From positions 520 to 64,519 of the forward strand of contig LVBW01000003.1 in the NCBI GenBank assembly GCA_001604585.1: DNA of 64,000 nucleotides, in the 5' to 3' direction. The stretch is from Puniceicoccales bacterium Verruco_02. Lineage in GTDB: Bacteria; Verrucomicrobiota; Verrucomicrobiia; Opitutales; Oceanipulchritudinaceae. This document shows positions 1 to 64,000 of this stretch, piece by piece. The notes below the pieces were generated by a model that searched no databases, was not told the origin of the DNA, and was given only the letters and a program-made list of their open reading frames with translations. Position numbers and translations under genes: made by a program. How positions within the stretch are numbered: position 1 is the first letter of the stretch; each line of letters begins with the position of its first letter.

Positions 1-811
1 GCTGGGTGCGCACCTGATCCTTGGACTCGGCCGGAAAGGCATCTACAATGCGGTCCACGGTGCGGGCTGCGCCCGTTGTGTGCAGGGTAGCGAATACGAG
101 GTGCCCCGTCTCTGCGGCGCTTATGGCGGCCTCGATCGTCTCCAGGTCGCGCATTTCGCCCAGCAGTATCACGTCCGGGTCCTGACGCAGCGCCCCGCGT
201 ATGGCCTCGGCAAAGCCCGGCACGTCCGTCCCCACCTCGCGTTGGGTGATGAGGCAACGCTTGTGCTCGTGGAAATACTCTATGGGGTCTTCGATTGTGA
301 TTATGTGGCCGTCGCGGTGCTCGTTTATCCAGTTGATCATCGAGGCCAGAGTGGTGGACTTGCCGCTGCCCGTAGGCCCGGTGACAAGGATTAGGCCGCG
401 GGGCCGGGTCAGCAGTTCGAGAACCGAATCAGGCAGGCCGATTTCCGACAGGCGGAAGAGCTTGTTCGACACCGTGCGCAACACCATGCCAGTCGCCCCC
501 CGGCTCTTGTAGAGGCTGACGCGGAAGCGGGCGCTGCCATGAAAACTGAAGCCGAAGTCCGCCCCGCCCTTTGTCTTGAGCCGCTCCTGCTGGGCGTCCG
601 GGCTTATGGCGCGCATCAGCTCGTCGGTATCGGAGCCTCGCAGGGCCGGGCCATCCACGGGGGTCATGGCCCCGTCGATGCGCAGGGTGGGCGGCAGACC
701 CACCTGTATGTGCAGGTCGCTCGCCTTCTCGGAGAGCATCAGCTCCAACAGATCGTTCATCTGATAGGGACAGGACTCCGCCCCCTGCTGCGCATCGTAT
801 GGATTGCTCAT
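1..811 (-). CDS. pilT: Type IV pilus retraction ATPase PilT (C-terminal end runs off the window)
   Basis: My own minus-strand translation from ATG 811-809 gives MSNPYDAQQ...[25 protein letters not shown]...[28 protein letters not shown]...[31 protein letters not shown] (Walker A, Asp box, His box of PilT/PilU ATPases). It is absent from the ORF track because no stop lies in the window. ATGA overlap with the upstream gene stop. Confidence 0.9.
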
Positions 812-2379
812 GATTGTGCTTCCCTTGTATGTGAAATATTATCAACCCCATCGGCATCCGCAAGGCTGGCCGCTGCCAGAGCCTCGCCCGCAGAGCAGAG
901 ACCGCCAAGGACCAGCGCCCTTGCCGAACCCGCAAGGTCTGGCATACCAAGCTCCGCCGCCTTTGCGCGAAGGGCACGCGCACCCGCGCCAGAGCAGAGC
1001 AGGCCGCGAAGCTCCGCATTCATGCCCACTAGGCCGAATATGGCCCTTCGTCCCAAATGCCCGCTCCCTCCACAACGCGGGCAGCCCAGTGGCAACCTGC
1101 AAGTGACGGCCTCCGCCTCGCTTATGCCAAGGGCGCGCATGAGAGGGGCCGGGGGCTGGCCGGGGCGCGAACAGGCCGGGCAGAGCAGGCGTACGAGGCG
1201 CTGGGTGAGGGCAAGCTCCAGAACGCAGGACATAAGGTGCCGCGATACGCCTAGATCCATCAGGCGGAAGGCCAGTTCCACGGCATCGCGCGCGTGGGCG
1301 CTTGCCAGCACAAGGTGCCCGGTCAGGGCGGCCTCGGCGGCTGCGGCCGCGGTCTGAGCGTCGCGCACCTCGCCCACCATAATTAGGTCGGGCGAATGGC
1401 GGAGCATCGCCCTTATGGCCTCGCCAAAGCCCATGCCGCCCGGCTCCACGGGCACCTGACTTACGCCGGGCAAGAGGCGCTCCACGGGGTCTTCGACGCT
1501 GATGATTTTGCGCCCTTCGGCACAAACTGCCCTCAGAAGGGCGTACAGGGTGTTCGTCTTGCCGCTGCCCGTGGGGCCGCCAACGAGCAACATACCGCCG
1601 CGCCGCCCAAGAAGGGCCTCGATGGGAGCGCGCACTGCATCTGGCATTCCGAGGGTGTCCAGCTCCATCGGAGCCTCGTCCTCGGCCAGCCTTATGACGA
1701 GGGCTTCGCCGTGGATCGACGGCAGGATATTGACGCGCAAATCCATATCTTTGCCGCCAAGGCGAATGGAGAAACGCCCGTCCTGAGGCAGGCGTTTTTC
1801 CGCCAGCGACAGGCGGGCCAGCACCTTCACCTGTGCAGACAGGGCCGCAGCCTGTGCAAGGGGCAGGCGTTCCACCTCGCGCAAGTGGCCGTCCACGCGC
1901 AGGCGCAGCGACAGGCCATCCGGGCCGGGCTGGATATGGACATCCGAGGCTCCGGCAGCGAGGGCGCGCGCGAGCAGAGCCTCCACGTAGTGCTGGCGCG
2001 GGCCTTCGAGGTACGGGGCTGGCGGCTCGTGCAGAACCATTGCCCCTGCTCTGCCCGCGCGGCTTCCAAGCTCCAGCGCGTGCAGGCGCTCAAGTGCCTT
2101 AGCAAGCTGCGCTCCGCTGGCGTTTCGCACCTTTATGGGCAGCCCGGCGGCCGTGGCGGCTGCGAACGCGCCCGAGAGATCGCTCTTCTCGTCGGCCAGC
2201 AGCAGGAGCGCATCCCCCTCCATGCCCAGCGGGGCCACGCGAAGGGAAAGCAGCACGGACGCAGGAAGAGGCAATGCATCCCCAACCTGCGAGTAAAGCG
2301 GTTCATCATCAGCCAGATGGCTCACAGAGCGAGATAATGCACAGGCAAAGGCGCGGAGCAACTCCGCCCCGTATCGCAT
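808..2379 (-). CDS. GspE/PilB-family secretion/pilus assembly ATPase
   Basis: 523-aa ORF with Walker [38 protein letters not shown] and [12 protein letters not shown]-terminal CPACS...CPRCGGSG tetracysteine is typical of GspE/PilB. Translationally coupled to pilT. Confidence 0.88.
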
Positions 2380-2400
2380 TTATGTGAAAATGCCTGCCTC

Positions 2401-3630
2401 TTACTCGACGAAGCTCCGGCCCTGCTCCAAACAATCTGCAAGGCGCGCGTACACCCCGTGCAACTGCTCCCTTGACGTCTCTTCGCCAAGAGCATTGCGG
2501 ATGCGTTCGGCAAGGGTCCCCCTTTCCAGGATTAGGCCCATATGCTCCATCCACACCGCGCCCCTCGGGGCACAGCGTTCCAGTAGCCCTGCCCATACCT
2601 CCCAAGCCTGAAGAGGCTTGTCCGGGGCAAAGCCCAGCGCACCCAACAGGCCAGGCACGTCCACAATGGCCTGCGAGGCGTTCCTCATGCAGGCAAGAAA
2701 CACCCGCTCAAGCCCGGCCTGTTCTGCCGCGTCCACAAGGTCCGCACTGCCCATGCGCCCATCGACGATCGCCTTAAGAACGCATACAACGGCCTGCACG
2801 ATGGCCAGGTCCGCCACGGGGCATTCCTGAAGATCTATGACGCGTATCTCAATGGCATTGCGGCAGAAGCGGGCAATGGCTCCACGGGCATTCGCCCACT
2901 CGTCCCGAAGTATGCCATCGGGGTCCAGCGGGGCTAGGTCTGCGTAGATGCGGCCAAGGATGCGCTCCTCGTATTCGGCCTTTGAGGTGACAAGCTCTGG
3001 GACAACGCCCGCCGTGATGCTGGGAACCCTTGCGCAGTTATTACGGTAGCTATCCAGACGCATGTCTAGCGCCGGGGCGGCTTTGCCGTCCACAAAGGGC
3101 GTACTGGCCGAAATGGCGGGAATCAGCGGCAGTATGAGGCGTATGGCACTGTGCAGGCGGTGGAACTGCTCATCTCCCTGAAAGGGCAGATTGATATGCG
3201 TGCTCTGGAGGTTGCTCCATCCGTGGCCGCGGCAGTCGAATATGCGGTCGAAGGCGCGGTATATCTCCTTGTTCCCGTAGGGCCAGAGCAGGGTCTCGCG
3301 GTGCGGGTCCATCCAAGGGTGCATACCTGTGGGCAGAAGCCTTGCGCCCATCTCGCGCAGCATGGCGCTGGCGCGGCCTACCTCTGCCTGAAAGCGTTCC
3401 GCAAGACCCTCGAGCGACTCTTCAGGTTCGGCGCACTTGAACTCAATAACGTGGCGGACCAGCTCGTTGGACCAGCCGATGTTGCCGTACTGGGCCTCGT
3501 CGCTCTCTGGCACGCCGCTGGCGCGTTCGAGCAGGGCGTCGGCAATGGGGCGCACATCGAGCGTCGAACTATCGACAATCATGTACTCCAGCTCCACGCC
3601 GAAGCGTTCAAAAAGTTGGAAAGTGGACAT
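2401..3630 (-). CDS. Glutamate-cysteine ligase family 2 (YbdK-like carboxylate-amine ligase)
   Basis: 409-aa ORF starting MSTFQLFERFGVELEYMIVD. Length and N-terminal GxExE pattern fit GCS2/YbdK-type amidoligases. Its stop lies only 21 nt upstream of the PilB-like start. Confidence 0.72.
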   Translation of the reverse strand: MSTFQLFERFGVELEYMIVDSSTLDVRPIADALLERASGVPESDEAQYGNIGWSNELVRHVIEFKCAEPEESLEGLAERFQAEVGRASAMLREMGARLLPTGMHPWMDPHRETLLWPYGNKEIYRAFDRIFDCRGHGWSNLQSTHINLPFQGDEQFHRLHSAIRLILPLIPAISASTPFVDGKAAPALDMRLDSYRNNCARVPSITAGVVPELVTSKAEYEERILGRIYADLAPLDPDGILRDEWANARGAIARFCRNAIEIRVIDLQECPVADLAIVQAVVCVLKAIVDGRMGSADLVDAAEQAGLERVFLACMRNASQAIVDVPGLLGALGFAPDKPLQAWEVWAGLLERCAPRGAVWMEHMGLILERGTLAERIRNALGEETSREQLHGVYARLADCLEQGRSFVE

Positions 3631-3680
3631 CAGGAGGGGAAAGAGATGTTACTACAAAAATAGCGACACTGCATCAAGAT

Positions 3681-5150
3681 TCAGGCCTTGTAAAGGCGCT
3701 GACGCTCCAGCCGCGTGAGAAACGTGTGCATCACACGGTGGTACAACTGCTTGCGTATCACCTCATCCTCGATTCCGCAGTCGATGCTGGGATTGTCGTT
3801 CACCTCGATAACGAACACCTCGTCTCGGGCCACCTTGAGGTCCACCCCGTACAGGCCCTCGCCAATCAATTCGGCAGCCTTCAGGGCCGTTCGCACCACT
3901 TTGCGGGGGGCCAGCTCCACGGGCATGGTCTCGACATTGCCAAGAGCGTCGTCTCCGCTCTTGGAATGGTTGTAAATCTGCCAGTGCGCCGGGGCCATGA
4001 AGTATTTGCAGGCGTAGAGGGGCTGGCCGTCCACGATGCCTATTCGCCAGTCAAAGTCCGTGGGCAGAAATTCCTGCGCAATGAGTAGATCGCTCTTTTC
4101 GAGCAACTTGCTGACCTTTTCCTTGTACTCGGCAGCCGTGGATGCCTTGACTACGCCCTGCGAGAAGGAAGAGTCTGGCTGCTTGAGGATGACGGGCAGG
4201 CCCAGCTTGGCCACCACTTCTTCCACGTTGTCGCGGTGTATTATGACGGTCTTTGGCGTTGGCACCTTGTGGCGCTCCAAAAGTTCGGCAAGGTACACCT
4301 TGTTTGTGCAGCGCAGAATGCTCTCGGGGTCGTCGATAACGACCATGCCCTCGGTCTGCGCACGGCGCGAGAAACGGTAGCTGAACTCGTTGACAGCCGT
4401 GGTGCAGCGGATGAAGAGGCCGTCGTATTCCACAAGGCTTCCGTAGTCGTCCTTGGTAATTCGGTGAAGCGTCATGTCCAGCTCCTCGGCAGCCTTCTCG
4501 AAGTTGCGCAGCGCCTTCTCGTTGGAAGGCGGGGTTGGCTCGCCGGGGTCAACCAGCATGGCCAAGCTGAAGCGGGCGTTCTTCTTTGAACGGCGCGCGT
4601 GCGGAGCCTCGGCAAAGTACTGGGTGGCAAACTCGACTATCGACTGGCGGTGGTTTTCGGGCACTTCGCTCGTTGGAATGGCGCTGATTGTCTGTATGGC
4701 CCAGCCCTCGGGCTGGCGGACAAACTGCGCCCGGAGAAGTGGGGCCGGGAAGAGGCTGAAAAGCTGCCGGGCAAGGCGGTCGTACCGCTTTGCCATGTTG
4801 CGTGCAAAGTATATGGACAGGGTGAAGCTGTCGCTCTGGAGCGGAGCCAGGGCCTGCTGGATGAGCTTGTCCAGATCGCTCGACACGGAGCGGATGATGG
4901 ACTGGGTCTTCAGATCCTGAATCGTGGCCGTTGCCGGGATGGGCCTGTGCCCCCTTGCCTCGCCCAGCAGGGATACGTAGTAGCCCACGCTCTGGTACCG
5001 GTAAGAGCGGCACATGTTCAGAACCTTGTATGAACGCGGCGCCCCGTACTTGGGATCTGTGAGGTAAGTACGGGCACCAACCACTGTCACGCCCGGGACT
5101 TCGAGCGGCCAGCGGTCAGGATTGTCAACGACAAGCAGGTAAGGTGTCAT
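3681..5150 (-). CDS. RimK/GshB-like ATP-grasp ligase with N-terminal RLAN-like domain
   Basis: C-terminal ~300 aa carry ATP-grasp motifs (LGLPVILKQPDSSFSQGV, LIAQEFLPTDFDWRIGIVDG, GLYGVDLK...VFVIEVNDNPSID). N-terminal ~200 aa (MTPYLLVVDNPDRW...YRYQSVGYYVSLLGEARGH) match my recollection of the RimK-like ATP-grasp N-terminal (RLAN) domain. Start set at ATG 5150; the track start 5237 would add a hydrophobic 29-aa extension. Confidence 0.78.
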   Translation of the reverse strand: MTPYLLVVDNPDRWPLEVPGVTVVGARTYLTDPKYGAPRSYKVLNMCRSYRYQSVGYYVSLLGEARGHRPIPATATIQDLKTQSIIRSVSSDLDKLIQQALAPLQSDSFTLSIYFARNMAKRYDRLARQLFSLFPAPLLRAQFVRQPEGWAIQTISAIPTSEVPENHRQSIVEFATQYFAEAPHARRSKKNARFSLAMLVDPGEPTPPSNEKALRNFEKAAEELDMTLHRITKDDYGSLVEYDGLFIRCTTAVNEFSYRFSRRAQTEGMVVIDDPESILRCTNKVYLAELLERHKVPTPKTVIIHRDNVEEVVAKLGLPVILKQPDSSFSQGVVKASTAAEYKEKVSKLLEKSDLLIAQEFLPTDFDWRIGIVDGQPLYACKYFMAPAHWQIYNHSKSGDDALGNVETMPVELAPRKVVRTALKAAELIGEGLYGVDLKVARDEVFVIEVNDNPSIDCGIEDEVIRKQLYHRVMHTFLTRLERQRLYKA

Positions 5151-5351
5151 TTGAATGCTCCCGGCATACGGGAAAGCGACTGCAAAGCACAATACCAACG
5201 CGGCTCGCCTGACAATAAAGAACGGCGACAAACGCATAGCTATTTTTTCAGGACCAGCACGCCGAGAGCAGTCAATGGCCTACGCACGAGTCAAGCACCC
5301 AGATCTGCACACAAAACGAAGCTGCCGGGATCAGGCAATGTGATGGGGGTA

Positions 5352-5383
5352 CACAAAAAGAAACCCGGAACTAGTCCGGGTTT
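5352..5383 (-). terminator. Rho-independent terminator of the small secreted-protein gene
   Basis: Minus strand reads AAACCCGGACTAGTTCCGGGTTT followed by CTTTTTGTGT: a 9-10 bp stem (5361-5383) plus a T tract (5353-5360). Confidence 0.75.
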
Positions 5384-5565
5384 CTCGAAAACTTGCTTGG
5401 TTCTTCCAACTGCGCTGAGCTGCCTTCACGGCAACAAGAACATACGCTGTCGGTTCCTTACCGATGCTTGCCAGAGCGTCTTGTCAACACTGATAGCCAT
5501 GCCCCGCACTTGATGGGGTGGCTGTTGACCTTGCGACCAAGGCAACGCATATCACCTTGCAAATA

Positions 5566-6033
5566 CTACCTAGCGGCGGCTGCAATGACCCTCTTGGCTG
5601 CTGCCTTGGCGGCAGGAGAGGCCGAGGATGCGTCGATACCACTGGCAACCTGTTCGAGCAGTTCGCTCAGCTTGCTGGAGTCGCCCGCGGCAGCAGTCTG
5701 CGCTGCCTCGACGAGGGCTTCTGCAAGAGAGATGGCAGCGGCTTCGCTGTCGGCTTCGGAGATTATCGCAAGAGCGATTTCAAACATATTGGCCGAAGGA
5801 GAGGCCAGCTCCTCGACAAGGACGGCTACGAGCGATGCCTTGGCACTGGCCGAATCGGGGGCTTCGACAACGGAAGTAACAGCTGTGGAAATGATACCGG
5901 AGATACCGTCTTCAATTACAACGCCAGCGTCGGTCTGCGGCACAGGAATGGTGTCCTGGGAGATGGCGGCGGAGGCTGAGTAGGACAGCGTGACAGCGGC
6001 TGCGAGAAGAACAACTTTGAGATAGCTTTTCAT
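5566..6033 (-). CDS. Hypothetical secreted acidic Ala/Ser/Glu-rich protein
   Basis: 155-aa ORF with signal peptide MKSYLKVVLLAAAVTLSYSASA followed by a low-complexity A/S/E-rich body. Has its own terminator. I recognise no family. Confidence 0.5.
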   Translation of the reverse strand: MKSYLKVVLLAAAVTLSYSASAAISQDTIPVPQTDAGVVIEDGISGIISTAVTSVVEAPDSASAKASLVAVLVEELASPSANMFEIALAIISEADSEAAAISLAEALVEAAQTAAAGDSSKLSELLEQVASGIDASSASPAAKAAAKRVIAAAAR

Positions 6034-6237
6034 GGCTTTTATATATTGATGCGTAATGCTACTGGACTAGGACTAATCCCAAACGAAAGTAACAATGACC
6101 ATCTTATCCTTCCTGTAAAGCGAAAATCGTAAAGAGAGGCCTCCGGCAAGCCTCGGTAAAAGTCTGAAATCGCGTTGACCGGAACATTTACGTCACTAGG
6201 CTGACAGTTCCGCCAAGCCGCAGATATTTTCCAGATA

Positions 6238-7809
6238 ATGCCTCTGAACGCGAACAACACACACACCGACGCCGCCCGCCTAATAGCAATTATCGACGAC
6301 GATGCCGAAATTCGCTACTCTCTGCACAGGGTATTGACGGCTAACGGCTACCGCGCCGCCACAGCATCCAGCGGCAGGGACGGCATTGCACTGGCCCGCA
6401 AGGAACTGCCACAGGTCATATTTCTGGACAACCGCATGGAGGGCATGTCCGGCATCGAGACGCTCCAGCACCTGCGCAGCGCCTGCCCGAACGCGATGGT
6501 CATCCTAATGACTGCCTTCGGCACAACGCAGACGGCTATCGAGGCTATGAAGTACGGCGCCTTTGACTATATAATCAAGCCCTTCGACGTAAAGAAGGTG
6601 CTAAGCCTCACCGACGCCGCGTTAAAGGCAAACCGCGAGCTGGAAGCGGCAAAGGAGCACTACATCCCCCTGCTCAACAGCGACGACTACAAGGAGGGCA
6701 TCGTAGGCAGCTCCGAGAAGATGCAACAGGTCTTCAAGATGATAGGTCAGGTGGCGGCCAAGGACTTCACCGTGCTAATCACTGGCGAGAGCGGCACGGG
6801 CAAGGAACTCGTCGCCCGCTGCCTGCACCAGCACAGCCACCTTGCCGAGAGGCCCTTCATGGCGGTGAACTGCGCCGCGATACCCGAGAACCTCATAGAA
6901 AGCGAGCTGTTCGGCCACGAACGCGGCTCCTTCACCGGCGCGGCCCAACAGCGCATAGGCATATTTGAACAGTGCGACGGGGGCACGATATTCCTCGACG
7001 AAATTGGCGACATGACCCCCGCCACGCAGACCAAGATACTGCGCGCCCTCCAGCAGGGCGAAATACAACGCGTGGGCGGCACGGGCGTAATAAAGGTGAA
7101 GGTGCGCTTGATAGCGGCGACAAACAAGGACCTCGAAAAGATGGTCGAGGAAAAGACCTTCCGCGAAGATCTCTATTACCGCCTCAACGTCGTGCGCCTG
7201 CGCCTGCCCTCCCTGCGCGAAAGGCTCGAAGATGTGCCCCCGCTGGTCGATTACATGCTTCAGCGCCTCGTGAAAAACCAGCGCACCCGCGTGACGCAGA
7301 TTTCCCCCGAGGCCCTCTCCATACTCACCCGCTACCGCTGGCCGGGCAACGTGCGCGAGTTGGAAAACGTCATCCAGCGAAGCACCGTCATGGCCAAGGG
7401 CGAGACCATCCTGCCCAAAGACCTGCCCCAAGAAGTCTGCCAGAGCGTGGCGGGCAATACAGCGGCAAGTCCTGACAGGGCCGAGGAGGAAGAGGCCAAC
7501 GCAGCCGAAGCAGTCCCCCAGCTCCCGGCTATTCCTACAGCGACGGAAGCCGCGCCCGCCATAGAGCCGCCAGAATCCCCCGCCCTGCTGCACAGCGGCC
7601 CGGCCATCAGCTTTGGCGATGCCTGCGACATACTGTATGAGAGGGTGCGTTGCTCCACAGAGCAGAACATCCTCGGCGAAATCGAGCGCGAAATGATAGC
7701 GCGCGCCCTGAAGGAAACCGGCGGCAATCAGGTCAAGGCATCGTCGATACTGGGCATAACAAGGGCCACCCTGCGCAAGCGCATAGACGACTTCAAACTG
7801 CGCTACTGA
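6238..7809 (+). CDS. Sigma-54-dependent response regulator (NtrC family enhancer-binding protein)
   Basis: Receiver domain (IAIIDDD...[13 protein letters not shown]). AAA+ sigma-54 interaction domain ([23 protein letters not shown]). C-terminal Fis-type HTH ([21 protein letters not shown]). Long Ala/Pro/Glu-rich linker before the HTH. No adjacent histidine kinase. Confidence 0.92.
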
Positions 7810-8987
7810 CGCTTTGGAAGCGGCGTACGCGCGTCCAGTGCCTTCACGCAGGCAAAGAGCAGAGCCGCACCCATAAGGGTAAGATACGGCAAGGTCTGCA
7901 TCGCGTACTGCGCAAACCATCCCCCAAGGAGCGGCATCGCTGCCGCGCCTATGTAGGAAGCCCCCGTCTGCCTGCCAATTACAATAGACACATCCTCCGC
8001 AACAAAGCGGCGCGGCACCTCGTGCATAAGGCCGGGATACACGGGTGCAAAGCCAAGGCCAATAAGCAAGAGCGCCGCCATTACCATCACCGGCCCCTGC
8101 GCAAGGGCGAATAGCAAGGCCCCGACAAGAGCCATTAGCATACCGGCAGAAATCAGGCGACGATTGCCCACGCTGTCCACCACAAAGCCCGCCAGTATGC
8201 GCCCGCCGGTGATGGCACCGAAATACGCCGCCGTGCAAAGCGAAGCCAGCGAGGGGCTGAAGCCCTGCCCGACAATGAGTATCGAACCAATCCAAAGCCC
8301 CGTCATGGTCTCGACACCCACATACAGCACAAAGGCCAGCATGGACAGCCAGCCGGCAATGGAATTCGCCCCAGCCTTTGGAGCCAACACTCCGGCCACC
8401 TCGTCATTCGCCGCCGCCTTTTCGGGTACAAGGCTCCAAAGCCTAAGCGACATGAAAAACAAAATGGCCAGACCAAGCTGAATCCCCCCCAGCGTCACAT
8501 AGCCCGCGCGCCAGCCTCCGGCGCTACCAATGAAGTAGCCAACAAGGAGCGGCCCCGCCGTGGCCCCGATTCCCCAGCAGGCGTGCAGCCAGTTCATGTG
8601 CCTACCGCTATAATGGCGCGCCACATAGCTGTTAAGACCCGAATCCACTGCACCGGCCCCAATACCAAGGGGTATGCAACAGAGGAAGAGCACATACCCG
8701 GCCTGAGCAAGGCCAATGACCATCAGCCCTCCGCCAGTAAGAACACAGCTAATTAGCACCACCCTGCCCGTCCCAAAGCGCGAGATTACCCGCCCGCTCA
8801 TGAAGCCCGAACTGCCCGAAAGCAGGGTGCCAAGGCAGATTATCGTGCCCGCAAGCCCGATAGGAAGGCCCAGTTCAGGGTAAATCGCTGGCCAGGCAAG
8901 GCCAAACGAACCATCGGGAAGCCCAAGGCTTATAAACCCGAGATATATCACAACAAGAAGATACGCAGGGCCTCGCTTTGTACTCAT
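7803..8987 (-). CDS. MFS transporter
   Basis: About 12 hydrophobic segments and an MFS motif-A-like [11 protein letters not shown] loop. Start moved to ATG 8987 ([13 protein letters not shown]...). Converges on and overlaps the NtrC-like gene end by 7 nt. Confidence 0.82.
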
Positions 8988-9218
8988 CGACAGAAGCTCA
9001 AGTGTACAATAGCGGACTTGCAAGCTCGAAAAGTCAAAGACCATGCAGCTTTATGGAAGAAATTAAGTACTTGCAATCTCCCTTCATTACGGGCAGAGCT
9101 GCCCTTGGGGCGAGGTCGTTTCGACGGTCATGCCCTCATTAACGCGCAAGCGGTCTGCGGGGGAAGGAGCAAAATATCCCTTGGCACGGTGATTGTTTGA
9201 GAGATTTGAAGCGGCCAC

Positions 9219-10538
9219 ATGGGCCTCTTCCAAAGGAGGATTCTCACCGAGCGTTCGCGGCAGGCCGCCCCCACAATACAGTCAGACCCAAGCATGGAAA
9301 CGGATACGGCCACCATTGAGGTGGCAAATACATCCGCGTTCGCTGCACTTGGCCTCCCGGAATACGTTCTGAAGGCCATTGCCGACGCGGGCTACGAAAC
9401 ACCCACGCCCATTCAGCAAGAGGCCATACCGGTCCTGCTGGAAGGCAGGGACATCATCGGCGGCGCCCAAACGGGCACTGGCAAGACGGCGGCCTTCGCG
9501 CTGCCCATAATTGCCCGCCTTCACAAACACGGCAAAATTCGCGCCCTCATACTGGAGCCAACGCGAGAGCTGGCCCAGCAGGTGTACGACGCCCTTCAGG
9601 TGTTCACAAAGCACACCAACCTGCGCACAGCCCTGCTATACGGCGGGGTGCGCTACGGCAAACAGCGCGAACAGATCCTGAGGTGCCCCGACATCATCGT
9701 GGCGACCCCCGGCCGCCTGCTGGACTTTCTAGGCCAAAAAACCTTCAAGCTGGAGCATGTGGAAACACTGGTCCTCGACGAGGCAGACCGTATGCTGGAC
9801 ATGGGCTTTCTCCCGGACGTGCGCCGCATCATCGGCTACACACCGGCCAAAAGGCAGAGCCTGCTCTTTTCCGCAACGGTGCCCCCGGCCATCGATTCGC
9901 TTTCCAAGTGGATGCTCAACGAACCGGTTACAATCCGCATAGGTAGCGGCACGAGCACCGCCGACACCATCACGCACAGCATCTACCCCGTGGATGATCG
10001 CCAGAAGTTCGACCTACTCGTCGCCCTTCTCGGCCAGATCGACTACGAAAGCGCCCTAATCTTCACCCGCACCAAGCGCGGGGCGGACACCATCCAACGC
10101 TGGCTGGAAGCGCGCGACCACAAGGTGGGCGTAATCCACTCCGACCGCGCCCAGAAAGAGCGCGAACAGACGATGCTGCACTTTCGCTCCGGCAAGCTGC
10201 GAGTCCTCGTTGCGACGGACATCGTGGCCCGCGGCATAGACATCTCCGGCATCAGCCACGTCATCAACTACGACATCCCCCAGCACCCCGAGGACTACGT
10301 CCACCGCATAGGCCGCACGGGCCGCGCGGCCAAGGAGGGCGAGGCAGTAACCCTGTTCACCGCTGGCGAACAGGACTTTCTGCGCGGCATCGAACGCTTC
10401 ATCGGCCAGACGATCCCGCGCTCAAAGCTCGAAGGCTTCGACTACAGCTGGTCCCCGGTGATGGACAGCGCGCAGGACAAGCCCCGCAGGCGCAACCGCA
10501 GCCTCGGCCCAAGCGCCAAGGCACGCCGCCGCCGCTAG
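9219..10538 (+). CDS. DEAD-box ATP-dependent RNA helicase (RhlE-like)
   Basis: AQTGTGKTAAF, PTRELA, DEAD, SAT, HRIGRTGR and a basic C-terminal tail. Alternative start at ATG 9294 (METDTATIEV...). Confidence 0.94.
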   Translation: MGLFQRRILTERSRQAAPTIQSDPSMETDTATIEVANTSAFAALGLPEYVLKAIADAGYETPTPIQQEAIPVLLEGRDIIGGAQTGTGKTAAFALPIIARLHKHGKIRALILEPTRELAQQVYDALQVFTKHTNLRTALLYGGVRYGKQREQILRCPDIIVATPGRLLDFLGQKTFKLEHVETLVLDEADRMLDMGFLPDVRRIIGYTPAKRQSLLFSATVPPAIDSLSKWMLNEPVTIRIGSGTSTADTITHSIYPVDDRQKFDLLVALLGQIDYESALIFTRTKRGADTIQRWLEARDHKVGVIHSDRAQKEREQTMLHFRSGKLRVLVATDIVARGIDISGISHVINYDIPQHPEDYVHRIGRTGRAAKEGEAVTLFTAGEQDFLRGIERFIGQTIPRSKLEGFDYSWSPVMDSAQDKPRRRNRSLGPSAKARRRR

Positions 10539-10554
10539 AGCGCAAGCTTGCGTA

Positions 10555-10594
10555 ATATGCGGGCCGTCCACCAATGAGGTGGCGGCCCGCATAT
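10555..10594 (+). terminator. Long GC-rich hairpin downstream of the helicase gene (terminator-like, no clear T tract)
   Basis: ATATGCGGGCCGTCCACC-AATGA-GGTGGCGGCCCGCATAT: a 17-bp stem with one bulge, 17 nt after the stop codon. Confidence 0.4.
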
Positions 10595-10797
10595 GCTGTA
10601 CAAAGGCAAGGTTCATCAAGGTGAAAGGACGCATGTTCGCACCAAAGGCACCAGCTATTGCGACACAAGTCGGAATCGTGAACACGGCCGCCACAATGGG
10701 CCTGTTCTGCTTGACCCTGCCTAATACACGGACAAGTTAGCTATGCAACGAACACGGGCGCGGCTACACCGCCTGCCAAGCATAACCACCTGCCGAC

Positions 10798-11298
10798 ATG
10801 TCCACAATGAAAAGACATGATCTCTGCCTTCGTCGAAAAAGCGGCTACGTACTGCACACCCTGCGGCGGGCGCTGACGCTTGTTGTCATCTCCCTCTTAC
10901 TTGGCGGAGCGGCCATGTACTTCAACCCCAACTCGCCCGAATACGGGCAGGACCAGATACGCAGGGGAGAAGTCTGGATCGACATGGTGGGCAACCTAAG
11001 AGATGTCCTCTGGGTGGACGCGCGAAGCTGGGACGAGTACCGCCGCCTGCACGTTGCCGGGGCCATCGCCGTCAGCGAGGACAAATACTACATACAGATA
11101 GGCAGCTTCCTTAGTGAATGGCGCAGGGGGCGCGACGTAGTGGTCTACTGCTCCTCGCAGGCCTGCGCCTCGGCCGAAGAAATCGCCGACCGGCTCCGCC
11201 GTGAGGCCGGGGCCGACAAGGTTTACGTTCTGCACGGAGGCTGGGAAACCATAGTAAAGAACGGGACAATCCCACTCAAAAGCGGGGAGGGACGATGA
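10798..11298 (+). CDS. Membrane-anchored rhodanese-domain protein
   Basis: N-terminal TM segment (LTLVVISLLLGGAAMYF), then a rhodanese-like core VLWVDARSWDEYRRLHVAGAI...VVVYCSSQACASAEEIADRL with an active-site-loop Cys. Confidence 0.75.
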   Translation: MSTMKRHDLCLRRKSGYVLHTLRRALTLVVISLLLGGAAMYFNPNSPEYGQDQIRRGEVWIDMVGNLRDVLWVDARSWDEYRRLHVAGAIAVSEDKYYIQIGSFLSEWRRGRDVVVYCSSQACASAEEIADRLRREAGADKVYVLHGGWETIVKNGTIPLKSGEGR

Positions 11299-11738
11299 AA
11301 CTGCTCCTAAGCATTGTATTCTTCCTACTGCGTGCCGGCTCGGCGCTGCTCTTCATTTGGGCCGGAGCGGCCAAAGTGGCCGACCCGGGACGTTTCCTGC
11401 TGGAAATACAGTCCTTCCACCTGCTGCCTTACTGGCTGGAATATGTGGTGGCACACGCCCTGCCCTGCCTTGAGATTATATGCGGACTGGCCCTTTTCAC
11501 CCTGGGCTACTCCACGGCCGCCTCGCTCGTTCTCATGCTGATGACGGGCGCCTTCGTCGTCTTCCTTGCCACGGCCCGCCTGCTGGGCATCGACACGAGC
11601 TGCGGCTGCTTTGGCAAGTGGAACTTCATAAATGATTTCCGCACGCACATGTATTTCAACGCCGCCCTATTGATCGCGCTGGCAATAACGTGCATCCGCT
11701 GCATGAGGTTGCACAAGCTAATAGACAAGCCGGAATGA
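11295..11738 (+). CDS. MauE/DoxX-family integral membrane protein
   Basis: 147 aa with four hydrophobic helices and a CGCFG motif. ATGA overlap with the rhodanese gene. As I recall, the pairing is common for MauE/DoxX redox-associated membrane proteins. Confidence 0.6.
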   Translation: MKLLLSIVFFLLRAGSALLFIWAGAAKVADPGRFLLEIQSFHLLPYWLEYVVAHALPCLEIICGLALFTLGYSTAASLVLMLMTGAFVVFLATARLLGIDTSCGCFGKWNFINDFRTHMYFNAALLIALAITCIRCMRLHKLIDKPE

Positions 11739-11766
11739 ACCAAGAGCTGCCTGCCGCGAACCGCAG

Positions 11767-14607
11767 ATGATAGCCGAAGCAGAAGAACTCATACAACTGG
11801 GCCTCGAAATTAACCCTTCGGCAACGCCACCGACCGAAGGCTTTGCCCAAAGACTGGTCAGGCTCATATCCTTCTGCCCTGTATATCGCGACCTACTGCG
11901 CCGCGAACCTGCGCTCGGCCTCTGGCTGGAGGAACCAGTCTCTTCCCGCCGCCTCTTCCGCCCCGCAGACTATGGCCTTCAAAGGGCGCACCCCATCTAC
12001 GCGCTCAAGCCCGGCAGCAGCCGCGCCGACGAAGTCAACGCGCTGCGCCGCTTCCGCCGCGCCATGAGTATGCGCATTGCATACCGCGACCTATGCGGCC
12101 TCTCCGAGGTGCGGCGTTCGATGAAGGAGCTGAGCGCCCTTGCCGAATACGTGGCAACAGAAGTTCTGCGCCTTGTGCAGGAGCCGCTACTGGAGCGCAT
12201 GGGCCAGCCCTGGGACGACCAAGCGGACAGGCCCGGCCGCATGTGCATACTGGCCCTGGGCAAGCTGGGCGCGGGAGAGCTGAACTTTGTGTCGGACCTA
12301 GACCTCATTTTCGTACACGAAGGGGACGGGAACTGCCGACGCAACGGGCGCGCGACCCAGCTATCCAGCGAACAGTTCTACGCCCGCGTGGCGCGGGACT
12401 TCACAGCCCTGATGCAGGAGCGCAGCGCCGAAGGCTTCCTCTACAACATAGACCTGCGCCTGCGCCCGGAGGGCGACGGCAGCCCGCTAAGCCGCTCGCT
12501 GAACGGCATGGAGAAGTACTACTACGGCTCCGGGCAGACCTGGGAGCGCATGGCGATGATGAAGGCCCGGCCAATAGCGGGCGACATAGCCCTTGGCGAA
12601 GAGCTGATGGAGACACTCTCGCCCTTCCGCTTCCCACGCAATCCTCCGCCCGCGCTGTTCGAGGAAGTGGCCGGGCTGAAGCTGCGCATAGAGCAAGAGG
12701 TGCTGGGCGAGGAATACCAGCTCTTGGACATCAAGAACGGCTGGGGCGGCATCCGCGAGATAGAGTTCATGGTGCAGGCCCTTCAAATGGTGTACCAAGG
12801 CCGCTACCCATTCCTGCAAACACAGTCCACGCTATGCGCAATGGACGGACTGGAACGCTACGAAATACTAGAAAGCGAACAGGTGAGCTTCCTGCGCGAA
12901 AGTTACCTCTGGCTGCGGATTGTCGAGCAGCGCCTGCAAATGCGCTCCGAGGAACAGACACAGACCCTGCCCCGGCACGGACCGGCCCGCGAGGAGCTGG
13001 CCGCCACGCTTGATCTAGCCCCGGAGCAGTTCGAGGCAAAGCTGGGCGAAATCCGCAGCAGGGTGCGCAGCATGTACGAGTCCTACTTCCCGATGAGCAG
13101 TCGCGAGAGCCTAGTGCAGGAGTGGACAGCCTTCATCGCCGGAGGCAGACCCGGTCCTCAGATAGACGATCTGTTAAGCAAGGTGTTCTGGGGGCCGCGA
13201 CCCCCGATAGAGCAAGGCATCCGCCACCTTGCCCTTGGCAACGCCCCCGTGCATGTTGTAACGCGCGAGACAGTGCTTCTGATGATAGAGCTGGGCAATG
13301 CCTTCCCCGTGGCGCTGGCCCCGCAGGCCCACCCCCTGCGCACCCTCGCGAGGGTGAACGAATTTGCCGACCGCTACGGAGCGCGAAAAGGCTTCTTGCG
13401 CCTTTGCGCACACAACCCGCAGTTCTTCCATGCCCTGTGCATGATTTTCGACCGCTCAAGCTTTATACACAGCCTAGTCTGCGCTCACCCGGAGATACTG
13501 GAAGAGCTGATGCTGGTCTCCGCCCTGCGCCTGAACAAGCCGGGCCGAGTAATGCGAGCCGAAGTCCACGCACTGGAAAACGAGGCCGACGACAAAACGG
13601 CCCGCTCGCTCTGGCTCTGGATAAAGGCCGAGCAGGTACGCATAGCAATGGCACAGGTGCTCTCGCACGTAAGCCTGCCTCGCGTGGAACTGGCCCTATC
13701 CCGAGTAGCCAGCGTGGCGGTTAGCGAAATGCTCGCAAGGGTGGACCCCGAGGGCGAACTCATCGCCATTGCCCTTGGCAAGTTCGGGGCAAGGGAAATG
13801 TCCTTCGGCAGCGATCTTGACATGATGCTGGTCTCAGCCGAGACGCCAACGGAAAGCAGCCTGCGCAAGGCCCTGCGCTTCAAAAAACTGCTTGGGCACA
13901 AGGGGCCTCTCGGGCCGGGCTTCGAGGTGGACATGCGCCTTCGCCCCCACGGCGAGGACGGCCCGCTCGTTGTCAGCCTGCCCGCGCTCCTGCGCTACCA
14001 CAGCGGGCAGGGCGGCCAGCTATGGGAAAAACAGGCCCTCTTGCGCTCCCGCCCCATATCGGACCGCTCGCCCGGCAGGGAAAGGCGTGAAGCAACTGCG
14101 GCAGCCTACAACGCACTGCGCCTCAATATCCTATTCTCCGCGCCCTCACCAACAGACCTGTATGCACAGGTGCGCGGCATGAGGGCCAAAATCGAGACCG
14201 AAAAAGCAAAGGCTCGCCCGCCGCAACGCTGCTTCAAGGCCGGACCGGGCGGCATACTGGACGTGGAGTTCCTTGTGCAGGCCATGCAGCTTCGCCATGG
14301 GGCAGATAAGCCGGAACTATGCAGCCCCAACACCCGCGAAGGGCTGCGCGCCCTGCACGCGGCTGGGCTGCTCGACAGGGCCGACTTTGCCGCACTGGGC
14401 GAGGGTTACGAATTCTTGCGCAGGTTGGAATTCCGCCTCCGCCGCGAGCACAACAGCCCCGTCACCCGAATCGACGAAGACTCTGACCTGGAGCACTCCA
14501 TAGCCCACTGGCTGCACTTTGCCGACTTCCCCGCTCTGCTCGAAGAACTGAAAAGACGCATGGAACAGTTGCGAGGCATCTTCGACAGAAGACTTGGAAC
14601 CGCCTGA
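11767..14607 (+). CDS. glnE: Glutamine synthetase adenylyltransferase / adenylyl-removing enzyme
   Basis: 946 aa with two nucleotidyltransferase modules (LGKLGAGELNFVSDLDLIFV...DLRLRPEG and LGKFGAREMSFGSDLDMMLV...DMRLRPHG). Confidence 0.92.
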   Translation: MIAEAEELIQLGLEINPSATPPTEGFAQRLVRLISFCPVYRDLLRREPALGLWLEEPVSSRRLFRPADYGLQRAHPIYALKPGSSRADEVNALRRFRRAMSMRIAYRDLCGLSEVRRSMKELSALAEYVATEVLRLVQEPLLERMGQPWDDQADRPGRMCILALGKLGAGELNFVSDLDLIFVHEGDGNCRRNGRATQLSSEQFYARVARDFTALMQERSAEGFLYNIDLRLRPEGDGSPLSRSLNGMEKYYYGSGQTWERMAMMKARPIAGDIALGEELMETLSPFRFPRNPPPALFEEVAGLKLRIEQEVLGEEYQLLDIKNGWGGIREIEFMVQALQMVYQGRYPFLQTQSTLCAMDGLERYEILESEQVSFLRESYLWLRIVEQRLQMRSEEQTQTLPRHGPAREELAATLDLAPEQFEAKLGEIRSRVRSMYESYFPMSSRESLVQEWTAFIAGGRPGPQIDDLLSKVFWGPRPPIEQGIRHLALGNAPVHVVTRETVLLMIELGNAFPVALAPQAHPLRTLARVNEFADRYGARKGFLRLCAHNPQFFHALCMIFDRSSFIHSLVCAHPEILEELMLVSALRLNKPGRVMRAEVHALENEADDKTARSLWLWIKAEQVRIAMAQVLSHVSLPRVELALSRVASVAVSEMLARVDPEGELIAIALGKFGAREMSFGSDLDMMLVSAETPTESSLRKALRFKKLLGHKGPLGPGFEVDMRLRPHGEDGPLVVSLPALLRYHSGQGGQLWEKQALLRSRPISDRSPGRERREATAAAYNALRLNILFSAPSPTDLYAQVRGMRAKIETEKAKARPPQRCFKAGPGGILDVEFLVQAMQLRHGADKPELCSPNTREGLRALHAAGLLDRADFAALGEGYEFLRRLEFRLRREHNSPVTRIDEDSDLEHSIAHWLHFADFPALLEELKRRMEQLRGIFDRRLGTA

Positions 14608-14697
14608 GTGCCCTGTTCACCCACAGACAAGCCAAAGACTCCGCATGAGTGGAATTACCTTCGCCTTTTACCACTCAGACGCTAATTTCAGCCAAAG

Positions 14698-17256
14698 ATG
14701 CCAGTACACACCAAGTCCCGCACCCGCATGGGCCGCGCCGTCCTTGCCTCCATACTCCTGCGCCTTGCAACGGCCTCGGCGTCCCTCGCGCTTGCCAACC
14801 CGGCACTGTTGACGGCCCAGACGAGCCAGAACAGCGAGGCAAGCGCAGGCTTCCGCATCCCAAGGGAGATGAACGAACGCTTCCGGCAGGAGACGCGCCT
14901 AGTCGTGGACTACATGGCCAGCCGCCACTACGGCGACAAGGGGCTGGAAGAGATAGACCCCAAGGAAATGCTAAACGCCTACATGAAGGAGCTGGACTTT
15001 GCGAAGCTCTTCTTTGTGCAGGCCGACGTGGAAGCCACGCATCTGCGCTTTGCCGACACGCTCAAGAGCGAGTATCTGGGCAAGGGCAACCTTTACCCCG
15101 CTTTCGAGATATTCCGCAACTACAGGGAAAGGGCGCTCACCCGCCTAAGCTGGGTGTTTGAAAGGCTGAAGGGCGACTTCGATTTTTCCACAAACGAGAG
15201 CTACCGCCCCGACAGGCGCAAACTCGACTGGCCAAAGAACCAGCTAGAAGCGGACCTACTCTGGGAACGCCGCCTGACCTACGACATGCTCGACGGGCTG
15301 ATAAACGGCGAAACGCTGGACGCCACACGCGACAGGCTCGTACACCGCTACCAGCGCACGGAACGCTTCCTCAAGGAAATAGAGCCTTACGAGGTGGAGG
15401 AAATGTTCCTCAACAGCTTCACGACGCTCTTTGACCCGCACTCGAACTTCTTCAGCGTAGAAAGCGCGGACAACTTCAGCATAGCCATAAGCAACAGCCT
15501 TCAGGGCATTGGCGCAGTGCTCTCCAGCGAGGACGGCTACTGCGTGGTCCGCGAGCTTATGAGCGGCGGCCCTGCGGAACTGTCCGGTCAGCTCAACCCC
15601 GGCGACAAGATAGTGGCCGTGGGCCAAGGGGCAGATACGCCAGTCGATGTCGTGGACATGAAGCTGAACAAAGTCGTCAAGCTCATACGCGGGGCCAAGG
15701 GCAGCGAGGTGCGCCTTACCGTAGTCCCTGCGGACAAGCCCGGAGAGCGCAAGGTGGTGCGCATAGTCCGCGACGAAATCCGCCTTACAGAAAACCTCGC
15801 CAAGGGCTGGATGTACGAGGTGCCCACCCCCGAGGGGGATTCGCTGCCAGTGGGCGTCATCCACCTGCCCTCCTTTTACGGGCCGGGCATGGACGACAAC
15901 CCCGAAGCGCCAAGCACCACGCGCGACGTGGCCGAGCTACTGATAAAGCTCCAGGCCGAGGGAGCAGAGGCCATAGTGCTCGACCTTCGCAACAACGGCG
16001 GCGGCCTCTTGGGCGAGGCCATAATGATGAGCGGCCTGTTCATAAAGGACGGCCCCATCGTGCAGGTGCGCTACGACAACGGCAAGGTAAGGACCGACTT
16101 TGACAGCGACAACGGCTTTGTCTGCTACGACGGGCCGCTCGTGGTGCTCGTATCGCGCAACAGCGCCTCGGCAAGCGAAATATGCGCCGGTGCCCTTCAG
16201 GCGCTGGGTCGCGCAGTGGTCGTCGGCGACAGGACCACCCACGGCAAGGGCACCGTGCAACAGACAATGTCGCTCAACCGTATGCTCGCCTTCCGCAACC
16301 CCTTCTCGGCAAGCATCCCCTTGGGAATGCTAAAAATCACCATCCAGAAATTCTACCTGCCCGACGGAGCCTCCACCCAGAAAGAAGGCGTGAAAAGCGA
16401 CATCGTGATACCCAGTATCAACGAGTATCTGCCCATTGGCGAGAGCGACCTTGACCATGCCCTGCCCTGGGACAGCATCGCCCCGGCAAAGTGGGATCCG
16501 CGCAAAGTGATTGGCGAAGGCGGCGTGCGCGTGAACAAGGATCTTCTCGACACCCTGCAAAAAGGCAGCGCATCCCGCATGGAAACGATGCATGAATTCT
16601 CCTACCTCACCGAGGGCATAGAACGATTCCGCCAGAAGGATGCGCAAAAGGAAATCTCGCTCAACAGGGAAGAGCGCCTTCGCCAGCGCGAGGATGACCG
16701 CCTGTACCGCAATCGCATGGAAGACCTGCGCAACGAGCTGAAGGCCTCTTTCGCATACCCGCGCAGCGAGCTGCAACTGGCCCTTGCCAAGCAAAAAGAC
16801 GCCACGCATCAGCAGCAGCTTCGCGACACCCCCCTGCCCGACGGCCGCGCAAGAGCAGGCAGCTATTACCAGAAGATCTACTATCACGTTGACGGCGAAA
16901 GCGACATACACCCCGTGCGCGTGGAAGGCTTCGACTACGAAAGCGCCATGCGCCGCAGTGCGGAGATGGCCGCCGCCATGAGCAATGCACTGGGGAAAGA
17001 TATGCCCGAGGACAAGGCCCGCGACATACTGCGCGCATTCCGCAATTCCGACCCCGGCAGCGACTTCAACGTGGAAAAAGTGTTCCGCCTGTATCTGCCC
17101 GAACTCTCGGAAGCCGAACTCGCTGCCTTGCTGCCTCGCTTTTTCGCAAAACTAGTCGAGATAGACCCCGACGCCGTGGATCAAGACGCCGCCTTCGACG
17201 TACCCCTTCGCGAGGCCCTGCGCATAGCCGTGGACTGGGTTAACACGCTGCGATAG
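14698..17256 (+). CDS. prc: Tail-specific (C-terminal processing) protease, peptidase S41
   Basis: Signal peptide, PDZ region (GIGAVLSSEDGYCVVRELMSGGPAELSG), S41 core LDLRNNGGG...VVLVSRNSASASEI...THGKG, and a long C-terminal extension as in Prc/Tsp. Confidence 0.9.
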   Translation: MPVHTKSRTRMGRAVLASILLRLATASASLALANPALLTAQTSQNSEASAGFRIPREMNERFRQETRLVVDYMASRHYGDKGLEEIDPKEMLNAYMKELDFAKLFFVQADVEATHLRFADTLKSEYLGKGNLYPAFEIFRNYRERALTRLSWVFERLKGDFDFSTNESYRPDRRKLDWPKNQLEADLLWERRLTYDMLDGLINGETLDATRDRLVHRYQRTERFLKEIEPYEVEEMFLNSFTTLFDPHSNFFSVESADNFSIAISNSLQGIGAVLSSEDGYCVVRELMSGGPAELSGQLNPGDKIVAVGQGADTPVDVVDMKLNKVVKLIRGAKGSEVRLTVVPADKPGERKVVRIVRDEIRLTENLAKGWMYEVPTPEGDSLPVGVIHLPSFYGPGMDDNPEAPSTTRDVAELLIKLQAEGAEAIVLDLRNNGGGLLGEAIMMSGLFIKDGPIVQVRYDNGKVRTDFDSDNGFVCYDGPLVVLVSRNSASASEICAGALQALGRAVVVGDRTTHGKGTVQQTMSLNRMLAFRNPFSASIPLGMLKITIQKFYLPDGASTQKEGVKSDIVIPSINEYLPIGESDLDHALPWDSIAPAKWDPRKVIGEGGVRVNKDLLDTLQKGSASRMETMHEFSYLTEGIERFRQKDAQKEISLNREERLRQREDDRLYRNRMEDLRNELKASFAYPRSELQLALAKQKDATHQQQLRDTPLPDGRARAGSYYQKIYYHVDGESDIHPVRVEGFDYESAMRRSAEMAAAMSNALGKDMPEDKARDILRAFRNSDPGSDFNVEKVFRLYLPELSEAELAALLPRFFAKLVEIDPDAVDQDAAFDVPLREALRIAVDWVNTLR

Positions 17257-17304
17257 AGCTGCCCGTGAAACTTGCCCCCGCCCATCACGTTTACCCCGGT
17301 AGCG

Positions 17305-18174
17305 ATGATGAGTCCGGAACAAGTCAATGAAGCGATGCGCCGCTGCCCGGCGCTGTCGGTGGAGGCTGCGATAAAATTCCAGAGCGAGAGGGATCCTGCC
17401 CTCGTGCCTCAGATAGTGCTCGGCATAATCGAAAGGTTCGTCGAGCCGGACATGCGCGCCAAAGTGGCCGAGGCAAGGGACGAAACACGACTCTTCGACG
17501 ATCTGGGCATAGACTCGCTGATAATGGTCGAGATAGTGATGACCATCGAGCAGGTGCTGGGCGTAAGCGCGCCTGACGAGGAGCTGCGCGGGCTGCGCAC
17601 AATTGGCGATGTGAAGCTATACCTCGACGCCAAGCTGCGCGGCGTGGCCTACGACCCGGGCGCACCTCGTCTGGACCTTGCCGCCATAGCCGCCGCCCTG
17701 CCCCAGCAGCCCCCATTCCTCTTTTTGCAAACCGCCACCATCAACGCCGACGGGGCCAGCGGCAGCTACCACATAAGCGGGGACGAACCCGTGCTTCGGG
17801 GCCACTTTCGCGACGAGCCAGTGTTCCCGGCCTCGCTCATGATGGAGTCGCTCGGCCAACTGGCCGCCCTCTACCTCATAAAGAGCGGCAAGACGGAGTT
17901 CGCCGCCGCTGCGCAGACCGGAAAGGCATGGTTCATAAGCGCCGAAAGCGTCCGCTGTATGCGCATCTGCCGCCCCGGCGAAACCCTTTCCCTGAGCGTC
18001 AGACTGGTCCGCCAGCGCGCCCCACTGGCCGTATTTGCTGGCACAATAGATGTAGATGGCCAGCGCACGGCCAGCATAGAGGCCCTGACCCTCGCCTGCG
18101 GCCAGCTAGCCAGCCCCGCAGAGGCACCCGCCGTTGAAGAACCAGCCAGCGACAGCGCCAAATGCGAAGCGTAG
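17305..18174 (+). CDS. Acyl carrier protein domain fused to FabA/FabZ-like hotdog dehydratase
   Basis: N-terminal phosphopantetheine-attachment motif LFDDLGIDSLIMVEIV. C-terminal hotdog motif LRGHFRDEPVFPASLMMESLGQLAAL. The track start 17272 is TTG; I use ATG 17305. Confidence 0.7.
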   Translation: MMSPEQVNEAMRRCPALSVEAAIKFQSERDPALVPQIVLGIIERFVEPDMRAKVAEARDETRLFDDLGIDSLIMVEIVMTIEQVLGVSAPDEELRGLRTIGDVKLYLDAKLRGVAYDPGAPRLDLAAIAAALPQQPPFLFLQTATINADGASGSYHISGDEPVLRGHFRDEPVFPASLMMESLGQLAALYLIKSGKTEFAAAAQTGKAWFISAESVRCMRICRPGETLSLSVRLVRQRAPLAVFAGTIDVDGQRTASIEALTLACGQLASPAEAPAVEEPASDSAKCEA

Positions 18175-19421
18175 TAGCGAGCGGGCTGGGCTTTGTGACA
18201 TGCATTGGCAAGGGCAAGGCTGAAGTGGCCGACAGCCTGTGCAGGATGCGCCACGGCCTGTCACTTTACCCCCCCTTCGACAAGCCAGACTGCCCCGTGA
18301 AAGTGGTCGGACAGGTGAAGGGCTTTGAGGTTGACAGTATCGAGCAGGAGGACTGGACCCTGCCTGCGGACATGCCCCCCCTGCGTCTTGAGCAGCTGCG
18401 CAGCCTGCCCCCGCACGGGGCCTACGCCCTGCACGCAGTTGCACAGGCCATTGCGGACGCCGGACTGAGACCCGAAGACATTTCCAACCCCGCAACGGGC
18501 CTCTACACAGCCTCGGGCGGCTCCACCAGCACGCTATTTCGCCACCTTGAGAGGATGCACAGGATGGGGCCGCGCCGCTGCCCGCCCCAAGGCATAGTTT
18601 CCTCGATAGCGGGCACTCTCAATTTCAACCTCGTATCCTATTTCCGCATACTTGGCTCCTCAGCGGGCTTTGTATCGGCCTGCGCCTCCAGCGGACACGC
18701 CCTTGGCGCAGCCGTGGACGAAATTACACTCGGCAGACAGGAGCGCATGATCGTAGTCGGAGCCGAAGACTGCAACAGCGACACCATCCTGCCCTTCGCG
18801 GGCCTGCGCGCCCTGAGCACCTCTGCCGACCCCGACAAGGCCTCGCGCCCCTTCGACAAGGCGCGCGACGGCTTCGTGGGCACAGGCGGGGCCGTGGCAA
18901 TGATTATCGAGGACGAGGAAAGCGCCCGCAGACGCGGGGCGGAAATCTACTGCCGCATCAGGGGCTGGGGACAGGCCAGCGACGGCTATCACACCATGAT
19001 GCCCCACCCAAAGGGCGAAGGACTGGCCCGCGCAATGAAAAACGCCCTTGCCGCTGCTTCCGCCGCTAGCGAGGACATAGCCTACCTCAACGCTCACGCA
19101 ACATCCACACAGGCTGGGGACAGCGCCGAACTGCTGGCGATAAGGAGCGTGTTCGGCATGGGAAAATCGCCAGCCATCAGCAGCACAAAGGCCCTGACCG
19201 GGCACGGGCTGTCACTTTCCAGCATCATGGAGAACGCCTTCTGCGCCCTTGCACTCCAGGGGGGCTGGATGCCCGGCTCGGCCCATATCAGCGAGCTTGA
19301 CCCCGAATGCGCTGGGCTGGACATCTTGCGCGAAACGCGGGAAGGCGCATTCTCTCTTGCCATGAGCAACAGCAGCGGATTCGGAGGGGCGAATGTCAGC
19401 TTCGTATTCGAGCGGGTCTAA
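18162..19421 (+). CDS. Beta-ketoacyl-ACP synthase (KAS I/II type)
   Basis: Active-site Cys in SACASSGHALG, His motifs NAHATSTQAGD and LTGHGLSLSS, C-terminal SNSSGFGGANVS. Overlaps the ACP-DH stop by 13 nt. Confidence 0.9.
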   Translation: MRSVVASGLGFVTCIGKGKAEVADSLCRMRHGLSLYPPFDKPDCPVKVVGQVKGFEVDSIEQEDWTLPADMPPLRLEQLRSLPPHGAYALHAVAQAIADAGLRPEDISNPATGLYTASGGSTSTLFRHLERMHRMGPRRCPPQGIVSSIAGTLNFNLVSYFRILGSSAGFVSACASSGHALGAAVDEITLGRQERMIVVGAEDCNSDTILPFAGLRALSTSADPDKASRPFDKARDGFVGTGGAVAMIIEDEESARRRGAEIYCRIRGWGQASDGYHTMMPHPKGEGLARAMKNALAAASAASEDIAYLNAHATSTQAGDSAELLAIRSVFGMGKSPAISSTKALTGHGLSLSSIMENAFCALALQGGWMPGSAHISELDPECAGLDILRETREGAFSLAMSNSSGFGGANVSFVFERV

Positions 19422-20604
19422 CGAAGAGCCGCCACCAAGCGGGGCAAGGGTGCTCATACTCACCTCTTCCACTGGCGGAGGGCACGACAGCCGCGCCTAT
19501 TCCTTGCAGGACTGGCTGCTTCAGGCCGTAGCCGCACAGGTGCGCGTAGAACACCTGCTCGAAAACTCAAGCTGGCTGCCGCGTTTGGGGGTATGGATTT
19601 ACAACACGATCCAGAAAATCTGCCCCGGCCTGCACAATATCTACTGGTTCATCGCCGAGGGCTTTGCCCGGATGCAGGGCCAGAGGCTGTCCTTCGGGCG
19701 AGGCTACTATCACAGACTGCTGCTCGATTACCGCCCGCACCTTGTCATCAGCGTTCACGACTGTCTGAACCGGGGCTACTTTCAGGAGGCCAAGGCCCTG
19801 CTGGGCAAGGCCGTCCGCACCTGCACCTACTGCGGGGAGTGGAGCGGAGGCTTCGGCTTTAGCATGAACTGGCTGGAGCCTACGGCGGACCTCTACATCT
19901 CGCGCACAGGCGCAGCGCAGATACACGCCGTGGCCAACGGCATGGATCCGGCCCGCTGCGAGGTGTTCCGCAACGTGCTGCCGCCCCGCGCCTTTGTGGA
20001 CGCAATGCCCTTTGCCCGCCTAGCCGCCTTTCGCGCAGGTCTGGGGCTGGACCCGCACCGCTTCACCCTGCTTCTTGCCGCCGGGGCCGCGGGGGCGAAC
20101 AACCACGTGCGCCTGCTCGACAGACTGGCCACCATATCGGGCACCCAGGCCATCGCCTTTTGCGGACGCAGCCAGCGGGCCTTTGCAGCCATAAGCCGCT
20201 GGAAAGAAGCCCATCCACATTTTCCCCTGCATGTGGAAGGCTACTCGACGCGGGTTCACGAGCTTTTGCAGGCTGCCGACTGCGTGATTTCGCGCGGAGG
20301 GTCGAACACCACTGCGGAGGCCCTCTACCACGGCTGTCCGATGCTCTTCAACCGCATCGGCGGGGTCATGCCTCAAGAGAGGTTGACGCTGAACTACTTC
20401 ATAGGTCAGGGCGCGGCTCTGGGCTTTTCCTCGCCAGGCGAGTTGGAGCGCGTAGTGCGCCTGCTCTCAGCCAACCCGGACACTCTGGGCCTTATCAGGC
20501 GCAAGCTGTACTCCCTGCGCAGTCAGGATCACCCAAGGGCGCTTGCAAGACGCCTTCTCAAGCTGGCCGAAGAGGCCATGAACCCGGAGAACCGGGAGCG
20601 ATGA
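19393..20604 (+). CDS. MGDG-synthase-like / UgtP-like diacylglycerol glycosyltransferase (GT28)
   Basis: N-terminal VLILTSSTGGGHDSRAYSL typical of the MGDG_synth N-domain and a GT-B C-terminal half (ISRGGSNTTAEALYHGCPML). Overlaps the KS gene end by 29 nt. Confidence 0.78.
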   Translation: MSASYSSGSNEEPPPSGARVLILTSSTGGGHDSRAYSLQDWLLQAVAAQVRVEHLLENSSWLPRLGVWIYNTIQKICPGLHNIYWFIAEGFARMQGQRLSFGRGYYHRLLLDYRPHLVISVHDCLNRGYFQEAKALLGKAVRTCTYCGEWSGGFGFSMNWLEPTADLYISRTGAAQIHAVANGMDPARCEVFRNVLPPRAFVDAMPFARLAAFRAGLGLDPHRFTLLLAAGAAGANNHVRLLDRLATISGTQAIAFCGRSQRAFAAISRWKEAHPHFPLHVEGYSTRVHELLQAADCVISRGGSNTTAEALYHGCPMLFNRIGGVMPQERLTLNYFIGQGAALGFSSPGELERVVRLLSANPDTLGLIRRKLYSLRSQDHPRALARRLLKLAEEAMNPENRER

Positions 20605-21839
20605 AAGAGCAGGGCAAGGCAGGGCAAGGCAGCGGCAAAGGCCCTCTGGCCTACCTGTTCACGACTTTCGCTAGGCCCAGCGAGACCTTCCTGCGCCGCG
20701 AACTGGATGCGGTGCGAAGCCTTGGCGTGGATGTGCGGGTGGTGTCGCTCTGGGGCGGTGCTGGCGAGGGCGTCCGCACTTTTCCACTCGGGCAGATGCT
20801 GACGCTCATCTGGCGCTCCTTTCGCGAGCTAATCCTGCGCCCTGCCCCATACAGGGACTTGCTGGAGCATATGCTGGACCGCGACATCCCTAGCTGGCTC
20901 AACTTTGGCGAGAACTGGCGGGGCATTGGCTGCGCGATACTCCTTGCAAGGGAGCTGAAAGCGGCGCGCACAAGGCGCTGTCATGCCGTATGGGCCACAA
21001 TGCCCGCCGCAGCCGCATGGGTTCTGCATCACATTGCGGGCATTCCATACACGATGGGGGCGCACGCCTACGACATACACGAGGACGGCGGAGACTGGCT
21101 ATTGCCGCTAAAGCTGCGCGACGCCGCCCTTGTGCATTGCAGCAGCGAGGCCGCGTGCGAAAGAGTGCTGGCCCTTGGCTGCGAGCCGGGAAAAGTCGTA
21201 GTAATCCGCCGGGGACTTACGCATATCCCAGCAACACTCAAGCCCTTGCGCGAAGGCCGGGCGGCGCTGCCCCGCCTTGTAAGTGTGGGCCGCCTCGTGG
21301 AAAAGAAGGGCTACTGCGAACAGCTCCGCCTGTTGGCCGCCTTGGCCGAGGCCGGTCTGGACTTTGAGGCCGCCATCGTAGGCTCCGGCCCCAAGGAGGC
21401 GGAGTTGAAGGCGCTGGCTGCGCAGCTCGGTCTTTCGAAAAGGCTGCGCTTCACAGGCTGGCTGGACGAGGCGAGCGTCAACGCCGAGCTGGACCGGGCC
21501 GACGCCTTCATATTCACAGGCAAGGTGGCCCAGAGCGGGGACCGCGACGGACTGCCCAACGCCCTCGCCGAGGCAATGGCAAGGGGCCTGCCCGTATTAA
21601 CGACAAATGTCGGTGCCACGGCGGAGGTGATACGCAACGGCGAGAACGGATATATTCTGCCAATCGACGAGCCGGAGGCATGGTGTAAGGCACTCGATAG
21701 CATCTGCAATGACGATGCCTTCTGCGAAAATCTGCGCCGCCGGGCAAGGCGCTGGATAGAGGACAACTTCGACGCAATGGGCAACGCCGCAAAGCTGCTG
21801 CAAGAGGCCGAAGAGCGACTGGGCAAACAATCTGCCTAG
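20601..21839 (+). CDS. Glycosyltransferase family 4 (GT-B)
   Basis: Start set at ATG 20601 (MKEQGKAGQG...), overlapping the GT28 stop (ATGA). GRLVEKKGY and PNALAEAMARGLPVLTTNVGATAEVIRNGENGYIL (EX7E-type motif). The track ORF from 20160 is an out-of-context extension across the upstream gene. Confidence 0.8.
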   Translation: MKEQGKAGQGSGKGPLAYLFTTFARPSETFLRRELDAVRSLGVDVRVVSLWGGAGEGVRTFPLGQMLTLIWRSFRELILRPAPYRDLLEHMLDRDIPSWLNFGENWRGIGCAILLARELKAARTRRCHAVWATMPAAAAWVLHHIAGIPYTMGAHAYDIHEDGGDWLLPLKLRDAALVHCSSEAACERVLALGCEPGKVVVIRRGLTHIPATLKPLREGRAALPRLVSVGRLVEKKGYCEQLRLLAALAEAGLDFEAAIVGSGPKEAELKALAAQLGLSKRLRFTGWLDEASVNAELDRADAFIFTGKVAQSGDRDGLPNALAEAMARGLPVLTTNVGATAEVIRNGENGYILPIDEPEAWCKALDSICNDDAFCENLRRRARRWIEDNFDAMGNAAKLLQEAEERLGKQSA

Positions 21840-21905
21840 CCGGGCGCACTGTGCAGGCAACAATGCGCTTGCCTGAAGGGCCGCCTTGTAGTTGCCTGTA
21901 AGAGC

Positions 21906-22517
21906 ATGTCACTGCAAAAGATTACCAGCGTAAGCGGCCGCGCCGTCCCCGTTCCCGGAGACGACATAGACACCGACCGCATCATCCCCGCCCGCTTCAT
22001 GAAGTGCGTCACCTTCGACGGGCTGGGCCAGTACCTATTTAACGATGTGCGCCGCCACGAAGACGGCAAGCCCAAGGGCCACAACATCGACAATCCCCGC
22101 TACGCCGGGGCCACGATCCTCATCAGCGGCAACAACTTCGGCTGTGGCAGCTCTCGCGAGCACGCCCCCCAGGCCATATTCTACGCGGGCTTTCGCGCCG
22201 TAATCGCCGAGGGCTACGCCGAAATCTTCTTCGGCAACTCCACCCAGCTGGGCATCCCCTGTGTGAGCCTGTCGCACGAAGACCGCCTCGCGCTGGAAAA
22301 GCTCGTGGAAGCCGCTCCGCAGACAGAGCTGCACATCGACCTTGAGAAAAAAGAGGTTCGCTTTGCCGACAAGGTTTTCCCTGCCAGCATTCGCGAGTCC
22401 GCCCGTTCGGGTCTTGTCAGTGGCCGCTGGGACCCCCTTGCGGACCTGCTCGCCGCTGCGGACAAGGTGAAAGACAAGGCCGCCTCCCTGCCCTACATGG
22501 CCGCCCCCGGCAAGTAG
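21906..22517 (+). CDS. leuD: 3-isopropylmalate dehydratase small subunit
   Basis: 203 aa: GRAVPVPGDDIDTDRIIPARFMK...ILISGNNFGCGSSREHAPQA. No leuC is adjacent in this window. Confidence 0.9.
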   Translation: MSLQKITSVSGRAVPVPGDDIDTDRIIPARFMKCVTFDGLGQYLFNDVRRHEDGKPKGHNIDNPRYAGATILISGNNFGCGSSREHAPQAIFYAGFRAVIAEGYAEIFFGNSTQLGIPCVSLSHEDRLALEKLVEAAPQTELHIDLEKKEVRFADKVFPASIRESARSGLVSGRWDPLADLLAAADKVKDKAASLPYMAAPGK

Positions 22518-22619
22518 CAGCATCAAAGGCCGGCGCAATTACGGGAACAGCGAGGGCTGAAAGCTGTCACAACTGTTTCCACGGCATGGCTGTACCCCTT
22601 TCATTTAACACGCACCTGC

Positions 22620-23204
22620 ATGAAAGATCTTATCGAGGCCTGCGGCATATTCATATACCCGCTCGGCCTTTGCTCAATAATCGCCCTCTACATCGCTCTG
22701 GAACGGCTCATCGCCCTGCGCCCCGGCAAGGTGATACCCACGATGATCCAGAACGACATCATCGAGAAAAACAGCCTCCCTCCCGGCGAAGCTGACTCGG
22801 TGGCAGGGCGCATACTGCTCTTTCACCAGCAGCGTCACCCTGATGCAGACCAGATAAAGGCCTTCGGCAAAATGCAGGTGCTGGGCATGGAGCGTGGCAT
22901 GTTCCTGCTCGATGTGGTGATTAGCGCGGCCCCCCTGCTCGGGCTTCTGGGCACGGTGACGGGCCTTGTGCGCGTGTTTTCCCGCGTCTCGGCAGATACC
23001 GGAGTGCCGGAGCCGCAGGCATTTGTAACGGGTGTCTCGCTGGCCCTGTCAACAACGGTGCTAGGTCTTGCGATAGCCATCCCTGCGATGGTGTTCAACA
23101 GCTACCTTAACCGCCGCATCGAACTATTGGCTGCCCGCCTGAACGTGCTTGTCGAGCGAATCGTCACAATCGACGAGAAAACCAACGGCAAGTCCCGCAT
23201 ATGA
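22620..23204 (+). CDS. exbB: MotA/TolQ/ExbB proton-channel family protein
   Basis: 194 aa, three TM segments, conserved C-terminal region AAPLLGLLGTVTGLVRVF...ALSTTVLGLAIAIPAMVFNSYL. Confidence 0.85.
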   Translation: MKDLIEACGIFIYPLGLCSIIALYIALERLIALRPGKVIPTMIQNDIIEKNSLPPGEADSVAGRILLFHQQRHPDADQIKAFGKMQVLGMERGMFLLDVVISAAPLLGLLGTVTGLVRVFSRVSADTGVPEPQAFVTGVSLALSTTVLGLAIAIPAMVFNSYLNRRIELLAARLNVLVERIVTIDEKTNGKSRI

Positions 23205-23608
23205 GCCTCATGCCCGAACGGCGCCGCCGCAGGGCGGAAGTGAACATCGTGCCCCTCGTGGACGTCCTTACGACGCTCATCTTCTTCTTTCTAGTCACGA
23301 TGCAGTTCCGGCAGGGCAAGACGCTCAACATCACCCTGCCCGAGATACAGACCGCCGGCAAAAACACTCTCGAACAGTCTATCGACATAAGTATCAACGC
23401 CGAAGGCACATACTATTACAACGGTGCCGAAGTCAGCCCGCAGGAACTGGTGGGCCTTCTTTCCGCCTTTGGCAAAGCCGCCGACAAGCCCGCGCTTATC
23501 ATCAGGGCAGACGAAAACACCCCCCTGCGCAACGTGACCTTCCTTATGGACACCTGCCGCGCCACTGGCTTTGAAGATTTCCGCCTGCAAAGTCGCAACA
23601 GGCAATAG
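23201..23608 (+). CDS. exbD: ExbD/TolR biopolymer transport protein
   Basis: 135 aa: RRRRAEVNIVPLVDVLTTLIFFFLV then a periplasmic domain. ATGA overlap with exbB. Confidence 0.85.
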   Translation: MSLMPERRRRRAEVNIVPLVDVLTTLIFFFLVTMQFRQGKTLNITLPEIQTAGKNTLEQSIDISINAEGTYYYNGAEVSPQELVGLLSAFGKAADKPALIIRADENTPLRNVTFLMDTCRATGFEDFRLQSRNRQ

Positions 23609-23732
23609 CTCGGGCAGCGGCGCATCCAGAAAGCGGCCCGGCCTTGACTGCGAGCGAATTTTCCCTGCATATGGGAGTGCAGGACAAACATCAACGGCGC
23701 GCCTTTCGGGCACGCCAAACCCGTCAACGTCC

Positions 23733-24617
23733 ATGAAAGGTATGAGAATACCCGCTCTATGCCTGTTCTTCAGCCTTGTGGCCCTATGCAGTGCCACGGC
23801 TCAGGAAGTGCAGGATCAGGCCCCTGCGGCAAAGCCCGTGGTAGCCGTGGTGGATTTCAATGCAAAGTCCGCCCACATAATTATCGGAGAGAACATCAGC
23901 GGCTTTTCCTACACGGGAAAGTATGTGGATCTGCTCAACTCCGAGTTGATTAACGCCCTTGTTAACGACCGCAGCTTCGATGTCATAGACAGAGACCGCC
24001 TGAAGGAGCTTGCCAAGCAGAAACTGCTCAACGCCGCCACCACCCTCAACCTCTCAGGCGTTGGCAAGGCGGCCGGGGCGGACTACGTTGTGTGCGGAGA
24101 CATAGAACTGGTCGAGCTTAACAAACGCTTCCAGCAGTTCCCCGGATACAGCCAGACGCAGATGGTGGGCCGCATGGTGGTGAACCTGCGCGTTGTGGAC
24201 GTGAAAAGCACCCGCGTACTATTTGCCCGCAAGGTGAACAACGTCATCACAATGGTCCTCAACCAGTACAGCAGCGCCACTCCGGCCTCCTTCATGGAAG
24301 AGCTTAAGAGCGACACCGTGCGCCGCCTCGTAATGGACATTTCCGAAGGCATATCGCCCATACAGATACGCGCCGTCCACGGGGACAAGGTTTACCTCAA
24401 CCGCGGCGAACAGGCATTCAGCGGCGGAGAGCTGCTTGAAATAGTCATCCCCGTGGATACCGTTTACGACGAGGACGGCAGCATACTGGACGTAATCGAG
24501 GAAAAGGTCGGACAGGTGCGCGTGGAAACGGTGCGCCAGAAAATGGCCATCGCAGTAATCCTAGAACAGGAACGCCCCTTGCAGACCGGCTGGATAGCGA
24601 GAAGAGCGGAACAGTAG
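23733..24617 (+). CDS. CsgG/HfaB-family envelope protein with C-terminal beta-rich domain
   Basis: Start set at ATG 23733 (MKGMRIPALCLFFSLVALCSATAQE signal). VAVVDFNAKS...LNSELINALVNDRSFDVIDRDRLKEL...YVVCGDIELVE...VNLRVVDVKSTRVLFARKV aligns by eye with E. coli CsgG (VSVYNIQDETG...LVTALKDSRWFIPLERQGLQNLL...VNLRVVNVSTGEILSSV). Confidence 0.68.
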   Translation: MKGMRIPALCLFFSLVALCSATAQEVQDQAPAAKPVVAVVDFNAKSAHIIIGENISGFSYTGKYVDLLNSELINALVNDRSFDVIDRDRLKELAKQKLLNAATTLNLSGVGKAAGADYVVCGDIELVELNKRFQQFPGYSQTQMVGRMVVNLRVVDVKSTRVLFARKVNNVITMVLNQYSSATPASFMEELKSDTVRRLVMDISEGISPIQIRAVHGDKVYLNRGEQAFSGGELLEIVIPVDTVYDEDGSILDVIEEKVGQVRVETVRQKMAIAVILEQERPLQTGWIARRAEQ

Positions 24618-24676
24618 CGCCCGGCAGGAACGACCCTTTGATTGAAAATACTCCCAACCCATTCCAGCGTATCCCG

Positions 24677-26125
24677 ATGAAAACTCGTCCCCGGTACTGG
24701 CGGCAACTGCTGCCCCTGCCCTTCGCCGCCGCAGCCGCCCTGCTACTGGGTGCCTGCGCCTCCGGCACCAACTTCGCCAACGCCATAACTGGCTACTCCG
24801 GGCAGGCGCGCAACTTCCGTCAGGCCCTGACAAGCGCCGACCAGACTGCCGTGGAAAAGGAACTGCGCGGGCTGGAGGAAAAGTGCAACAGTGCCGACCG
24901 CATCCTCTACCTTCAGGAACGCGGACGCATACGCTCACTTAACGGCGACTTGCACGGCTCCATAGCCGACTATCAGGTGGCAAGCGACGCCTTTGAAAAC
25001 CAGCGCATGAAGGCCGTAGTATCGGCCAGCGACACCTTCTTTGCCGCCAGCTCTCTCGCCAGCAACGACATGGCCATTCCCTACTCCGGCTACGGCTTTG
25101 AGAAGGTGATGCTGCACAACATGCAGGCGCTAAACTACCTGCTTGCGGGCAAGGACGACTTTGCCCGCATCGAGCTGAACCGCGCCGACGTGGAGCAGAC
25201 CTTTTCCCTCGAACAACACGCCAAGCTGGCCCAAGAGGCCGAAAAGACCCGCGAAAAGGAGCAGATACAGCTATCCAGCAGCACGAGCGAGCTGGACAAG
25301 CGCAGCTCTCAGGCGGTGTTTGGCGCGACCTCGGTCAAAAACTCCTTCCAGAACGCCCTCACCTTCTACCTTCGCGGCAGCCTCTACGAAGACTCCCGCG
25401 ACTGGGACAAGGCCCTCATCGAGTACAAAAAGGCGCTCGACCTGCACCCCTCCAACCCCTTCGTCGCACAAGCGGCCATGCGCATGGCCGTCACCCTCGG
25501 CGACAAGCGCGAACAGCGCAACATCAACCGCCTGCACCCGGCCAAGCTTCGCAGCGAGGCAAAGAGCGATGGCAAGGCCCGCGTTGTAATCGTGTTTGAA
25601 AGAGGCTTTGTCCGCGAAAGGTCCACCTTCCGTCTGCCCTTCTTCTGGAAGGACAGCCTGCTGCAAGTGGCCCTACCATTCTACGACCTTGGCGGCTACT
25701 CCCAGGGCGCATCGCTGGAGCTTGCCACGGGCACTGAGACTGTGGACGCAGCCACCATAAGCAACCTAGACGCAATGGCCGTTCAAAGCCTTAAAGAGGC
25801 CTACCCGATGATTCTGCTCCGCCAGCTACTGCGCCTCATTGCCAAGCACAAGATGCAGGAAAAGGCCGACGAGCAAGGCTTTGGCGTACTGATGAAAATT
25901 GCCAACGTAGTAACCGACCGCGCCGACGACCGCAACTGGCTTACCCTGCCCGGCACAGTGCAGGTGGCGGAGCTTGTGCTGCCCCCCGGCAGGCAGGAAC
26001 TTAACCTGCGCTACATGGGTCTGTATCAATATGCCAGCGTGGAGCTGCGAGCCGGAGAGACCAAATACATAGTCGCCACCCAGCTGGGGCAGCGCCTTCT
26101 GCTGCGCGGGGCGGAAACAAAGTAA
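24677..26125 (+). CDS. TPR-containing lipoprotein
   Basis: Lipobox LLLGAC after MKTRPRYWRQLLPLPFAAAAA. TPR-like stretches (ALTFYLRGSLYEDSRDWDKALIEYKKALDLHPSNP). The track start 24638 is TTG; I use ATG 24677. Confidence 0.55.
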   Translation: MKTRPRYWRQLLPLPFAAAAALLLGACASGTNFANAITGYSGQARNFRQALTSADQTAVEKELRGLEEKCNSADRILYLQERGRIRSLNGDLHGSIADYQVASDAFENQRMKAVVSASDTFFAASSLASNDMAIPYSGYGFEKVMLHNMQALNYLLAGKDDFARIELNRADVEQTFSLEQHAKLAQEAEKTREKEQIQLSSSTSELDKRSSQAVFGATSVKNSFQNALTFYLRGSLYEDSRDWDKALIEYKKALDLHPSNPFVAQAAMRMAVTLGDKREQRNINRLHPAKLRSEAKSDGKARVVIVFERGFVRERSTFRLPFFWKDSLLQVALPFYDLGGYSQGASLELATGTETVDAATISNLDAMAVQSLKEAYPMILLRQLLRLIAKHKMQEKADEQGFGVLMKIANVVTDRADDRNWLTLPGTVQVAELVLPPGRQELNLRYMGLYQYASVELRAGETKYIVATQLGQRLLLRGAETK

Positions 26126-26132
26126 ACCAACG

Positions 26133-26612
26133 ATGAACAAAGCACTCATAAGTACCGTCACACTCGCGGCGCTGGCCCTCCTAGGGCCGGGCTGCGCAAA
26201 TGACAGCGGCTACGTGCCCATGGGGCAGTCCCGCGTAAGCGACCTTGGGGCGGCAGGCCTCAAAATCGTGGGCCGCATCGGCGTTGACGGCTCCATCACT
26301 GCGCCGGACAGCAACCTGCGCAAAATCCCCGGTCAGGACATCTACTTCGAGAACATCGCCGGACGTCGCTTGGCCAACGGCTTCACGGAAATATCCGTCG
26401 CAACGTCCAACAAAAGCTCACTTAACACGATCAACATCCAGTACAGCATACACTGGTACGACGCGCAGGGGCTGGAAATCCACCCCGAAAACGCAGGCTG
26501 GAGCACGCTCGTTCTCAAGCCCCGCGACATCGGGGCCATACGCGGAGTCTCGCCCACCAAGGACGCCGCCTCCGTAACCATACTCGTACGCGAAATAACT
26601 TACACCAAATAG
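26133..26612 (+). CDS. YcfL-like (DUF1425-like) lipoprotein
   Basis: Signal plus Cys (LALLGPGCAND). Body with IQYSIHWYDAQGLEIHPENAGWSTLVLKP resembles the YcfL pattern as I remember it. Confidence 0.5.
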   Translation: MNKALISTVTLAALALLGPGCANDSGYVPMGQSRVSDLGAAGLKIVGRIGVDGSITAPDSNLRKIPGQDIYFENIAGRRLANGFTEISVATSNKSSLNTINIQYSIHWYDAQGLEIHPENAGWSTLVLKPRDIGAIRGVSPTKDAASVTILVREITYTK

Positions 26613-26622
26613 GAATATAGAC

Positions 26623-27234
26623 ATGAAACTACGCTACGCAGCCGCCATCGCGGCCCTCGCCCTAGCCCTCACGGGTTGCGAAACCACCGGCCCGGTGCGT
26701 CAGGTATCGGCCACCGATGCCTCCCGCCAGAGCCTCGGAGTGGACCAGTCGGACGTGAACGCCACCGTGCAGCAGATGATTACGTCCATGTTCTCCTCGC
26801 CCGCCGTCATCCGCGCCACGGGGGACAAGATGCCCACCGTCGTAGTAGTGCCCATCCGCCTCGACACCAGCACAATCACCGACACTCGCATCAACACCGA
26901 CGCCATCACCACCCTAGTGCAGGAGCAGGTGATAAACTCCGGCCTCTTCCAGTTTGTCGATGCCAGCCGCAGGCAGGACATCGCGAGCGAAGTGGCCTAC
27001 CAGAACGAGTCCGGAATGGTGGACCAGAAAACGGCCAGCAAACGCGGCAAGCAGATAGGCTCTGACTACATTCTGGAAGGCAAGATAAGCGGCTTTGACT
27101 CCTACACGGGCAACACTCGCAAGAAGGGCTACGTCATCACCCTGACTCTTCAGAACGTCGAAACGGGCATCATCCTCTGGCAGCAGAGTAAGCAGATAGC
27201 CAAAGAGCAGACCCGCAGCAGCTTCGGCGGCTAA
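26623..27234 (+). CDS. LpoB-like lipoprotein (penicillin-binding protein activator family, COG3417-like)
   Basis: Lipobox LALTGCETT. VQQMITSMFSS...PTVVVVPIRLDTS...AITTLVQEQVINSGLFQFVD...GSDYILEGKISGF...YVITLTLQNVETGIILWQQ aligns by eye with the E. coli LpoB globular domain. Confidence 0.65.
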   Translation: MKLRYAAAIAALALALTGCETTGPVRQVSATDASRQSLGVDQSDVNATVQQMITSMFSSPAVIRATGDKMPTVVVVPIRLDTSTITDTRINTDAITTLVQEQVINSGLFQFVDASRRQDIASEVAYQNESGMVDQKTASKRGKQIGSDYILEGKISGFDSYTGNTRKKGYVITLTLQNVETGIILWQQSKQIAKEQTRSSFGG

Positions 27235-27259
27235 GAAACGACATTTCTCTCTTTGGCCA

Positions 27260-27293
27260 GGGAACCGGCCTTGCCGCAACGGTGGGCCGGTTC
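27260..27293 (+). terminator. Strong hairpin after the lipoprotein cluster (terminator-like, no T tract)
   Basis: GGAACCGGCC-N14-GGCCGGTTCC, a 10-bp perfect stem 26 nt after the LpoB-like stop. Confidence 0.35.
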
Positions 27294-27451
27294 CGTCGCG
27301 TACTGGGACAAGTATTTTCCACAGGCCCGGCAATCGGGACTTCCCCACCCGCACCAAGGCGTGGATAATTCCAGCTGCGACGGCGAAGTATATCCGCCCC
27401 ACGCGGTGTATTTCACTTCGATCCCTTCCCCCCCCACACACACATTACCCT

Positions 27452-29746
27452 ATGAAGCATACCCGTTTTGCGCTGCCTCTGGCAGCCTGCATCTTGCTTG
27501 CAGCCCCCGGCCTGTACGGATCCGATGCCTGCCCGGCAGGCAAGACACCCGGCCTAGCCTGTCAGAGTGCCCAAGGCATCCTGGCCCGCAGCGAACTCTC
27601 CGCCTATCACGGCTGGATCAAGTATCTATCCGCGCGCACCCAGCTCGACGCCGAACGCTTCGGCAAAGACAGTGGCGAAGCAATCGCCGCCAAGGCCCGC
27701 CTTGCCGAATGGACGGCAAAAATCGAGGCCGACCCCGACATCATCATGAAGCTGCGCGGCCCCCAGGAATGGGCCTACGTATCGAAGGCTGACGACAGCG
27801 GCCAACCCTTCCAGATCAACATCCCAACCGACTACGACCCCGCCCTCCCGACGCCAATCTCCATGTACTGCCACGGCTACAGCGGCAACCACATGGAATT
27901 TGCCCAGTACAGCCCCCGCACGGAAATGTTCGAGCTTTCAATACTCGGGCGCGCAAGAGGCGGCTTCTACACAGGCCTGTCGGAAGTGGACGTGATGGAC
28001 GTTATAGCCTACGTCAAGGAACACTGGAACATCGACCCGCTGCGCTTCCACATAAACGGCGGCAGCATGGGCGGCTGGGCCAGCTTCCGCTACGGCTCGC
28101 GCCACCCGGACCTATTTGCCAGCGCAAGGCCCACCTGCGGCTTCGCGATGCCCCTGCCCCTGTCCAACATGGTGGACCTGCCCGTTTACGTAACCCACTC
28201 CGACGACGACCCGGTGGTGGCCGTCGTGGAACAGCGCGGCCCCGTGCTGCGCCTGCGCGAGCTTGGCGGCATGGTAGTTGTGGACGAGACGACGGGACTC
28301 GGCCATGCGGCATGGGACTTTGCCGAAGGGAATGCCCGCGGCAACGAATGGGTAATCCGTCAGGTGGCACGCCCTGCAAAAGAGGTGCGCAGCATAGACT
28401 ACACCGCCACAGACGGCATGGCCACAGGCGCATGGTGGGCACATATAAGCGGCTGGGGAGCCGAGCAGCGCCCAGCCCGCTTCGTAGCCCGCGCAATGCC
28501 CGACAACAGTCTTTACATACGCGCAGAGAACATCTCCTCGCTGGACATCGACCTTGGCAAAGGCCCCTTCGACACCGCAAGCGACCTGTTCGTAAGCGTC
28601 AACAGCGGCATATTCCTGCGCCTGCCCTCCCCACTGCCGGAAAAGATTCGCCTTGAGGACAAAGGCGGCTGGAAAGTGGTGCAGCCCGTGACCGCCCCTG
28701 CCCGCCAACACACGCCCGGCGGCTGGACTCAGGTCTTTGACGGCAGCCTCATTCTGATAGTGTACGGCACAAAGGGCAGCTCGATAGAGAACGCCGCCAT
28801 GAAGGCCGCCGCCATTGCCGCCTCGAAAAGCCCGAACTGCTCCTGGCCCATCGACGACGCGGAACGCTCCGGCACGGACAAGGTTTCCCACCTTCAGAAC
28901 CTGTACGGGAGCCTGCCCATCAAGGCGGACAGCGAAGTAAGCGCCTGCGACCTTGCAAGCAGCAACATCGTGCTGATAGGCACGGCGACGCAGAACAGCC
29001 TTGCAGCCCGGCTAGAAGGCGGACTGCCCGCAAGCCTCGACAATAACGGCATCCGTACGAGTCGTGGCGAGAGCTTCCCAGCCAAGGGCACGGCGCTGGC
29101 CCTAGTATATCGCAACCCCGAGGCCCCACAGAACGTCCTTCTCTGGTATGCCTCGAACGATGCCGCCTTCTACGCCGCTGGGGCGCGCCTGCCCAAGAGA
29201 CTTTACGACCGAGGCCTTGGCGTGGATTTTGTCGTGGCAGGGGTGACAGGCGATGCCATCTACGCGGCCCGCAGCTTCGACAATGACTGGAACTGGCGCC
29301 GCGCAGAGGCCGAAAGCCCGCTTCTTGGCGCCGAGGTAAGGGACGCGGCAGCATCCGGCAGGCTGATAGCCGAGGCCTTCCGCGAGGCTATAGGGGCCGA
29401 CTTTGGAGTTGCTCCCAAGGCCACATCGACAGCCCTATTCCCCTGTCATGCGATAGGGCCGGTGCCGGGCCTTACCCGTTACGCCGATGCGGCCCTGTTC
29501 TACTACGCGGATCCCGTTTACAAGATGAGCCTTAGCGGGGCCGAGCTGCGCAAGATAGCGGCCAAGGGCACAACGCTGGCCTTCTCGCCCAGTCTGGACA
29601 CAGCATCCCTCGACGACGAAGCAATATACAGCGTCGCCTACGTCGGCGAGAGCACAAACTCCATCGTAGCCTGCGGAGTGCTGCCCCAGAAGAGCGAGTG
29701 GACGGGCATAATGGCAAAGGACGCCATCCTGAACGCCGCGAAGTAA
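27452..29746 (+). CDS. Secreted alpha/beta-hydrolase (esterase/peptidase S9-like) with large uncharacterised C-terminal region
   Basis: Signal peptide, nucleophile elbow INGGSMGGWAS, later VTHSDDDPVV and GLGHAAWDF (Ser-Asp-His candidates). I did not recognise the C-terminal ~400 aa. Confidence 0.62.
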   Translation: MKHTRFALPLAACILLAAPGLYGSDACPAGKTPGLACQSAQGILARSELSAYHGWIKYLSARTQLDAERFGKDSGEAIAAKARLAEWTAKIEADPDIIMKLRGPQEWAYVSKADDSGQPFQINIPTDYDPALPTPISMYCHGYSGNHMEFAQYSPRTEMFELSILGRARGGFYTGLSEVDVMDVIAYVKEHWNIDPLRFHINGGSMGGWASFRYGSRHPDLFASARPTCGFAMPLPLSNMVDLPVYVTHSDDDPVVAVVEQRGPVLRLRELGGMVVVDETTGLGHAAWDFAEGNARGNEWVIRQVARPAKEVRSIDYTATDGMATGAWWAHISGWGAEQRPARFVARAMPDNSLYIRAENISSLDIDLGKGPFDTASDLFVSVNSGIFLRLPSPLPEKIRLEDKGGWKVVQPVTAPARQHTPGGWTQVFDGSLILIVYGTKGSSIENAAMKAAAIAASKSPNCSWPIDDAERSGTDKVSHLQNLYGSLPIKADSEVSACDLASSNIVLIGTATQNSLAARLEGGLPASLDNNGIRTSRGESFPAKGTALALVYRNPEAPQNVLLWYASNDAAFYAAGARLPKRLYDRGLGVDFVVAGVTGDAIYAARSFDNDWNWRRAEAESPLLGAEVRDAAASGRLIAEAFREAIGADFGVAPKATSTALFPCHAIGPVPGLTRYADAALFYYADPVYKMSLSGAELRKIAAKGTTLAFSPSLDTASLDDEAIYSVAYVGESTNSIVACGVLPQKSEWTGIMAKDAILNAAK

Positions 29747-29770
29747 CAACACAGGCAGTCCTCTTAATGC

Positions 29771-29806
29771 AAACGCCGCTGCGGGACGATCCCCGGCGGC
29801 GTTTTT
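29771..29806 (+). terminator. Rho-independent terminator between convergent hydrolase and AKR genes
   Basis: AAACGCCGCTGCGGG...CCCCGGCGGCGTTT: a ~11-bp GC-rich stem followed by TTTTTG. Confidence 0.7.
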
Positions 29807-29826
29807 GCGTTCACTTGCCTGACGCT

Positions 29827-30819
29827 CTATTCGCCCACGCCCTTCATCCCCTCTGCCGTGTAGCGAGGACCATAGTCTGCGCCTGCCGGAAAGGCTGCGT
29901 CCAGCCTGGCCATCTCTTCCACGCCAAGGAGAATGCCGGCCGCTTCCACATTTTCCTCAAGGTATTTGATCCGCTTGGTGCCCGGAATCGGGACAATGCC
30001 CAGCGGGTTGGCCAGCACCCATGCGAGAGCCATCTGCGCCGTCGTGCAGCCCTTTTCCACAGCCATTGCCTCGATAAGTTCCAACCTGCGCAGATTCTCC
30101 AGCGCATAGTCGCCCTGAAAGCGTGGCATCATGCCGCGGACATCGCCCTCGCCAAGCTGGGTACTGTCCTTGAGCGCCCCTGTGAGGAAGCCCCGCCCGA
30201 GCGGGCTGTATGCCACAAAGCCGACTCCGAGCCTGCTACAGGCATCGAACACGCCGTCTATCTCCGGATCGCGGGTCCAAAGGGAGTATTCGCTCTGCAC
30301 TGCGCATATGGGGTGAACCTTGTGCGCACGTTCAAGCGTGGCCGCCGATGGTTCGCTAAGTCCTATGGCGCGTATCTTCCCTTCGCGGACAAGCTCCGCC
30401 ATCGCTCCGACGGCCTCTTCGATGGGGCGTCCCGGCTCTATGCGGTGTATGTAGTAAAGGTCTATGCTGTCCACGCCGAGCCGCTTGAGCGATGCCTCGC
30501 AGGCGGCTCGCACATAGGCCGGGGAGTTGTCGATGCGTCGTTCGTAGCGCCCCTCTATGCGGCGTATGCCGAATTTTGTAGCGATTACGATGCGCTCCCG
30601 CCGTGTCGCCTCTTCGCGTATGAAGCGGGCAAGCAGTTCCTCATTGTGCCCCATGCCGTACATATCTGCGGTATCCAGCAGGCTGACGCCAAGCTCCAGT
30701 GCCCTAGCCAGCACCCTGAGAGATTCCGCATCGTCGCCCCTGCCGTAGAACTCGCTCATGCCCATGCAGCCAAGGCCGAGGGAGGAGACTTCCAGTGTGC
30801 CCAGATTACGTGTTTGCAT
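29827..30819 (-). CDS. Aldo/keto reductase
   Basis: Start at ATG 30819 ([26 protein letters not shown]), [28 protein letters not shown]. Typical AKR11/Tas-like pattern. Confidence 0.9.
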
Positions 30820-31179
30820 ATGTACATGCGTGCCAGCAGCGAGAAGACACTGCAACGCATTAACCGTTACGTTTTGGAATGCTAATTTGCGGTGGAATAC
30901 GCTTGCCGCGCATCAGTCCTCCTTGCACAGTGGCGCCTTTGATGCATTACGTAAGCACACAGTCTGATTCCGAATAGGCACGGGTAGCGCCCTGTTTTTC
31001 CGCATACAAAGCGGATTTTTGTTGGCCCTTACCCGCACTTGAGAACTTCCGTGTTCAGCTCCATTGACTCGATGCAAGGGAGCACAGAGCGCGCACACAG
31101 TGGCGTTTCCCACGCATGGGACGCCTTTAATTGCGCATCAAGCGCACATATCTCAAGACTTTCGGATTATTAGACCACA

Positions 31180-31500
31180 ATGAGTTCCGTAATTACCTGC
31201 CGCCACTGCGGCGGAAGCTTCAGCTTTGCCGCACCGGGCACACGACACCGCAATCACTGCCCTTACTGCCTCTGGAGCCTGCATCTGGACAACGCGCCCG
31301 GAGACCGGGCCAGCCGCTGCGCTTCGCCAATGGAGCCGATTGCCGTATCCATGCGTCGCGACGGCGAATGGATGCTGCTGCACCGCTGCGAAAAGTGCGG
31401 CGTAATACACGCTAACCGCATCGCGGGTGACGACAACGCCGTTGCCCTGATGATGCTGGCGGCCCGCCCCTTGAGCTGCCCGCCTTTCCCCTCCATATGA
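31180..31500 (+). CDS. RNHCP-domain zinc-ribbon protein
   Basis: 106 aa: CRHCGG...HRNHCPYCLWSLH...CEKCG, containing the eponymous RNHCP motif and two CxxC pairs. Confidence 0.7.
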   Translation: MSSVITCRHCGGSFSFAAPGTRHRNHCPYCLWSLHLDNAPGDRASRCASPMEPIAVSMRRDGEWMLLHRCEKCGVIHANRIAGDDNAVALMMLAARPLSCPPFPSI

Positions 31501-31618
31501 GTATCACTTTGGACCCACATTCAGGCCTGTTCACTAAGATTCCCGAATAATGTTGTGCATAACTATCTTAACCAAAACGCGAAATGTGTCGTTTTCTAGC
31601 AACGTGACCAAAGAAGTA

Positions 31619-31996
31619 ATGGAGCTTCAGGGACTATCCGCCACGCTCACCAAGCTGGTTTACAGGTTCGACCCGGACAGTGCACCGCAGGGCAGGCCCC
31701 ATGTGTTCATCTACTTCATACGCGTGGACAACCTCTCGGACCACACAGTCACGCTCAGGGGCCGCCGCTGGGTGCTGCACGGCAAGGATGGGCGAACGCA
31801 CGTAATCGAAGGCGATGGCATAGTTGGCGAAAAGCCGCGCATCCGCCCCGGCGAGAGCTACTCCTTCAACAGCTTCCACATGGTCGCTTGCGACACAAGT
31901 GCAATGGGCAGCCTGCATGGTAGCGACAGCGAGGGCAGACACATACTTGTGCGCATCCCGGCATTTCCGTTGCAAACTGCTCCACGGGCGGAGTAA
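31619..31996 (+). CDS. apaG: ApaG (DUF525) domain protein
   Basis: 125 aa from ATG 31619: FIYFIRVDNLSDHTVTLRGRRWVLHGKDGRTHVIEGDGIVGEKPRIRPGESYSFNS matches the ApaG pattern. Confidence 0.8.
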   Translation: MELQGLSATLTKLVYRFDPDSAPQGRPHVFIYFIRVDNLSDHTVTLRGRRWVLHGKDGRTHVIEGDGIVGEKPRIRPGESYSFNSFHMVACDTSAMGSLHGSDSEGRHILVRIPAFPLQTAPRAE

Positions 31997-32007
31997 TTCT
32001 TCATCCC

Positions 32008-33354
32008 GTGAAGTTCGTAGATCTGGGCACGGGAGAAGGTATCGGTGCCAATTGCCACCTGCTGGAGCTGGGGCCGTTCCGCATCCTGATAGATGCCGGG
32101 ATGAATCCGCGTGAAATGGGCCGCGCCTCTCTGCCGCGCATTGGCATGTTGGGCCGCGAGCCTACGGCAGCTATTCTCACGCACTGCCATCTGGACCACA
32201 TGGGCGCCCTGCCCCTTGTTACGCGCAGCTTTCCCGACACGCCCATCCTGATGAGCCAGCCAAGCGCCATGCTTGCGGCACGCATACTGCACAATTCCGT
32301 AAACGTGATGCTTCGCCAGAAGAGCGAGACGGGGCTGCCCGAGCTGCCCTTGTACACGCATGGCGAGGTGGACCGCATGGGGGCCAACATAGTTGCCTTG
32401 AAATATGGCGTCCAACGCATGATGGACTATCAGGGCGAGGAGCTGGGCATAACCCTGCACCAGTCCGGCCATGTGGCAGGGGCCGCAGCCGTGGAGCTGT
32501 GCTGGAGAGATGAGCGCATATTGCACACAGGCGACGTGCTATTCGACGCCCAGCGCCACCTTGGCGGGGCAAAGCTGCCAGAGGGGCCGTTCAGCACTCT
32601 TGTGATGGAAACTACGCGGGGCCTCTCCTCGCGCCCAGCCGACGGCGGGCGGGACGCCGAGACGATGCGTCTGTTGCTGGCTATGGAGCAGACACTGCTT
32701 GCGGGCGGCTCTGTCCTTATACCGGCATTTGCCCTTGGGCGTGCGCAGGAGATATTCTGCATCCTGCACGAATCTCGCAGACTGCTGCCGCAGGCCCCCG
32801 TTTACAGCGTGGGGCTGGGGCTGGACATCGCCGAACGCTTCGACGAGATAACGCGCAAAACGGGCCTGTTGCGCTTCCGCAGCGGTGTATTGAAGGATCT
32901 TGGCGTGCGGGCTTTGGAAACGGATTTGCGCCCCGGTAGAAGCCCCGCAAGAGGCATCTACGTGCTGGGCAGCGGTATGCTCTCGGAGAACACCCCTTCT
33001 TACGCGCTGGCCGCCTCGCTGCTGCACGATCCCAGGAGCGCCGTGTTCCTTGTGGGTTATTGCGACCCGGATACGCCCGGCGGGCAGCTAATGGCCGCTG
33101 ATGCGGGTGGGCCGTTCGCCTTCGACAAGCTCGATTACCAGACGCCCATTCTGGCAAGGGTGGAGCGTTTCGATCTCTCTGGCCACGCCGACCGCGAGGA
33201 ACTGCTGGCCTATGCCCTGCGCTCCAACGCGGCGAACATACTGCTCGTCCACGGCGACCCGGCGGCTAGGGAGTGGTTCCGGGCAGAGCTGGCAGAAAAA
33301 CTGCCCAATGCAAGGGTGCATATCCCGGCGGCGCTCGAACACGTTACAGCCTAG
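32008..33354 (+). CDS. MBL-fold beta-CASP family (RNA-metabolising type) hydrolase
   Basis: GTG start. GANCHLLE, THCHLDHMGALP (HxHxDH), later HQSGHVAGAA and LSGHADREELL...LLVHGD (beta-CASP motifs). Only an 11-nt gap after apaG. Confidence 0.8.
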   Translation: MKFVDLGTGEGIGANCHLLELGPFRILIDAGMNPREMGRASLPRIGMLGREPTAAILTHCHLDHMGALPLVTRSFPDTPILMSQPSAMLAARILHNSVNVMLRQKSETGLPELPLYTHGEVDRMGANIVALKYGVQRMMDYQGEELGITLHQSGHVAGAAAVELCWRDERILHTGDVLFDAQRHLGGAKLPEGPFSTLVMETTRGLSSRPADGGRDAETMRLLLAMEQTLLAGGSVLIPAFALGRAQEIFCILHESRRLLPQAPVYSVGLGLDIAERFDEITRKTGLLRFRSGVLKDLGVRALETDLRPGRSPARGIYVLGSGMLSENTPSYALAASLLHDPRSAVFLVGYCDPDTPGGQLMAADAGGPFAFDKLDYQTPILARVERFDLSGHADREELLAYALRSNAANILLVHGDPAAREWFRAELAEKLPNARVHIPAALEHVTA

Positions 33355-33364
33355 CAGACTACGG

Positions 33365-33394
33365 AAAAAGCCCTGCGCTTTGCATGCACAGGGC
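33365..33394 (-). terminator. Rho-independent terminator of the Wzc-like gene
   Basis: Minus strand reads GCCCTG-N13-CAGGGC followed by TTTTTCC, 20 nt after the stop. Confidence 0.6.
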
Positions 33395-33413
33395 CTCGAT
33401 TCAAAGGTTAGAT

Positions 33414-35699
33414 CTATCGCTTGGCGTCGACTTGCTTCCCGGCTTCTTCCGCCTTGCCACCTTTGAGCTGGGCCGCAGTGGGCTTCTCGCGATGGTTCAC
33501 GTAGTAGCTGGAGTAGTCCTTGCTGTAATAGTGAGAGTAGTAGTACACCGTCTGCGTGTTGCTAATGTTATTAAGCACAGCGCCCAGCACGGGTACCTTC
33601 GACTCCTTCAGGCGATTAAGGCACATGGATGCAACCTTGCGCCTCACTGTATTGAAGCGTATCACATATACGAGGCCGTCCGCATTGTGTATAAGATTCA
33701 GCGCGTCGCTGACAGGAGCTAGCGGTGGGCTGTCTATGAATATGCGGTCGTAACGGTTGCGCAGTTCGCGTATAAGATCGTCGAACTTGCCGCTGCAAAG
33801 TATGTGCGGTGGGTTGCTCGTGCTTCCGCCCGTGGGTAGAACGTCACAGTTGCGCTCCACGTCGCGTTGTATGGCTTCGTCAAGGGTTAGCTTGCCGTCT
33901 AGGACGCCCATCGTGCCCTTGCTGTTGTCCAGCTCCAGCGACTTAGCCACGTTCGGCATTCTGAAGTCGCCGTCGAGGATGAGAACCTTTTCGCCACGGG
34001 AGGCGTAGGTGAGCGACAAGTTGGTGGTTACAAAAGACTTACCCTCGCCAGGTATGGACGAAGTGACGAGCACCACCTTGGCGTTGCGCCCCTCGTCGTG
34101 TAGCTGTATGGAAGAATGGATGGAGCGGAAAGCTTCGAGTGTGGGCTGATGCGCACCGCTGGCTGCAATGCGGGACTTGGCCTGCGGGATGAATTTCCCT
34201 ATTTTGGGAACAACACCGATAATGTTCAGGTTCAGGCTCTTCTCTATATCGAAGGCGCTCTTGACCTTGTCGTCTAGCAGCACGAACATTATGATTATAC
34301 CCGTTCCCAGCATAAAACCAAGGAACACGCTTATGGCCATATTCATTATGACTCTGGGGCTGGAGGGCTTGATGGCCGCAACAGCGTAATCAACGATGCG
34401 AGCCGTTTCGGAGTCGTCGCTAGACATGGCCATTGTCTGCTGCTTGCGCGTATATAGATAATCGTAGTGCGCGCGCGCACCCTCAAGATCGCGTCTAAGT
34501 CTTTCGTACTCGGGACGCAGCTTTTCTAGCTCTATTCTCTCGTTCTGCTTTTGGGCAAGACGGGTTACTGAGCTTTCATAATTGCGCCGAGCATTCTCCA
34601 GCCGGTTTCGCATACCTTCGACGACGCTGTCCACTGTGGACGCCAGTTGCCTGTCGATTTCTTCCTTCTGCTGAAGGACGATCATCATCTTCGGATGCTT
34701 CTCCCGGTAGGTCTTTGACAGGCGGGCAAGCTCGATGCTGACATCCGTGCGGCGCATCAATAGTGGAGGAACGCGCGGATCCTGAGCAACAACAGGTATT
34801 TCCCACAAGTCACGCCCTGCGTCCCGTGCCTTCTCGATGAGTTGCCAAGTCGAATTAATCTCGTCGTAAATGCGCTTGTCTTCGGTGGCAAACTCGGTAA
34901 TGCGAAGCAGCTCGCGCTGATTCATGTCTGTGCCGGAGTCAAAAGACGTGGTCTTGTATTTCTCCATCAGGCCAGTCAATTGCACTTCAAGCTCGTTCAC
35001 CTTGCGGGCCTGAATGTTAATCTGCGCCTGAAGCTCGTCCACGGCGCGCATAGCCGCTTCGACATTCTTACTACGCTTGTAGCCGATATATTCCTCGGCA
35101 AATAGATTGGCGATGCGGGCCGCGATGTCGCGATTGGGATGCGAAAACTCTATATAAACTAGGAACGTCATCCTGCGAGGAGTCACCTTCCTATCGCGCA
35201 TAAGCACGGAAACTGGCGTAAGGGTGTTGCCGTCAACCGATGAGCTGCTAAGATAAGGGGCCATTAGCTGACGCCGCTCGGACTCCTTCAGACGGCGGTC
35301 CACGTTCTGCGCAATGGTCAGGCCCTCGATAATCGTCACCTCGGTGTTGAAGTCCGAATCTGTGCGAATAGTAGAGTCGCTAACTTGGTTGAACTCGACT
35401 GTCTTACTCTGCTGCCGGAGGACCTGAAGGCTCGACACCGAAGTATATACCGGTGTGGCGTTCATGCAATAGAAGCCCATCGACACGATGCAGATGAACA
35501 GCGATATGACCATCCACCAAAGACGTTCGCGGAACATTGCCAGATAGTCAGCAAAGCCGCGCATGTTGCTGGTACCTTCGCCATAATAGCCCGTGCCGTA
35601 ACTATTGCTATTGTAGTAAGAGCCGTAACGTCCGTCGTATCCTGCGTTCCCGTAGGAATACTGACTTCCGTTATCACCTTTGCTGCCGTCTTTTGACAT
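33414..35699 (-). CDS. Polysaccharide co-polymerase / BY-tyrosine autokinase (Wzc/GumC-like)
   Basis: 761 aa. Wzz-like periplasmic coiled-coil region between two TM segments. Cytoplasmic P-loop VTSSIPGEGKSFVTTNLS and DSPP motif. C-terminal Tyr cluster VYYYSHYYSKDYSSYYV. Confidence 0.9.
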   Translation of the reverse strand: MSKDGSKGDNGSQYSYGNAGYDGRYGSYYNSNSYGTGYYGEGTSNMRGFADYLAMFRERLWWMVISLFICIVSMGFYCMNATPVYTSVSSLQVLRQQSKTVEFNQVSDSTIRTDSDFNTEVTIIEGLTIAQNVDRRLKESERRQLMAPYLSSSSVDGNTLTPVSVLMRDRKVTPRRMTFLVYIEFSHPNRDIAARIANLFAEEYIGYKRSKNVEAAMRAVDELQAQINIQARKVNELEVQLTGLMEKYKTTSFDSGTDMNQRELLRITEFATEDKRIYDEINSTWQLIEKARDAGRDLWEIPVVAQDPRVPPLLMRRTDVSIELARLSKTYREKHPKMMIVLQQKEEIDRQLASTVDSVVEGMRNRLENARRNYESSVTRLAQKQNERIELEKLRPEYERLRRDLEGARAHYDYLYTRKQQTMAMSSDDSETARIVDYAVAAIKPSSPRVIMNMAISVFLGFMLGTGIIIMFVLLDDKVKSAFDIEKSLNLNIIGVVPKIGKFIPQAKSRIAASGAHQPTLEAFRSIHSSIQLHDEGRNAKVVLVTSSIPGEGKSFVTTNLSLTYASRGEKVLILDGDFRMPNVAKSLELDNSKGTMGVLDGKLTLDEAIQRDVERNCDVLPTGGSTSNPPHILCSGKFDDLIRELRNRYDRIFIDSPPLAPVSDALNLIHNADGLVYVIRFNTVRRKVASMCLNRLKESKVPVLGAVLNNISNTQTVYYYSHYYSKDYSSYYVNHREKPTAAQLKGGKAEEAGKQVDAKR

Positions 35700-35738
35700 C
35701 CTGATAAATGGTATAAATTGTTTGCGGGTGCGCTAAGG

Positions 35739-36350
35739 CTACCAGTTGCGCTCTTCGACGTAGATACGGTCCCCGTCGGACACTTCGCGGTCGTCGGGAT
35801 TGCTTCCGTCAAGGTTCAAAGTGTCGGTACGGGTCTGCCCGTCGCTTGTAGTGTAGGTGAGTCTAACCCGACGGCGGTCCGCCAGACGATTGTCACTCCA
35901 ACCACCGGCCAAGGCAATTGCACCGAGCACCGTCATTTTTTCTTCGGGCGGAAACACGACAAAACCCTGCCTGTTTACCATGCCCTGCACGTTAACTCGA
36001 CGTTGCTTGTATGCCACGATGACAAGATCCACCTGTGGATCCACGAAATAGTCCTTGGCATATTTTTCATATATGAACTGCCGCGCCTGGGCCACGCTCA
36101 TATCCAACACCTTTATGGTGCCTATGTAAGGAAGCGTGATGGAACCATCCATCGCAACCCTGACCTCACAATCCGTATCAGCCTCGCCGATTATACGAAA
36201 GTGCAACACGTCCAAGGCCGTGATTTTGTAGTTCTCGGATGCCTTGACCCGTGTATTGGTGTCCAACGCAGAACCCGAAGCCCCTTGGGCTTGGCACATA
36301 CATGGCAGAGAGAGAATCAAAAAGGCGGCAATAACGGAGAGAGCCTTCAT
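35739..36350 (-). CDS. Polysaccharide export outer-membrane protein (Wza-like, Poly_export + SLBB)
   Basis: Start at ATG 36350 (MKALSVIAAFLILSLPCMCQAQG). YKITALDVLHFRIIGE...DGSITLPYIGTIKVLDMSVAQARQFI...VNVQGMVNRQGFVVF...TVLGAIALAGG. Confidence 0.85.
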   Translation of the reverse strand: MKALSVIAAFLILSLPCMCQAQGASGSALDTNTRVKASENYKITALDVLHFRIIGEADTDCEVRVAMDGSITLPYIGTIKVLDMSVAQARQFIYEKYAKDYFVDPQVDLVIVAYKQRRVNVQGMVNRQGFVVFPPEEKMTVLGAIALAGGWSDNRLADRRRVRLTYTTSDGQTRTDTLNLDGSNPDDREVSDGDRIYVEERNW

Positions 36351-36468
36351 CGTCTGACAGAAAATATGAGGTTTCCAAACACAGGACAGGGGAAGGTCGA
36401 TTGGGCTGACAGCCGGATGACCTTCCCCCATCCCATATGACAGGTACTGGAGTGACTATACTCTAAAA

Positions 36469-37626
36469 CTAGTACCTGAACGACGCACTGACCGAGAGGA
36501 TGCTGTTCTTGAAGTCAACAGACTGCTTGTTCGAGTCATTGTCGTTGTATGTATAAGCTACGCGGACGTTGAGATACTCATTGGGAGCGTAGGTCATGTA
36601 TGCACCAGCGGTGAGGTAGTTGTCATCGCGATCGCTGCTGTCTTCATACTCGGTCATGATGTAACCGAAGCTGCCGCCGAGATTGAACTGCTTGCTCAAC
36701 TTGTAGTTCGCGAAGGTGAGAACACCCGTGCGCAGGGTCGTGTTTGACGTTGTGGGCGACACGCTGTAACCACGCATCAGCTTGACGTTGAGGTCCACCA
36801 GGGGGGACATCGAATACATCAGGTTGCCTTCAAGGCTGATGCCATTCTTGTCGTCAAGGTTGCCGCGACCTTCGCGGGACATCCAGCCGACGCGGGCGGA
36901 GCCTGTCACCTTGGGAAGGATTTCTCCACGAAGACCAACCGTCAGGCGGGAGTCGATGGCGTCGGCAGAGTCGTTGTCACCGATCTTGACGGGGGAGTAA
37001 GAAGCACCAACAACGAGGTCCGTCTTGGCGGAAATGGCCATGAACAGGTCAACCGGGATTGTCAGCGTCGAGAAACCAGTGTAACCAGCGTTGACGTAGT
37101 TCTGGTCCGTGTAGGTAAAACCGGTGCCGAGCTTCGTCTTGGGGCTCACAGCGAGTTCGCCATATACGCCACCATTGACTTCGGAGCGGGAAACAAGGCC
37201 AGGCTCGAGGCTCGCGATGTTCAAGTTGTAAACATCGGTGTTACTCTGCTGCTCCACATAGCTCAGGAATGCCCTGCTGGTCAGACCTGCGCTCTTGTAG
37301 TTCACAACGGCGCTGAAGTCATCGTTCTCAGCGTTCAGATCCTTTTGGTCGTTGAACTCAATGATGTGATACTTGACAGCCACCTTGGCGTTGAGGGCTG
37401 CGCCCTTCTTGCCAATGTTCAGCTCAAGACCGGGAACGTACTCCATGGACAAGTCGGAGATCTCGCCAGTAGAGCGCTGGGTCACGTTGGACTCGCTCCT
37501 AAGTATGGCCTGACCTGTGACGTGTAGTTTGAGGCTGTCGGCAAGCTCGCCGACATCGGCCTGCGCTGTGGATACTAAGCCCAGTATGGGATAAAGGGCT
37601 ATTGAAAGCTTGGTAAGCGACTTCAT
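36469..37626 (-). CDS. Outer-membrane beta-barrel protein (exopolysaccharide-locus OMP type)
   Basis: Start at ATG 37626 (MKSLTKLSIALYPILGLVSTAQA signal). Alternating-polarity strands throughout and a terminal ...SVSASFRY aromatic C-terminus typical of OMPs. Confidence 0.6.
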   Translation of the reverse strand: MKSLTKLSIALYPILGLVSTAQADVGELADSLKLHVTGQAILRSESNVTQRSTGEISDLSMEYVPGLELNIGKKGAALNAKVAVKYHIIEFNDQKDLNAENDDFSAVVNYKSAGLTSRAFLSYVEQQSNTDVYNLNIASLEPGLVSRSEVNGGVYGELAVSPKTKLGTGFTYTDQNYVNAGYTGFSTLTIPVDLFMAISAKTDLVVGASYSPVKIGDNDSADAIDSRLTVGLRGEILPKVTGSARVGWMSREGRGNLDDKNGISLEGNLMYSMSPLVDLNVKLMRGYSVSPTTSNTTLRTGVLTFANYKLSKQFNLGGSFGYIMTEYEDSSDRDDNYLTAGAYMTYAPNEYLNVRVAYTYNDNDSNKQSVDFKNSILSVSASFRY

Positions 37627-37900
37627 GATGTCTAGTATGTGAAACCGTTCTAACGAGAGGAAAGGTGATGAAAAGCCCATCACTTCTTCAAACGAAATCG
37701 AATTAAGACGCGTACCTGTATGTTGGCAACTGTTTTTTGATGCAAGAGTATCCAAAATGTTTGCGCTGGGCTGTTTGTAGAGCTGAAATTTATTCAGCTT
37801 GGACCAGTTTTACCGTTCCCAGCTTCAACTTTTTCTTTTACCTTACCTTTACCAGAACCGCTTGAAGCGCTTAACCCGCACCCCACCGGCAAGCTCGAAT

Positions 37901-39559
37901 ATGGACGCAAACACAGCCAGCAAGCCCCCCACTGCGAAGCCACAACAACTGACTCGATTCCTCGGAATGATCAGTTTCAGCATGGGCAAGGACAATAAGA
38001 TGCGGATTCGCCCGGTCTGGAAACGCATACTCGCTGTAGCCGCCATATTTTTCGGAACCCTTTGGATCGCAAAAAGCGCGACGATCTACGCATTCTTCCG
38101 CGTGGTCAGGGAGTTTGACAACATTAGCGTAGTGGACTCTCTCAGCTTCCCCTTCAACCGCGGGGAACTCGCGCACAAGTTCGGCCAGTACCACATTGAA
38201 AAGGGACTGGAGGCATACAAGGCCAAGGACTTTCGCATGGCGCTGATGTATCTGGGCAGCGGCCTAGCAAGAGCGCGGGATCACCGGGACGGACGCATGG
38301 CCCTTGCCAGCATATACCGCATGATGAAGGACGAACAGAACGCCAGCGAAATACTCAAGCGCGGGCTGGACTTCCACGGCGACGACCCCGTTTATCTCCA
38401 AGCCAGCCTTCAGGCCCTGATGTTTTACCGTCGCGACAAGGACGTACTCGACTACGCAGACAAGGCGCTGCCAGCATTGCCCGATAAGCCTGACAACGCC
38501 ATGCGCATGACAGCCTATGTGGCTGCGCAGGTGCTCGTGGCCCACGGCCGCTTCGCCGATGCACTCGACATAATCGACAAGTTCCAGATAGCCCGCACTG
38601 CGGAGGGGACCATACTGCGAGGTAAGATACTGTGGACCTGCAACAGGCGCGAGGAAGCGGTCAAACTGATGCGCAGCTTTGCACTGGCACACCCAGGCCC
38701 AGCTTCGGCGGAAGTCCACAGAGTGCTCTGCGACTACCTGCACCAGCTGGGCCGAGACTCTGATGCGCTCATTAGCTCGCTAAGCACCGTCAACGAGTAC
38801 CCCAAGTCCTTCATGGCGCGCAAAGACTTGATAAAAGCCTACATATGGAACAGGCAGACAGAGCGCGCACGCCGCGAGGTCCGCAACTATCTTCTTAGTT
38901 TTGGAGCAGAGGCCGTCTCGCTTCAAGGCCTTGCAGACTTGGCCGTGGAACAAGCCGACAGGGAGCTTGCCATCGAAGTGTATGGCACAGCCGCCGAAAA
39001 CGGGCACCACATGGGTGCCTTTGGCCTTATGATGATAGAGGCGCACCTGATGGCGCGCGACTATGCCGCAGTGGAAAAGTTTTGCGCCCAGATAGCAGGC
39101 GAAAACCCGCCCTGGCTGGCGAATTTCGATCCTCAGCTAAACTACTTGCGTCTTGCAGCCGCGCGCGGACAGGGCCGCTTCGACATCGCAGCCCTGCACC
39201 TTGGCCGCCTGCAAGAGAGCCGACTTAACGGGGCGGAGCTTCTCAACATGGCCAAGAGCCTGAGAAAGCTGGGCATGAACGCGGATGCGCGCAAGCTCCT
39301 TGAAGCGGCACTACCCAGAGACCCCGGCAACGAGGAAATACTGGCCCTTGCCCTAGAGATAGACATGGACACGGGGCGGGAAAGCGGCTTTGTGGACAAC
39401 ACTAGCAGACTATTGGAGCTTCGCCGCCCCTCCTACGAGCTACTTGCACGAATCCGCACACGTATGACAAGCGACCGCTTCATATTCGAGGAAGACCGCG
39501 CCACGGTACTGGCAAATCTCGACAATGTCCTCAAAGAGCCGGAACAGGCCCTACGCTAG
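37901..39559 (+). CDS. Membrane-anchored TPR repeat protein
   Basis: One TM segment (ILAVAAIFFGTLWIA) followed by many TPR-like helices. Divergent from the export module. The track start 37799 is TTG; ATG 37901 used, and other internal ATGs are possible. Confidence 0.55.
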   Translation: MDANTASKPPTAKPQQLTRFLGMISFSMGKDNKMRIRPVWKRILAVAAIFFGTLWIAKSATIYAFFRVVREFDNISVVDSLSFPFNRGELAHKFGQYHIEKGLEAYKAKDFRMALMYLGSGLARARDHRDGRMALASIYRMMKDEQNASEILKRGLDFHGDDPVYLQASLQALMFYRRDKDVLDYADKALPALPDKPDNAMRMTAYVAAQVLVAHGRFADALDIIDKFQIARTAEGTILRGKILWTCNRREEAVKLMRSFALAHPGPASAEVHRVLCDYLHQLGRDSDALISSLSTVNEYPKSFMARKDLIKAYIWNRQTERARREVRNYLLSFGAEAVSLQGLADLAVEQADRELAIEVYGTAAENGHHMGAFGLMMIEAHLMARDYAAVEKFCAQIAGENPPWLANFDPQLNYLRLAAARGQGRFDIAALHLGRLQESRLNGAELLNMAKSLRKLGMNADARKLLEAALPRDPGNEEILALALEIDMDTGRESGFVDNTSRLLELRRPSYELLARIRTRMTSDRFIFEEDRATVLANLDNVLKEPEQALR

Positions 39560-39626
39560 GTAAGAGCCGTAATTTTGGAGCGCAAGCCTCCATTCATTTA
39601 TACTGAGATTGACTGATACAAACGTT

Positions 39627-39649
39627 TTATCCGCGCAATCTGCGGATAA
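39627..39649. terminator. Bidirectional terminator hairpin between convergent TPR and glmM genes
   Basis: TTATCCGC-GCAATCT-GCGGATAA, an 8-bp stem with T-rich tracts on both flanks. Confidence 0.55.
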
Positions 39650-39687
39650 ACAAATCTGGTTTCTTGGTTTGTTTGTGAGAATATTCA

Positions 39688-41037
39688 CTAAAGCACCTCA
39701 AGGTGCCTTCTTGTGAGCGCCTCCAGCTCGGCCAGCGCCCTTTGTGCGTCGGCTTCTTCCCTTGCCTCCGCCAGAAGGCGTATCTTCGGCTCGGTCCCAG
39801 AGTAGCGAACGAGCAGCCTGCCCCGCCCAAGCTTCGCTTCGATTGTAGCAAGTTCCTCCGCCCATCCGGGCAGGCAATCAAAGGGCCGCTTCTGGCGCAA
39901 TTTCAGGTTCTTCTTCACCTGCGGCCAAAGGCAAAGACTGCGGCGAAGCTCGGAAAGGGGCCTGCCCGTCTCGAACATAATATCCAGCACCTGCAAAGCG
40001 GCGAGCAGGCCGTCTCCAGTAGTGGATATATCGCGGAAGATGATGTGCCCGCTTGCCTCGCCGCCAAAGTTGCAACCGCTCTTAAGCATGTATTCCAGTA
40101 TGTAGCGGTCGCCAACTCCCACGCGCTCCACCCGGCCCCCGGCTGCCTCGATGGCCTCGTCTAGGCCGAGGTTACTCATGACCGTGGCCACCAAGGTCTT
40201 GTTGGCCAGCTTTCCCTTGGAAAGAAGATGCAGCCCGACAAGGGCCAGAACCTCGTCCCCGTCCAGCAAGTCCCCCTTCTCGTCGCAAAGCAGCACCCTG
40301 TCGGCATCTCCATCGTTTGCAATGCCCATCATTGCACCGCTACTGCGGACAAGCTCTCGCAACACTGCCGGATGCTCGCTGCCAAGGCCCTCGTTGATAT
40401 TCTCCCCATCGGGACGATCGCCCACTGTCACTAGCTCCGCCCCGTAGGCTGCAAGAACGGCCGGGGTAGTGAAGGTGGCCGCGCCGTTGGCGGTGTCGGT
40501 GGCGATCTTCCAGCCCTTGAGCGCTCCCTTTGGCAGTATGGCGGACATCTTGCGCCGGTACAAGGTGGCCGCGTCGAAGGGCGTCATGACAGGTTCCGGG
40601 TACTGCGCAGGTGCTGCCAGCACGGCGTCGATATGCGCCTCGATGGACAGCTCCACCTCGTCGGGCAACTTCAAAGCCGCGGCGGAAAAGAGCTTTATGC
40701 CGTTATCCGATGCCGGGTTGTGCGAAGCTGTCACAGCGACGCCCATCGTGGCCCCTGCGGCAGGTATGGCAAGGGCTATGGCAGGCGTTGGAGCCACGCC
40801 AGCGTCTATGCATATGCAGCCGCCGCTCGCAAGGCCCTCTGCAAGGGCCGCCACAAGGGCCGGGCCGTTGCCCCGTGTGTCCCGCCCTACGAGCACTCTG
40901 TGAGGTGCAGGCAGCCCGCCCGCCTTCATGAAGCGGGCAAGAGCCGCCCCGACCGCACGGGCAAAGTCCGGGCACATCGTGGGCGAACCGTACGCACCAC
41001 GGATGCCGTCGGTGCCAAAGTACTTGCGAGAGGCCAT
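39688..41037 (-). CDS. glmM: Phosphoglucosamine mutase
   Basis: Start at ATG 41037 (MASRKYFGTDGIRG). Active-site VAVTASHNPASDNGIKLF, metal loop GIANDGDADR, GGEASGHIIF. The track start 41193 over-extends. Confidence 0.93.
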   Translation of the reverse strand: MASRKYFGTDGIRGAYGSPTMCPDFARAVGAALARFMKAGGLPAPHRVLVGRDTRGNGPALVAALAEGLASGGCICIDAGVAPTPAIALAIPAAGATMGVAVTASHNPASDNGIKLFSAAALKLPDEVELSIEAHIDAVLAAPAQYPEPVMTPFDAATLYRRKMSAILPKGALKGWKIATDTANGAATFTTPAVLAAYGAELVTVGDRPDGENINEGLGSEHPAVLRELVRSSGAMMGIANDGDADRVLLCDEKGDLLDGDEVLALVGLHLLSKGKLANKTLVATVMSNLGLDEAIEAAGGRVERVGVGDRYILEYMLKSGCNFGGEASGHIIFRDISTTGDGLLAALQVLDIMFETGRPLSELRRSLCLWPQVKKNLKLRQKRPFDCLPGWAEELATIEAKLGRGRLLVRYSGTEPKIRLLAEAREEADAQRALAELEALTRRHLEVL

Positions 41038-41077
41038 ATCGAGAAAGCTTGTGGGAATTGTTCTACTGGCAAAATCC

Positions 41078-42157
41078 TTACTGCGAAGGCAGCTCCCTGA
41101 ACAGGGTCGTTGCCTTGTCCAGCCACTGCGCCACCGGGCCGCCGCAGAGCAGCTCCCGCGCCTTGTGCGTGCCCTCGCGAATGTCGGCCACATCGCCCAG
41201 TATCCACAGTGCGGCCCCGGCGTTCAGGGATATTGTATCGGCAAGGCCCCGCGGGCCGCCACCGCGCACAAGCTCGTGCAAAGTGGCCACATTCTCCTGC
41301 GCGCTGCGTCCGCATAGCTCCACCGCCTCGCAACGCTCAAGGCCCAGATTGTCGGGCGTCCAGGTTACGTCCACATCGGCCAGCCTGCCAAAGCCGCAGA
41401 TGCTGTTCTCGCCCGCACTGGAAAACTCGTCCATCCCCGTCCTCTCATCCAGCCTGCCGTGAACAACAAGGCCCGAAACAAGGCCAAGTTCGCCAAGAGC
41501 AGCCGCAAGGGGCCTTACCCAGCTCCGGGCAAATACGCCCAGAAGCTCGTAGGCAGGACGGGCGGGGTTAATCAACGGCCCGAGTATATTGAAAATAGTC
41601 CGCATACCCTCTGCCGCCAGAGCTTTGCGCACCGGGGCAATCTCCTTGAACGCGGGGTGGAAGTTCGGCGCAAAGAGGAAGCAGAAATTCAGCTCATCCA
41701 TGCAACGGCGAAGAACGGTAAGATCCGCCGTCCTCGGCACTCCCAGTTCGCCAAGAAAGTCCGCCGAGCCGCTCTGCGAAGTAATGGCCCTGTTGCCATG
41801 CTTGATCACAGGAAAGCCCGCCGCAGCCACAACCATGGCCGACACGCTGGAAATGTTGTAGCTGCCCGAGCTACTCCCACCCGTGCCCACAACGTCGATG
41901 GCGCGGGGCGCGATGTCCTCAAGACCGGTGCCTCTTGCAAGCCCCCTGAAAGTGGCGGCAAAGGCAGCCACCTCCTCGGCCGTCTCGCCCTTGCGCGTCA
42001 GGGCAAGAAGGAAGCTCCTCTTGTCCTCCAGCGACACCTCCGCACGGGCCAGCTCCAGCGCCGCGTCGCGGGCCTCGTCGCGGCTGAGGTTTCCGCCTGC
42101 GGCCAGCTTGGCCGTGATTGAGAGAAGCATGTTCATGCAGGCTTGGATAATGGGCAT
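41078..42157 (-). CDS. trpD: Anthranilate phosphoribosyltransferase
   Basis: DVVGTGGSSSGSYNISS, VIKHGNRAITSQSGSADFL, NILGPLINP. Start uncertain (ATG 42157 or 42136). No other trp genes nearby. Confidence 0.9.
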   Translation of the reverse strand: MPIIQACMNMLLSITAKLAAGGNLSRDEARDAALELARAEVSLEDKRSFLLALTRKGETAEEVAAFAATFRGLARGTGLEDIAPRAIDVVGTGGSSSGSYNISSVSAMVVAAAGFPVIKHGNRAITSQSGSADFLGELGVPRTADLTVLRRCMDELNFCFLFAPNFHPAFKEIAPVRKALAAEGMRTIFNILGPLINPARPAYELLGVFARSWVRPLAAALGELGLVSGLVVHGRLDERTGMDEFSSAGENSICGFGRLADVDVTWTPDNLGLERCEAVELCGRSAQENVATLHELVRGGGPRGLADTISLNAGAALWILGDVADIREGTHKARELLCGGPVAQWLDKATTLFRELPSQ

Positions 42158-42282
42158 TCGCCGCAGGTTCAAACCTTCTCTGAAACTGCATAGAGCGAAA
42201 CGCTTGCCCAAGGGGCAAATGCATCACATTGTATGCATATTCCGGCCCTGCGGGCCGTGCTCTTGCGCATCATTAAACGCAG

Positions 42283-42861
42283 ATGAAAGAATTTCTAAGC
42301 AAGTTGTTTGGCAGGGTGAACGCAACGAATGCCAAAAAAGGACCAGAGAGCACCGCGCCACAAGCTCAGGCGCCCGAAGAACCAAGAGGCCCCATAGCAA
42401 GGGAGCCAGAACTGGAAAAAGCCGCCCCTGAACACGAAAAACCCTGGATAGGAGTGGACCTTGACGGCACGCTGGCCCGCTTTGGCACCTGGCACGGCTT
42501 CGAGCACATCGGCCGCCCCATACCCGGCATGAAGGCAAGGGTTCTCGAATGGCTGGAACAGGGGTACAGGGTCAAGATATTCACTGCCCGAGCCTCTGTG
42601 CCCCAAGGCGTTGAGCCAATCAAAAAGTGGCTGGCCGAGAACGGCTTCCCCGATCTTGAAATCACCTGCGTCAAGGACTTCCACATGCTTGAGCTGTGGG
42701 ACGACCGCGCAATACAGGTTGTGGCCAACAGCGGCAGCCCAGTGCTAAGTGCCAAGTATGCCGCCCTGCCCAAGGCCCCGCTCTTCGGCCTCGAACGCAC
42801 CCCCCACGGCAAGGCCGCCCAAGAAGAGATGAGTAAAGAGGCTGCACCGCCCGCTCAATAA
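42283..42861 (+). CDS. HAD-superfamily-like small phosphatase/nucleotidase-type protein
   Basis: Disordered N-terminus, then WIGVDLDGTLA (DxDGT motif), KIFTARAS and ELWDDRA. Family assignment is tentative. Confidence 0.45.
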   Translation: MKEFLSKLFGRVNATNAKKGPESTAPQAQAPEEPRGPIAREPELEKAAPEHEKPWIGVDLDGTLARFGTWHGFEHIGRPIPGMKARVLEWLEQGYRVKIFTARASVPQGVEPIKKWLAENGFPDLEITCVKDFHMLELWDDRAIQVVANSGSPVLSAKYAALPKAPLFGLERTPHGKAAQEEMSKEAAPPAQ

Positions 42862-43058
42862 CGCCCCATAACAGCAGGCAGGCAGCATTTGCAAAGTGTT
42901 AAGCACAGCCTGTTTGTTCCGTATCAACAGTCATTGGCAGCAAGCCCCCTCGACTGCGAACTCCTTCAGCGTTTCAACATACCCCGAACCCGCCCCGCGG
43001 CCCCAACGCCCGGCCGACAGAAGCATACCCCCGGCGACGATTCAGCCGCCAACCCCAT

Positions 43059-45260
43059 ATGTCACTGAGGCACAAGACCATACTGTTTGTCGCGCTAGTT
43101 CTCGCCATTCAGTTCGGCGGCCTGCTCCTTCTGGTCTTCCATACGCAGATGGAAGGCTTTGCACAACTGGAGGACGAGTTTATAGCCAAAAGCTGCGACA
43201 AGCTGCGCAACGCCGTCACTCAAGAAACCCGATCCTTGGCAAGAATTACGCAGGACTACCTGCGCTGGGACGATAGCTGGGCATTTATCGAAAGCGGCGA
43301 CGAGAGCTTTGTACATGCAAACTTCAGCGAAGAATCGATGGCGAACCTCGGGCTGGACATCTGCATATACATGCGTAACGAGGGAACCCTGCTAGCCGGG
43401 CTGGCAATCGACATGGAGACAGGAGCCTTCGCTAATGTGCCGGACTCTGTGCTGGCGCTTCTGGACGCGCGCCTCGGCCCGGCTTCGCCTGATAGGCAGC
43501 CACTTCCAATGAGCGACATTGCCGCACTGCCCGAAGGAGTGCTCTTTTTCGCCATACAGCCTGCCACCATGTCCGACGGCAGTGGACCCATCAATGGCTT
43601 TGCCCTCTTTGGCCGCTGGCTGGACATGGACATGCTGGCCCGCTTCGAGGAAACCAGCCACCTGAGCCTTTCACAGGCCCCGGACGGCATGGACTGGCCC
43701 GAATCGTCGGACCAGATCGAAAGGCCCGAAAAGAACCTTGCCCGTATAAGCATCAGCATTCTGGACAGCAAGGGGGGGAGAGTCTGCCTCATAATCGCAG
43801 GGACCGAGCGCAGCATATACACCCACGGGCAAAAGCTCTCCAAAGCATTCATACTCTGGGCAATGGGCCTCACGCTTCTCGAATCGCTCATCATCCTGCT
43901 CCTCATGCACAAGCTGGTGTTACGCCGCCTCTTCGGCCTAAGCGCGCAGCTACGCAGCATAACGAGCAGGGGAGACTCTTCCGTCCGCTTGCAGGAAGAC
44001 TCCCATGACGAGCTTGGCACACTGGCGGCGGACATGAACGAGCTGCTGGGCAGGCTGCACCAGACAGAGGAAGGCCTGCGCGAGAGCATCGCCAAGGAAA
44101 AGTCCGCCAGCCGGGCCAAGAGCCAGTTCCTGGCCAACATGAGTCACGAGATACGCACCCCCATGAACGGCATCATGGGAATGCTGCAACTTCTTGAGGA
44201 CACAGAGCTTGGCAAGACTCAGTTGGGCTATGTGACCACGATCGGCTCTTCCTGCGAGGTGCTGATGACGGTTATCAACGACATACTCAACCTCTCCAAG
44301 GTGGAGTCCGACGCTGTGCCTCTGGCCCGCGAGCCGATACTGCTCCAACCACTGCTCGACGAGGTGATGGGCATAGCGGCCACTCTTGGCGACACCAAGA
44401 AGCTGACCCTGGCCTGCGAGCCGGCACCGGACCTGCCAACGGCCATCACCTGCGACCCCAACCGCCTCAAGCAGGTGCTGCTGAACCTGCTTTCCAACGC
44501 CTGCAAGTTCACTGAAAAAGGCCACGTAAAGCTTAAGGTAAGCCCCGTCGCTGTGAACAAGAGCGGATACGAACTGCTATTCGAGGTCGAGGACACGGGC
44601 ATAGGCATAGCAAAGGAGCTTCAGGAGCGCATATTTGAACCCTTCGTGCAGATAGACTCCTCCTTCACTCGCAAGAGCGGTGGCACAGGGCTGGGCCTGA
44701 CCATATGCCGCAACCTGGTCCGCCAGATGGGCGGCAGCATCAGCGTCGAGAGCGCCCCGCGCAAGGGAGCGACCTTTCGCTTCAGCCTGAAAAGCCCCCT
44801 GACGGCAGAGACGCAGATTCATAAAAAGAACGAAGCCCTCTTTGACCCCGAAACCGCGGCAAAGCATCCGCTGAGAATCCTGCTCGCCGAGGACAACAAC
44901 ATTAACAAGACCGTGGCGCTGGCCATGCTGCGCAAGATGGGCTACTCGGCCGACCTTGCCAGCAACGGCATGGAGGCGCACAACATGGCCCTCGAGGGCG
45001 GCTACGATGTCATCCTGATGGACGTGCAGATGCCCCTGATGGACGGCCTCGAAGCAACGGAGCGCATCCGGCGCAGGCTGCCCCGCGACAAGCAGCCCAT
45101 AATAATTGCCCTGACGGCCCACGCCCTGCCAGACGAGGTGGAACGTTGCCTGAAGGCAGGCATGTGGAGGCACATGAACAAGCCCTTGAAAGTCCACATT
45201 CTGCACGAAGTGCTGGTGGATGCGTGGAAGGAACTTGCCAATCACAGGCAGGGAAGCTGA
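43059..45260 (+). CDS. Hybrid sensor histidine kinase / response regulator
   Basis: TM, an extracytoplasmic sensor region (CHASE4-like by recollection: ITQDYLRWDDSWAFIE), second TM. H-box SHEIRTPMNGI, N box LLSNACKFT, G boxes DTGIGI/GGTGLGL. C-terminal receiver ILLAEDNNINK...DVILMDVQMPLMDG. Confidence 0.9.
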   Translation: MSLRHKTILFVALVLAIQFGGLLLLVFHTQMEGFAQLEDEFIAKSCDKLRNAVTQETRSLARITQDYLRWDDSWAFIESGDESFVHANFSEESMANLGLDICIYMRNEGTLLAGLAIDMETGAFANVPDSVLALLDARLGPASPDRQPLPMSDIAALPEGVLFFAIQPATMSDGSGPINGFALFGRWLDMDMLARFEETSHLSLSQAPDGMDWPESSDQIERPEKNLARISISILDSKGGRVCLIIAGTERSIYTHGQKLSKAFILWAMGLTLLESLIILLLMHKLVLRRLFGLSAQLRSITSRGDSSVRLQEDSHDELGTLAADMNELLGRLHQTEEGLRESIAKEKSASRAKSQFLANMSHEIRTPMNGIMGMLQLLEDTELGKTQLGYVTTIGSSCEVLMTVINDILNLSKVESDAVPLAREPILLQPLLDEVMGIAATLGDTKKLTLACEPAPDLPTAITCDPNRLKQVLLNLLSNACKFTEKGHVKLKVSPVAVNKSGYELLFEVEDTGIGIAKELQERIFEPFVQIDSSFTRKSGGTGLGLTICRNLVRQMGGSISVESAPRKGATFRFSLKSPLTAETQIHKKNEALFDPETAAKHPLRILLAEDNNINKTVALAMLRKMGYSADLASNGMEAHNMALEGGYDVILMDVQMPLMDGLEATERIRRRLPRDKQPIIIALTAHALPDEVERCLKAGMWRHMNKPLKVHILHEVLVDAWKELANHRQGS

Positions 45261-45285
45261 TTCCTAGCCAGTATGGGGAAAGCCC

Positions 45286-46077
45286 TTACGACCTACGCCT
45301 GCGTACGATGCCAAATCCCAGAGCGGCCAAACCGGCAAATGCCGCAAGAGTGGATGGCTCGGGAACGGCAGTGAAATTGTCGAGCGTCGGGCTGCCCGAT
45401 GAGTCGAAGTAGAAAAATGCATGCAGCGACGAGTCGCTGGCCAGTCCGCTGTTCGCAAAAATCTGTGTGCCAGCAAGTATGGCATCCCCGGCGCTTCCAT
45501 CGCCATTGAGCTGAAAAGCCGAATAGGTCGCTAGAAAGTCCGAACCGTCATAGTTGACAGTCAGGGTGAGGAGCAACCAGTCGCCGTTGCTGTAAGCGGC
45601 GGGTGAAGGCACGGTGTTTAGCAGCGTGGAGTTGTCCCAGTAGCCAAGATCCGATCCAGAGGAATCAGCTGTGGAGTTCAGGTCGATGTACTGGCTGTCG
45701 GAATTGACGCCGAACAATATGGAATGCTCGGGATATATGATGTTGCCGTCTGGATTAGCAGAATTTGTGAAGCCGATGCCGCAGTATGTATTCGCCTTGA
45801 TGAAGGCACTGACGGTGTAATCCTGCCCACTGGCAAAAGTAATACCCTCGTTCAGAACCCAGGACTGGCCATCGAAGGACGAGTTCATCTGAATGGCACC
45901 GCTACCGTCAAAGCCACCGTCAGCAGTGTAGCTCGCGCTGCTGGACGAGTTCCCAAAGGATATGATTACGTTGAAAAGTGAGCTGTCGGCAGGATAGTCG
46001 AAATTGACGCTCACAGGATACACGGTGCTGGCGAATGCTAATGATGCGGCAAGGACGGCGATGAGATGTCTTTTCAT
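45286..46077 (-). CDS. PEP-CTERM sorting-domain secreted protein
   Basis: Signal peptide MKRHLIAVLAASLAFA, Ser/Asn/Gly-rich beta-type body, C-terminal VPEPSTLAAFAGLAALGFGIVRRRRS (PEP motif + TM + basic tail). Confidence 0.85.
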   Translation of the reverse strand: MKRHLIAVLAASLAFASTVYPVSVNFDYPADSSLFNVIISFGNSSSSASYTADGGFDGSGAIQMNSSFDGQSWVLNEGITFASGQDYTVSAFIKANTYCGIGFTNSANPDGNIIYPEHSILFGVNSDSQYIDLNSTADSSGSDLGYWDNSTLLNTVPSPAAYSNGDWLLLTLTVNYDGSDFLATYSAFQLNGDGSAGDAILAGTQIFANSGLASDSSLHAFFYFDSSGSPTLDNFTAVPEPSTLAAFAGLAALGFGIVRRRRS

Positions 46078-46210
46078 TGTGAGGTGTTGGTTTCAGAGGC
46101 AATGAAAGGCATTTTCTGAGCCTGTTCAAACAGACAAAACACATAACTCTGCATATAAACGGGATAATTGCGCTAACCAAGCTCTTGTGCTCTGATTGAG
46201 GGCAGGCCAC

Positions 46211-49045
46211 ATGGAACAGGGACACATACGCATCAAGGGCGCGCGCGAGCACAACCTCAAGAACATCGACCTTGAGCTGCCCCGCGGGAAGTTCATCGTA
46301 GTCACCGGTGTGTCCGGCTCTGGCAAGTCCTCGCTCGCCTTCGACACCATTTACGCCGAAGGCTACCGCAAATACATAGACAGCCTCTCCACCCGCGCAC
46401 GCGCCCTGATGGAACAGGTCCATAGACCCGACCTCGACTTTATCGAGGGCCTATCGCCCGTAATAGCCATCGGCCAGCGCAGCCGCTCGCCCGCCAACCC
46501 GCGCAGCACCGTGGCCACGGTAAGCGAAATTGCCGACTATGCCCGCCTTCTCTGGGCAATGTGTGGAACGCAGCTCTGCCCTCTTGACGGAGCACCCGTC
46601 ATCCGCCGCAGTCTCGACGACTGCGTGCAGCGCGTCCTTGAGGAACCCGAGGGCAGCCGCCTTGTAATCCTAGCCCCGCACATGGTGGCAAAGACGAGCG
46701 TACTTACCGACGAAATCGCCCACCTTCGCCAGCAGGGCTGGCAGAGGCTACGCATCGACGGGGCTTTGCACGAAATAGACGAGCGCGACATCCTACCCAA
46801 AACCCGCGCCGAGGTGCAGCTCGACATAGTGATAGACCGCATAGTGCTCGCTCCCGACCAGAGGGGCCGCATAGCGGACTCGCTAGAACTGGCCTTTCGC
46901 GAAGGGCAGGACCGCGCCATTGTCCTTGCGCAAAAGGACCGCGACGCCCCCTTTGTCGAAATCGCCCTGGCCCGCAACCTTTCCTGCACAAAGTGCGGCA
47001 CCGTGTATGAACAAGTAACTTCGCGCAGCTTTTCCTACAACCTGCCCGAGGGCGCCTGCACGGAATGCGGCGGCCTTGGCCGCGTCATGCGCTTTGACGA
47101 GTCGCTCCTAGTCCCCGACCCGAAGCTCTGCGTCAAAAAGGGCGCGATTAAGCCCTTCCGCATCGGGTCCAAGAAGATGATCATCCGCTACAACGCACTG
47201 TTAAAGCAGCTCGCAGAGCAGCTTCCCTACGACGCCGAGGCCCCCTGGGAAGAGCTGCCCGAAGATGTGCGCCACATCATCATGCACGGCAGCGGAGAGC
47301 GGCAGTTCGACTTCAAACTGCGCGGTGGCAAGCGAAAGCCCGAACGCATGGCCTTCCCCGGCGTAATGCCGGAGCTTGAACGCAGCCGCGCCGAGACTTC
47401 TAGCGAGGGCCTGCGCGCGCGCCTCATGGCATTTACGACAAACGCCCCCTGCCCTGCCTGCGGCGGGCGCAAGCTGCGGCCCGAGTCGCTGGCGGTAAAG
47501 CTCGACGGGCTGGACTATGAGGCGTTCATGGCGATGGACCTTGCGGCCGCGCTCGACTACGTGCGCGCCCTGCCAAAGAGGGTGCAGGGCGTGGCGCGGG
47601 TGGAAGAGGCGTGGAAGGGGCTGGAGCAGCGCCTTTCCTTCCTCGTGGAGATGGGCCTCGACTACCTATCCCTCGACCGCGAGTACAGCACTCTTTCCGG
47701 CGGCGAGGCGAGGCGCGTAAGGCTCGCCACCCAGCTTGGCATGGGCCTAGTAGGCGTTATTTACGTCCTCGACGAGCCGACTATCGGCCTGCACGCGCAC
47801 GACACCCGCCTATTAATCCAGCGCCTGCAAACGCTAAAGGAACGCGGCAACACGGTGCTCGTTGTCGAGCACGACCCGGACCTAATCCGCGCTGCGGAGC
47901 ACCTTGTGGAAATCGGCCCCGGTGCGGGCGCATCGGGCGGGCACCTGCTCTTTCAGGGGACTCCTGCCGATGCGCAAGGTTCGCCCCGCTCTCTGGCCGG
48001 TCCCTATCTATCGGGCCGCGCAAGGGTGGAGCGCAACGCGGAGCGCCTTGCCCCGACGGGCGACTGGCTCTGCGTCCACGGCGCGGCAGAGCACAACCTG
48101 AAGAGCATCGACGCGGCCTTCCCGGTTGGCCTTTTCACGGCGGTTACGGGGGTCTCCGGCAGCGGCAAGAGCACGCTAGTAAACGGCATTCTGGCCGAGG
48201 CTGCCGCGCGAAAGCTCAACGGCGCAAAAAGCATTCCGGGCCGTCACAGGGGCATTTCGGGCCTCGAACACTTCGACACGCTCGTTCGCGTGGACCAGAG
48301 CCCCATCGGGCAGAGTCCGCGCAGCAATCCGGCCACTTTCACAAAGACTTTCGACCTGCTCCGCACCCTGTATTCGCAAACTCCCCTTTCCAAGATTCGT
48401 GGCTACGGACCGGCCCGCTTCAGCTTCAACATGCGCGGCGGACGCTGCGAGCACTGCGGGGGCGACGGGCAGATCAAGCTCGACATGCAGTTCCTAGCCG
48501 ACGTTTACGTGGAATGCCCCAGCTGTCACGGGATGCGCTACAACCGCGAGACTCTTGAGGTGCGCTACAAGGGCGTATCCATAGGCGAGGCACTGAACCT
48601 GAGCGTGGACGAGGCTTACGAGCTGTTCAAGGCCGCGCCAAAGCTAGCGCAAAAGCTCGGCACGATGAGGGCCGTGGGCCTTGGCTACCTGAAGCTTGGC
48701 CAGAGTGCGGACACCCTTTCCGGGGGCGAGGCGCAGAGGCTGAAGCTTTCGCTGGAATTGTCGCGCCGCACTCAGGGACGCGCCCTGTACATTCTCGACG
48801 AGCCGACAACTGGCCTGCACTGGGCGGACATACAGCTACTGATCGACCTGCTTTTCAAGCTGCGCGACGCGGGCAACACAATCATCGTAATAGAGCACAA
48901 CACGGACCTCATCAAACTGGCCGACTGGGTGCTGGACCTAGGTCCCGGCGGTGGCCGCAGGGGCGGAACGCTGGTCTATTCCGGCACAGTGGCAGGGCTT
49001 GGCGACAGCAAGGAATCCCTGACAGGCCAAACGCTGCTCTTCTGA
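46211..49045 (+). CDS. uvrA: Excinuclease ABC subunit A
   Basis: [21 protein letters not shown], two ABC modules ([43 protein letters not shown]) and zinc modules (CTKCG...[20 protein letters not shown]...CPSCHG). The track start 46196 is TTG. Confidence 0.97.
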
Positions 49046-49050
49046 ACGGA

Positions 49051-49132
49051 GTTATACGGAGCTTATCGAGTTATACGGATTTCTTGTAAATCGCGATAAA
49101 CTACGGTAAACTCTGATAATATCCGTATAAAC
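49051..49132 (+). promoter_or_regulatory. Repeated TTATACGGA motif (2 direct + 1 inverted copy), a putative operator upstream of the ATPase gene
   Basis: GTTATACGGA at 49051-49060 and 49070-49079. Inverted TCCGTATAA at 49122-49130, ending 6 nt before ATG 49137. Confidence 0.4.
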
Positions 49133-49136
49133 GCTC

Positions 49137-50330
49137 ATGAATCCCGTAGAAAACCCCTTTTCGCCGGGTGCTGGCACCCAGCCTCCCGAACTGGCAGGCC
49201 GCGACGAACTTGTCCGTTACATGGACATTTCCCTGCAAAGGGTAATCATGAGCCTGCCGAGCAAAAGCGTGCTCATGGTAGGACTGCGAGGAGTGGGTAA
49301 AACTGTGCTGCTTGACCACCTAAGAGGCCGCGCCGAGGAACTTGGCGCTCAAACAATACGCATCGAGGCCCCGGAGCGCCGTTCCCTGCCTGCAATGCTG
49401 GCCCCACAGCTGCGGCAGGCACTATACCGACTTTCCCGAAATGAAAAAGCTGGAGAGCTTGCCCAACGCACGCTCAAAGCCCTGGCAGGTTTCGTCAAGG
49501 GCCTGAAGCTGAAGTATCAGGACATCGAACTGAGCTACGACATAGAGCCAGAGCCGGGCCTTGCCGACAGCGGAGACTTGGAGTTCGACCTAATCACGCT
49601 GATGGAATGTGCGGGACAAGCGGCCAAGTCGGCAAACTCCGCCCTTATCTTGTTTATCGACGAACTCCAATACGTTAAGGAAGAGGAGCTTGCATCCCTC
49701 ATAAGCTCCATGCACCGCATGTCCCAACAGAGACTGCCCGTCTGCATGGTCGGGGCGGGGCTTCCGCAACTTCGCGGCAAGATGGGCAAGGCCAAGTCCT
49801 ACGCAGAGCGCCTGTTCGAGTTCCCTGTAATCGGCCCGCTGGACGAGGAGTCAGCCCGTCTGGCCATATACAAACCCCTGCATGACGCCGGAGTGAAAAT
49901 AGAGGATGCGGCGCTAGACCTGATTGTAAAAGAAACCAAAGCCTACCCCTACTTCCTTCAGGAATGGGGCAAGCACTCATGGGACGTCGCGGAAACATCC
50001 CCTATTCGTGTGGAAGATGTACTATTTGCCTCCCGCTGCGCGATAGATACCCTCGACGAAAGCTTCTTCCGCGTGCGCTTCGACAGGTTGACTCCCCTTG
50101 AAAGGCGATACCTGCGAGCAATGGCCGAGCTTGGGCCTCTGCCCCAGAGATCGGGCGATATAGCAGAGCTGCTGAAGCGGCCCGTAACTTCCCTTGGCCC
50201 GACGCGGAACAACCTCATATCCAAAGGCATGATTTGGAGTCCGCAGCACGGCGACACGGCGTTCACCGTTCCCCTGTTCGACGAATTCATGAAAAGGGTC
50301 ATCCCCGGCGACAACTGGCGCGATGAATAG
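49137..50330 (+). CDS. AAA-type ATPase (Orc1/archaeal-ATPase-like P-loop) with C-terminal winged-helix-like region
   Basis: Walker A LMVGLRGVGKTVLL, Walker B ALILFIDELQY. C-terminal LTPLERRYLRAMAELGPLPQRSGDIAELL resembles a wHTH. Confidence 0.62.
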   Translation: MNPVENPFSPGAGTQPPELAGRDELVRYMDISLQRVIMSLPSKSVLMVGLRGVGKTVLLDHLRGRAEELGAQTIRIEAPERRSLPAMLAPQLRQALYRLSRNEKAGELAQRTLKALAGFVKGLKLKYQDIELSYDIEPEPGLADSGDLEFDLITLMECAGQAAKSANSALILFIDELQYVKEEELASLISSMHRMSQQRLPVCMVGAGLPQLRGKMGKAKSYAERLFEFPVIGPLDEESARLAIYKPLHDAGVKIEDAALDLIVKETKAYPYFLQEWGKHSWDVAETSPIRVEDVLFASRCAIDTLDESFFRVRFDRLTPLERRYLRAMAELGPLPQRSGDIAELLKRPVTSLGPTRNNLISKGMIWSPQHGDTAFTVPLFDEFMKRVIPGDNWRDE

Positions 50331-50387
50331 GGCTGGCCAACATGCACCCTCGTCAGCAATAATGCTCGGGCAGTCCTTCCTCCACGC

Positions 50388-52856
50388 ATGAACGACGACG
50401 ACCAGACCATTCTCGATGCCGGAGACTCCGGGCGGAATGTGCAGTCAGAACTCCACAGCGGAGACAGGCTTGGCGACTACGTCCTTGAGCAAATGCTGGG
50501 CGCGGGCGCGATGGGTCAGGTGTATCTGGCCAGGCAGACATTTCTCGACCAACGCTGCGCCCTGAAGGTGCTGCCGCAGGAACTATCCAAGAGTGCGGAC
50601 TTCACCCGCCGCTTCGCCAGCGAGGGACAGGCCCTAGCGAAGATGGACCACCGCAGCGTCGTGCGCGTCCTCAACGCAGGCGTGGACCGTGGCAGGCACT
50701 TCATAGTGCTGGAGTTTGTAGGCGGAGGAGACCTAGACCAGTACTTGCAGAAGCGGGGCGGAAGGCTGGACGAAAACGAAGCGCGCGAAATACTCGCCCA
50801 GATTCTGGAAGGACTTGCCTATGCGCACGCAAAAGGCATCGTCCACCGCGACCTCAAGCCCGCCAACATCCTGCGCAGTGAGGACGGACGATTCAAGATA
50901 AGCGACTTCGGGCTGGCCCTCGTTATGAACCGCGACTACGTGCAGGACCTAGTCCGGCGCAGCATCAGCGCGGCAGAGCTTGGCGCAGACCCGGACGCAA
51001 CACTCGTGGCCGATGCGCCCGGCGGCGGCGCTGACCCGGACGCCACCCTTGTTGCCGGAGCGCAGCCTCAGCGCAAGGCACCGGCGGACGCCTCCTCGGT
51101 TGTGGGCACAATCGACTACATGAGTCCCGAACTGCGGGCAGGGCGGGCGGCGGACGAACGAAGCGACATTTACGCCCTTGGCGTAATGGCCTACCTCTTC
51201 ATCACCGGGCGCAAGCCCATAGGCAGGGCAAAGGCCGCCAGCGTACTTAGGCCGGGCATATCCCCAAGATGGGACGAGTGGATAGACCGCTGCCTCGAAA
51301 TCGAACCCGCAGACCGCTTCCAGAGCGCGGCGGAAGCCCTCGAAGCCCTCGAAGGCACTGCGGCGCAAGCGGTGCCCATCGCGCCCGCTCCCATCGCTCA
51401 GGCTCCTGTTGAAGAAGTCCGCCCCCCGGCGGCTGATATTCCAGTAGGAAAGCCAGCGCCACAGGCTCCAATACCACAGGCATCCGCCAAGATCCGCCCC
51501 CCTGTTGCAAGCGCCAGCCCTACACCTGCTAAAGCAGCACCCCGGGCCAGCCAGACGCCGATTCCGGCAAATAACGGCGGCAGGCGAGTCTCCATGTGGG
51601 TAATGGCACTTGTCATAATCTGCGCGGCGATAGCCACGGGGCTGCTGATTGGCCGTATGCGGGGCAAGACCGCTTCTCCCGATTCTGTCAAAACCGCTGT
51701 CGATTCCCCGGCCAGACAAACGCCACCCGCGCCAGTGACTGTGCCGGAGACAAAGTCGGCTCCTGCCAAGGCCGAAGAGCCGAAGGAGGCAAAGCCAGCC
51801 CCTGTCCCCAGCCAGCCGCCCGGCAGCTCCCCCTCTTCGCCCGCGCCTGAGCAGAGCGCCGTTAAGGATATAATCACGCCGCCATCTTCACAAACGCCCC
51901 CGCCCAAGGCCGACACTCCAGCGGCAGTCGAGAAGACCCTGCCCGCAGCGGCAAAGCCAAGCACTTCACTGGCAACACCCGCTCCCGAAAAAGCCGCAGA
52001 ACAGACAGCGCCCAAGGTCGAACCCGTTCCTGCGCAGCCTTCCGCCAATAAGGCCGAGTCTCCCTTGCCCCCTGAGCAGAAAAGCCCCGCCAAGACCCCG
52101 TCTATGGCGAAAGCGCCCGCCCTCCCCAGCCCCGGCAGCGATGCAGTCGTGGCCATGCCCGGCGGCTTGAATATCGACATGGTGTGGATTGCCCCCGGTA
52201 GCTTTGCAATGGGCAGCGACGCTCTCGAAGGCGGGCGCGAAAAGGACGAGACCCGACATCAGGTGCGCATCAGCAAGGGCTTCTGGATGGCGCGCACAGA
52301 GCTGACTCAGGCCCAATGGACAGCGATTACAGGCAGTAACCCATCGCGTTTCTCCGACAATGGCGACACCCGCCCCGTAGAAAAGATAAGCTGGCAGGAG
52401 GCCGTGGACTACTGTGCAAGGCTGACAGAATTGACGCGCAAGAGCGGCAGCATACCCGCGGGCTACGCCTTCCGCCTGCCTACGGAGGCCGAGTGGGAAT
52501 ACGCCTGCCGCGCCGGCAGCCCAGCCGCTTATCCCGGCGCGGTGCGCGACATGGCTTGGACAATGGCAAACTCTGCCCGCGGCACCCAGCCTGTGGGGCA
52601 GAAGCAGGCCAACCTATGGGGCCTTTACGACATGCAGGGCAATGTGGCGGAGTGGTGCCTGGACTGGTATTCGCCATACTCGGAACAGGCACAGACGGAC
52701 CCGCAGGGGCCAAAGGATGGCCGCTTCAAGGTGGCCCGTGGCGGTAGCTGGCAGCAGGGCCTGCTCCAGAGTCGCAGTGCATCGCGCAACAGCTTTGCGC
52801 CGGGCGACAGGTGGAACAATCTGGGAATGCGCCTAGTCCTTGCCCCGCAGCAGTAG
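50388..52856 (+). CDS. Ser/Thr protein kinase - TM - Pro/Ala-rich linker - FGE/SUMF1 (formylglycine-generating-enzyme-like) domain fusion
   Basis: Kinase motifs GAGAMGQVY, ALKVL, HRDLKPANIL, SDFGLA, GTIDYMSPE. TM VSMWVMALVIICAAIATGLLIG. C-terminal WIAPGSFAMGS...RVARGGSW...GMRLV. Confidence 0.87.
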   Translation: MNDDDQTILDAGDSGRNVQSELHSGDRLGDYVLEQMLGAGAMGQVYLARQTFLDQRCALKVLPQELSKSADFTRRFASEGQALAKMDHRSVVRVLNAGVDRGRHFIVLEFVGGGDLDQYLQKRGGRLDENEAREILAQILEGLAYAHAKGIVHRDLKPANILRSEDGRFKISDFGLALVMNRDYVQDLVRRSISAAELGADPDATLVADAPGGGADPDATLVAGAQPQRKAPADASSVVGTIDYMSPELRAGRAADERSDIYALGVMAYLFITGRKPIGRAKAASVLRPGISPRWDEWIDRCLEIEPADRFQSAAEALEALEGTAAQAVPIAPAPIAQAPVEEVRPPAADIPVGKPAPQAPIPQASAKIRPPVASASPTPAKAAPRASQTPIPANNGGRRVSMWVMALVIICAAIATGLLIGRMRGKTASPDSVKTAVDSPARQTPPAPVTVPETKSAPAKAEEPKEAKPAPVPSQPPGSSPSSPAPEQSAVKDIITPPSSQTPPPKADTPAAVEKTLPAAAKPSTSLATPAPEKAAEQTAPKVEPVPAQPSANKAESPLPPEQKSPAKTPSMAKAPALPSPGSDAVVAMPGGLNIDMVWIAPGSFAMGSDALEGGREKDETRHQVRISKGFWMARTELTQAQWTAITGSNPSRFSDNGDTRPVEKISWQEAVDYCARLTELTRKSGSIPAGYAFRLPTEAEWEYACRAGSPAAYPGAVRDMAWTMANSARGTQPVGQKQANLWGLYDMQGNVAEWCLDWYSPYSEQAQTDPQGPKDGRFKVARGGSWQQGLLQSRSASRNSFAPGDRWNNLGMRLVLAPQQ

Positions 52857-52870
52857 GCCACAGGCCAGCA

Positions 52871-53743
52871 TCAGAGCACAAGGCCCAGCGCCAGTAGCAG
52901 CGAGTATCCCAGCATGTACAGGGCCGTGCCGCCCAGAGCCTTGTCGAACTCAGCCCTTGTTGCAGCCCTTCGCATAAGCGCATACATCCGTAGCCCGGCA
53001 GGCAAAGAGGCAATGGGCAGCAGTATCGCAGCACCCCGCCCCATATAGAGAAGAAGCAGAGGCACAGCCTGCGCAACAGCCAGCATAAGCAGGTATTCCG
53101 CTGAGCCAAATCCCCGCCCGAAGCGCACGATCAAGGTCCGCTTGCTGGCGGCTCGGTCGCTGTCAATATCGCGGTAGTTATTAACCACCAATATGTTCGT
53201 AGCAAGGGCGCCGGGGGCAAGGGAAAGCAGGAAGGCATCGAGCGTGAAGGAACCTGCCTGCACATAGTAGGTCATCGTTACGGCGACAACGCCAAAGAAG
53301 ATGAGGACGAATATATCCGCCGTGCCATTGTAGGCCAGCGGGGAAGGTCCGCCCGTGTATGCGAGGCCCATCAGCACAGAGGCAAGCCCCACCGCGACGA
53401 GAGGCCAGCCGCCGTAAGGCAGTAAGAGCAGTCCCTCGGCAAAGGCTATCGCAAAGCAGACCATCGTCCCGGCCAGCATCTTGCGAGGCCGTATCATGCC
53501 ACTTGCAACGGCACGGGGCGGGCCTTGCCGTTCTGCGCTGTCGGCCCCTTTCACATAGTCAAAATAGTCGTTTGCGTAATTGGTGCCTATCTGGATAAGC
53601 AGGGCAAAGCCCAGTGCCAGAGCGGCGGGCAGGGCAGCGAATGCACCGTCCGCATGAGCCAGCGCGCTGCCAAGCAGCACCGGAGCCAGCGCGGCAGGCA
53701 GGGTCTTGGGCCGGGCGGCCAGTATCCAAGGGCGCAATGCCAT
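52871..53743 (-). CDS. menA: 1,4-dihydroxy-2-naphthoate polyprenyltransferase (UbiA family)
   Basis: LAARPKTLPAALAPVLLG, NYANDYFDYVKGAD, NNYRDIDSDRAASKRTL, about 9 TM segments. Confidence 0.85.
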   Translation of the reverse strand: MALRPWILAARPKTLPAALAPVLLGSALAHADGAFAALPAALALGFALLIQIGTNYANDYFDYVKGADSAERQGPPRAVASGMIRPRKMLAGTMVCFAIAFAEGLLLLPYGGWPLVAVGLASVLMGLAYTGGPSPLAYNGTADIFVLIFFGVVAVTMTYYVQAGSFTLDAFLLSLAPGALATNILVVNNYRDIDSDRAASKRTLIVRFGRGFGSAEYLLMLAVAQAVPLLLLYMGRGAAILLPIASLPAGLRMYALMRRAATRAEFDKALGGTALYMLGYSLLLALGLVL

Positions 53744-53754
53744 GTTGTGGGAAA

Positions 53755-54855
53755 CTAGATCTGGATTTGTTCCACTATCTCCAGCCCGTGGCCGTCGAGG
53801 GCCACCACCCTGCGCGGACTACTTGAAAGCAGGCGTATCTTCGCAAGGCCCAACGCGGCCAATATCTGTGCGCCAGTGCCGTATCCGCGCATGTCCACGG
53901 GGCTTGGCTGCACACTGCCGGGAGAGTCAGCCGCGGGCACCTGAAGACCCGCGTTTTCGTGGCTGAGGTAAACAAGCACTCCACGCCCCTCCCTAGCTAT
54001 GCGTTCCAAAGCTTTTCGAGTGGAAGAAAGGCCACCGGGCAGGTCTTTCTTTGCGAAAAGATCGCTAAGCAGGTTTTCGGAATGCATACGAACGAGCACG
54101 GGAGCTGCATCCAGTTCGCCCATACTTAGGGCAAAGTGCAGGCGGGCGTCTATACGATTGCGAAATACATGCAGAGTGAAGCTGCCGTATTCGCTTTCAA
54201 AGGGTTCGCGACGCAGTTCCTCCACGAGGCGTTCGCGGCGGGTGCGGTATTCGATGAGGCTGGCAACGCTGACCATCTTCAGGCCGTGGCGGCGGCGATA
54301 CTCCACAAGCTGGGGCAGACGGGCACAGCTTCCGTCATCGTTCAATATCTCGCATATCACAGCGGCCGGGGCAAGACCGGCCAGCCGGGCCAGATCCACG
54401 GCGGCCTCGGTATGCCCCGCCCTCTCCAACACTCCGCCGGGCCTTGCGCGCAGGGGGAACATGTGGCCGGGCTGGGCCAGTTGTGCGGGGTTGGAAGTGG
54501 GGTCGCCCAGCACCTTGGCGGTCTTCCAGCGGTCCATCGCGCTGATGCCCGTTGTGACGCCTTCTGCGGCATCGACGCTTACCGTGAACGCAGTGCCGTG
54601 GCGATCGCGGTTGACCTTGGTCATTTCCGAGAGGCCGAGTCGGGCTAGTTGTTCGCCAGTGAGCGGCACACAGATGAGGCCGCGCGCGTGCAGGAGCATC
54701 ATGTTGATGTGCTCGGGCGCGAGGCGGTCCGTGGCCACGACAAGATCGCCCTCGTTTTCGCGCTTTTCGTCGTCGGTCACGATTATGGGCTTTCCCGCGG
54801 CCATGTCGGCAATGGCCTCTTCGATACTGTCAAAAACGCTCTCTACTCCCTGCAT
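53755..54855 (-). CDS. ribB: 3,4-dihydroxy-2-butanone-4-phosphate synthase fused to a degenerate GTP-cyclohydrolase-II-like domain
   Basis: Start at ATG 54855 (MQGVESVFDSIEEAIADMAAGKPIIVTDDEKRENEGDLV). RibB motifs intact (HGTAFTVSVD, GHTEAAVDLARLAG). The C-terminal RibA-like half lacks the Zn-binding cysteines (see finding). Confidence 0.85.
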   Translation of the reverse strand: MQGVESVFDSIEEAIADMAAGKPIIVTDDEKRENEGDLVVATDRLAPEHINMMLLHARGLICVPLTGEQLARLGLSEMTKVNRDRHGTAFTVSVDAAEGVTTGISAMDRWKTAKVLGDPTSNPAQLAQPGHMFPLRARPGGVLERAGHTEAAVDLARLAGLAPAAVICEILNDDGSCARLPQLVEYRRRHGLKMVSVASLIEYRTRRERLVEELRREPFESEYGSFTLHVFRNRIDARLHFALSMGELDAAPVLVRMHSENLLSDLFAKKDLPGGLSSTRKALERIAREGRGVLVYLSHENAGLQVPAADSPGSVQPSPVDMRGYGTGAQILAALGLAKIRLLSSSPRRVVALDGHGLEIVEQIQI

Positions 54856-55087
54856 GTTAGCTCGTTTCTGACAGCGCAATGACTGCTCTGCAAGCGTGGG
54901 AATAGTCATGATGCGTAATGCGGCAGGCTGCCTATCACGGCATTGTTCGCAATGCTGCGCCATATTGTCTCACTAAAAAATCCCTCACCCTACTCTCGTC
55001 ACAACCGGGACATTGCGGCACAATTCCACAATGGAGCAAATCACGCTTGTACCTTGCATATAATGCACTTACAGAAAGCGGGGCGAA

Positions 55088-55103
55088 TGGCACGAAGCGT
55101 GCA
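55088..55103 (+). promoter_or_regulatory. Candidate sigma-54 (-24/-12) promoter of the hsp20 tandem
   Basis: TGGCACgaagcGTGCA vs consensus TGGCAC-N5-TTGCA, with canonical GG/GC spacing, about 60 nt upstream of ATG 55162. Confidence 0.5.
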
Positions 55104-55161
55104 ACAGTCCTTTTGCAAGCAATTGAACCGGAACAAACACATTAACGAAAGGAGCCTGACA

Positions 55162-55575
55162 ATGAAACTTATACGCTACGACTACCCCGCACTTCCCAGC
55201 GCCCGCGACTTCGACCGCATCTTCAACGAATTTATGGCCGCTGCACCGCGCTTTGGCGGATTGTTCGAGAACGCGGCCGGCCAGCGCATAGCGGCAGACC
55301 TATACGAGGACGAGGGCAACGTGTATGCGCGCTTCGAACTGCCGGGCTTTCGCAAGGAGGAACTGGGCCTTCAGCTTGAGAACTCCGTGCTTACTCTGAA
55401 CGTCGAGCGCAAGGGCGACAAAGAGGGGCGCAGCAGCTTCAGCGCAAGTCGCTCCGTAAGCCTGCCCGACGGCTTGGATGCAGAAAGGGTTAGCGCAAGA
55501 CACGAGGACGGAGTCCTCACCGTAACCTTGCCGAAGAAACCCGAGATCAAGCCACGCAGCATCAAGATCGCGTAA
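55162..55575 (+). CDS. Small heat-shock protein (Hsp20/alpha-crystallin family), copy 1
   Basis: 137 aa from ATG 55162 with AGGAG 8 nt upstream. ADLYEDEGNVYARFELPGFRKEEL...RHEDGVLTVTLPKK alpha-crystallin core. The track ORF from 54943 is over-extended. Confidence 0.85.
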   Translation: MKLIRYDYPALPSARDFDRIFNEFMAAAPRFGGLFENAAGQRIAADLYEDEGNVYARFELPGFRKEELGLQLENSVLTLNVERKGDKEGRSSFSASRSVSLPDGLDAERVSARHEDGVLTVTLPKKPEIKPRSIKIA

Positions 55576-55672
55576 TGCACTTTCCGGCAGGGCCGGACCA
55601 AGGAGGCTCCGGCACCTGCCGCCATTCTACATCACACAAGTAAAACCATTATACAACAAGGATTTAGCAGCA

Positions 55673-56020
55673 ATGAACAATACACTTGAACAGGGCGTCG
55701 CAAGGATGCGCCCCTACTACACAAGCAGCGAAAACGAACACGCCTACGAGGTGAAGGTTTACATGCCCGGTGTCAGCCGCGAAAACATCAGCATCAACCT
55801 TGAAAAGGGCGAACTATCCATCAGCGGCAGCCGCAGCAGCGTACCGGCAGAATGGCGCACCCTTAGCCGAGAGAGCGCAAGCGCCGATTACCAGCTACGG
55901 CTCGTGCTGAATGTGGAAATCGACGGGGACAACATCGGCGCAAGCTGCGAAAACGGCGTTTTGACGCTGAATTTGCCAAAAGCCGAGTCGCTAAAACCTC
56001 GTAAAATAGAAATAAAGTAA
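55673..56020 (+). CDS. Small heat-shock protein (Hsp20 family), copy 2
   Basis: 115 aa: YEVKVYMPGVSRENISINLEKGELSISG...CENGVLTLNLPKAE. Confidence 0.8.
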   Translation: MNNTLEQGVARMRPYYTSSENEHAYEVKVYMPGVSRENISINLEKGELSISGSRSSVPAEWRTLSRESASADYQLRLVLNVEIDGDNIGASCENGVLTLNLPKAESLKPRKIEIK

Positions 56021-56030
56021 GGTCTGGCGA

Positions 56031-56172
56031 CGATTTTGATTAACATTGGGAACAAAATCGTTTTCATGGGACTCACAACTATCGAGTTGTCAGTTGGCTG
56101 ACTTGGGAGAGTCAGCCTGGGAGACAGAGCATATGGGATGCCGGGGGTGTTGGGAGACGCCCCCGGCTTTTT
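56031..56172 (+). ncRNA. Candidate structured RNA with repeated (U)GGGA motifs in hairpin loops and linkers (Csr/Rsm-decoy-like), or a structured 3' UTR
   Basis: Six TGGGA copies within 56047-56155 (two more follow at 56186 and 56192). Hairpins 56031-56060, 56075-56090, 56096-56117 and 56140-56167. The last is followed by TTTTT. Confidence 0.45.
56140..56172 (+). terminator. Rho-independent terminator
   Basis: GCCGGGGGTGT / ACGCCCCCGGC stem (11 bp including one G-U), hexaloop TGGGAG, then TTTTTA. Confidence 0.8.
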
Positions 56173-56288
56173 ATGTACGTGTAATTGGGACTGGGAGCCA
56201 TATACAGCGCATTGCGGCGTGGAATGAATGGGTAAATGCCTGCACGCTCTTGCAAGAATGGGCTTACACAGGCTAGGTTCCATGCATC

Positions 56289-57659
56289 ATGTTCGACCCC
56301 ATCAAGGCCATCATAGACTTCACCGCACACGCCAGTGTTTCAGCAGACCCGGAGGCCAAACCAGGCATCGAGGGAGCCGTCAAATTTGTCGGAAACTTGC
56401 TTGAGAAGGAGCTGGGCTGCACAGTCGAAGTGGCGCCCACGGCCGGGCATCCCGTCGTCATAGCAAAGCGCGAGGGCAGGCCCGAATGGCCGCATGTTGT
56501 CATATACGGACACTACGATGTGCAGCCCGCCGACCCGCTGGAGGAATGGCATACGCCGCCCTTTGAGGGCGTGGTGAAAGATGGGGAGCTTTTTGGCCGC
56601 GGGACGGCCGACGACAAAGGCCCGGTGATGGTCCACATCGCCGCGATGGCCCGCCTTCTCGAGCGCCGCCCCGACCTGCCCCTGCGCGTAACCTTCCTAA
56701 TCGAGGGCGAGGAGGAGATTGGCAGCGTGAACCTCGCCTCGGTCATGGAAGCGCGCAAGGCGGAGCTTTCGGGCGAATTCCTGCTTATGAGCGACACTAC
56801 GGGCATCGGGCGCGACGACGAGTCCATCACCACGGGCCTGCGCGGCATCTCCGCTCTGGAGGTTCGCCTTCGCGGGCCACGGCAGGATCTGCACTCGGGC
56901 TTTCACGGCGGGCCGGTCATGAACCCCGTGCGCGCACTGGCAAAGCTCTGCGCCAGCCTGCACGACGAGGATGGCCGGGTGAACATTCCGGGCTTTTACG
57001 ACGAAGTGGTGCCGCCGCAGGACTGGGAGCGCGAGGAAATGGCCCGCCTCGACCGCGACCCCGAGGATTACCGAAAGCTGCTGGGGGTGCCCGAGCTATG
57101 CCCGCCGCCGGACTTCGGGGTGTTCGAGTCGCGCTGCTTCGGGCCGACTTTGGAGTTCAACGGAATCGGGGGCGGATATCAGGGCAGTGGTTCAAAGACC
57201 ATCATCCCGGCGCGGGCATTTGCAAAGATAAGCTGCCGCCTCGTGCCCAATCAGGACTCGGCAAGGATTCTGGACCTAGTCGAGCAGACTTTGCGCGAGC
57301 GTTGCCCCAAGGGGGTGACAATGGAGGTGGAGCGGCACCACGGAGGCGACCCGTACGTGGTCCTGCCGCCGCATCTTTCGGGCGAGCCTGCCGACACGGC
57401 CAAGGGGCGCGCCTTCAGAGCGGCGGATCTTGCCATTCGCGAGCAGTTCGGTTCCGCACCGCATTACTTGCGCGAGGGCGGGAGCGTGCCGATTTTGAGC
57501 GACATAAAGCGCATTCTGGGCATGGACGCCTTGATGCTCTCGGTGGCCTTGCAGGATTGCAACATGCACAGTCCCAACGAGAAGCTGGATCTCACGGTGT
57601 TTGAGCGTTGCTCAAGGGTGTCGGAGAAAATTCTGGAGGCAGTGGCCGACGGGGCGTAG
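56289..57659 (+). CDS. Peptidase M20 family dipeptidase
   Basis: VVIYGHYDVQPADPLEEWHTPPFEGVVKDGELFGRGTADDKG, EGEEEIGS, and a dimerisation/lid domain. 456 aa. Confidence 0.85.
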   Translation: MFDPIKAIIDFTAHASVSADPEAKPGIEGAVKFVGNLLEKELGCTVEVAPTAGHPVVIAKREGRPEWPHVVIYGHYDVQPADPLEEWHTPPFEGVVKDGELFGRGTADDKGPVMVHIAAMARLLERRPDLPLRVTFLIEGEEEIGSVNLASVMEARKAELSGEFLLMSDTTGIGRDDESITTGLRGISALEVRLRGPRQDLHSGFHGGPVMNPVRALAKLCASLHDEDGRVNIPGFYDEVVPPQDWEREEMARLDRDPEDYRKLLGVPELCPPPDFGVFESRCFGPTLEFNGIGGGYQGSGSKTIIPARAFAKISCRLVPNQDSARILDLVEQTLRERCPKGVTMEVERHHGGDPYVVLPPHLSGEPADTAKGRAFRAADLAIREQFGSAPHYLREGGSVPILSDIKRILGMDALMLSVALQDCNMHSPNEKLDLTVFERCSRVSEKILEAVADGA

Positions 57660-57741
57660 TGGCGTTGAGAGAAGAGCGGGCCTTCCGCTCATTACTGCTC
57701 ATCAAGGCTAGAGCATTTGCCTTTACATAAGTAATAAGCCG

Positions 57742-58389
57742 TCAGAACCATACAGACGGTTTTGTAAAGCTACCCGAAGAGTCTTCCATTGAGTCTGGAA
57801 ACTGAGCCGCCTTAAGCTGCTCCCATCGAACACCGTTCTTGTAGAAACTAGCGGCATCCTGAAGACCTGCACTTGATCGTATGGCCTGCCTACCCGGCCC
57901 CGATAGCCGCTGGGGATTGAGCACCCCGACAGGTTTCTTCAACACTTCCACTACCATTTTGATGGGCGTAATCAGATCGGAATCCCCCGTGACAACTATC
58001 GCGGCATCAAACCTGTTGTAAAACGCGTCAACGAGAAGGTGCGCCCCAAGATTGACGTCGGAACCCTTTTCTTCGGTTTTGAAAACCTCGATTGTACTCG
58101 GAGGAGGGTTGACAACCTTTGCGCGGACCTTCCGGGTCCTGAATATGCCTTCGATAATGACAAAATTCGGCAGGGTACGAAGTGCCCTCCAGTAAACATC
58201 CTGCCGTACAGGTTGATCAGGATCGCCTAGAAGGGCCGAAACTCTGGCCGTGAAGTACTTGGTTGATACGATATGGTTCTTAGGGAACGAATTCTGAACA
58301 AGAGAAACAGGATTCAACCATCGTAGAGGAGTGCCCTTGACCGCCGAAAAATACATATTGAACCCGTCTATGTACAGTATGGTTCTCAT
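57742..58389 (-). CDS. NYN-domain (PIN-like, LabA-type) putative ribonuclease
   Basis: Start at ATG 58389: MRTILYIDGFNMYF...EEKGSDVNLGAHLLVDAF...AAIVVTGDSDLITPIK (the conserved acidic residues of NYN). Confidence 0.75.
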   Translation of the reverse strand: MRTILYIDGFNMYFSAVKGTPLRWLNPVSLVQNSFPKNHIVSTKYFTARVSALLGDPDQPVRQDVYWRALRTLPNFVIIEGIFRTRKVRAKVVNPPPSTIEVFKTEEKGSDVNLGAHLLVDAFYNRFDAAIVVTGDSDLITPIKMVVEVLKKPVGVLNPQRLSGPGRQAIRSSAGLQDAASFYKNGVRWEQLKAAQFPDSMEDSSGSFTKPSVWF

Positions 58390-58606
58390 ATTATGCCACC
58401 TGAACCATGTACAATGCAAGGGCGGCCCCCGAAGAAGCCGCCCTGCGTCCTGCCACCGAAGTGGACAGGAGGGATGTTGTATAAAGGATCGACATTTTGC
58501 CGCGTAGGTCAAGGGGAATCATATCAATGCCTGTTAACTAACACGCATTGGCATGAATGTCACACATTTGGAATAAGTGATGCAATCGAAAAGCGCATAC
58601 CGCCCT

Positions 58607-59632
58607 TTACAACATCTCCAGCTGGCCTGCCTTGCCGCTTGGGATAAGGCCCAGCACCAGCCAGCCCTTTTCGGTCAGGACACGCCCCTGCGGAGTACGC
58701 TGCAAATAGCCCTCCTGAATAAGATACGGCTCGTGAACCTCCTCCAAAGTCTGCTCATCCTCCCCCACAGCCACGGCCAAAGTACTCACACCCACGGGGC
58801 CACCCTTGTAATGACGCGCCATCAGGCCGAGCAAGCGTTTGTCCATCTCGTCCAAGCCATTCTCGTCAATCTCCAACAGCTCCAGCGCCGCCGATGCCAC
58901 CCGGCGCGTAATCCGCCCATCGGCACGCTGCTGGGCAAAGTCGCGCACAAAACTCACAAGATTGTTCGCAATGCGCGGAGTGCCACGTGCGCGCCCGGCA
59001 ATCTCCTTGGCCCCACCAGCGTCAATCTCTATACCCATGAGTGAACAACTGCGCGTCACTATCCGCGCCAGCACATCTATTGAGTAATAGTCCAGCCGCG
59101 TCTGCAAGGTGAAGCGACTACGCAACGGCGCGGTAAGAAGACCCATGCGCGTTGTCGCCCCGACAAGGGTGAAACGCGGCACATCCAGACGCACACTACG
59201 GGCATTCGGCCCCTGATCGAGCATGATGTCGATGCGGAAATCCTCCATCGCACTGTACAGGTATTCCTCGACGTTCTTGGGCATACGATGAATCTCGTCG
59301 ATGAAGAGAATGTCCCCCGTCTCGAGACTGGTCAGCATACCCGCCAGATCGCCCGGCTTCTCCACGACCGGTCCGCTCGTAATGCGAACTGTGCGCCCCA
59401 TCTCGTTGGCCAAAATGTGCGCCAAAGTGGTCTTGCCTAGCCCCGGAGGCCCCGAAAGCAGAATATGGGACAAAGCCTCGCCACGCGCCTTCGCAGCGCC
59501 CGTCATCACTCGCAGCCTCTCCAGCGTACGCGGCTGCCCGGCAAAATCGCTAAAAGACACAGGGCGCAACGCCACATCCACGCGCTCGTCGCGCTTGAGC
59601 GCCTCGCCAAGATACTCCTTGCCAGTCTGCAC
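58607..59632 (-). CDS. ruvB: Holliday junction branch-migration helicase RuvB
   Basis: [40 protein letters not shown], and a winged-helix C-terminal domain. GTG start. Confidence 0.96.
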
Positions 59633-59736
59633 GGATGTTCAGCATTGCCACATTGAAGCAAATGGTCAAGCAGGCTTTTTGAACAAGGGATCTCCAATAA
59701 ATGACTCCCGTCGGAAACGTGCATACATGCACGGAC

Positions 59737-60171
59737 CTACCTGCGCTCCTCGCGCTCCCTGGACGGGGTGCGGGCTATGAGATCCCGAAAGTATGCCAGC
59801 TTGTATTCCAACACCTCGCTATAATGCTGGTATTCGGCAATCCTGTCGCGAACCTCTACAAGCTGCTTCTCCAGAATCCGCCTGCGGGCCTCGATCGTAC
59901 CCGGCTCCTCCTCGTCCATCCCCACATACTCGTGTATCTTCTCGATTGGCATCCCTGTGGACTTGAGGCACTTGATGAAGTTCACCCAGTGTATGTCCCC
60001 ATCGCTGTACTGGCGGTTTCCGCTCCAATCCCTCTGCACACGCGGCAAAATGCCAATCTTCTCGTAATAGCGCAGCGTGTGGGCCGACAAGCCGACCTTC
60101 TTGCTGAACTCGTTAATGGTGAAACAATTATCCTCGGGGTATGCCATAATTGGTGAGTTCTCCTTTTTCAA
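59737..60171 (-). CDS. MerR-family transcriptional regulator
   Basis: FTINEFSKKVGLSAHTLRYYEKIGILP...R.YSDGDIHWVNFIKCLKSTGM then a coiled-coil. No C-terminal metal-binding Cys. Alternative start at ATG 60147. Confidence 0.85.
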   Translation of the reverse strand: MKKENSPIMAYPEDNCFTINEFSKKVGLSAHTLRYYEKIGILPRVQRDWSGNRQYSDGDIHWVNFIKCLKSTGMPIEKIHEYVGMDEEEPGTIEARRRILEKQLVEVRDRIAEYQHYSEVLEYKLAYFRDLIARTPSREREERR

Positions 60172-60179
60172 GGCTACCG

Positions 60180-60197
60180 CTTCGAGTTAACTCCAAG
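60180..60197 (-). promoter_or_regulatory. 18-bp near-perfect palindrome upstream of the merR-like gene (putative operator)
   Basis: Minus strand CTTGGAGTTAACTCGAAG: 8 of 9 arm pairs, with a perfect GAGTTAACTC core, 9-26 nt upstream of ATG 60171. Confidence 0.45.
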
Positions 60198-60255
60198 CCA
60201 AGAACAATCTTCGCACCAATGTGACAAAAGGTCAAAAACGACCGCCCCCCCAGCA

Positions 60256-61347
60256 TCAGACCGCTCCAAGGCAGCGAATTGCCAGCTCGCGCATGACCAG
60301 CTCCTGCTCCGAAGATCGAGAGATGGACTCCTCGAAAGCCCTCACAAACTCTATCTGAAAGTCTATGATCTGACGTGGCTTGAGCCTTCGTGCCTCCGTC
60401 AGCAACCTGTTGAGATAGAAAGGATTCTGCGTGAATATGTTGCTGCTCGACTTGGCATCGAGCCCGGCGAAGGCAGAGCCGTGACGCGCGGCAGCCTCTT
60501 CGAGACTGTCCTTACTGACCCCTCGGGAAAAGCAGCCCGCATCGTATAGCACCCGTAGCTGGAGCAGCAATCTTGCGCGGTTTTGCAAAGCACCCATTAG
60601 GGGCCGAATATCGTTCCCTGCAAAGAAATGCCTCCGTATCGCCCCCAAGGTATCCTCCAGCTTCAGGCTGTAAAAAGCGTCCACGGCCTCGAAAAAGTCC
60701 CCCTCGCCAAAGGACGGAACAAGGGCGTTGACCATTTCCATGTCTATTTCCGCGTCCTGCCCCCCGGCGTATGTTGCCAGCTTCCGCGCCTCTTCCATCG
60801 TCATACGGCTGTTGCCGTGGACCTTTTCGAGCAAGGCAAAGGCGGCGTCCGGCCGGATGCGCACCCCGGCCGCTGAGAGTTCCTCGCGAAGGATCTGCTG
60901 GGCAGCGTCGCTCTTGCCGCCCTCTGCCCCTACAAAGCGAACCTCGCCAATACCCTGAAGCTGCTTGTATTCGCGCCGACGGCGATCTATCGGGCAGGCG
61001 CTGAGCAAGATGCCAATCTGCGCTGGGTCCAGTTCCTTGAGCACACCGAGCAACTTCTCCACCTGAGCCTTGGCCGCCTCGGAACGGCCGACCTGCGCAT
61101 CAGATATAAACGATATGCCTCGAAGCCACACACACTTGCGCCCGCCAAACATTGGCATCGTCATCGCGGCGGCTATGAAGCCCGACACCGCGGCCTCCAC
61201 CTCGGAAGCGTTGCCAGCGGCCCCGTCCACTATCTCCCGCGAGTATTCATCCTCCACCTGGGCGCATAGCTTTGCCCAGTGCGCAGCACCCTCGCGCGCC
61301 ACAAGGTAATCGTCCGCACCGCATATCATTGTGAAGGCCGCCGGCAT
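60256..61347 (-). CDS. holA: DNA polymerase III delta subunit (HolA-like)
   Basis: Size and N-terminal MPAAFTMICGADDYLVAREG resemble the HolA start. The AAA+-like lid and helical C-terminal domains are judged by eye only. Alternative start at ATG 61419. Confidence 0.55.
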   Translation of the reverse strand: MPAAFTMICGADDYLVAREGAAHWAKLCAQVEDEYSREIVDGAAGNASEVEAAVSGFIAAAMTMPMFGGRKCVWLRGISFISDAQVGRSEAAKAQVEKLLGVLKELDPAQIGILLSACPIDRRRREYKQLQGIGEVRFVGAEGGKSDAAQQILREELSAAGVRIRPDAAFALLEKVHGNSRMTMEEARKLATYAGGQDAEIDMEMVNALVPSFGEGDFFEAVDAFYSLKLEDTLGAIRRHFFAGNDIRPLMGALQNRARLLLQLRVLYDAGCFSRGVSKDSLEEAAARHGSAFAGLDAKSSSNIFTQNPFYLNRLLTEARRLKPRQIIDFQIEFVRAFEESISRSSEQELVMRELAIRCLGAV

Positions 61348-61470
61348 GAGAGCCTCACTATGCCAGAACAAAACGCGCAGAGCCAAGCCAAGAAAGTTGG
61401 CCGACAACCTATCGGACATACGGCTTCGCCAACTCCTCTTAGGCTGGACTGAGACTCAGTCTTTGGCATA

Positions 61471-62013
61471 ATGGCGATCAATATGGATCTCGATCAAAGA
61501 CTGGAACGCTACCTCGGAAAAGCCCCGCAGATTGACGAAAGCGCCTTCGTGGCCAAGAGCGCCGTCATATGTGGCGACGTGACTCTGGGGCCAAAAACGA
61601 GCGTCTGGCCTTGCTGTGTGCTAAGGGCGGACATCAACTCGATAGAGGTAGGCGAAGGGACCAACATTCAGGACGGCACCATTGTGCACCTGGCAGACGA
61701 CTACGGGGTGAAAATCGGCAAGTATGTGACCGTGGGCCACGCCGCCATGCTACACGCCTGCGATATTGGCGACGAATGCCTCATCGGCATGAGGGCCACG
61801 ATTCTTGACGGGGCCGTCATCGGTGCCCGAAGCATCGTCGGAGCAGGCGCCCTTGTTACAAAGGGCACGATCGTGCCCCCCGGCTCGATGGTGCTGGGAA
61901 TGCCCGCCAAGGTGGTGCGCCCGCTGACGGACAAAGAACAGGAAGGTCTGCGCCCCTGGGCCGAAAAATACGTCCACGAGGCAGCCGAGCACAAGAGGCG
62001 AGCACTCATATAG
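61471..62013 (+). CDS. Gamma-carbonic-anhydrase-family left-handed beta-helix protein (YrdA/PaaY-like)
   Basis: Hexapeptide repeats: VICGDVTLGPKTSVWPCCVLRADINSIEVGEGTNIQDGTIVH...VTVGHAAMLHACDIGDECLIGMRATILDGAVIG. Confidence 0.85.
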   Translation: MAINMDLDQRLERYLGKAPQIDESAFVAKSAVICGDVTLGPKTSVWPCCVLRADINSIEVGEGTNIQDGTIVHLADDYGVKIGKYVTVGHAAMLHACDIGDECLIGMRATILDGAVIGARSIVGAGALVTKGTIVPPGSMVLGMPAKVVRPLTDKEQEGLRPWAEKYVHEAAEHKRRALI

Positions 62014-62064
62014 CGCGCTTTTCGGACCATCCCGAACAAAGATCCCCCTTCGCCTAGCGGACAG

Positions 62065-63327
62065 CTACTGGGCCATTATCGACATCAGCTCGCGCTCTGT
62101 CTGGTTCTTCCAGTCTAGGTGACTGCTGCGCCAGCGAGCCTGCTCCACTATGTCTGAGAGGTTGCCGGGAAGGCTTACGCCCTGCTTTGCCAAGTCGTCC
62201 GCTCCGTGTATGATTATGGCGTAAGCATCCATAGCCCGCGTCACAAAGCGCAGGCGCTCGAAACACAGACCCATCTGGAAAAGGACGGGCCAGAGCCAGC
62301 TAGGATCTTCGCTCAAGGGAGCCATTGCCTGATATATGCGCAGGGCGCTCTCAAAGTCGCCCTGTTCGTAGAACTCGTTGCCAAGCTGATTGCCGGTGCG
62401 CTTCTTCCAGTATGCCCAAAGGGCGCTGTCGGCCCGCCTCTGATCCTGATACTGGAGCAGGTTCAGCACCTCGGTCAGAGCGGCGCGAGGCTGGTTTATC
62501 TGCTTGTAGGCGTTGGCCAGTACAAAGTGAGCCTCTGGGATAAGCGATTCGTCCGGATAGGCGCGAATAAAGCCCTGAAGGCTGGAAATGGTCGTCGCGT
62601 AGTCCTTTAGCAAGTACTGGGTGTAGGCGTACTTGAAGTCTATCTTCATGCGGTCCTCGCGGGACATGTCCAGACGCTTCAGGCGCAGGTAGCACTTGGC
62701 GGCCTCCGGGTAGTCGCCCATCGAATAGTAAGTGTCGCCAATCTCTATCTGTGCCTTCAGCGAGAGCAGCTTGTAGGTCTCCATCTCGGCTCTGTTGACC
62801 GAGAGCGAAGAGTTGAGCACCGAGTAGAACTTGGCTAGCGAGGTGTTGAAAGCGCCGATGTCGCGGTAGAGAAAGCCGAGGCGCATGTAGATTTCCGGAA
62901 CGATCGGATCCTGCGGGTAACTCTCGATGAAGCGTTCGTACACCGCCGCCTCCTTCGGACGCACATTGTACTTGTTGTACATCTGCGCAAGGTCGAGAAG
63001 GGTCTTCATGCGCTGCCTTTCGGGCAGGTTCATGTTGAGAAGCTCAAGGTAGTGGCTCTCGGCCGCAAGAAGGTCCACGCTCTCGTCGGCACTGGGCGCA
63101 CCGGACTGCCTGCCTCCAAAGAGACCGCCTTTGTCAAAGCGTGCCCAGTCAGGCTCATACACGTCCATCGTCGAGGCACCGCTAGGCTGCGCGCCGAAAA
63201 CGAGGCCATCCCCCCCCTGCGCCTGCCTTTCCAGCGTGGGCGCAGCGGCCCCCTGCCCGCTCATCGAAAGAGTGGGCAAAAAGAGCGGCATCATTGCCGC
63301 CAGCACTGAAAGCAAGCTCCTTGTCAT
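62065..63327 (-). CDS. Secreted TPR repeat protein
   Basis: Signal-like N-terminus MTRSLLSVLAAMMPLFLPTLSMSGQG and multiple TPR-like helices (YYSMGDYPEAAKCYLRL, EFYEQGDFESALRIYQAM). Confidence 0.58.
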   Translation of the reverse strand: MTRSLLSVLAAMMPLFLPTLSMSGQGAAAPTLERQAQGGDGLVFGAQPSGASTMDVYEPDWARFDKGGLFGGRQSGAPSADESVDLLAAESHYLELLNMNLPERQRMKTLLDLAQMYNKYNVRPKEAAVYERFIESYPQDPIVPEIYMRLGFLYRDIGAFNTSLAKFYSVLNSSLSVNRAEMETYKLLSLKAQIEIGDTYYSMGDYPEAAKCYLRLKRLDMSREDRMKIDFKYAYTQYLLKDYATTISSLQGFIRAYPDESLIPEAHFVLANAYKQINQPRAALTEVLNLLQYQDQRRADSALWAYWKKRTGNQLGNEFYEQGDFESALRIYQAMAPLSEDPSWLWPVLFQMGLCFERLRFVTRAMDAYAIIIHGADDLAKQGVSLPGNLSDIVEQARWRSSHLDWKNQTERELMSIMAQ

Positions 63328-64000
63328 CTGCCTGAAGTTCCCTGCACTGTGCCGCCCTCGTTCTGCCGGTAAGTGGCCCCGCTCTCCATCATGAGCGGAG
63401 CCTGAGACTGGTAGGGCATCACAAAGGGAACCCCGACGGACACTCTCTGCCTGTCCTCGCCCCTTCTGCCGTCAAAGTAGCGCAAAAGTAGCTCCGGGTC
63501 CAACATTTCCACCTGTCCTGCGGCGGGAGCGCCGGGAATGGCCGAGAGCTGGCGCTGGGCGGAAGAGGCACTCAGGCTCTCCACTCTCTGCTGCGTAGTG
63601 AGCTGCTGGGCGGGCTGTTCCTGCTGGGCTGCGTGGTTGGCCGCAAGATACTCCCCAGCCTGCGGACGGGCGGGCGGCGGAGTGCCCCCCGCATCGGCGA
63701 TCTGCTGCTCATCCTGTGGATTTTCGCGCTGCTCCCGCTGCCTGTCAGCCTTCTCCAACATGGCAAGAAACGCCGTGACATCCACAGCGTATGCCCTGTC
63801 AAAGCGGCCTCTGCCGTCCAAGCGGAAGGGCGAAGGCCCTGCTACTGGCAGATACTCCCACTGGACCTTGCCCGAAGAGCGCGGCTTGCTTGTGGCATAG
63901 TCGGGCAACGGCTCTGCCTTGGTGTATTCTGGCTCCGTGGGCAGACTTTCGGAACGAGTCGCTATTGGAACAGGCGAAAGGTTCTGCACAGACACAGGCT
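63324..64000 (-). CDS. Hypothetical Gln/Pro-rich protein (5' end probably outside the window)
   Basis: The frame is open to the window edge. ATGA overlap with the downstream TPR gene. I recognise no family. Confidence 0.35.
   Translation of the reverse strand, partial: PVSVQNLSPVPIATRSESLPTEPEYTKAEPLPDYATSKPRSSGKVQWEYLPVAGPSPFRLDGRGRFDRAYAVDVTAFLAMLEKADRQREQRENPQDEQQIADAGGTPPPARPQAGEYLAANHAAQQEQPAQQLTTQQRVESLSASSAQRQLSAIPGAPAAGQVEMLDPELLLRYFDGRRGEDRQRVSVGVPFVMPYQSQAPLMMESGATYRQNEGGTVQGTSGR

Follow-up and report, generated by a model that had tools for sequence, protein, structure and literature searches.

Do the six plus-strand genes in this stretch of Opitutales DNA (64,000 nucleotides, hereafter the window) make up one envelope circuit driven by a proton-motive motor, or do they fall into separate units? 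The original prediction had read the string either as a divergent, physically linked version of the motor–TPR–LpoB circuit of E. coli or as an outer-membrane lipoprotein complex built around a CsgG-like channel. ORF and profile checks recovered the six genes, all of their family assignments (PF01618, PF02472, PF03783, PF07233 and PF13036), the spacers and the closing hairpin as first described, and gene calling done independently for two public contigs gave the identical six genes. The start of exbD overlaps the end of exbB by 4 nt, a 59-nt spacer precedes the TPR gene, and the last three genes are separated by only 7 nt and 10 nt. The hairpin at the end of the string (GGAACCGGCC...GGCCGGTTCC) has a folding z score of -1.94, with 6 of 200 shuffles folding equally well, and no U-run or U-tract follows it; we regard it as a possible terminator. 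As first noted, no TonB or TolA gene directly follows exbD, and a domain search of the large ORFs across the 64 kb found no TonB_C, TolA, TolB, Pal or PBP domain. The six genes are two separate units: an exbB–exbD pair and a four-gene envelope-protein operon, which we call the module.

Table 1. Features of the locus, in window coordinates.
Feature	Position	Strand	Evidence or remark
leuD (3-isopropylmalate dehydratase small subunit)	21906..22517	+	NF002458 E 3.9e-60
exbB/tolQ-family proton-channel subunit, 194 aa	22620..23204	+	PF01618 E 1.3e-22
exbD/tolR-family subunit, 135 aa	23201..23608	+	PF02472 E 5.3e-29
exbD–module spacer, 124 nt	23609..23732	+	longest spacer of the string
FlgT-like/CsgG-family periplasmic protein, 294 aa	23733..24617	+	PF03783 E 6.5e-15
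Large TPR-containing lipoprotein, Cj0089/HP0018 type, 482 aa	24677..26125	+	lipobox LLLGAC; one TPR_2 match
YcfL-like (DUF1425) small Ig-fold lipoprotein, Cj0090 type, 159 aa	26133..26612	+	PF07233 E 1.1e-14
LpoB-family outer-membrane lipoprotein, Cj0091/HP1457 type, 203 aa	26623..27234	+	PF13036 E 4.2e-34
GC-rich hairpin at module end	27261..27293	+	10-bp outer stem + inner stem

The succession of TPR lipoprotein, YcfL-like and LpoB-like genes is an ancient conserved module, far beyond chance. We compared 80 species-representative loci from the Verrucomicrobiota, Planctomycetota, Desulfuromonadales, and Gamma-, Beta- and Alphaproteobacteria, and in 77 of them the LpoB-like gene comes after the TPR gene in the same orientation. 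A YcfL-like gene was present at 61 of the 80 loci and the CsgG/FlgT-like gene, an optional fourth member, adjoined the module at 37; both are dispensable in many lineages. Beyond lineage-specific synteny, no other recurrent neighbour of the module was found, and many phyla carry this type of envelope operon without motor genes alongside. The predicted conservation of the whole six-gene neighbourhood stands for the TPR–YcfL–LpoB part and fails for exbBD, which lies apart from the module in two close relatives.

Our preferred reading, to which we give a probability of about 0.6, is that the two units are independent and that the module encodes an outer-membrane-anchored periplasmic complex for envelope and peptidoglycan maintenance that is neither a channel nor motor-driven. 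Three of the four module proteins have lipid anchors. The FlgT-like protein would join these three lipoproteins in one complex on the periplasmic side of the outer membrane, and the complex might be oligomeric, because several proteins of the same fold (FlgT, CsgG and PelC) build rings. Such a complex would help to coordinate the outer membrane with the peptidoglycan layer, serving as a scaffold or regulator for peptidoglycan-remodelling enzymes; neither channel formation nor a proton-motive motor would be involved. Counting against this reading are the exbBD adjacency common in one Opitutales clade, the modest phenotypes known from distant Campylobacterota, the short tether of the LpoB-like protein and the dispensability of the YcfL-like and FlgT-like genes.

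Among the alternatives, the one that fares best, though we think it rather unlikely, is regulation of the LpoB/CpoB type without a motor, in which the LpoB-like protein would directly switch on a class A PBP, in the manner of E. coli LpoB, the activator of PBP1B, with the TPR protein as modulator in the role of CpoB. The LpoB-like protein (lipobox LTGC; a lipobox-like motif in 69/79 homologues) scores 143 bits against the LpoB equivalog TIGR02722, above the cut-off of 110; it is a homologue of E. coli LpoB, its family profile matching PDB LpoB at 3.8e-11 and E. coli and Salmonella LpoB at ~1e-10 (hhalign probability against E. coli LpoB, 97.8%). The adjacency of ycfL and lpoB is also common to the module and E. 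coli, where, as first noted, the two genes are neighbours on the same strand, with a 13-nt gap. The window's YcfL-like protein is itself well placed, its family profile matching PDB 3o0l (1.5e-23) and 4GIO, which is Cj0090 (9.8e-7), with an hhalign probability of 97.1% against E. coli YcfL; its lipobox, LLGPGC, is non-canonical, the Cys is invariant across the family, and 51 of 62 YcfL proteins have a lipobox-like motif. What argues against contact with an inner-membrane PBP in the E. coli manner, and against the proposed role as a PBP1B activator, is the tether of the LpoB-like protein, which is conserved, 20 aa long and free of proline (the E. coli LpoB linker has 58 aa, 28% of them Pro) and is probably too short to cross the peptidoglycan. 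Module LpoB-like proteins additionally have a conserved C-terminal tail (EKEIRKT..KSLFG) and a longer beta-hairpin than E. coli LpoB. PBP genes are absent from the window and do not recur around the module, and UB2H, the docking domain of PBP1B, is to our knowledge largely restricted to the Gammaproteobacteria.

The TPR lipoprotein likewise speaks against this alternative, having no CpoB-specific similarity save one weak, far sub-threshold match to the CpoB-like lipoprotein model of NCBIfam. It belongs to a distinct 480-aa family, found in at least 562 species representatives, which includes the Shewanella TPR proteins; 1753 clusters (50% identity) match it at E<=1e-30. The lipobox Cys is invariant in one family alignment (A1) and nearly so in another (A2), and 69/81 TPR proteins have a lipobox-like motif. 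In the structural model (pLDDT 90, pTM 0.89), a helical-repeat N-terminal half is joined to a beta-rich C-terminal half; the PDB matches were generic TPR proteins only (TM <=0.32), and the C-terminal half matched no Pfam family and no known fold. The suggested analogy to CpoB is not supported: a single generic TPR motif is all that the protein shares with other TPR proteins. For our preferred reading, the H. pylori TPR homologue HP0018 offers a functional hint, since its deletion causes hypervesiculation and it co-immunoprecipitates with MltD and AmiA; the peptidoglycan-related role proposed for it in the same paper would also suit the present alternative (PMC11394524).

The predicted motor link fared less well. 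It would have a TonB-less ExbBD stator energise or sense the FlgT-like/TPR/LpoB-like complex in one Opitutales clade, as a linked analogue of Tol–CpoB–LpoB or of Vibrio PomAB–MotX–FlgT, and we consider it distinctly improbable. In its favour, the order leuD–exbB–exbD–CsgG-like–TPR–(YcfL)–LpoB is kept where the TPR proteins are ~50–58% identical to that of the window, TonB and TolA are missing from the window, and the fourth module protein resembles FlgT, which in Vibrio helps to recruit stator-associated rings. We saw exbBD next to the module directly in the window and on contigs of five relatives, 6 organisms in all, and inferred the adjacency for four more from contigs of matching length; it is confined to this one Opitutales clade, where it is common enough to make a clade-specific coupling possible. 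However, leuD, which is functionally outside the module, is the conserved left neighbour of exbB–exbD in Opitutales and travels along with the other genes, a pattern that suggests inertia of the neighbourhood, not selection for an operon. Moreover, the units are separated, with leuD–exbBD kept intact, in two genomes from within this clade: in GCA_016928295.1 the module is on contig 21 and leuD–exbB–exbD on contig 104 (ExbB 86% identical), and in sample 3300033757 (GCA_030154545.1) leuD–exbB–exbD and the four-gene module again occupy separate contigs. Across the Verrucomicrobiota, ExbB orthologues of 52–87% identity adjoin leuD without the module, as in one more distant relative; another has exbBD with neither leuD nor the module alongside. 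At the other 78 species-representative loci, a phmmer --max search found no ExbB or ExbD within 10 kb of the module, so that at least 78 other species have it without a nearby motor pair.

Also against a motor link, the 124-nt spacer after exbD, the longest of the string, is likely to be the boundary of two transcription units. Two relatives have a terminator-like hairpin and U-run directly 3′ of exbD (z = -2.0 in L093 and -1.9 in L088); the fold of the window's own spacer was non-significant. The ExbB protein scored under the cut-offs of the NCBIfam equivalogs exbB, tolQ and motA, and the top match of ExbD, tolR at 55 bits, was also under its cut-off. The pair is housekeeping-looking and lies outside the module, with its partner and substrate encoded outside the window.

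That the lipoproteins sit exposed on the cell surface as adhesins, the role suggested for Cj0091, seems very improbable. In its favour, a mutant in cj0091 shows reduced adherence to INT 407 cells and slower colonisation of chicks (PMC3100323), but the adherence phenotype might reflect an indirect effect on the envelope. Against an adhesin set, too, the module is conserved in environmental, free-living lineages such as Opitutales, Brocadia, Geobacter and Shewanella, and its proteins have folds usual in periplasmic rings or scaffolds.

The CsgG-family protein combines an N-terminal alpha/beta domain of the CsgG/LpoB/TolB-N type with a C-terminal FlgT_C-like beta domain, for which three homologues gave sub-threshold FlgT_C matches. 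In Foldseek searches, its AlphaFold model (pLDDT 80) matched FlgT (3w1e, E 3.1e-16) and the LPHT-ring (8z5n, E 2.1e-16) over 293 columns, its full length, and CsgG over ~210 columns (E 6e-8), so that the best structural match of the model is FlgT and not the CsgG pore. The protein has an ordinary signal peptide, and among the 16 closest homologues we found no conserved Cys or lipobox, contrary to a lipid anchor on this protein (lipobox-like motif in only 4/46 CsgG-like proteins). In the model, a 7-residue loop with no room for a hairpin occupies the place that we take to correspond to the second transmembrane hairpin of CsgG, and the long beta hairpin has a polar, conserved tip (QxFPGYSQTQ). 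Least credible of all is therefore the predicted secretion channel, with this protein as outer-membrane pore and the lipoproteins as accessory factors or substrates: the Pfam CsgG match and the name 'curli ... channel CsgG' given to homologues by several sources are outweighed by the limits of that match (profile positions 3–150 of 210), the absent lipidated Cys and hairpin, the far better full-length match to FlgT and the lack of the gene in more than half of modules.

Of the systems we compared, the CsgG channel shares the N-terminal alpha/beta fold and gives an above-threshold Pfam match, but the window protein lacks the lipid anchor and second transmembrane hairpin, finds no match for the C-terminal third of the profile and adds the FlgT_C-like domain; no csgE/F/A/B genes lie nearby. 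Vibrio FlgT of the H-ring (3w1e, 8z5n) has the same layout, an alpha/beta middle-type domain followed by a C-terminal beta domain, and is likewise periplasmic and non-lipidated, yet 13–14% identity and TM-scores of 0.29–0.39 indicate a domain-level relationship only, and its N-terminal domain is missing from the window protein. FlgT is flagellar, whereas the module lacks flagellar genes around it and is found in Piscirickettsia too, which is presumably non-motile. The E. coli Tol–Pal/CpoB/LpoB–PBP1B system has the same ingredients (a MotA/ExbB-family motor, a TPR protein and an LpoB-family lipoprotein), but in the window the motor link is clade-specific synteny, TolA, TolB and Pal are missing, the TPR protein is a lipoprotein of an unrelated 480-aa family, and the module has no known counterpart of the PBP1B/UB2H partner. 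The E. coli ycfL–lpoB pair has adjacent same-strand DUF1425 and LpoB genes whose products are homologous to module members; its operon has neither a TPR partner gene nor a FlgT-like gene, and the pair looks like a reduced form of the module.

The module and cj0089–cj0090–cj0091 of Campylobacter jejuni, the studied example of a poorly understood type, are operons of one kind. The same three families occur in the same order, with a TPR lipoprotein of ~450–480 aa, a small Ig-fold lipoprotein, an LpoB-family protein of ~205 aa and lipoboxes on all three proteins in both operons; a published similarity links Cj0089 to Shewanella TPR proteins (PMC3100323), members of the family of the window's TPR protein. 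Cj0091 has been located in the outer membrane, and Cj0089 was recovered in the inner-membrane fraction (PMC3100323). The known phenotypes are modest and come from distant Campylobacterota; a cj0089 mutant is defective neither in adherence nor in colonisation. Regulation by CmeR and the role in host adherence belong to Campylobacter only, whereas the Opitutales copy has the extra upstream FlgT/CsgG-like gene and adjoins exbBD. The window's module is the Opitutales version of this known, poorly characterised operon type of many phyla.

All six ORFs of the original prediction were recovered on the plus strand where it had placed them, and searches with Pfam and NCBIfam confirmed their families. 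The TPR, YcfL-like and LpoB-like genes are separated by gaps of 7 and 10 nt, and the CsgG-like gene precedes the TPR gene by 59 nt; the longest gap of the string (124 nt) falls between exbD and the CsgG-like gene. The same six genes were called on two public contigs with an identical LpoB-like protein, and leuD is the upstream neighbour of the string. By its best named homologues, the window belongs to Opitutales (Verrucomicrobiota). Promoter and terminator consensus scans over 21.8–27.6 kb gave counts equal to the shuffled expectation, being uninformative for Verrucomicrobiota, and Rfam and tRNA scans of the window returned no match. Downstream of the module lies the gene for a 764-aa secreted esterase-like protein (27452–29746), whose esterase, PHB-depolymerase and prolyl-oligopeptidase matches are weak and all under the cut-off, and which is not kept beside the module in relatives.

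Coordinates of the six-gene string and of other features annotated in the window
Feature	Position	Strand	Match or remark
ExbB	22620-23204	+	PF01618, E 1.3e-22
ExbD	23201-23608	+	PF02472, E 5.3e-29; 4-nt overlap with exbB
CsgG-family protein	23733-24617	+	PF03783, E 6.5e-15, profile positions 3-150 of 210 only
TPR lipoprotein, 482 aa	24677-26125	+	lipobox LLLGAC; one TPR motif
DUF1425/YcfL-like protein, 159 aa	26133-26612	+	E 1.1e-14
LpoB-family lipoprotein, 203 aa	26623-27234	+	PF13036, E 4.2e-34; TIGR02722, 143 bits (cut-off 110); lipobox LTGC
GC-rich hairpin closing the string	27261-27293		z -1.9; no U-run
Wzz/GNVR tyrosine-kinase-type chain-length regulator	33414-35699	-	
BBP2_2 beta-barrel	36469-37755	-	
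Large TPR protein	37799-39559	+	
PEP-CTERM protein	45286-46077	-	
STAND/AAA_16 NTPase	49137-50330		
Ser/Thr protein kinase fused to FGE-sulfatase (formylglycine-generating enzyme-like) domain	50388-52856		after the STAND/AAA_16 NTPase
Multi-TPR protein, 420 aa	62065-63327	-	weak YfiO/BamD-family match, E 2.4e-4, under cut-off

Elsewhere in the window, a plus-strand gene run directly upstream of leuD (17272–21839), preceded by a tail-specific protease (14698–17256), encodes a fusion of an ACP (PP-binding) and a FabA-like dehydratase with a weak ApeI-like match, a ketoacyl synthase and two glycosyltransferases, and resembles a small cluster for lipid/glycolipid or aryl-polyene-like biosynthesis. 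The region 33414–46077, with a G+C content of 52–57% as against about 60%, also encodes phosphoglucomutase and three ORFs without Pfam matches, and looks like an exopolysaccharide or exosortase-type locus. The multi-TPR protein may be the host's BamD-like lipoprotein.

Searching one genome per species, we found the TPR lipoprotein family in at least 562 species, and 1753 clusters (50% identity) out of 1.84 billion representatives matched its profile at E ≤ 1e-30. Carriers include Opitutales, Phycisphaerales, Brocadia, Omnitrophota and Desulfuromonadales/Geobacter, many gammaproteobacteria (Shewanella, Piscirickettsia and Oleiphilaceae among them), Hylemonella and a Dongiaceae MAG. We annotated the best 80 loci using iterated HMMs made from the window proteins. 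An LpoB-family gene follows the TPR gene on the same strand in 77 of the 80, the other three being incomplete contigs; a YcfL-like gene lies between the two in 61, and at least one CsgG/FlgT-like gene is found directly upstream of, within or downstream of this trio in 37. All-versus-all clustering of the flanking ORFs revealed no further recurrent neighbour beyond lineage-specific synteny, which by sequence inspection involves genes for an ABC-F ATPase, peptide deformylase, LeuRS, aminopeptidase N and similar proteins.

The composition of the module varies around this core. The YcfL-like gene is absent from four relatives' loci (L087, L093, L094 and L095), and likewise from Shewanella and some Brocadia loci; in some Opitutales relatives a small ORF without a Pfam match separates the TPR gene from the module gene that follows (L083, 9479–9730, 83 aa; L087, 9487–9663, 58 aa). 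Four Geobacteraceae/Desulfuromonadales loci (L038, L041, L044 and L054) carry two different CsgG/FlgT-like genes in tandem between the TPR and YcfL-like genes, and many Oleiphilaceae and other gammaproteobacterial loci encode a longer CsgG-like protein (330–450 aa) downstream of lpoB, in which the domain begins near residue 160–235. Because both subfamilies and positions vary, the optional fourth member comes in several kinds and places.

The LpoB-like protein is an outer-membrane lipoprotein with an LpoB-fold globular domain, as judged by PF13036, TIGR02722, its lipobox and hhalign, and its family profile matched LpoB in the PDB at about 4e-11. The segment between the Cys and this domain measures 20 aa in the window (family median 20, range 19–32, n = 67), is conserved and contains 0% Pro, whereas E. 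coli LpoB has a long proline-rich linker (58 aa, 28% Pro) that the family lacks. E. coli LpoB depends on its long linker to reach PBP1B, and with so short a tether the LpoB-like protein is unlikely to work by an identical mechanism. The TPR family is conserved over its full length; its lipobox Cys is nearly invariant, and several polar motifs are fully so (ERGR, NDxAIPY, SFQN and ADxRSWLTLP). Its model (pLDDT 90, pTM 0.89) begins with a helical-repeat half extending to about residue 290, which is followed by a beta sheet, a pair of long helices and, at the C-terminus, a beta sandwich. Foldseek matches in the PDB were generic TPR proteins (TM ≤ 0.32) covering only the TPR half, and the C-terminal half had no Pfam match at E ≤ 10. 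CpoB (YbgF), encoded in the tol-pal operon, is a periplasmic protein with a coiled coil and a C-terminal TPR domain, whereas the module protein is a lipoprotein with a beta-rich C-terminal half. The proposed likeness to CpoB came down to one generic TPR motif, with no specific similarity; the sole CpoB-related match, to a CpoB-like vesicle lipoprotein model, was weak and far under the cut-off of that model (21 of 250 bits). In E. coli the partner of LpoB is a PBP1B with a UB2H docking domain; a Pfam search found no PBP gene in the 64 kb window. Direct PBP activation of the LpoB/CpoB type, to which the LpoB fold points and against which the short tether and generic TPR similarity argue, is in our judgement unlikely.

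ExbB and ExbD domains are present, and every equivalog model scored below its own cut-off. As the original prediction had it, no TonB or TolA gene follows exbD; TonB_C, TolA, TolB and Pal were found neither in the window, searched with Pfam, nor beside orthologous exbBD pairs in relatives. The ExbBD partner need not be the module and may be encoded in another part of the genome. ExbB is conserved far more than the module's lipoproteins (86–87% identity in the closest relatives, 52–60% across Verrucomicrobiota), and the pair follows leuD in most contexts examined (one relative's locus, L090, is without leuD). The order leuD–exbB–exbD–CsgG-like–TPR–(YcfL)–LpoB occurs in one Opitutales clade (the window, L004, L087, L093, L094 and L095), and probably on four further contigs. 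In GCA_016928295.1, whose TPR protein is the nearest to that of the window (63%), the four-gene module lies on contig 21 after a protein kinase gene, and contig 104 carries leuD–exbB–exbD (ExbB 86% identical) with a convergent gene after it; module and leuD–exbBD are likewise split in sample 3300033757/GCA_030154545.1. Two more distant Verrucomicrobiota have an exbBD pair with no module beside it, with leuD in one and not in the other, and Opitutia UBA3534 (L006) has the trio without exbBD beside it. In the 80 species-representative loci, searched with iterated HMMs and phmmer --max (E ≤ 10), the only ExbB/ExbD matches near the module were the window's copies and those of one Opitutales relative, with none within 10 kb in the other 78. 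Where separation occurs, the module moves as a block and leuD–exbBD remains joined. Because the units separate as blocks and the housekeeping gene leuD shares the synteny, the adjacency of exbBD and module bears the mark of neighbourhood inertia rather than of a functional operon.

With the units split in two genomes and the 78 loci lacking ExbB/ExbD, the predicted motor link is unsupported, and an ExbBD-coupled machine in the window's Opitutales clade, which the shared gene order there would suggest, is quite improbable. Decidedly improbable, too, is that a TonB-less ExbB–ExbD stator, ancestrally leuD-linked, was recruited in one Opitutales clade to power or gate a FlgT-like/TPR/LpoB-like complex of the outer membrane; in its favour, at least six organisms keep the adjacency, at protein identities as low as about 50%, and ExbBD has no other visible partner. 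If true, it would amount to a non-flagellar envelope machine driven by proton-motive force, analogous to stator–FlgT–MotX or Tol–CpoB–LpoB. The spacer between exbD and the CsgG-like gene of the window folds no better than shuffles. Weak terminator-like signals, a hairpin followed by a U-run, occur after exbD in L093 (z -2.0) and L088 (z -1.9), and an element lies right after exbD in L088 (6834–6920), L094 (4731–4800) and L093 (3127–3190); L094, with the adjacency, and L088, without it, share ...GGA(A/C)(C/U)UCCCGUCGGAA(C/U)GCG(U/G)GCGUCUUUUCGG. In L088 and L093 this hairpin and U-run may be the exbBD terminator.

The lipoproteins of the C. jejuni cj0089–cj0090–cj0091 operon measure 453, 122 and 207 aa (PMC3100323), as against 482, 159 and 203 aa in the window. 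Their order, large TPR, small Ig-fold and LpoB-family lipoprotein, is also that of the window genes, which lie on one strand and tightly spaced. Cj0089 is a TPR protein reported to be similar to Shewanella TPR proteins (PMC3100323), and Shewanella members were present in the window's TPR family in the scan of one genome per species. The YcfL-like family profile (A4) matched 4GIO, the structure of Cj0090 (PMC7857515), at E 9.8e-7, and the structural-genomics DUF1425 structure 3o0l at 1.5e-23. Judged by sequence, with Cj0089 compared via its published Shewanella likeness, the window trio appears to match this operon. The window module is a Verrucomicrobiota member of an operon type already known. 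Cj0091 sits in the outer membrane, and without it both adherence and the colonisation of chicks are reduced; on fractionation, Cj0089 goes with the inner membrane (PMC3100323). The Helicobacter homologue of Cj0089, HP0018, is often encoded beside the LpoB homologue HP1457; its deletion causes hypervesiculation, and it co-immunoprecipitates with MltD and AmiA (PMC11394524). The four envelope proteins of the module are inherited together, three of them carry a lipid anchor, and their folds are typical of assembly under the outer membrane; that its lipoproteins are surface adhesins, as the adherence phenotype might suggest, is very improbable.

The remaining prediction was of a channel built around the CsgG-like protein. 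In its AlphaFold model (pLDDT 80), an alpha/beta domain at the N-terminus is followed by a beta domain at the C-terminus. The top full-length PDB matches were Vibrio FlgT (3w1e, E 3.1e-16) and the FlgT chain of the LPHT ring (8z5n, 2.1e-16); CsgG matched at 6e-8 over only about 210 columns, followed by LpoB, GNA1162, HpaA, TolB-N and LptE, and all of these matches share one small alpha/beta fold. Pfam FlgT_M and FlgT_C matches were sub-threshold, as were FlgT_C matches recurring in three homologues, and the sequence of the C-terminal domain weakly matched the TsaP-like LysM protein of 6ve2. FlgT has three domains (N, M and C) and sits among flagellar genes, whereas the CsgG-like protein has M-like and C-like domains only and the window encodes no flagellar genes. 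It resembles FlgT at the domain level, yet is not a FlgT member.

CsgG builds a 36-strand barrel from two transmembrane beta-hairpins. The protein of the window does not have this pair: the Pfam match ends at 150/210, the first long hairpin ends in a polar, conserved tip, and the model has only a 7-residue loop, running from the last strand to the next helix, where the second hairpin would lie according to Goyal et al. (2014). It also lacks an N-terminal lipidated Cys, since none of 16 homologues keeps the signal-peptide Cys and the protein has an A-x-A site for signal peptidase I; a lipobox-like motif occurs in 4 of 46 CsgG-like neighbours, as against about 85% of TPR, YcfL-like and LpoB-like proteins. 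None of csgE, csgF, csgA and csgB was found in the window. A CsgG-type channel, to which the Pfam family would point, is thus hardly credible without a conserved lipid Cys or room for the second hairpin and with FlgT the better full-length match, and we conclude that the CsgG-like protein is periplasmic and soluble and belongs to the ring-building FlgT/CsgG/LpoB fold class. The tempting links of the module to an ExbBD motor and to CsgG secretion are removed as unsupported. A PelB/PelC-like polysaccharide export pair was rejected: its sole support was a marginal similarity to PelC (E 0.13; PelC entries 5T10 and 5T11), a porin domain is lacking, and pel genes do not occur nearby.

Our preferred reading, to which we give a probability of about 60% overall, combines this evolutionary and anatomical picture, of which we are largely confident, with a tentative mechanism. 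The four module proteins would form one complex anchored on the outer membrane, possibly oligomeric, which may bridge towards the inner membrane if the inner-membrane fractionation seen for Cj0089 holds generally. It would serve to maintain the envelope, coordinating outer membrane and peptidoglycan by scaffolding or regulating peptidoglycan enzymes, as suggested by the LpoB precedent together with the phenotypes and interactors of HP0018. Literature searches on DUF1425, on DUF799/DUF4810/GNA1162 and on CsgG-like proteins with LpoB found nothing mechanistic, and the only functional clues for the operon are the hypervesiculation and adherence/colonisation phenotypes in Helicobacter and Campylobacter.

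The usual account of LpoB is of a protein invented by enterobacteria to activate PBP1B. The neighbourhood data make LpoB-family lipoproteins part of a far older operon of many phyla, in which their partners are a dedicated TPR lipoprotein of 480 aa, an Ig-fold lipoprotein of the YcfL type and, in many cases, a FlgT-like protein. This pan-phylum TPR–YcfL–LpoB(–FlgT-like) module appears to be the source of both LpoB and YcfL. The function of the module, once worked out, would explain the uncharacterised E. coli ycfL and the origin of LpoB, and might reveal a general system coordinating outer membrane and peptidoglycan. The lpoB gene of E. coli K-12 is preceded, at a distance of 13 nt, by ycfL (DUF1425), and hhalign related the module families to E. 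coli YcfL and LpoB with probabilities of 97.1% and 97.8%, respectively. Given this adjacency and the homology of both proteins, the E. coli ycfL–lpoB pair seems to be the module in reduced form.

Follow-up and report, generated by a model that had tools for sequence, protein, structure and literature searches.

The stretch of Verrucomicrobiota DNA examined here, referred to as the window throughout (64,000 nt, or 64 kb, of a single contig), carries on its + strand two adjacent genes for small heat-shock proteins of the HSP20 family (PF00011), followed by a gene for an M20 peptidase (PF01546). The first of the pair, hsp20-1 (55162–55575), encodes a protein of 137 aa, the PF00011 assignment having been made on the identical gene in L001, and the second, hsp20-2 (55673–56020), encodes a short small heat-shock protein of 115 aa (PF00011), which is acidic (pI 5.5) and gives no hint of RNA binding. 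The hsp20-2 stop codon ends at 56020, the peptidase gene begins with the ATG at 56289, and the ribosome-binding sites of the operon read AAGGA. In the spacer between the two hsp20 genes, RNAfold of 55577–55672 predicts a GC-rich hairpin on the + strand (55585–55621), without a T tract and with AAGGAGG in its loop. Upstream of both genes lies a putative sigma-54-type −24/−12 promoter (TGGCACGAAGCGTGC, 55088–55102, + strand), for which a conserved pattern suggests promoter activity: TGGCAC-N6-TGC is found 60–85 nt 5′ of hsp20-1 in all related loci long enough to include the site (L001, L003–L007, L019, L021 and L023) and has just two matches in the window. A consensus scan of 54800–56500 gave no sigma-70-like site. 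Two other promoter candidates were tried and rejected, these being a sigma-70 promoter with the conserved TTAACA of the downstream spacer as its −35, which has no consistent −10 across lineages (by eye and by scan), and a sigma-54 promoter at CTGCACGCTCTTGCA, 5′ of the peptidase gene, in which by eye the GG dinucleotide is missing and the spacing is wrong.

Between hsp20-2 and the peptidase gene the pentamer TGGGA occurs eight times on the + strand, at 56047, 56067, 56104, 56118, 56134, 56151, 56186 and 56192 (span 56047–56196). An earlier examination of the bare letters, which we call the sequence-only reading, had listed these eight copies and judged them far above chance; all positions were verified, and the estimate of chance bears the judgement out. 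With 86 copies in the window, both strands summed, approximately 0.1 copies are expected per 150 nt of one strand, giving a Poisson probability for eight or more of about 2e-13, or about 3e-8 once multiplied by all positions. The cluster is the densest one-strand 5-mer cluster within the window and is built from a rare 5-mer (51 + strand copies in the window), and three of the four occurrences of TGGGAGA in the window fall inside the same region.

Judged by its predicted fold and its conservation, this cluster is the visible part of a strongly conserved folded RNA of about 150 nt that forms the untranslated tail of the two-gene hsp20 operon. The whole element is a 3′ UTR domain that runs on the + strand from the hsp20-2 stop codon to the end of the terminator T tract (56021–56172), and an alignment of the orthologous spacers (seven sequences) finds it conserved in six lineages. 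A 155-nt stretch folds at −68.3 kcal/mol (z = −6.4), and 0 of 200 shuffles were as stable. The fold consists of a first hairpin (SL1), a short helix (P2), a P3–P4 stem interrupted by an internal loop, and a terminator hairpin; compensatory changes are seen in SL1, P4 and the terminator. Paired cells in the alignment amount to 91.4% compared with 37–51% when the partners are slid, and eight pairs are changed on both sides compared with 3.5 in shuffles, none of 500 shuffles reaching the observed value. The RNA is assigned to the + strand because the U-G pairs of P4 would become C-A mismatches on the opposite strand. Within the element is a nearly invariant 53-nt core, GAGUUGUCAGU.GG.UGA.UUGGGAGA.UCA.CCUGGGAGACAGAGCAUAUGG (56084–56136, + strand), which is 91–100% identical across lineages; in the four lineages with less than 75% coding identity, identity is 65–73% for the hsp20-2 coding DNA and about 50% over the 100 nt beyond the terminator, while in the closer relative L002 the coding DNA is 91% identical and the region past the terminator 89%. 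Comparison with Rfam gave no match at the gathering score for the window, at E ≤ 10 for 54900–56400, or at E ≤ 1 for the seven orthologous loci, and by this measure the element is outside every described RNA family. A covariance model built from the element matches only behind hsp20-2, with nothing else in 129 kb. Two partial resemblances were also pursued and set aside, namely a tRNA-like reading, in which UUGGGAGAG resembles a D-loop and for which ARAGORN found no tRNA or tmRNA gene, and the likeness of UAACAAGG to the 16S rRNA 3′ end, since nine matching letters against an RNA of 1.5 kb are estimated to arise by chance about 0.7 times per 120 nt.

The element opens with SL1 (56029–56062), an AU-rich stem in which five of the nine pairs are changed on both sides. 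Its loop contains the conserved UUAACA-WW-GG(G)AACAAA (56040–56056) and with it the first TGGGA copy, of which only the GGA is universal because L019 reads UGGAAC there. P2 (56071–56087), a short helix ACUCA/(Y)GAGU proposed by RNAalifold that closes a variable loop, is weakly supported, with 88.6% of cells paired and one-sided changes only, and is abutted by the second TGGGA copy (56067), which is not conserved. An alternative pairing to P2, ACAACU/AGUUGU, can be drawn in some lineages. P3 (56088–56126, RNAalifold) joins UGUC at 56088–56091 to GACA at 56123–56126 and encloses P4; it is beyond the covariation test because all four of its pairs are invariant, and most of P4 likewise never varies. 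P4 (56096–56117) is a 9-bp hairpin with 100% of cells paired, in which one pair changes from C-G to U-A and another alternates between U-G, C-G and U-A, and its apical loop UU-GGGA-GA, the third copy, is invariant and fully unpaired. The internal loop between P3 and P4 has AGUN on its 5′ side and UGGGA (56118–56122), the fourth copy, on its 3′ side, with an unpaired probability of 0.57–0.91 in the ensemble; a kink-turn reading of this loop was rejected by eye, as the GA positions do not fit. The core thus displays two copies of UGGGAGA at a distance of 14 nt, one in the apical loop of P4 and the other in the internal loop, and both are invariant and predicted to be unpaired (P 0.57–1.0) in all six lineages.

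Downstream of P3 a conserved single-stranded linker, GAGCAUAUGGGAU (56127–56139), holds the fifth copy and is invariant up to AUAUGG, and it is followed by the intrinsic terminator of the operon (56140–56172, terminator scan), a 12-bp GC-rich stem with a GGGA loop, which is the sixth copy, and T5. The GC-rich hairpin (56140–56167) shows compensatory changes in its upper stem, and the terminator as a whole makes up no more than the final 33 nt of the element. The three hairpins that the sequence-only reading had folded by eye (SL1, its SL3, which is our P4, and SL4) are correct, and SL4 with its T tract, proposed there as an intrinsic terminator, is the sole terminator-like site in 54800–56500. 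What did not survive comparison is the TGGGA in the terminator loop: this copy is not conserved, because the loop in relatives is a variable tetraloop, reading GCAA or GAAA (GNRA in most lineages), or is replaced by other, longer sequence (the CGUUACG region in L011). The seventh and eighth copies (56186–56196, + strand) lie past the terminator and outside the conserved element, with one left in L002, a relative at 92%, and zero in the remaining lineages. In total only three or four of the eight copies are conserved across lineages, namely the UGGGAGA of the P4 loop, the UGGGAGA of the P3/P4 internal loop, the GG(G)A of the SL1 loop and usually the AUAUGGGAG of the linker, and those at 56067, 56186 and 56192 are lineage-specific.

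Five other Opitutales lineages, with an hsp20-2 that is 59–92% identical, have this spacer behind the tandem hsp20 pair, always 3′ of the hsp20-2 stop codon. Across the six lineages the next gene encodes an M20 peptidase, a HAD hydrolase, an enoyl reductase or a convergent glycosyltransferase, and the sequence from the terminator to that gene is unconserved. Since the hsp20 pair is the constant neighbour of the element and the gene beyond it differs or is convergent, we assign the element to the hsp20 operon and not to the peptidase. Its hosts, as far as these sequences define them, form a clade of uncultured Opitutales (Verrucomicrobiota). A pattern scan of a public genome collection returned an already known metagenome-assembled genome and one new lineage, L019, whereas a scan of a metagenome collection returned one chance match, L020, without hsp20, and scans of viral contigs and plasmids returned zero matches. 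Metagenome-assembled genomes with the element (type A) include GCA_016928295.1, GCA_023459515.1 and the JBAZHO01 assembly, and the sequence of the window is met again in SRR29904084. In sister hsp20 subclades (types B–D, the element-bearing loci being type A) the tail sequence is replaced and G-run-rich, with four to eight GGG runs compared with zero or one CCC run, the G-runs reading GGGU and GGGG. GGGG stands in the apical loop of the terminator hairpin in these types and the changes in the stem are compensatory; a UAUGG(G) motif also recurs, immediately ahead of the terminator in types B and C and close to the 5′ end of the type D tail. Their tails hold two to four GGA compared with about 3.7 expected from composition (a hand estimate), which is no excess. 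A strong terminator is conserved across types A–D, and all tail types are G-rich and C-poor. Intercistronic hairpins comparable to that at 55585–55621 occur in type A loci only, where the spacers between hsp20-1 and hsp20-2 are 93–111 nt; in types B–D the spacers are 56–60 nt and the hairpin is absent. Tail type and hsp20-2 subclade vary in step, and two related hsp20 loci (L008 and L015) are without the element and have a plain terminator instead.

As a working explanation, held tentatively and at somewhat less than even odds, we propose that the element is a stress-co-expressed docking platform in the 3′ UTR for a G-run-reading factor. As the tail shows no promoter of its own, its RNA would be made each time the operon is induced, and we infer that it is co-transcribed with, and stable as part of, the hsp20 mRNA. 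The invariant stem sequences, together with a motif repeated in one orientation on a rigid scaffold, suggest contacts beyond simple base-pairing. The tail might dock a probably multimeric RNA-binding factor that recognises the exposed G-runs U-GGG-A/U; the A-rich loop of SL1 and the linker preceding the terminator contain further G-runs. Such a factor could tie to the stress response either the fate of the hsp20 mRNA, with the RNA as a cis target, or its own free pool, with the RNA as a decoy. Candidates for this role would be a CsrA-like protein, the small heat-shock proteins of the operon itself, or another protein; the binding of a small heat-shock protein to its own mRNA has a precedent in IbpA (PMC10474464, PMC10410725). 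A more specific version, which we consider unlikely, would make the tail a heat-shock-coupled decoy or ribonucleoprotein scaffold, whose UGGGAGA sites capture a CsrA-like protein or a novel G-run reader, or assemble with both small heat-shock proteins, such that sigma-54-type induction would flood the cell with UGGGAGA-displaying RNA. To our knowledge, such a decoy would have no forerunner in the PVC superphylum, and no other is known that is hard-wired into a chaperone operon. A compact, aptamer-like tertiary fold or a dual pairing role would account just as well for the near-invariance of the 53 nt.

The explanations that compete with a docking platform differ in what they ask of the conserved sequence. 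The sequence-only reading saw a multi-hairpin RNA with the architecture of a Csr/Rsm decoy, and much of this description stands, in that the RNA is non-coding, lies on the + strand, presents GGGA in loops and linkers, ends in a terminator and covaries; its filing with the Csr/Rsm RNAs is not supported. A true decoy of this type, with GGA loops that sequester a CsrA/RsmA-family protein, would account for the GGA in an apical loop, for a second exposed site 14 nt away and another in the SL1 loop (where AUGGA of L019 is a canonical A(N)GGA), and for a terminator at the 3′ end, and it shares with CsrB, CsrC, RsmX, RsmY and RsmZ several exposed GGA motifs in loops and linkers on one strand, an intrinsic terminator and sister types that keep a short G-rich motif on a replaced scaffold. 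The occurrence of CsrA in most phyla, with a wide distribution in Planctomycetota (PMC13443453), also counts for a decoy. However, no Rfam Csr/Rsm covariance model matches in the window, in 54900–56400 (even at E ≤ 10) or in the seven orthologous loci, the 153-nt transcript holds only six GGA, of which three or four are conserved, and their context is UGGGA, unlike the AAGGA of the operon's ribosome-binding sites, with A(N)GGA only in the SL1 loop of L019. Sponge scaffolds drift fast, whereas here a scaffold of 53 nt, stems included, is invariant, and the sister tails replace the scaffold and keep G-runs with no GGA excess. The element is also part of an mRNA 3′ UTR and not a gene with its own promoter, the only conserved promoter being the sigma-54-type site upstream of hsp20-1, and its cognate protein is putative: tblastn with approximate CsrA queries against the window (about 2% of the genome) and related loci revealed no csrA, with E of at least 0.97 throughout, and we found no statement either way in the literature on CsrA in Verrucomicrobia or Opitutus. 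We rate a Csr/Rsm decoy as distinctly improbable. The main rival to a docking platform, possible though on balance doubtful, is a base-pairing small RNA resembling CpxQ, by which one operon would yield two outputs as in CpxQ/cpxP. The tail would be cut from the hsp20 mRNA, or persist as a stable fragment, and UGGGAGA and AGAGCAUAUGGGAG would pair with C/U-rich sites in mRNAs or with another small RNA. An A-rich loop and a U-tail would suit an Hfq-type chaperone, and the terminator is shared with the mRNA, the tail being better conserved than the coding sequence. A conserved unpaired stretch stands directly 5′ of the terminator hairpin, which is the usual place of the seed in RNAs derived from mRNA 3′ ends (PMC9438474), and the prior favours this reading because known bacterial RNAs of this origin mostly act by base-pairing (PMC9438474). 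Like CpxQ (PMC9438474), the element occupies the interval that separates the stop codon of a stress or chaperone gene from the intrinsic terminator of the same mRNA, is conserved beyond the neighbouring sequence and would be co-produced with the stress protein; in contrast to CpxQ, its motifs are G-rich and repeated, not a single C/U-rich seed, and its stems are invariant. Ribosome-binding sites are purine-rich too, which makes a G-rich seed unusual, and the stem drift that base-pairing small RNAs normally tolerate is missing from the invariant P3 and P4. No target stood out when 50 translation-initiation regions of the window (about 2% of the genome, and so a weak test) were scored, the best pairing reaching −34.8 kcal/mol compared with a shuffled-seed mean of −34.3 kcal/mol, and pairing with the hsp20 initiation regions of the operon itself is not conserved; the candidate UUGUCAG of the core with CUGACAA, found by eye between the hsp20-1 ribosome-binding site and AUG, is absent in relatives.

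The remaining alternatives place the function of the tail in cis. It could be purely structural, protecting the hsp20 mRNA from 3′ exonucleases or setting termination efficiency, with the G-runs as a by-product of composition, for instance of a G-rich, C-poor tail evading Rho. The very stable fold, the strong terminator and G-rich, C-poor tails of all four types, and the plain terminator with which L008 and L015 manage are all consistent with this, yet protection needs structure and not sequence, and the loops, internal loop and linker are invariant over 53 nt beside a coding sequence at 65–73%, while the one loop that behaves as purely structural, that of the terminator, varies freely (GGGA, GCAA, GAAA); we consider a purely structural role improbable. 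By analogy with E. coli IbpA, Hsp20-1 and/or Hsp20-2 might instead bind the tail of their own mRNA and be titrated off by unfolded proteins. Here, as in the IbpA system (PMC10474464, PMC10410725), a two-gene small heat-shock operon would carry on its own mRNA an RNA element able to sense free chaperone, the element is strictly linked to the tandem pair and tail type changes with the hsp20-2 subclade. Vertical descent alone gives the same co-variation, though, Hsp20-2 is acidic, and the IbpA site is in the 5′ UTR, overlapping the translation start, in an activity shown so far only for gamma-proteobacterial IbpAs (PMC10474464), whereas the present element is in the 3′ UTR, and the chance of such autoregulation appears slim. 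Thermometers of the ROSE and fourU kinds are likewise structured RNAs attached to small heat-shock genes; these are in the 5′ UTR and mask the ribosome-binding site, while the element is 3′ of both hsp20 genes, and no Rfam thermometer model matched in the window or in 54900–56400. An RNA G-quadruplex switch, potassium- or temperature-dependent and competing with the hairpins, would draw on at least four GGG tracts including the 5′ arm of the terminator; there are five to seven GGG runs in type A and seven or eight in type B compared with zero or one CCC run, and a long-loop arrangement, G3-N11-G3-N13-G3-N2-5-G4, is conserved in type A. Types C and D are without the long-loop motif, however, the canonical (N1-7) motif is absent, the G4Hunter score of 0.93 falls short of the usual 1.2 and is exceeded elsewhere in the window, covariation supports hairpins that hold the G-runs in loops, and the conserved U and A beside the G-runs would be left unexplained, all of which makes a quadruplex very improbable. 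The sequence-only reading had left the choice between an independent small RNA, an hsp20 3′ UTR and a leader of the peptidase gene undecided; a 3′ UTR is now favoured. A leader, attenuator or riboswitch of the M20 peptidase gene would explain an aptamer-like core followed by a terminator upstream of a same-strand gene in the window, but elsewhere the next gene encodes a HAD hydrolase, an enoyl reductase or a convergent glycosyltransferase and the stretch from the terminator to that gene is unconserved, so that synteny refutes it as a general explanation and it is scarcely credible.

A further comparison is with YrlA/YrlB and Rsr of the Salmonella rsr-rtcBA operon, a sigma-54 stress operon with embedded non-coding RNAs that are bound by an operon protein. 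The hsp20 locus resembles it as a sigma-54-type stress operon that carries a structured non-coding RNA beside protein genes, and differs in having other proteins, no sequence or structural similarity and no tRNA-like module in the element (ARAGORN). Very little is known of RNA-based regulation in Verrucomicrobia, and a review counts eight small RNA families for the whole PVC group (PMC9029176). The element offers several assets as a candidate, being single-copy, part of a defined stress operon and possessed of a sharp invariant core with two identical exposed heptamers, and the sister lineages with different tails or none provide natural negative controls. Finding a partner for the proposed platform would show a bacterium outside the model phyla coupling a chaperone operon to post-transcriptional control, and if that partner were the small heat-shock proteins, the recently found RNA-binding role of such proteins would extend beyond the gamma-proteobacteria. 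Should the element be only a stabiliser, it would still add a new RNA family to annotation, though one of local interest, as its known carriers are six uncultured Opitutales lineages only.

One minor feature of the linker may be added. A short ORF from the AUG at 56133 was considered and dismissed, as it enters the terminator and indels in relatives break conservation of the peptide. The AUG itself (56133–56135) and the GGGAG at 56119–56123 resemble a ribosome-binding site plus start, and in L007 GGGG replaces the GGGAG.

The sequence-only reading had described the spacer between hsp20-2, the second gene of a tandem hsp20 pair (stop at 56020), and an M20 peptidase gene (ATG at 56289) as a candidate TGGGA-repeat RNA built like a Csr/Rsm decoy. 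Its account of the sequence holds: the spacer reads as described, with eight plus-strand copies of TGGGA (56047, 56067, 56104, 56118, 56134, 56151, 56186 and 56192), the three hairpins folded by eye are all present, and the last of these, proposed as a terminator (56140-56167 plus T5), is the sole terminator-like site that a terminator scan found within 54800-56500. TGGGA occurs 86 times on both strands of the window, below the shuffle mean of 120.5, which puts the expectation at about 0.1 copies in 150 nt on a single strand, and the Poisson probability of at least eight is about 2e-13. The spacer is the window's densest one-strand cluster for any 5-mer, with the caveat that TGGGA is a rare word. 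Three of the four TGGGAGA in 64 kb lie inside it. The 155-nt stretch with the hairpins has a minimum free energy of -68.3 kcal/mol (z = -6.4); the element proper, about 150 nt long (56021-56172), is a putative 3' UTR domain.

Pfam assigns the genes around the spacer to HSP20 (PF00011, two genes) and to a peptidase family (PF01546). Homologues of hsp20-2 carry names from Opitutales, Verrucomicrobiota. On contigs encoding such homologues, the window's spacer sequence recurs behind the tandem pair in five more lineages, whose hsp20-2 identity to the window is 92% (L002), 70% (L003-L006), 63% (L011) and 59% (L007 and L019); such tails are termed type A. The following gene is not conserved: the window has an M20 peptidase, L003 a HAD hydrolase and L007 an enoyl reductase, while L019 has an opposite-strand glycosyltransferase whose end lies 25 nt past the element. 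This assigns the element to the hsp20 pair, and it cannot generally be the next gene's leader. Among the origins first entertained, the heat-shock operon's 3' UTR is favoured by a spacer that tracks the pair through five further lineages, and a leader or attenuator of the peptidase is refuted by synteny, the following gene being different or convergent.

A predicted sigma-54-type -24/-12 promoter of the pattern TGGCAC-N6-TGC (TGGCACG-N4-RTGCA) lies at 55088-55102, and each locus extending far enough, in all such subclades, has it 60-85 nt before hsp20-1 (L003 2391-2405, L007 201-215 and L019 1334-1348, and with sister tail types L021 9442-9456 and L023 13-27). Because this site is conserved, small heat-shock gene expression from the operon in this Opitutales clade appears to be sigma-54-dependent. 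No enhancer-binding protein gene was identified near the operon, no sigma-70-like site was found in 54800-56500, and no consistent -10 element was seen across lineages. The simplest reading would be a single transcript comprising promoter, hsp20-1, a hairpin, hsp20-2, the element and its terminator. The hsp20-1/hsp20-2 spacer of type A loci is long (93-111 nt) and holds a strong GC-rich hairpin without a T tract (window 55585-55621, L003 ~2908-2945, L007 ~708-742, L019 ~1836-1862), whose loop in the window contains a perfect ribosome-binding-like AAGGAGG and which in L007 and L019 has G-run motifs such as GGGGUAAAGGGAAC on its 5' side; in types B-D, the sister-subclade tails, this spacer is short (56-60 nt) and has no hairpin. 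The hsp20-2 product (gene 55673-56020) is unusually short (115 aa, pI 5.5), with a C-terminal IEI motif and an N-terminal arm before the alpha-crystallin domain that is almost absent, and with hsp20-1 (137 aa) it makes up a conserved two-sHsp system. Upstream of the peptidase, the sequence at 56236-56252 (CTGCACGCTCTTGCA) bears only a superficial likeness to a -24/-12 site, having no GG dinucleotide and a spacer one base short, and it is largely kept only in the 92% relative L002.

In an alignment of seven sequences from the six lineages (A1), a 53-nt core (window 56084-56136, GAGUUGUCAGU.GG.UGA.UUGGGAGA.UCA.CCUGGGAGACAGAGCAUAUGG) is 91-100% identical to the window; the corresponding values are 65-73% for hsp20-2 coding DNA (L002 91%), 51-70% for the 5' part of the tail (L002 86%) and about 50% for the 100 nt beyond the terminator (L002 89%). 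RNAalifold predicts, on the plus strand, SL1 (56029-56062), a short helix P2, P3 (UGUC/GACA) enclosing P4 with its GGGA apical loop (56096-56117), and the terminator helix. Standard pairs fill 91.4% of the cells of this structure in A1, a share that falls to 37-51% once the 3' partners are shifted by 1-3 columns, and eight pairs show two-sided changes against a shuffle mean of 3.5, a count reached by 0 of 500 shuffles. Alignment with covariation, suggested earlier as a check, yields an element conserved in six lineages with compensatory changes, located in the upper terminator stem, in SL1 (five of nine pairs) and in P4, where C-G becomes U-A. Seven of the nine P4 pairs and all of P3 never vary in A1 and are therefore uninformative either way. 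The plus strand is fixed by the invariant U-G pairs of P4 and the one-sided T tract, and a conserved peptide is ruled out by indels between lineages (13 nt are inserted in L011, and 2 nt are missing from L007).

What the comparison shows is a conserved, folded plus-strand RNA domain that is tied to the hsp20 pair and ends at its terminator. Its invariant core holds the same heptamer twice in exposed positions, both UGGGAGA copies being predicted unpaired (P 0.57-1.0) in all six lineages. Numbered by coordinate, all lineages keep copy 3 (UUGGGAGA), which sits in the P4 apical loop, and copy 4 (CUGGGAGA), which sits in the P3/P4 internal loop on its 3' side. The SL1 loop likewise keeps the G-run of copy 1 in every lineage, as part of UUAACA-WW-GG(G)AACAAA, where only GGA is universal because L019 reads UGGAAC. 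Copy 5 (AUAUGGGAG) is kept in most lineages, L007 having GGGG. Copy 2 (56067), copies 7 and 8, beyond the terminator, and copy 6 are not conserved; the terminator loop that holds copy 6 is a GNRA tetraloop in L003 (GCAA), L007 and L019 (both GAAA) and is longer in L011. At 56119-56135, directly 5' of the terminator, GGGAG is followed after 9 nt by AUG, an invariant arrangement resembling a translation start, and types B and D have similar ones. An ORF from this site was rejected, as it would reach the terminator before any stop codon and would encode an unconserved peptide; the site could be an initiation-region mimic.

Further hsp20-2 subclades that stand roughly as far from the window as L007 does have other tails, 110-150 nt long, namely type B (L012-L014, L021, L024; L012 2263-2385, L021 10358-10478), type C (L022, L023; L022 866-1003) and type D (L025-L028; L025 3355-3478), and two subclades (L008/L009 and L015-L017) have a plain terminator only. 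Types B-D have in common a terminator, GGCCGGGGnnnCA-GGGG-UGnnnCUCCGGCC, whose GGGG apical loop (CA-GGGG-UG) is conserved and whose upper stem shows compensatory changes. Two motifs are shared with type A: UAUGG(G) and, near the start, one resembling AAYAWUGGGAWA. All tail types have 4-8 GGG runs against 0-1 CCC runs; types B-D contain many U/A-GGG-U/A motifs and 2-4 GGA each, which is no excess. They may be functional analogues of the window element. A covariance model from type A (R1) scores 96-112 bits on that type, 25 and 21 bits on type B, 19.6 on type C and 15.4 on type D, with the terminator and the UAUGG motif supplying most of the score in B-D. Over 129 kb, both strands, R1 found nothing beyond the known elements and two weak minus-strand matches overlapping the same element (E 0.65 and 0.87), so the 64-kb window holds no second copy. 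A pattern scan of 185,579 species genomes matched two Opitutales MAGs only, and scans of metagenome, viral and plasmid collections gave no real match; as far as these searches reach, the element is rare and confined to this Opitutales clade.

Rfam returned no family match for the window and seven orthologous loci, even at permissive thresholds and with the Csr/Rsm models once proposed for it, and ARAGORN found no tRNA or tmRNA. Filing the element as Csr/Rsm-type is not supported, given this result, its few conserved GGA, its invariant scaffold and the finding of no promoter of its own; it also differs from those sRNAs in motif context (UGGGA, not A(N)GGA) and in that its sister tail types do not retain GGA. 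The hsp20 operon's own ribosome-binding sites read AAGGA. The element is a real, previously undescribed RNA element, and its architecture fits a known class, regulatory RNAs that arise from the 3' ends of mRNAs (PMC9438474); it is attached to a chaperone operon, as CpxQ is to cpxP. We would group it with the regulatory RNAs borne on bacterial mRNA 3' ends.

As to its role, we tentatively prefer a platform on which a multimeric factor recognising exposed G-runs would dock, the RNA acting as a cis target or as a decoy. What favours this is that the motif is repeated in one orientation and displayed in the loops of a rigid scaffold, that the stems are themselves sequence-constrained, and that exposed G-runs persist despite scaffold replacement in sister clades. 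A CsrA-like protein seems an improbable choice of factor; CsrA occurs in most phyla and is widespread in Planctomycetota (PMC13443453), tblastn found no match to it in the window and related loci (about 2% of a genome), and we found no literature on CsrA in Opitutales. The operon's own sHsps are slightly less probable again: the small heat-shock protein IbpA is known to bind its own mRNA (PMC10474464, PMC10410725), but that case acts at the 5' UTR and in gamma-proteobacteria.

The main rival to a docking platform, a 3'-UTR-derived sRNA acting by base-pairing, is possible though rather doubtful, for it has precedent and could use the conserved single-stranded stretch upstream of the terminator, but its seeds would be G-rich, the stems are invariant and no target was found in the little genome available. 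A purely structural stabiliser, which would leave the invariant unpaired bases unexplained, is unlikely, and a G-quadruplex switch is a weak candidate.

The element's value lies in its strong conservation, in an understudied phylum and in clear testable hypotheses, and its interest is limited by its being known from six uncultured lineages only. The genes in 43059-52856 and 58607-59632 are generic, comprising UvrA, RuvB, an AAA ATPase, a hybrid histidine kinase with CHASE4 and a Ser/Thr kinase fused to an FGE-sulfatase domain; none hints at a link to the element. A minus-strand ORF at 57742-58512 has no Pfam match at E <= 1e-5 and no synteny with the element in relatives; it carries, by eye, the NYN/LabA-like motifs GSDVNLG and VTGDSDL, and its product is possibly an RNase-fold protein.
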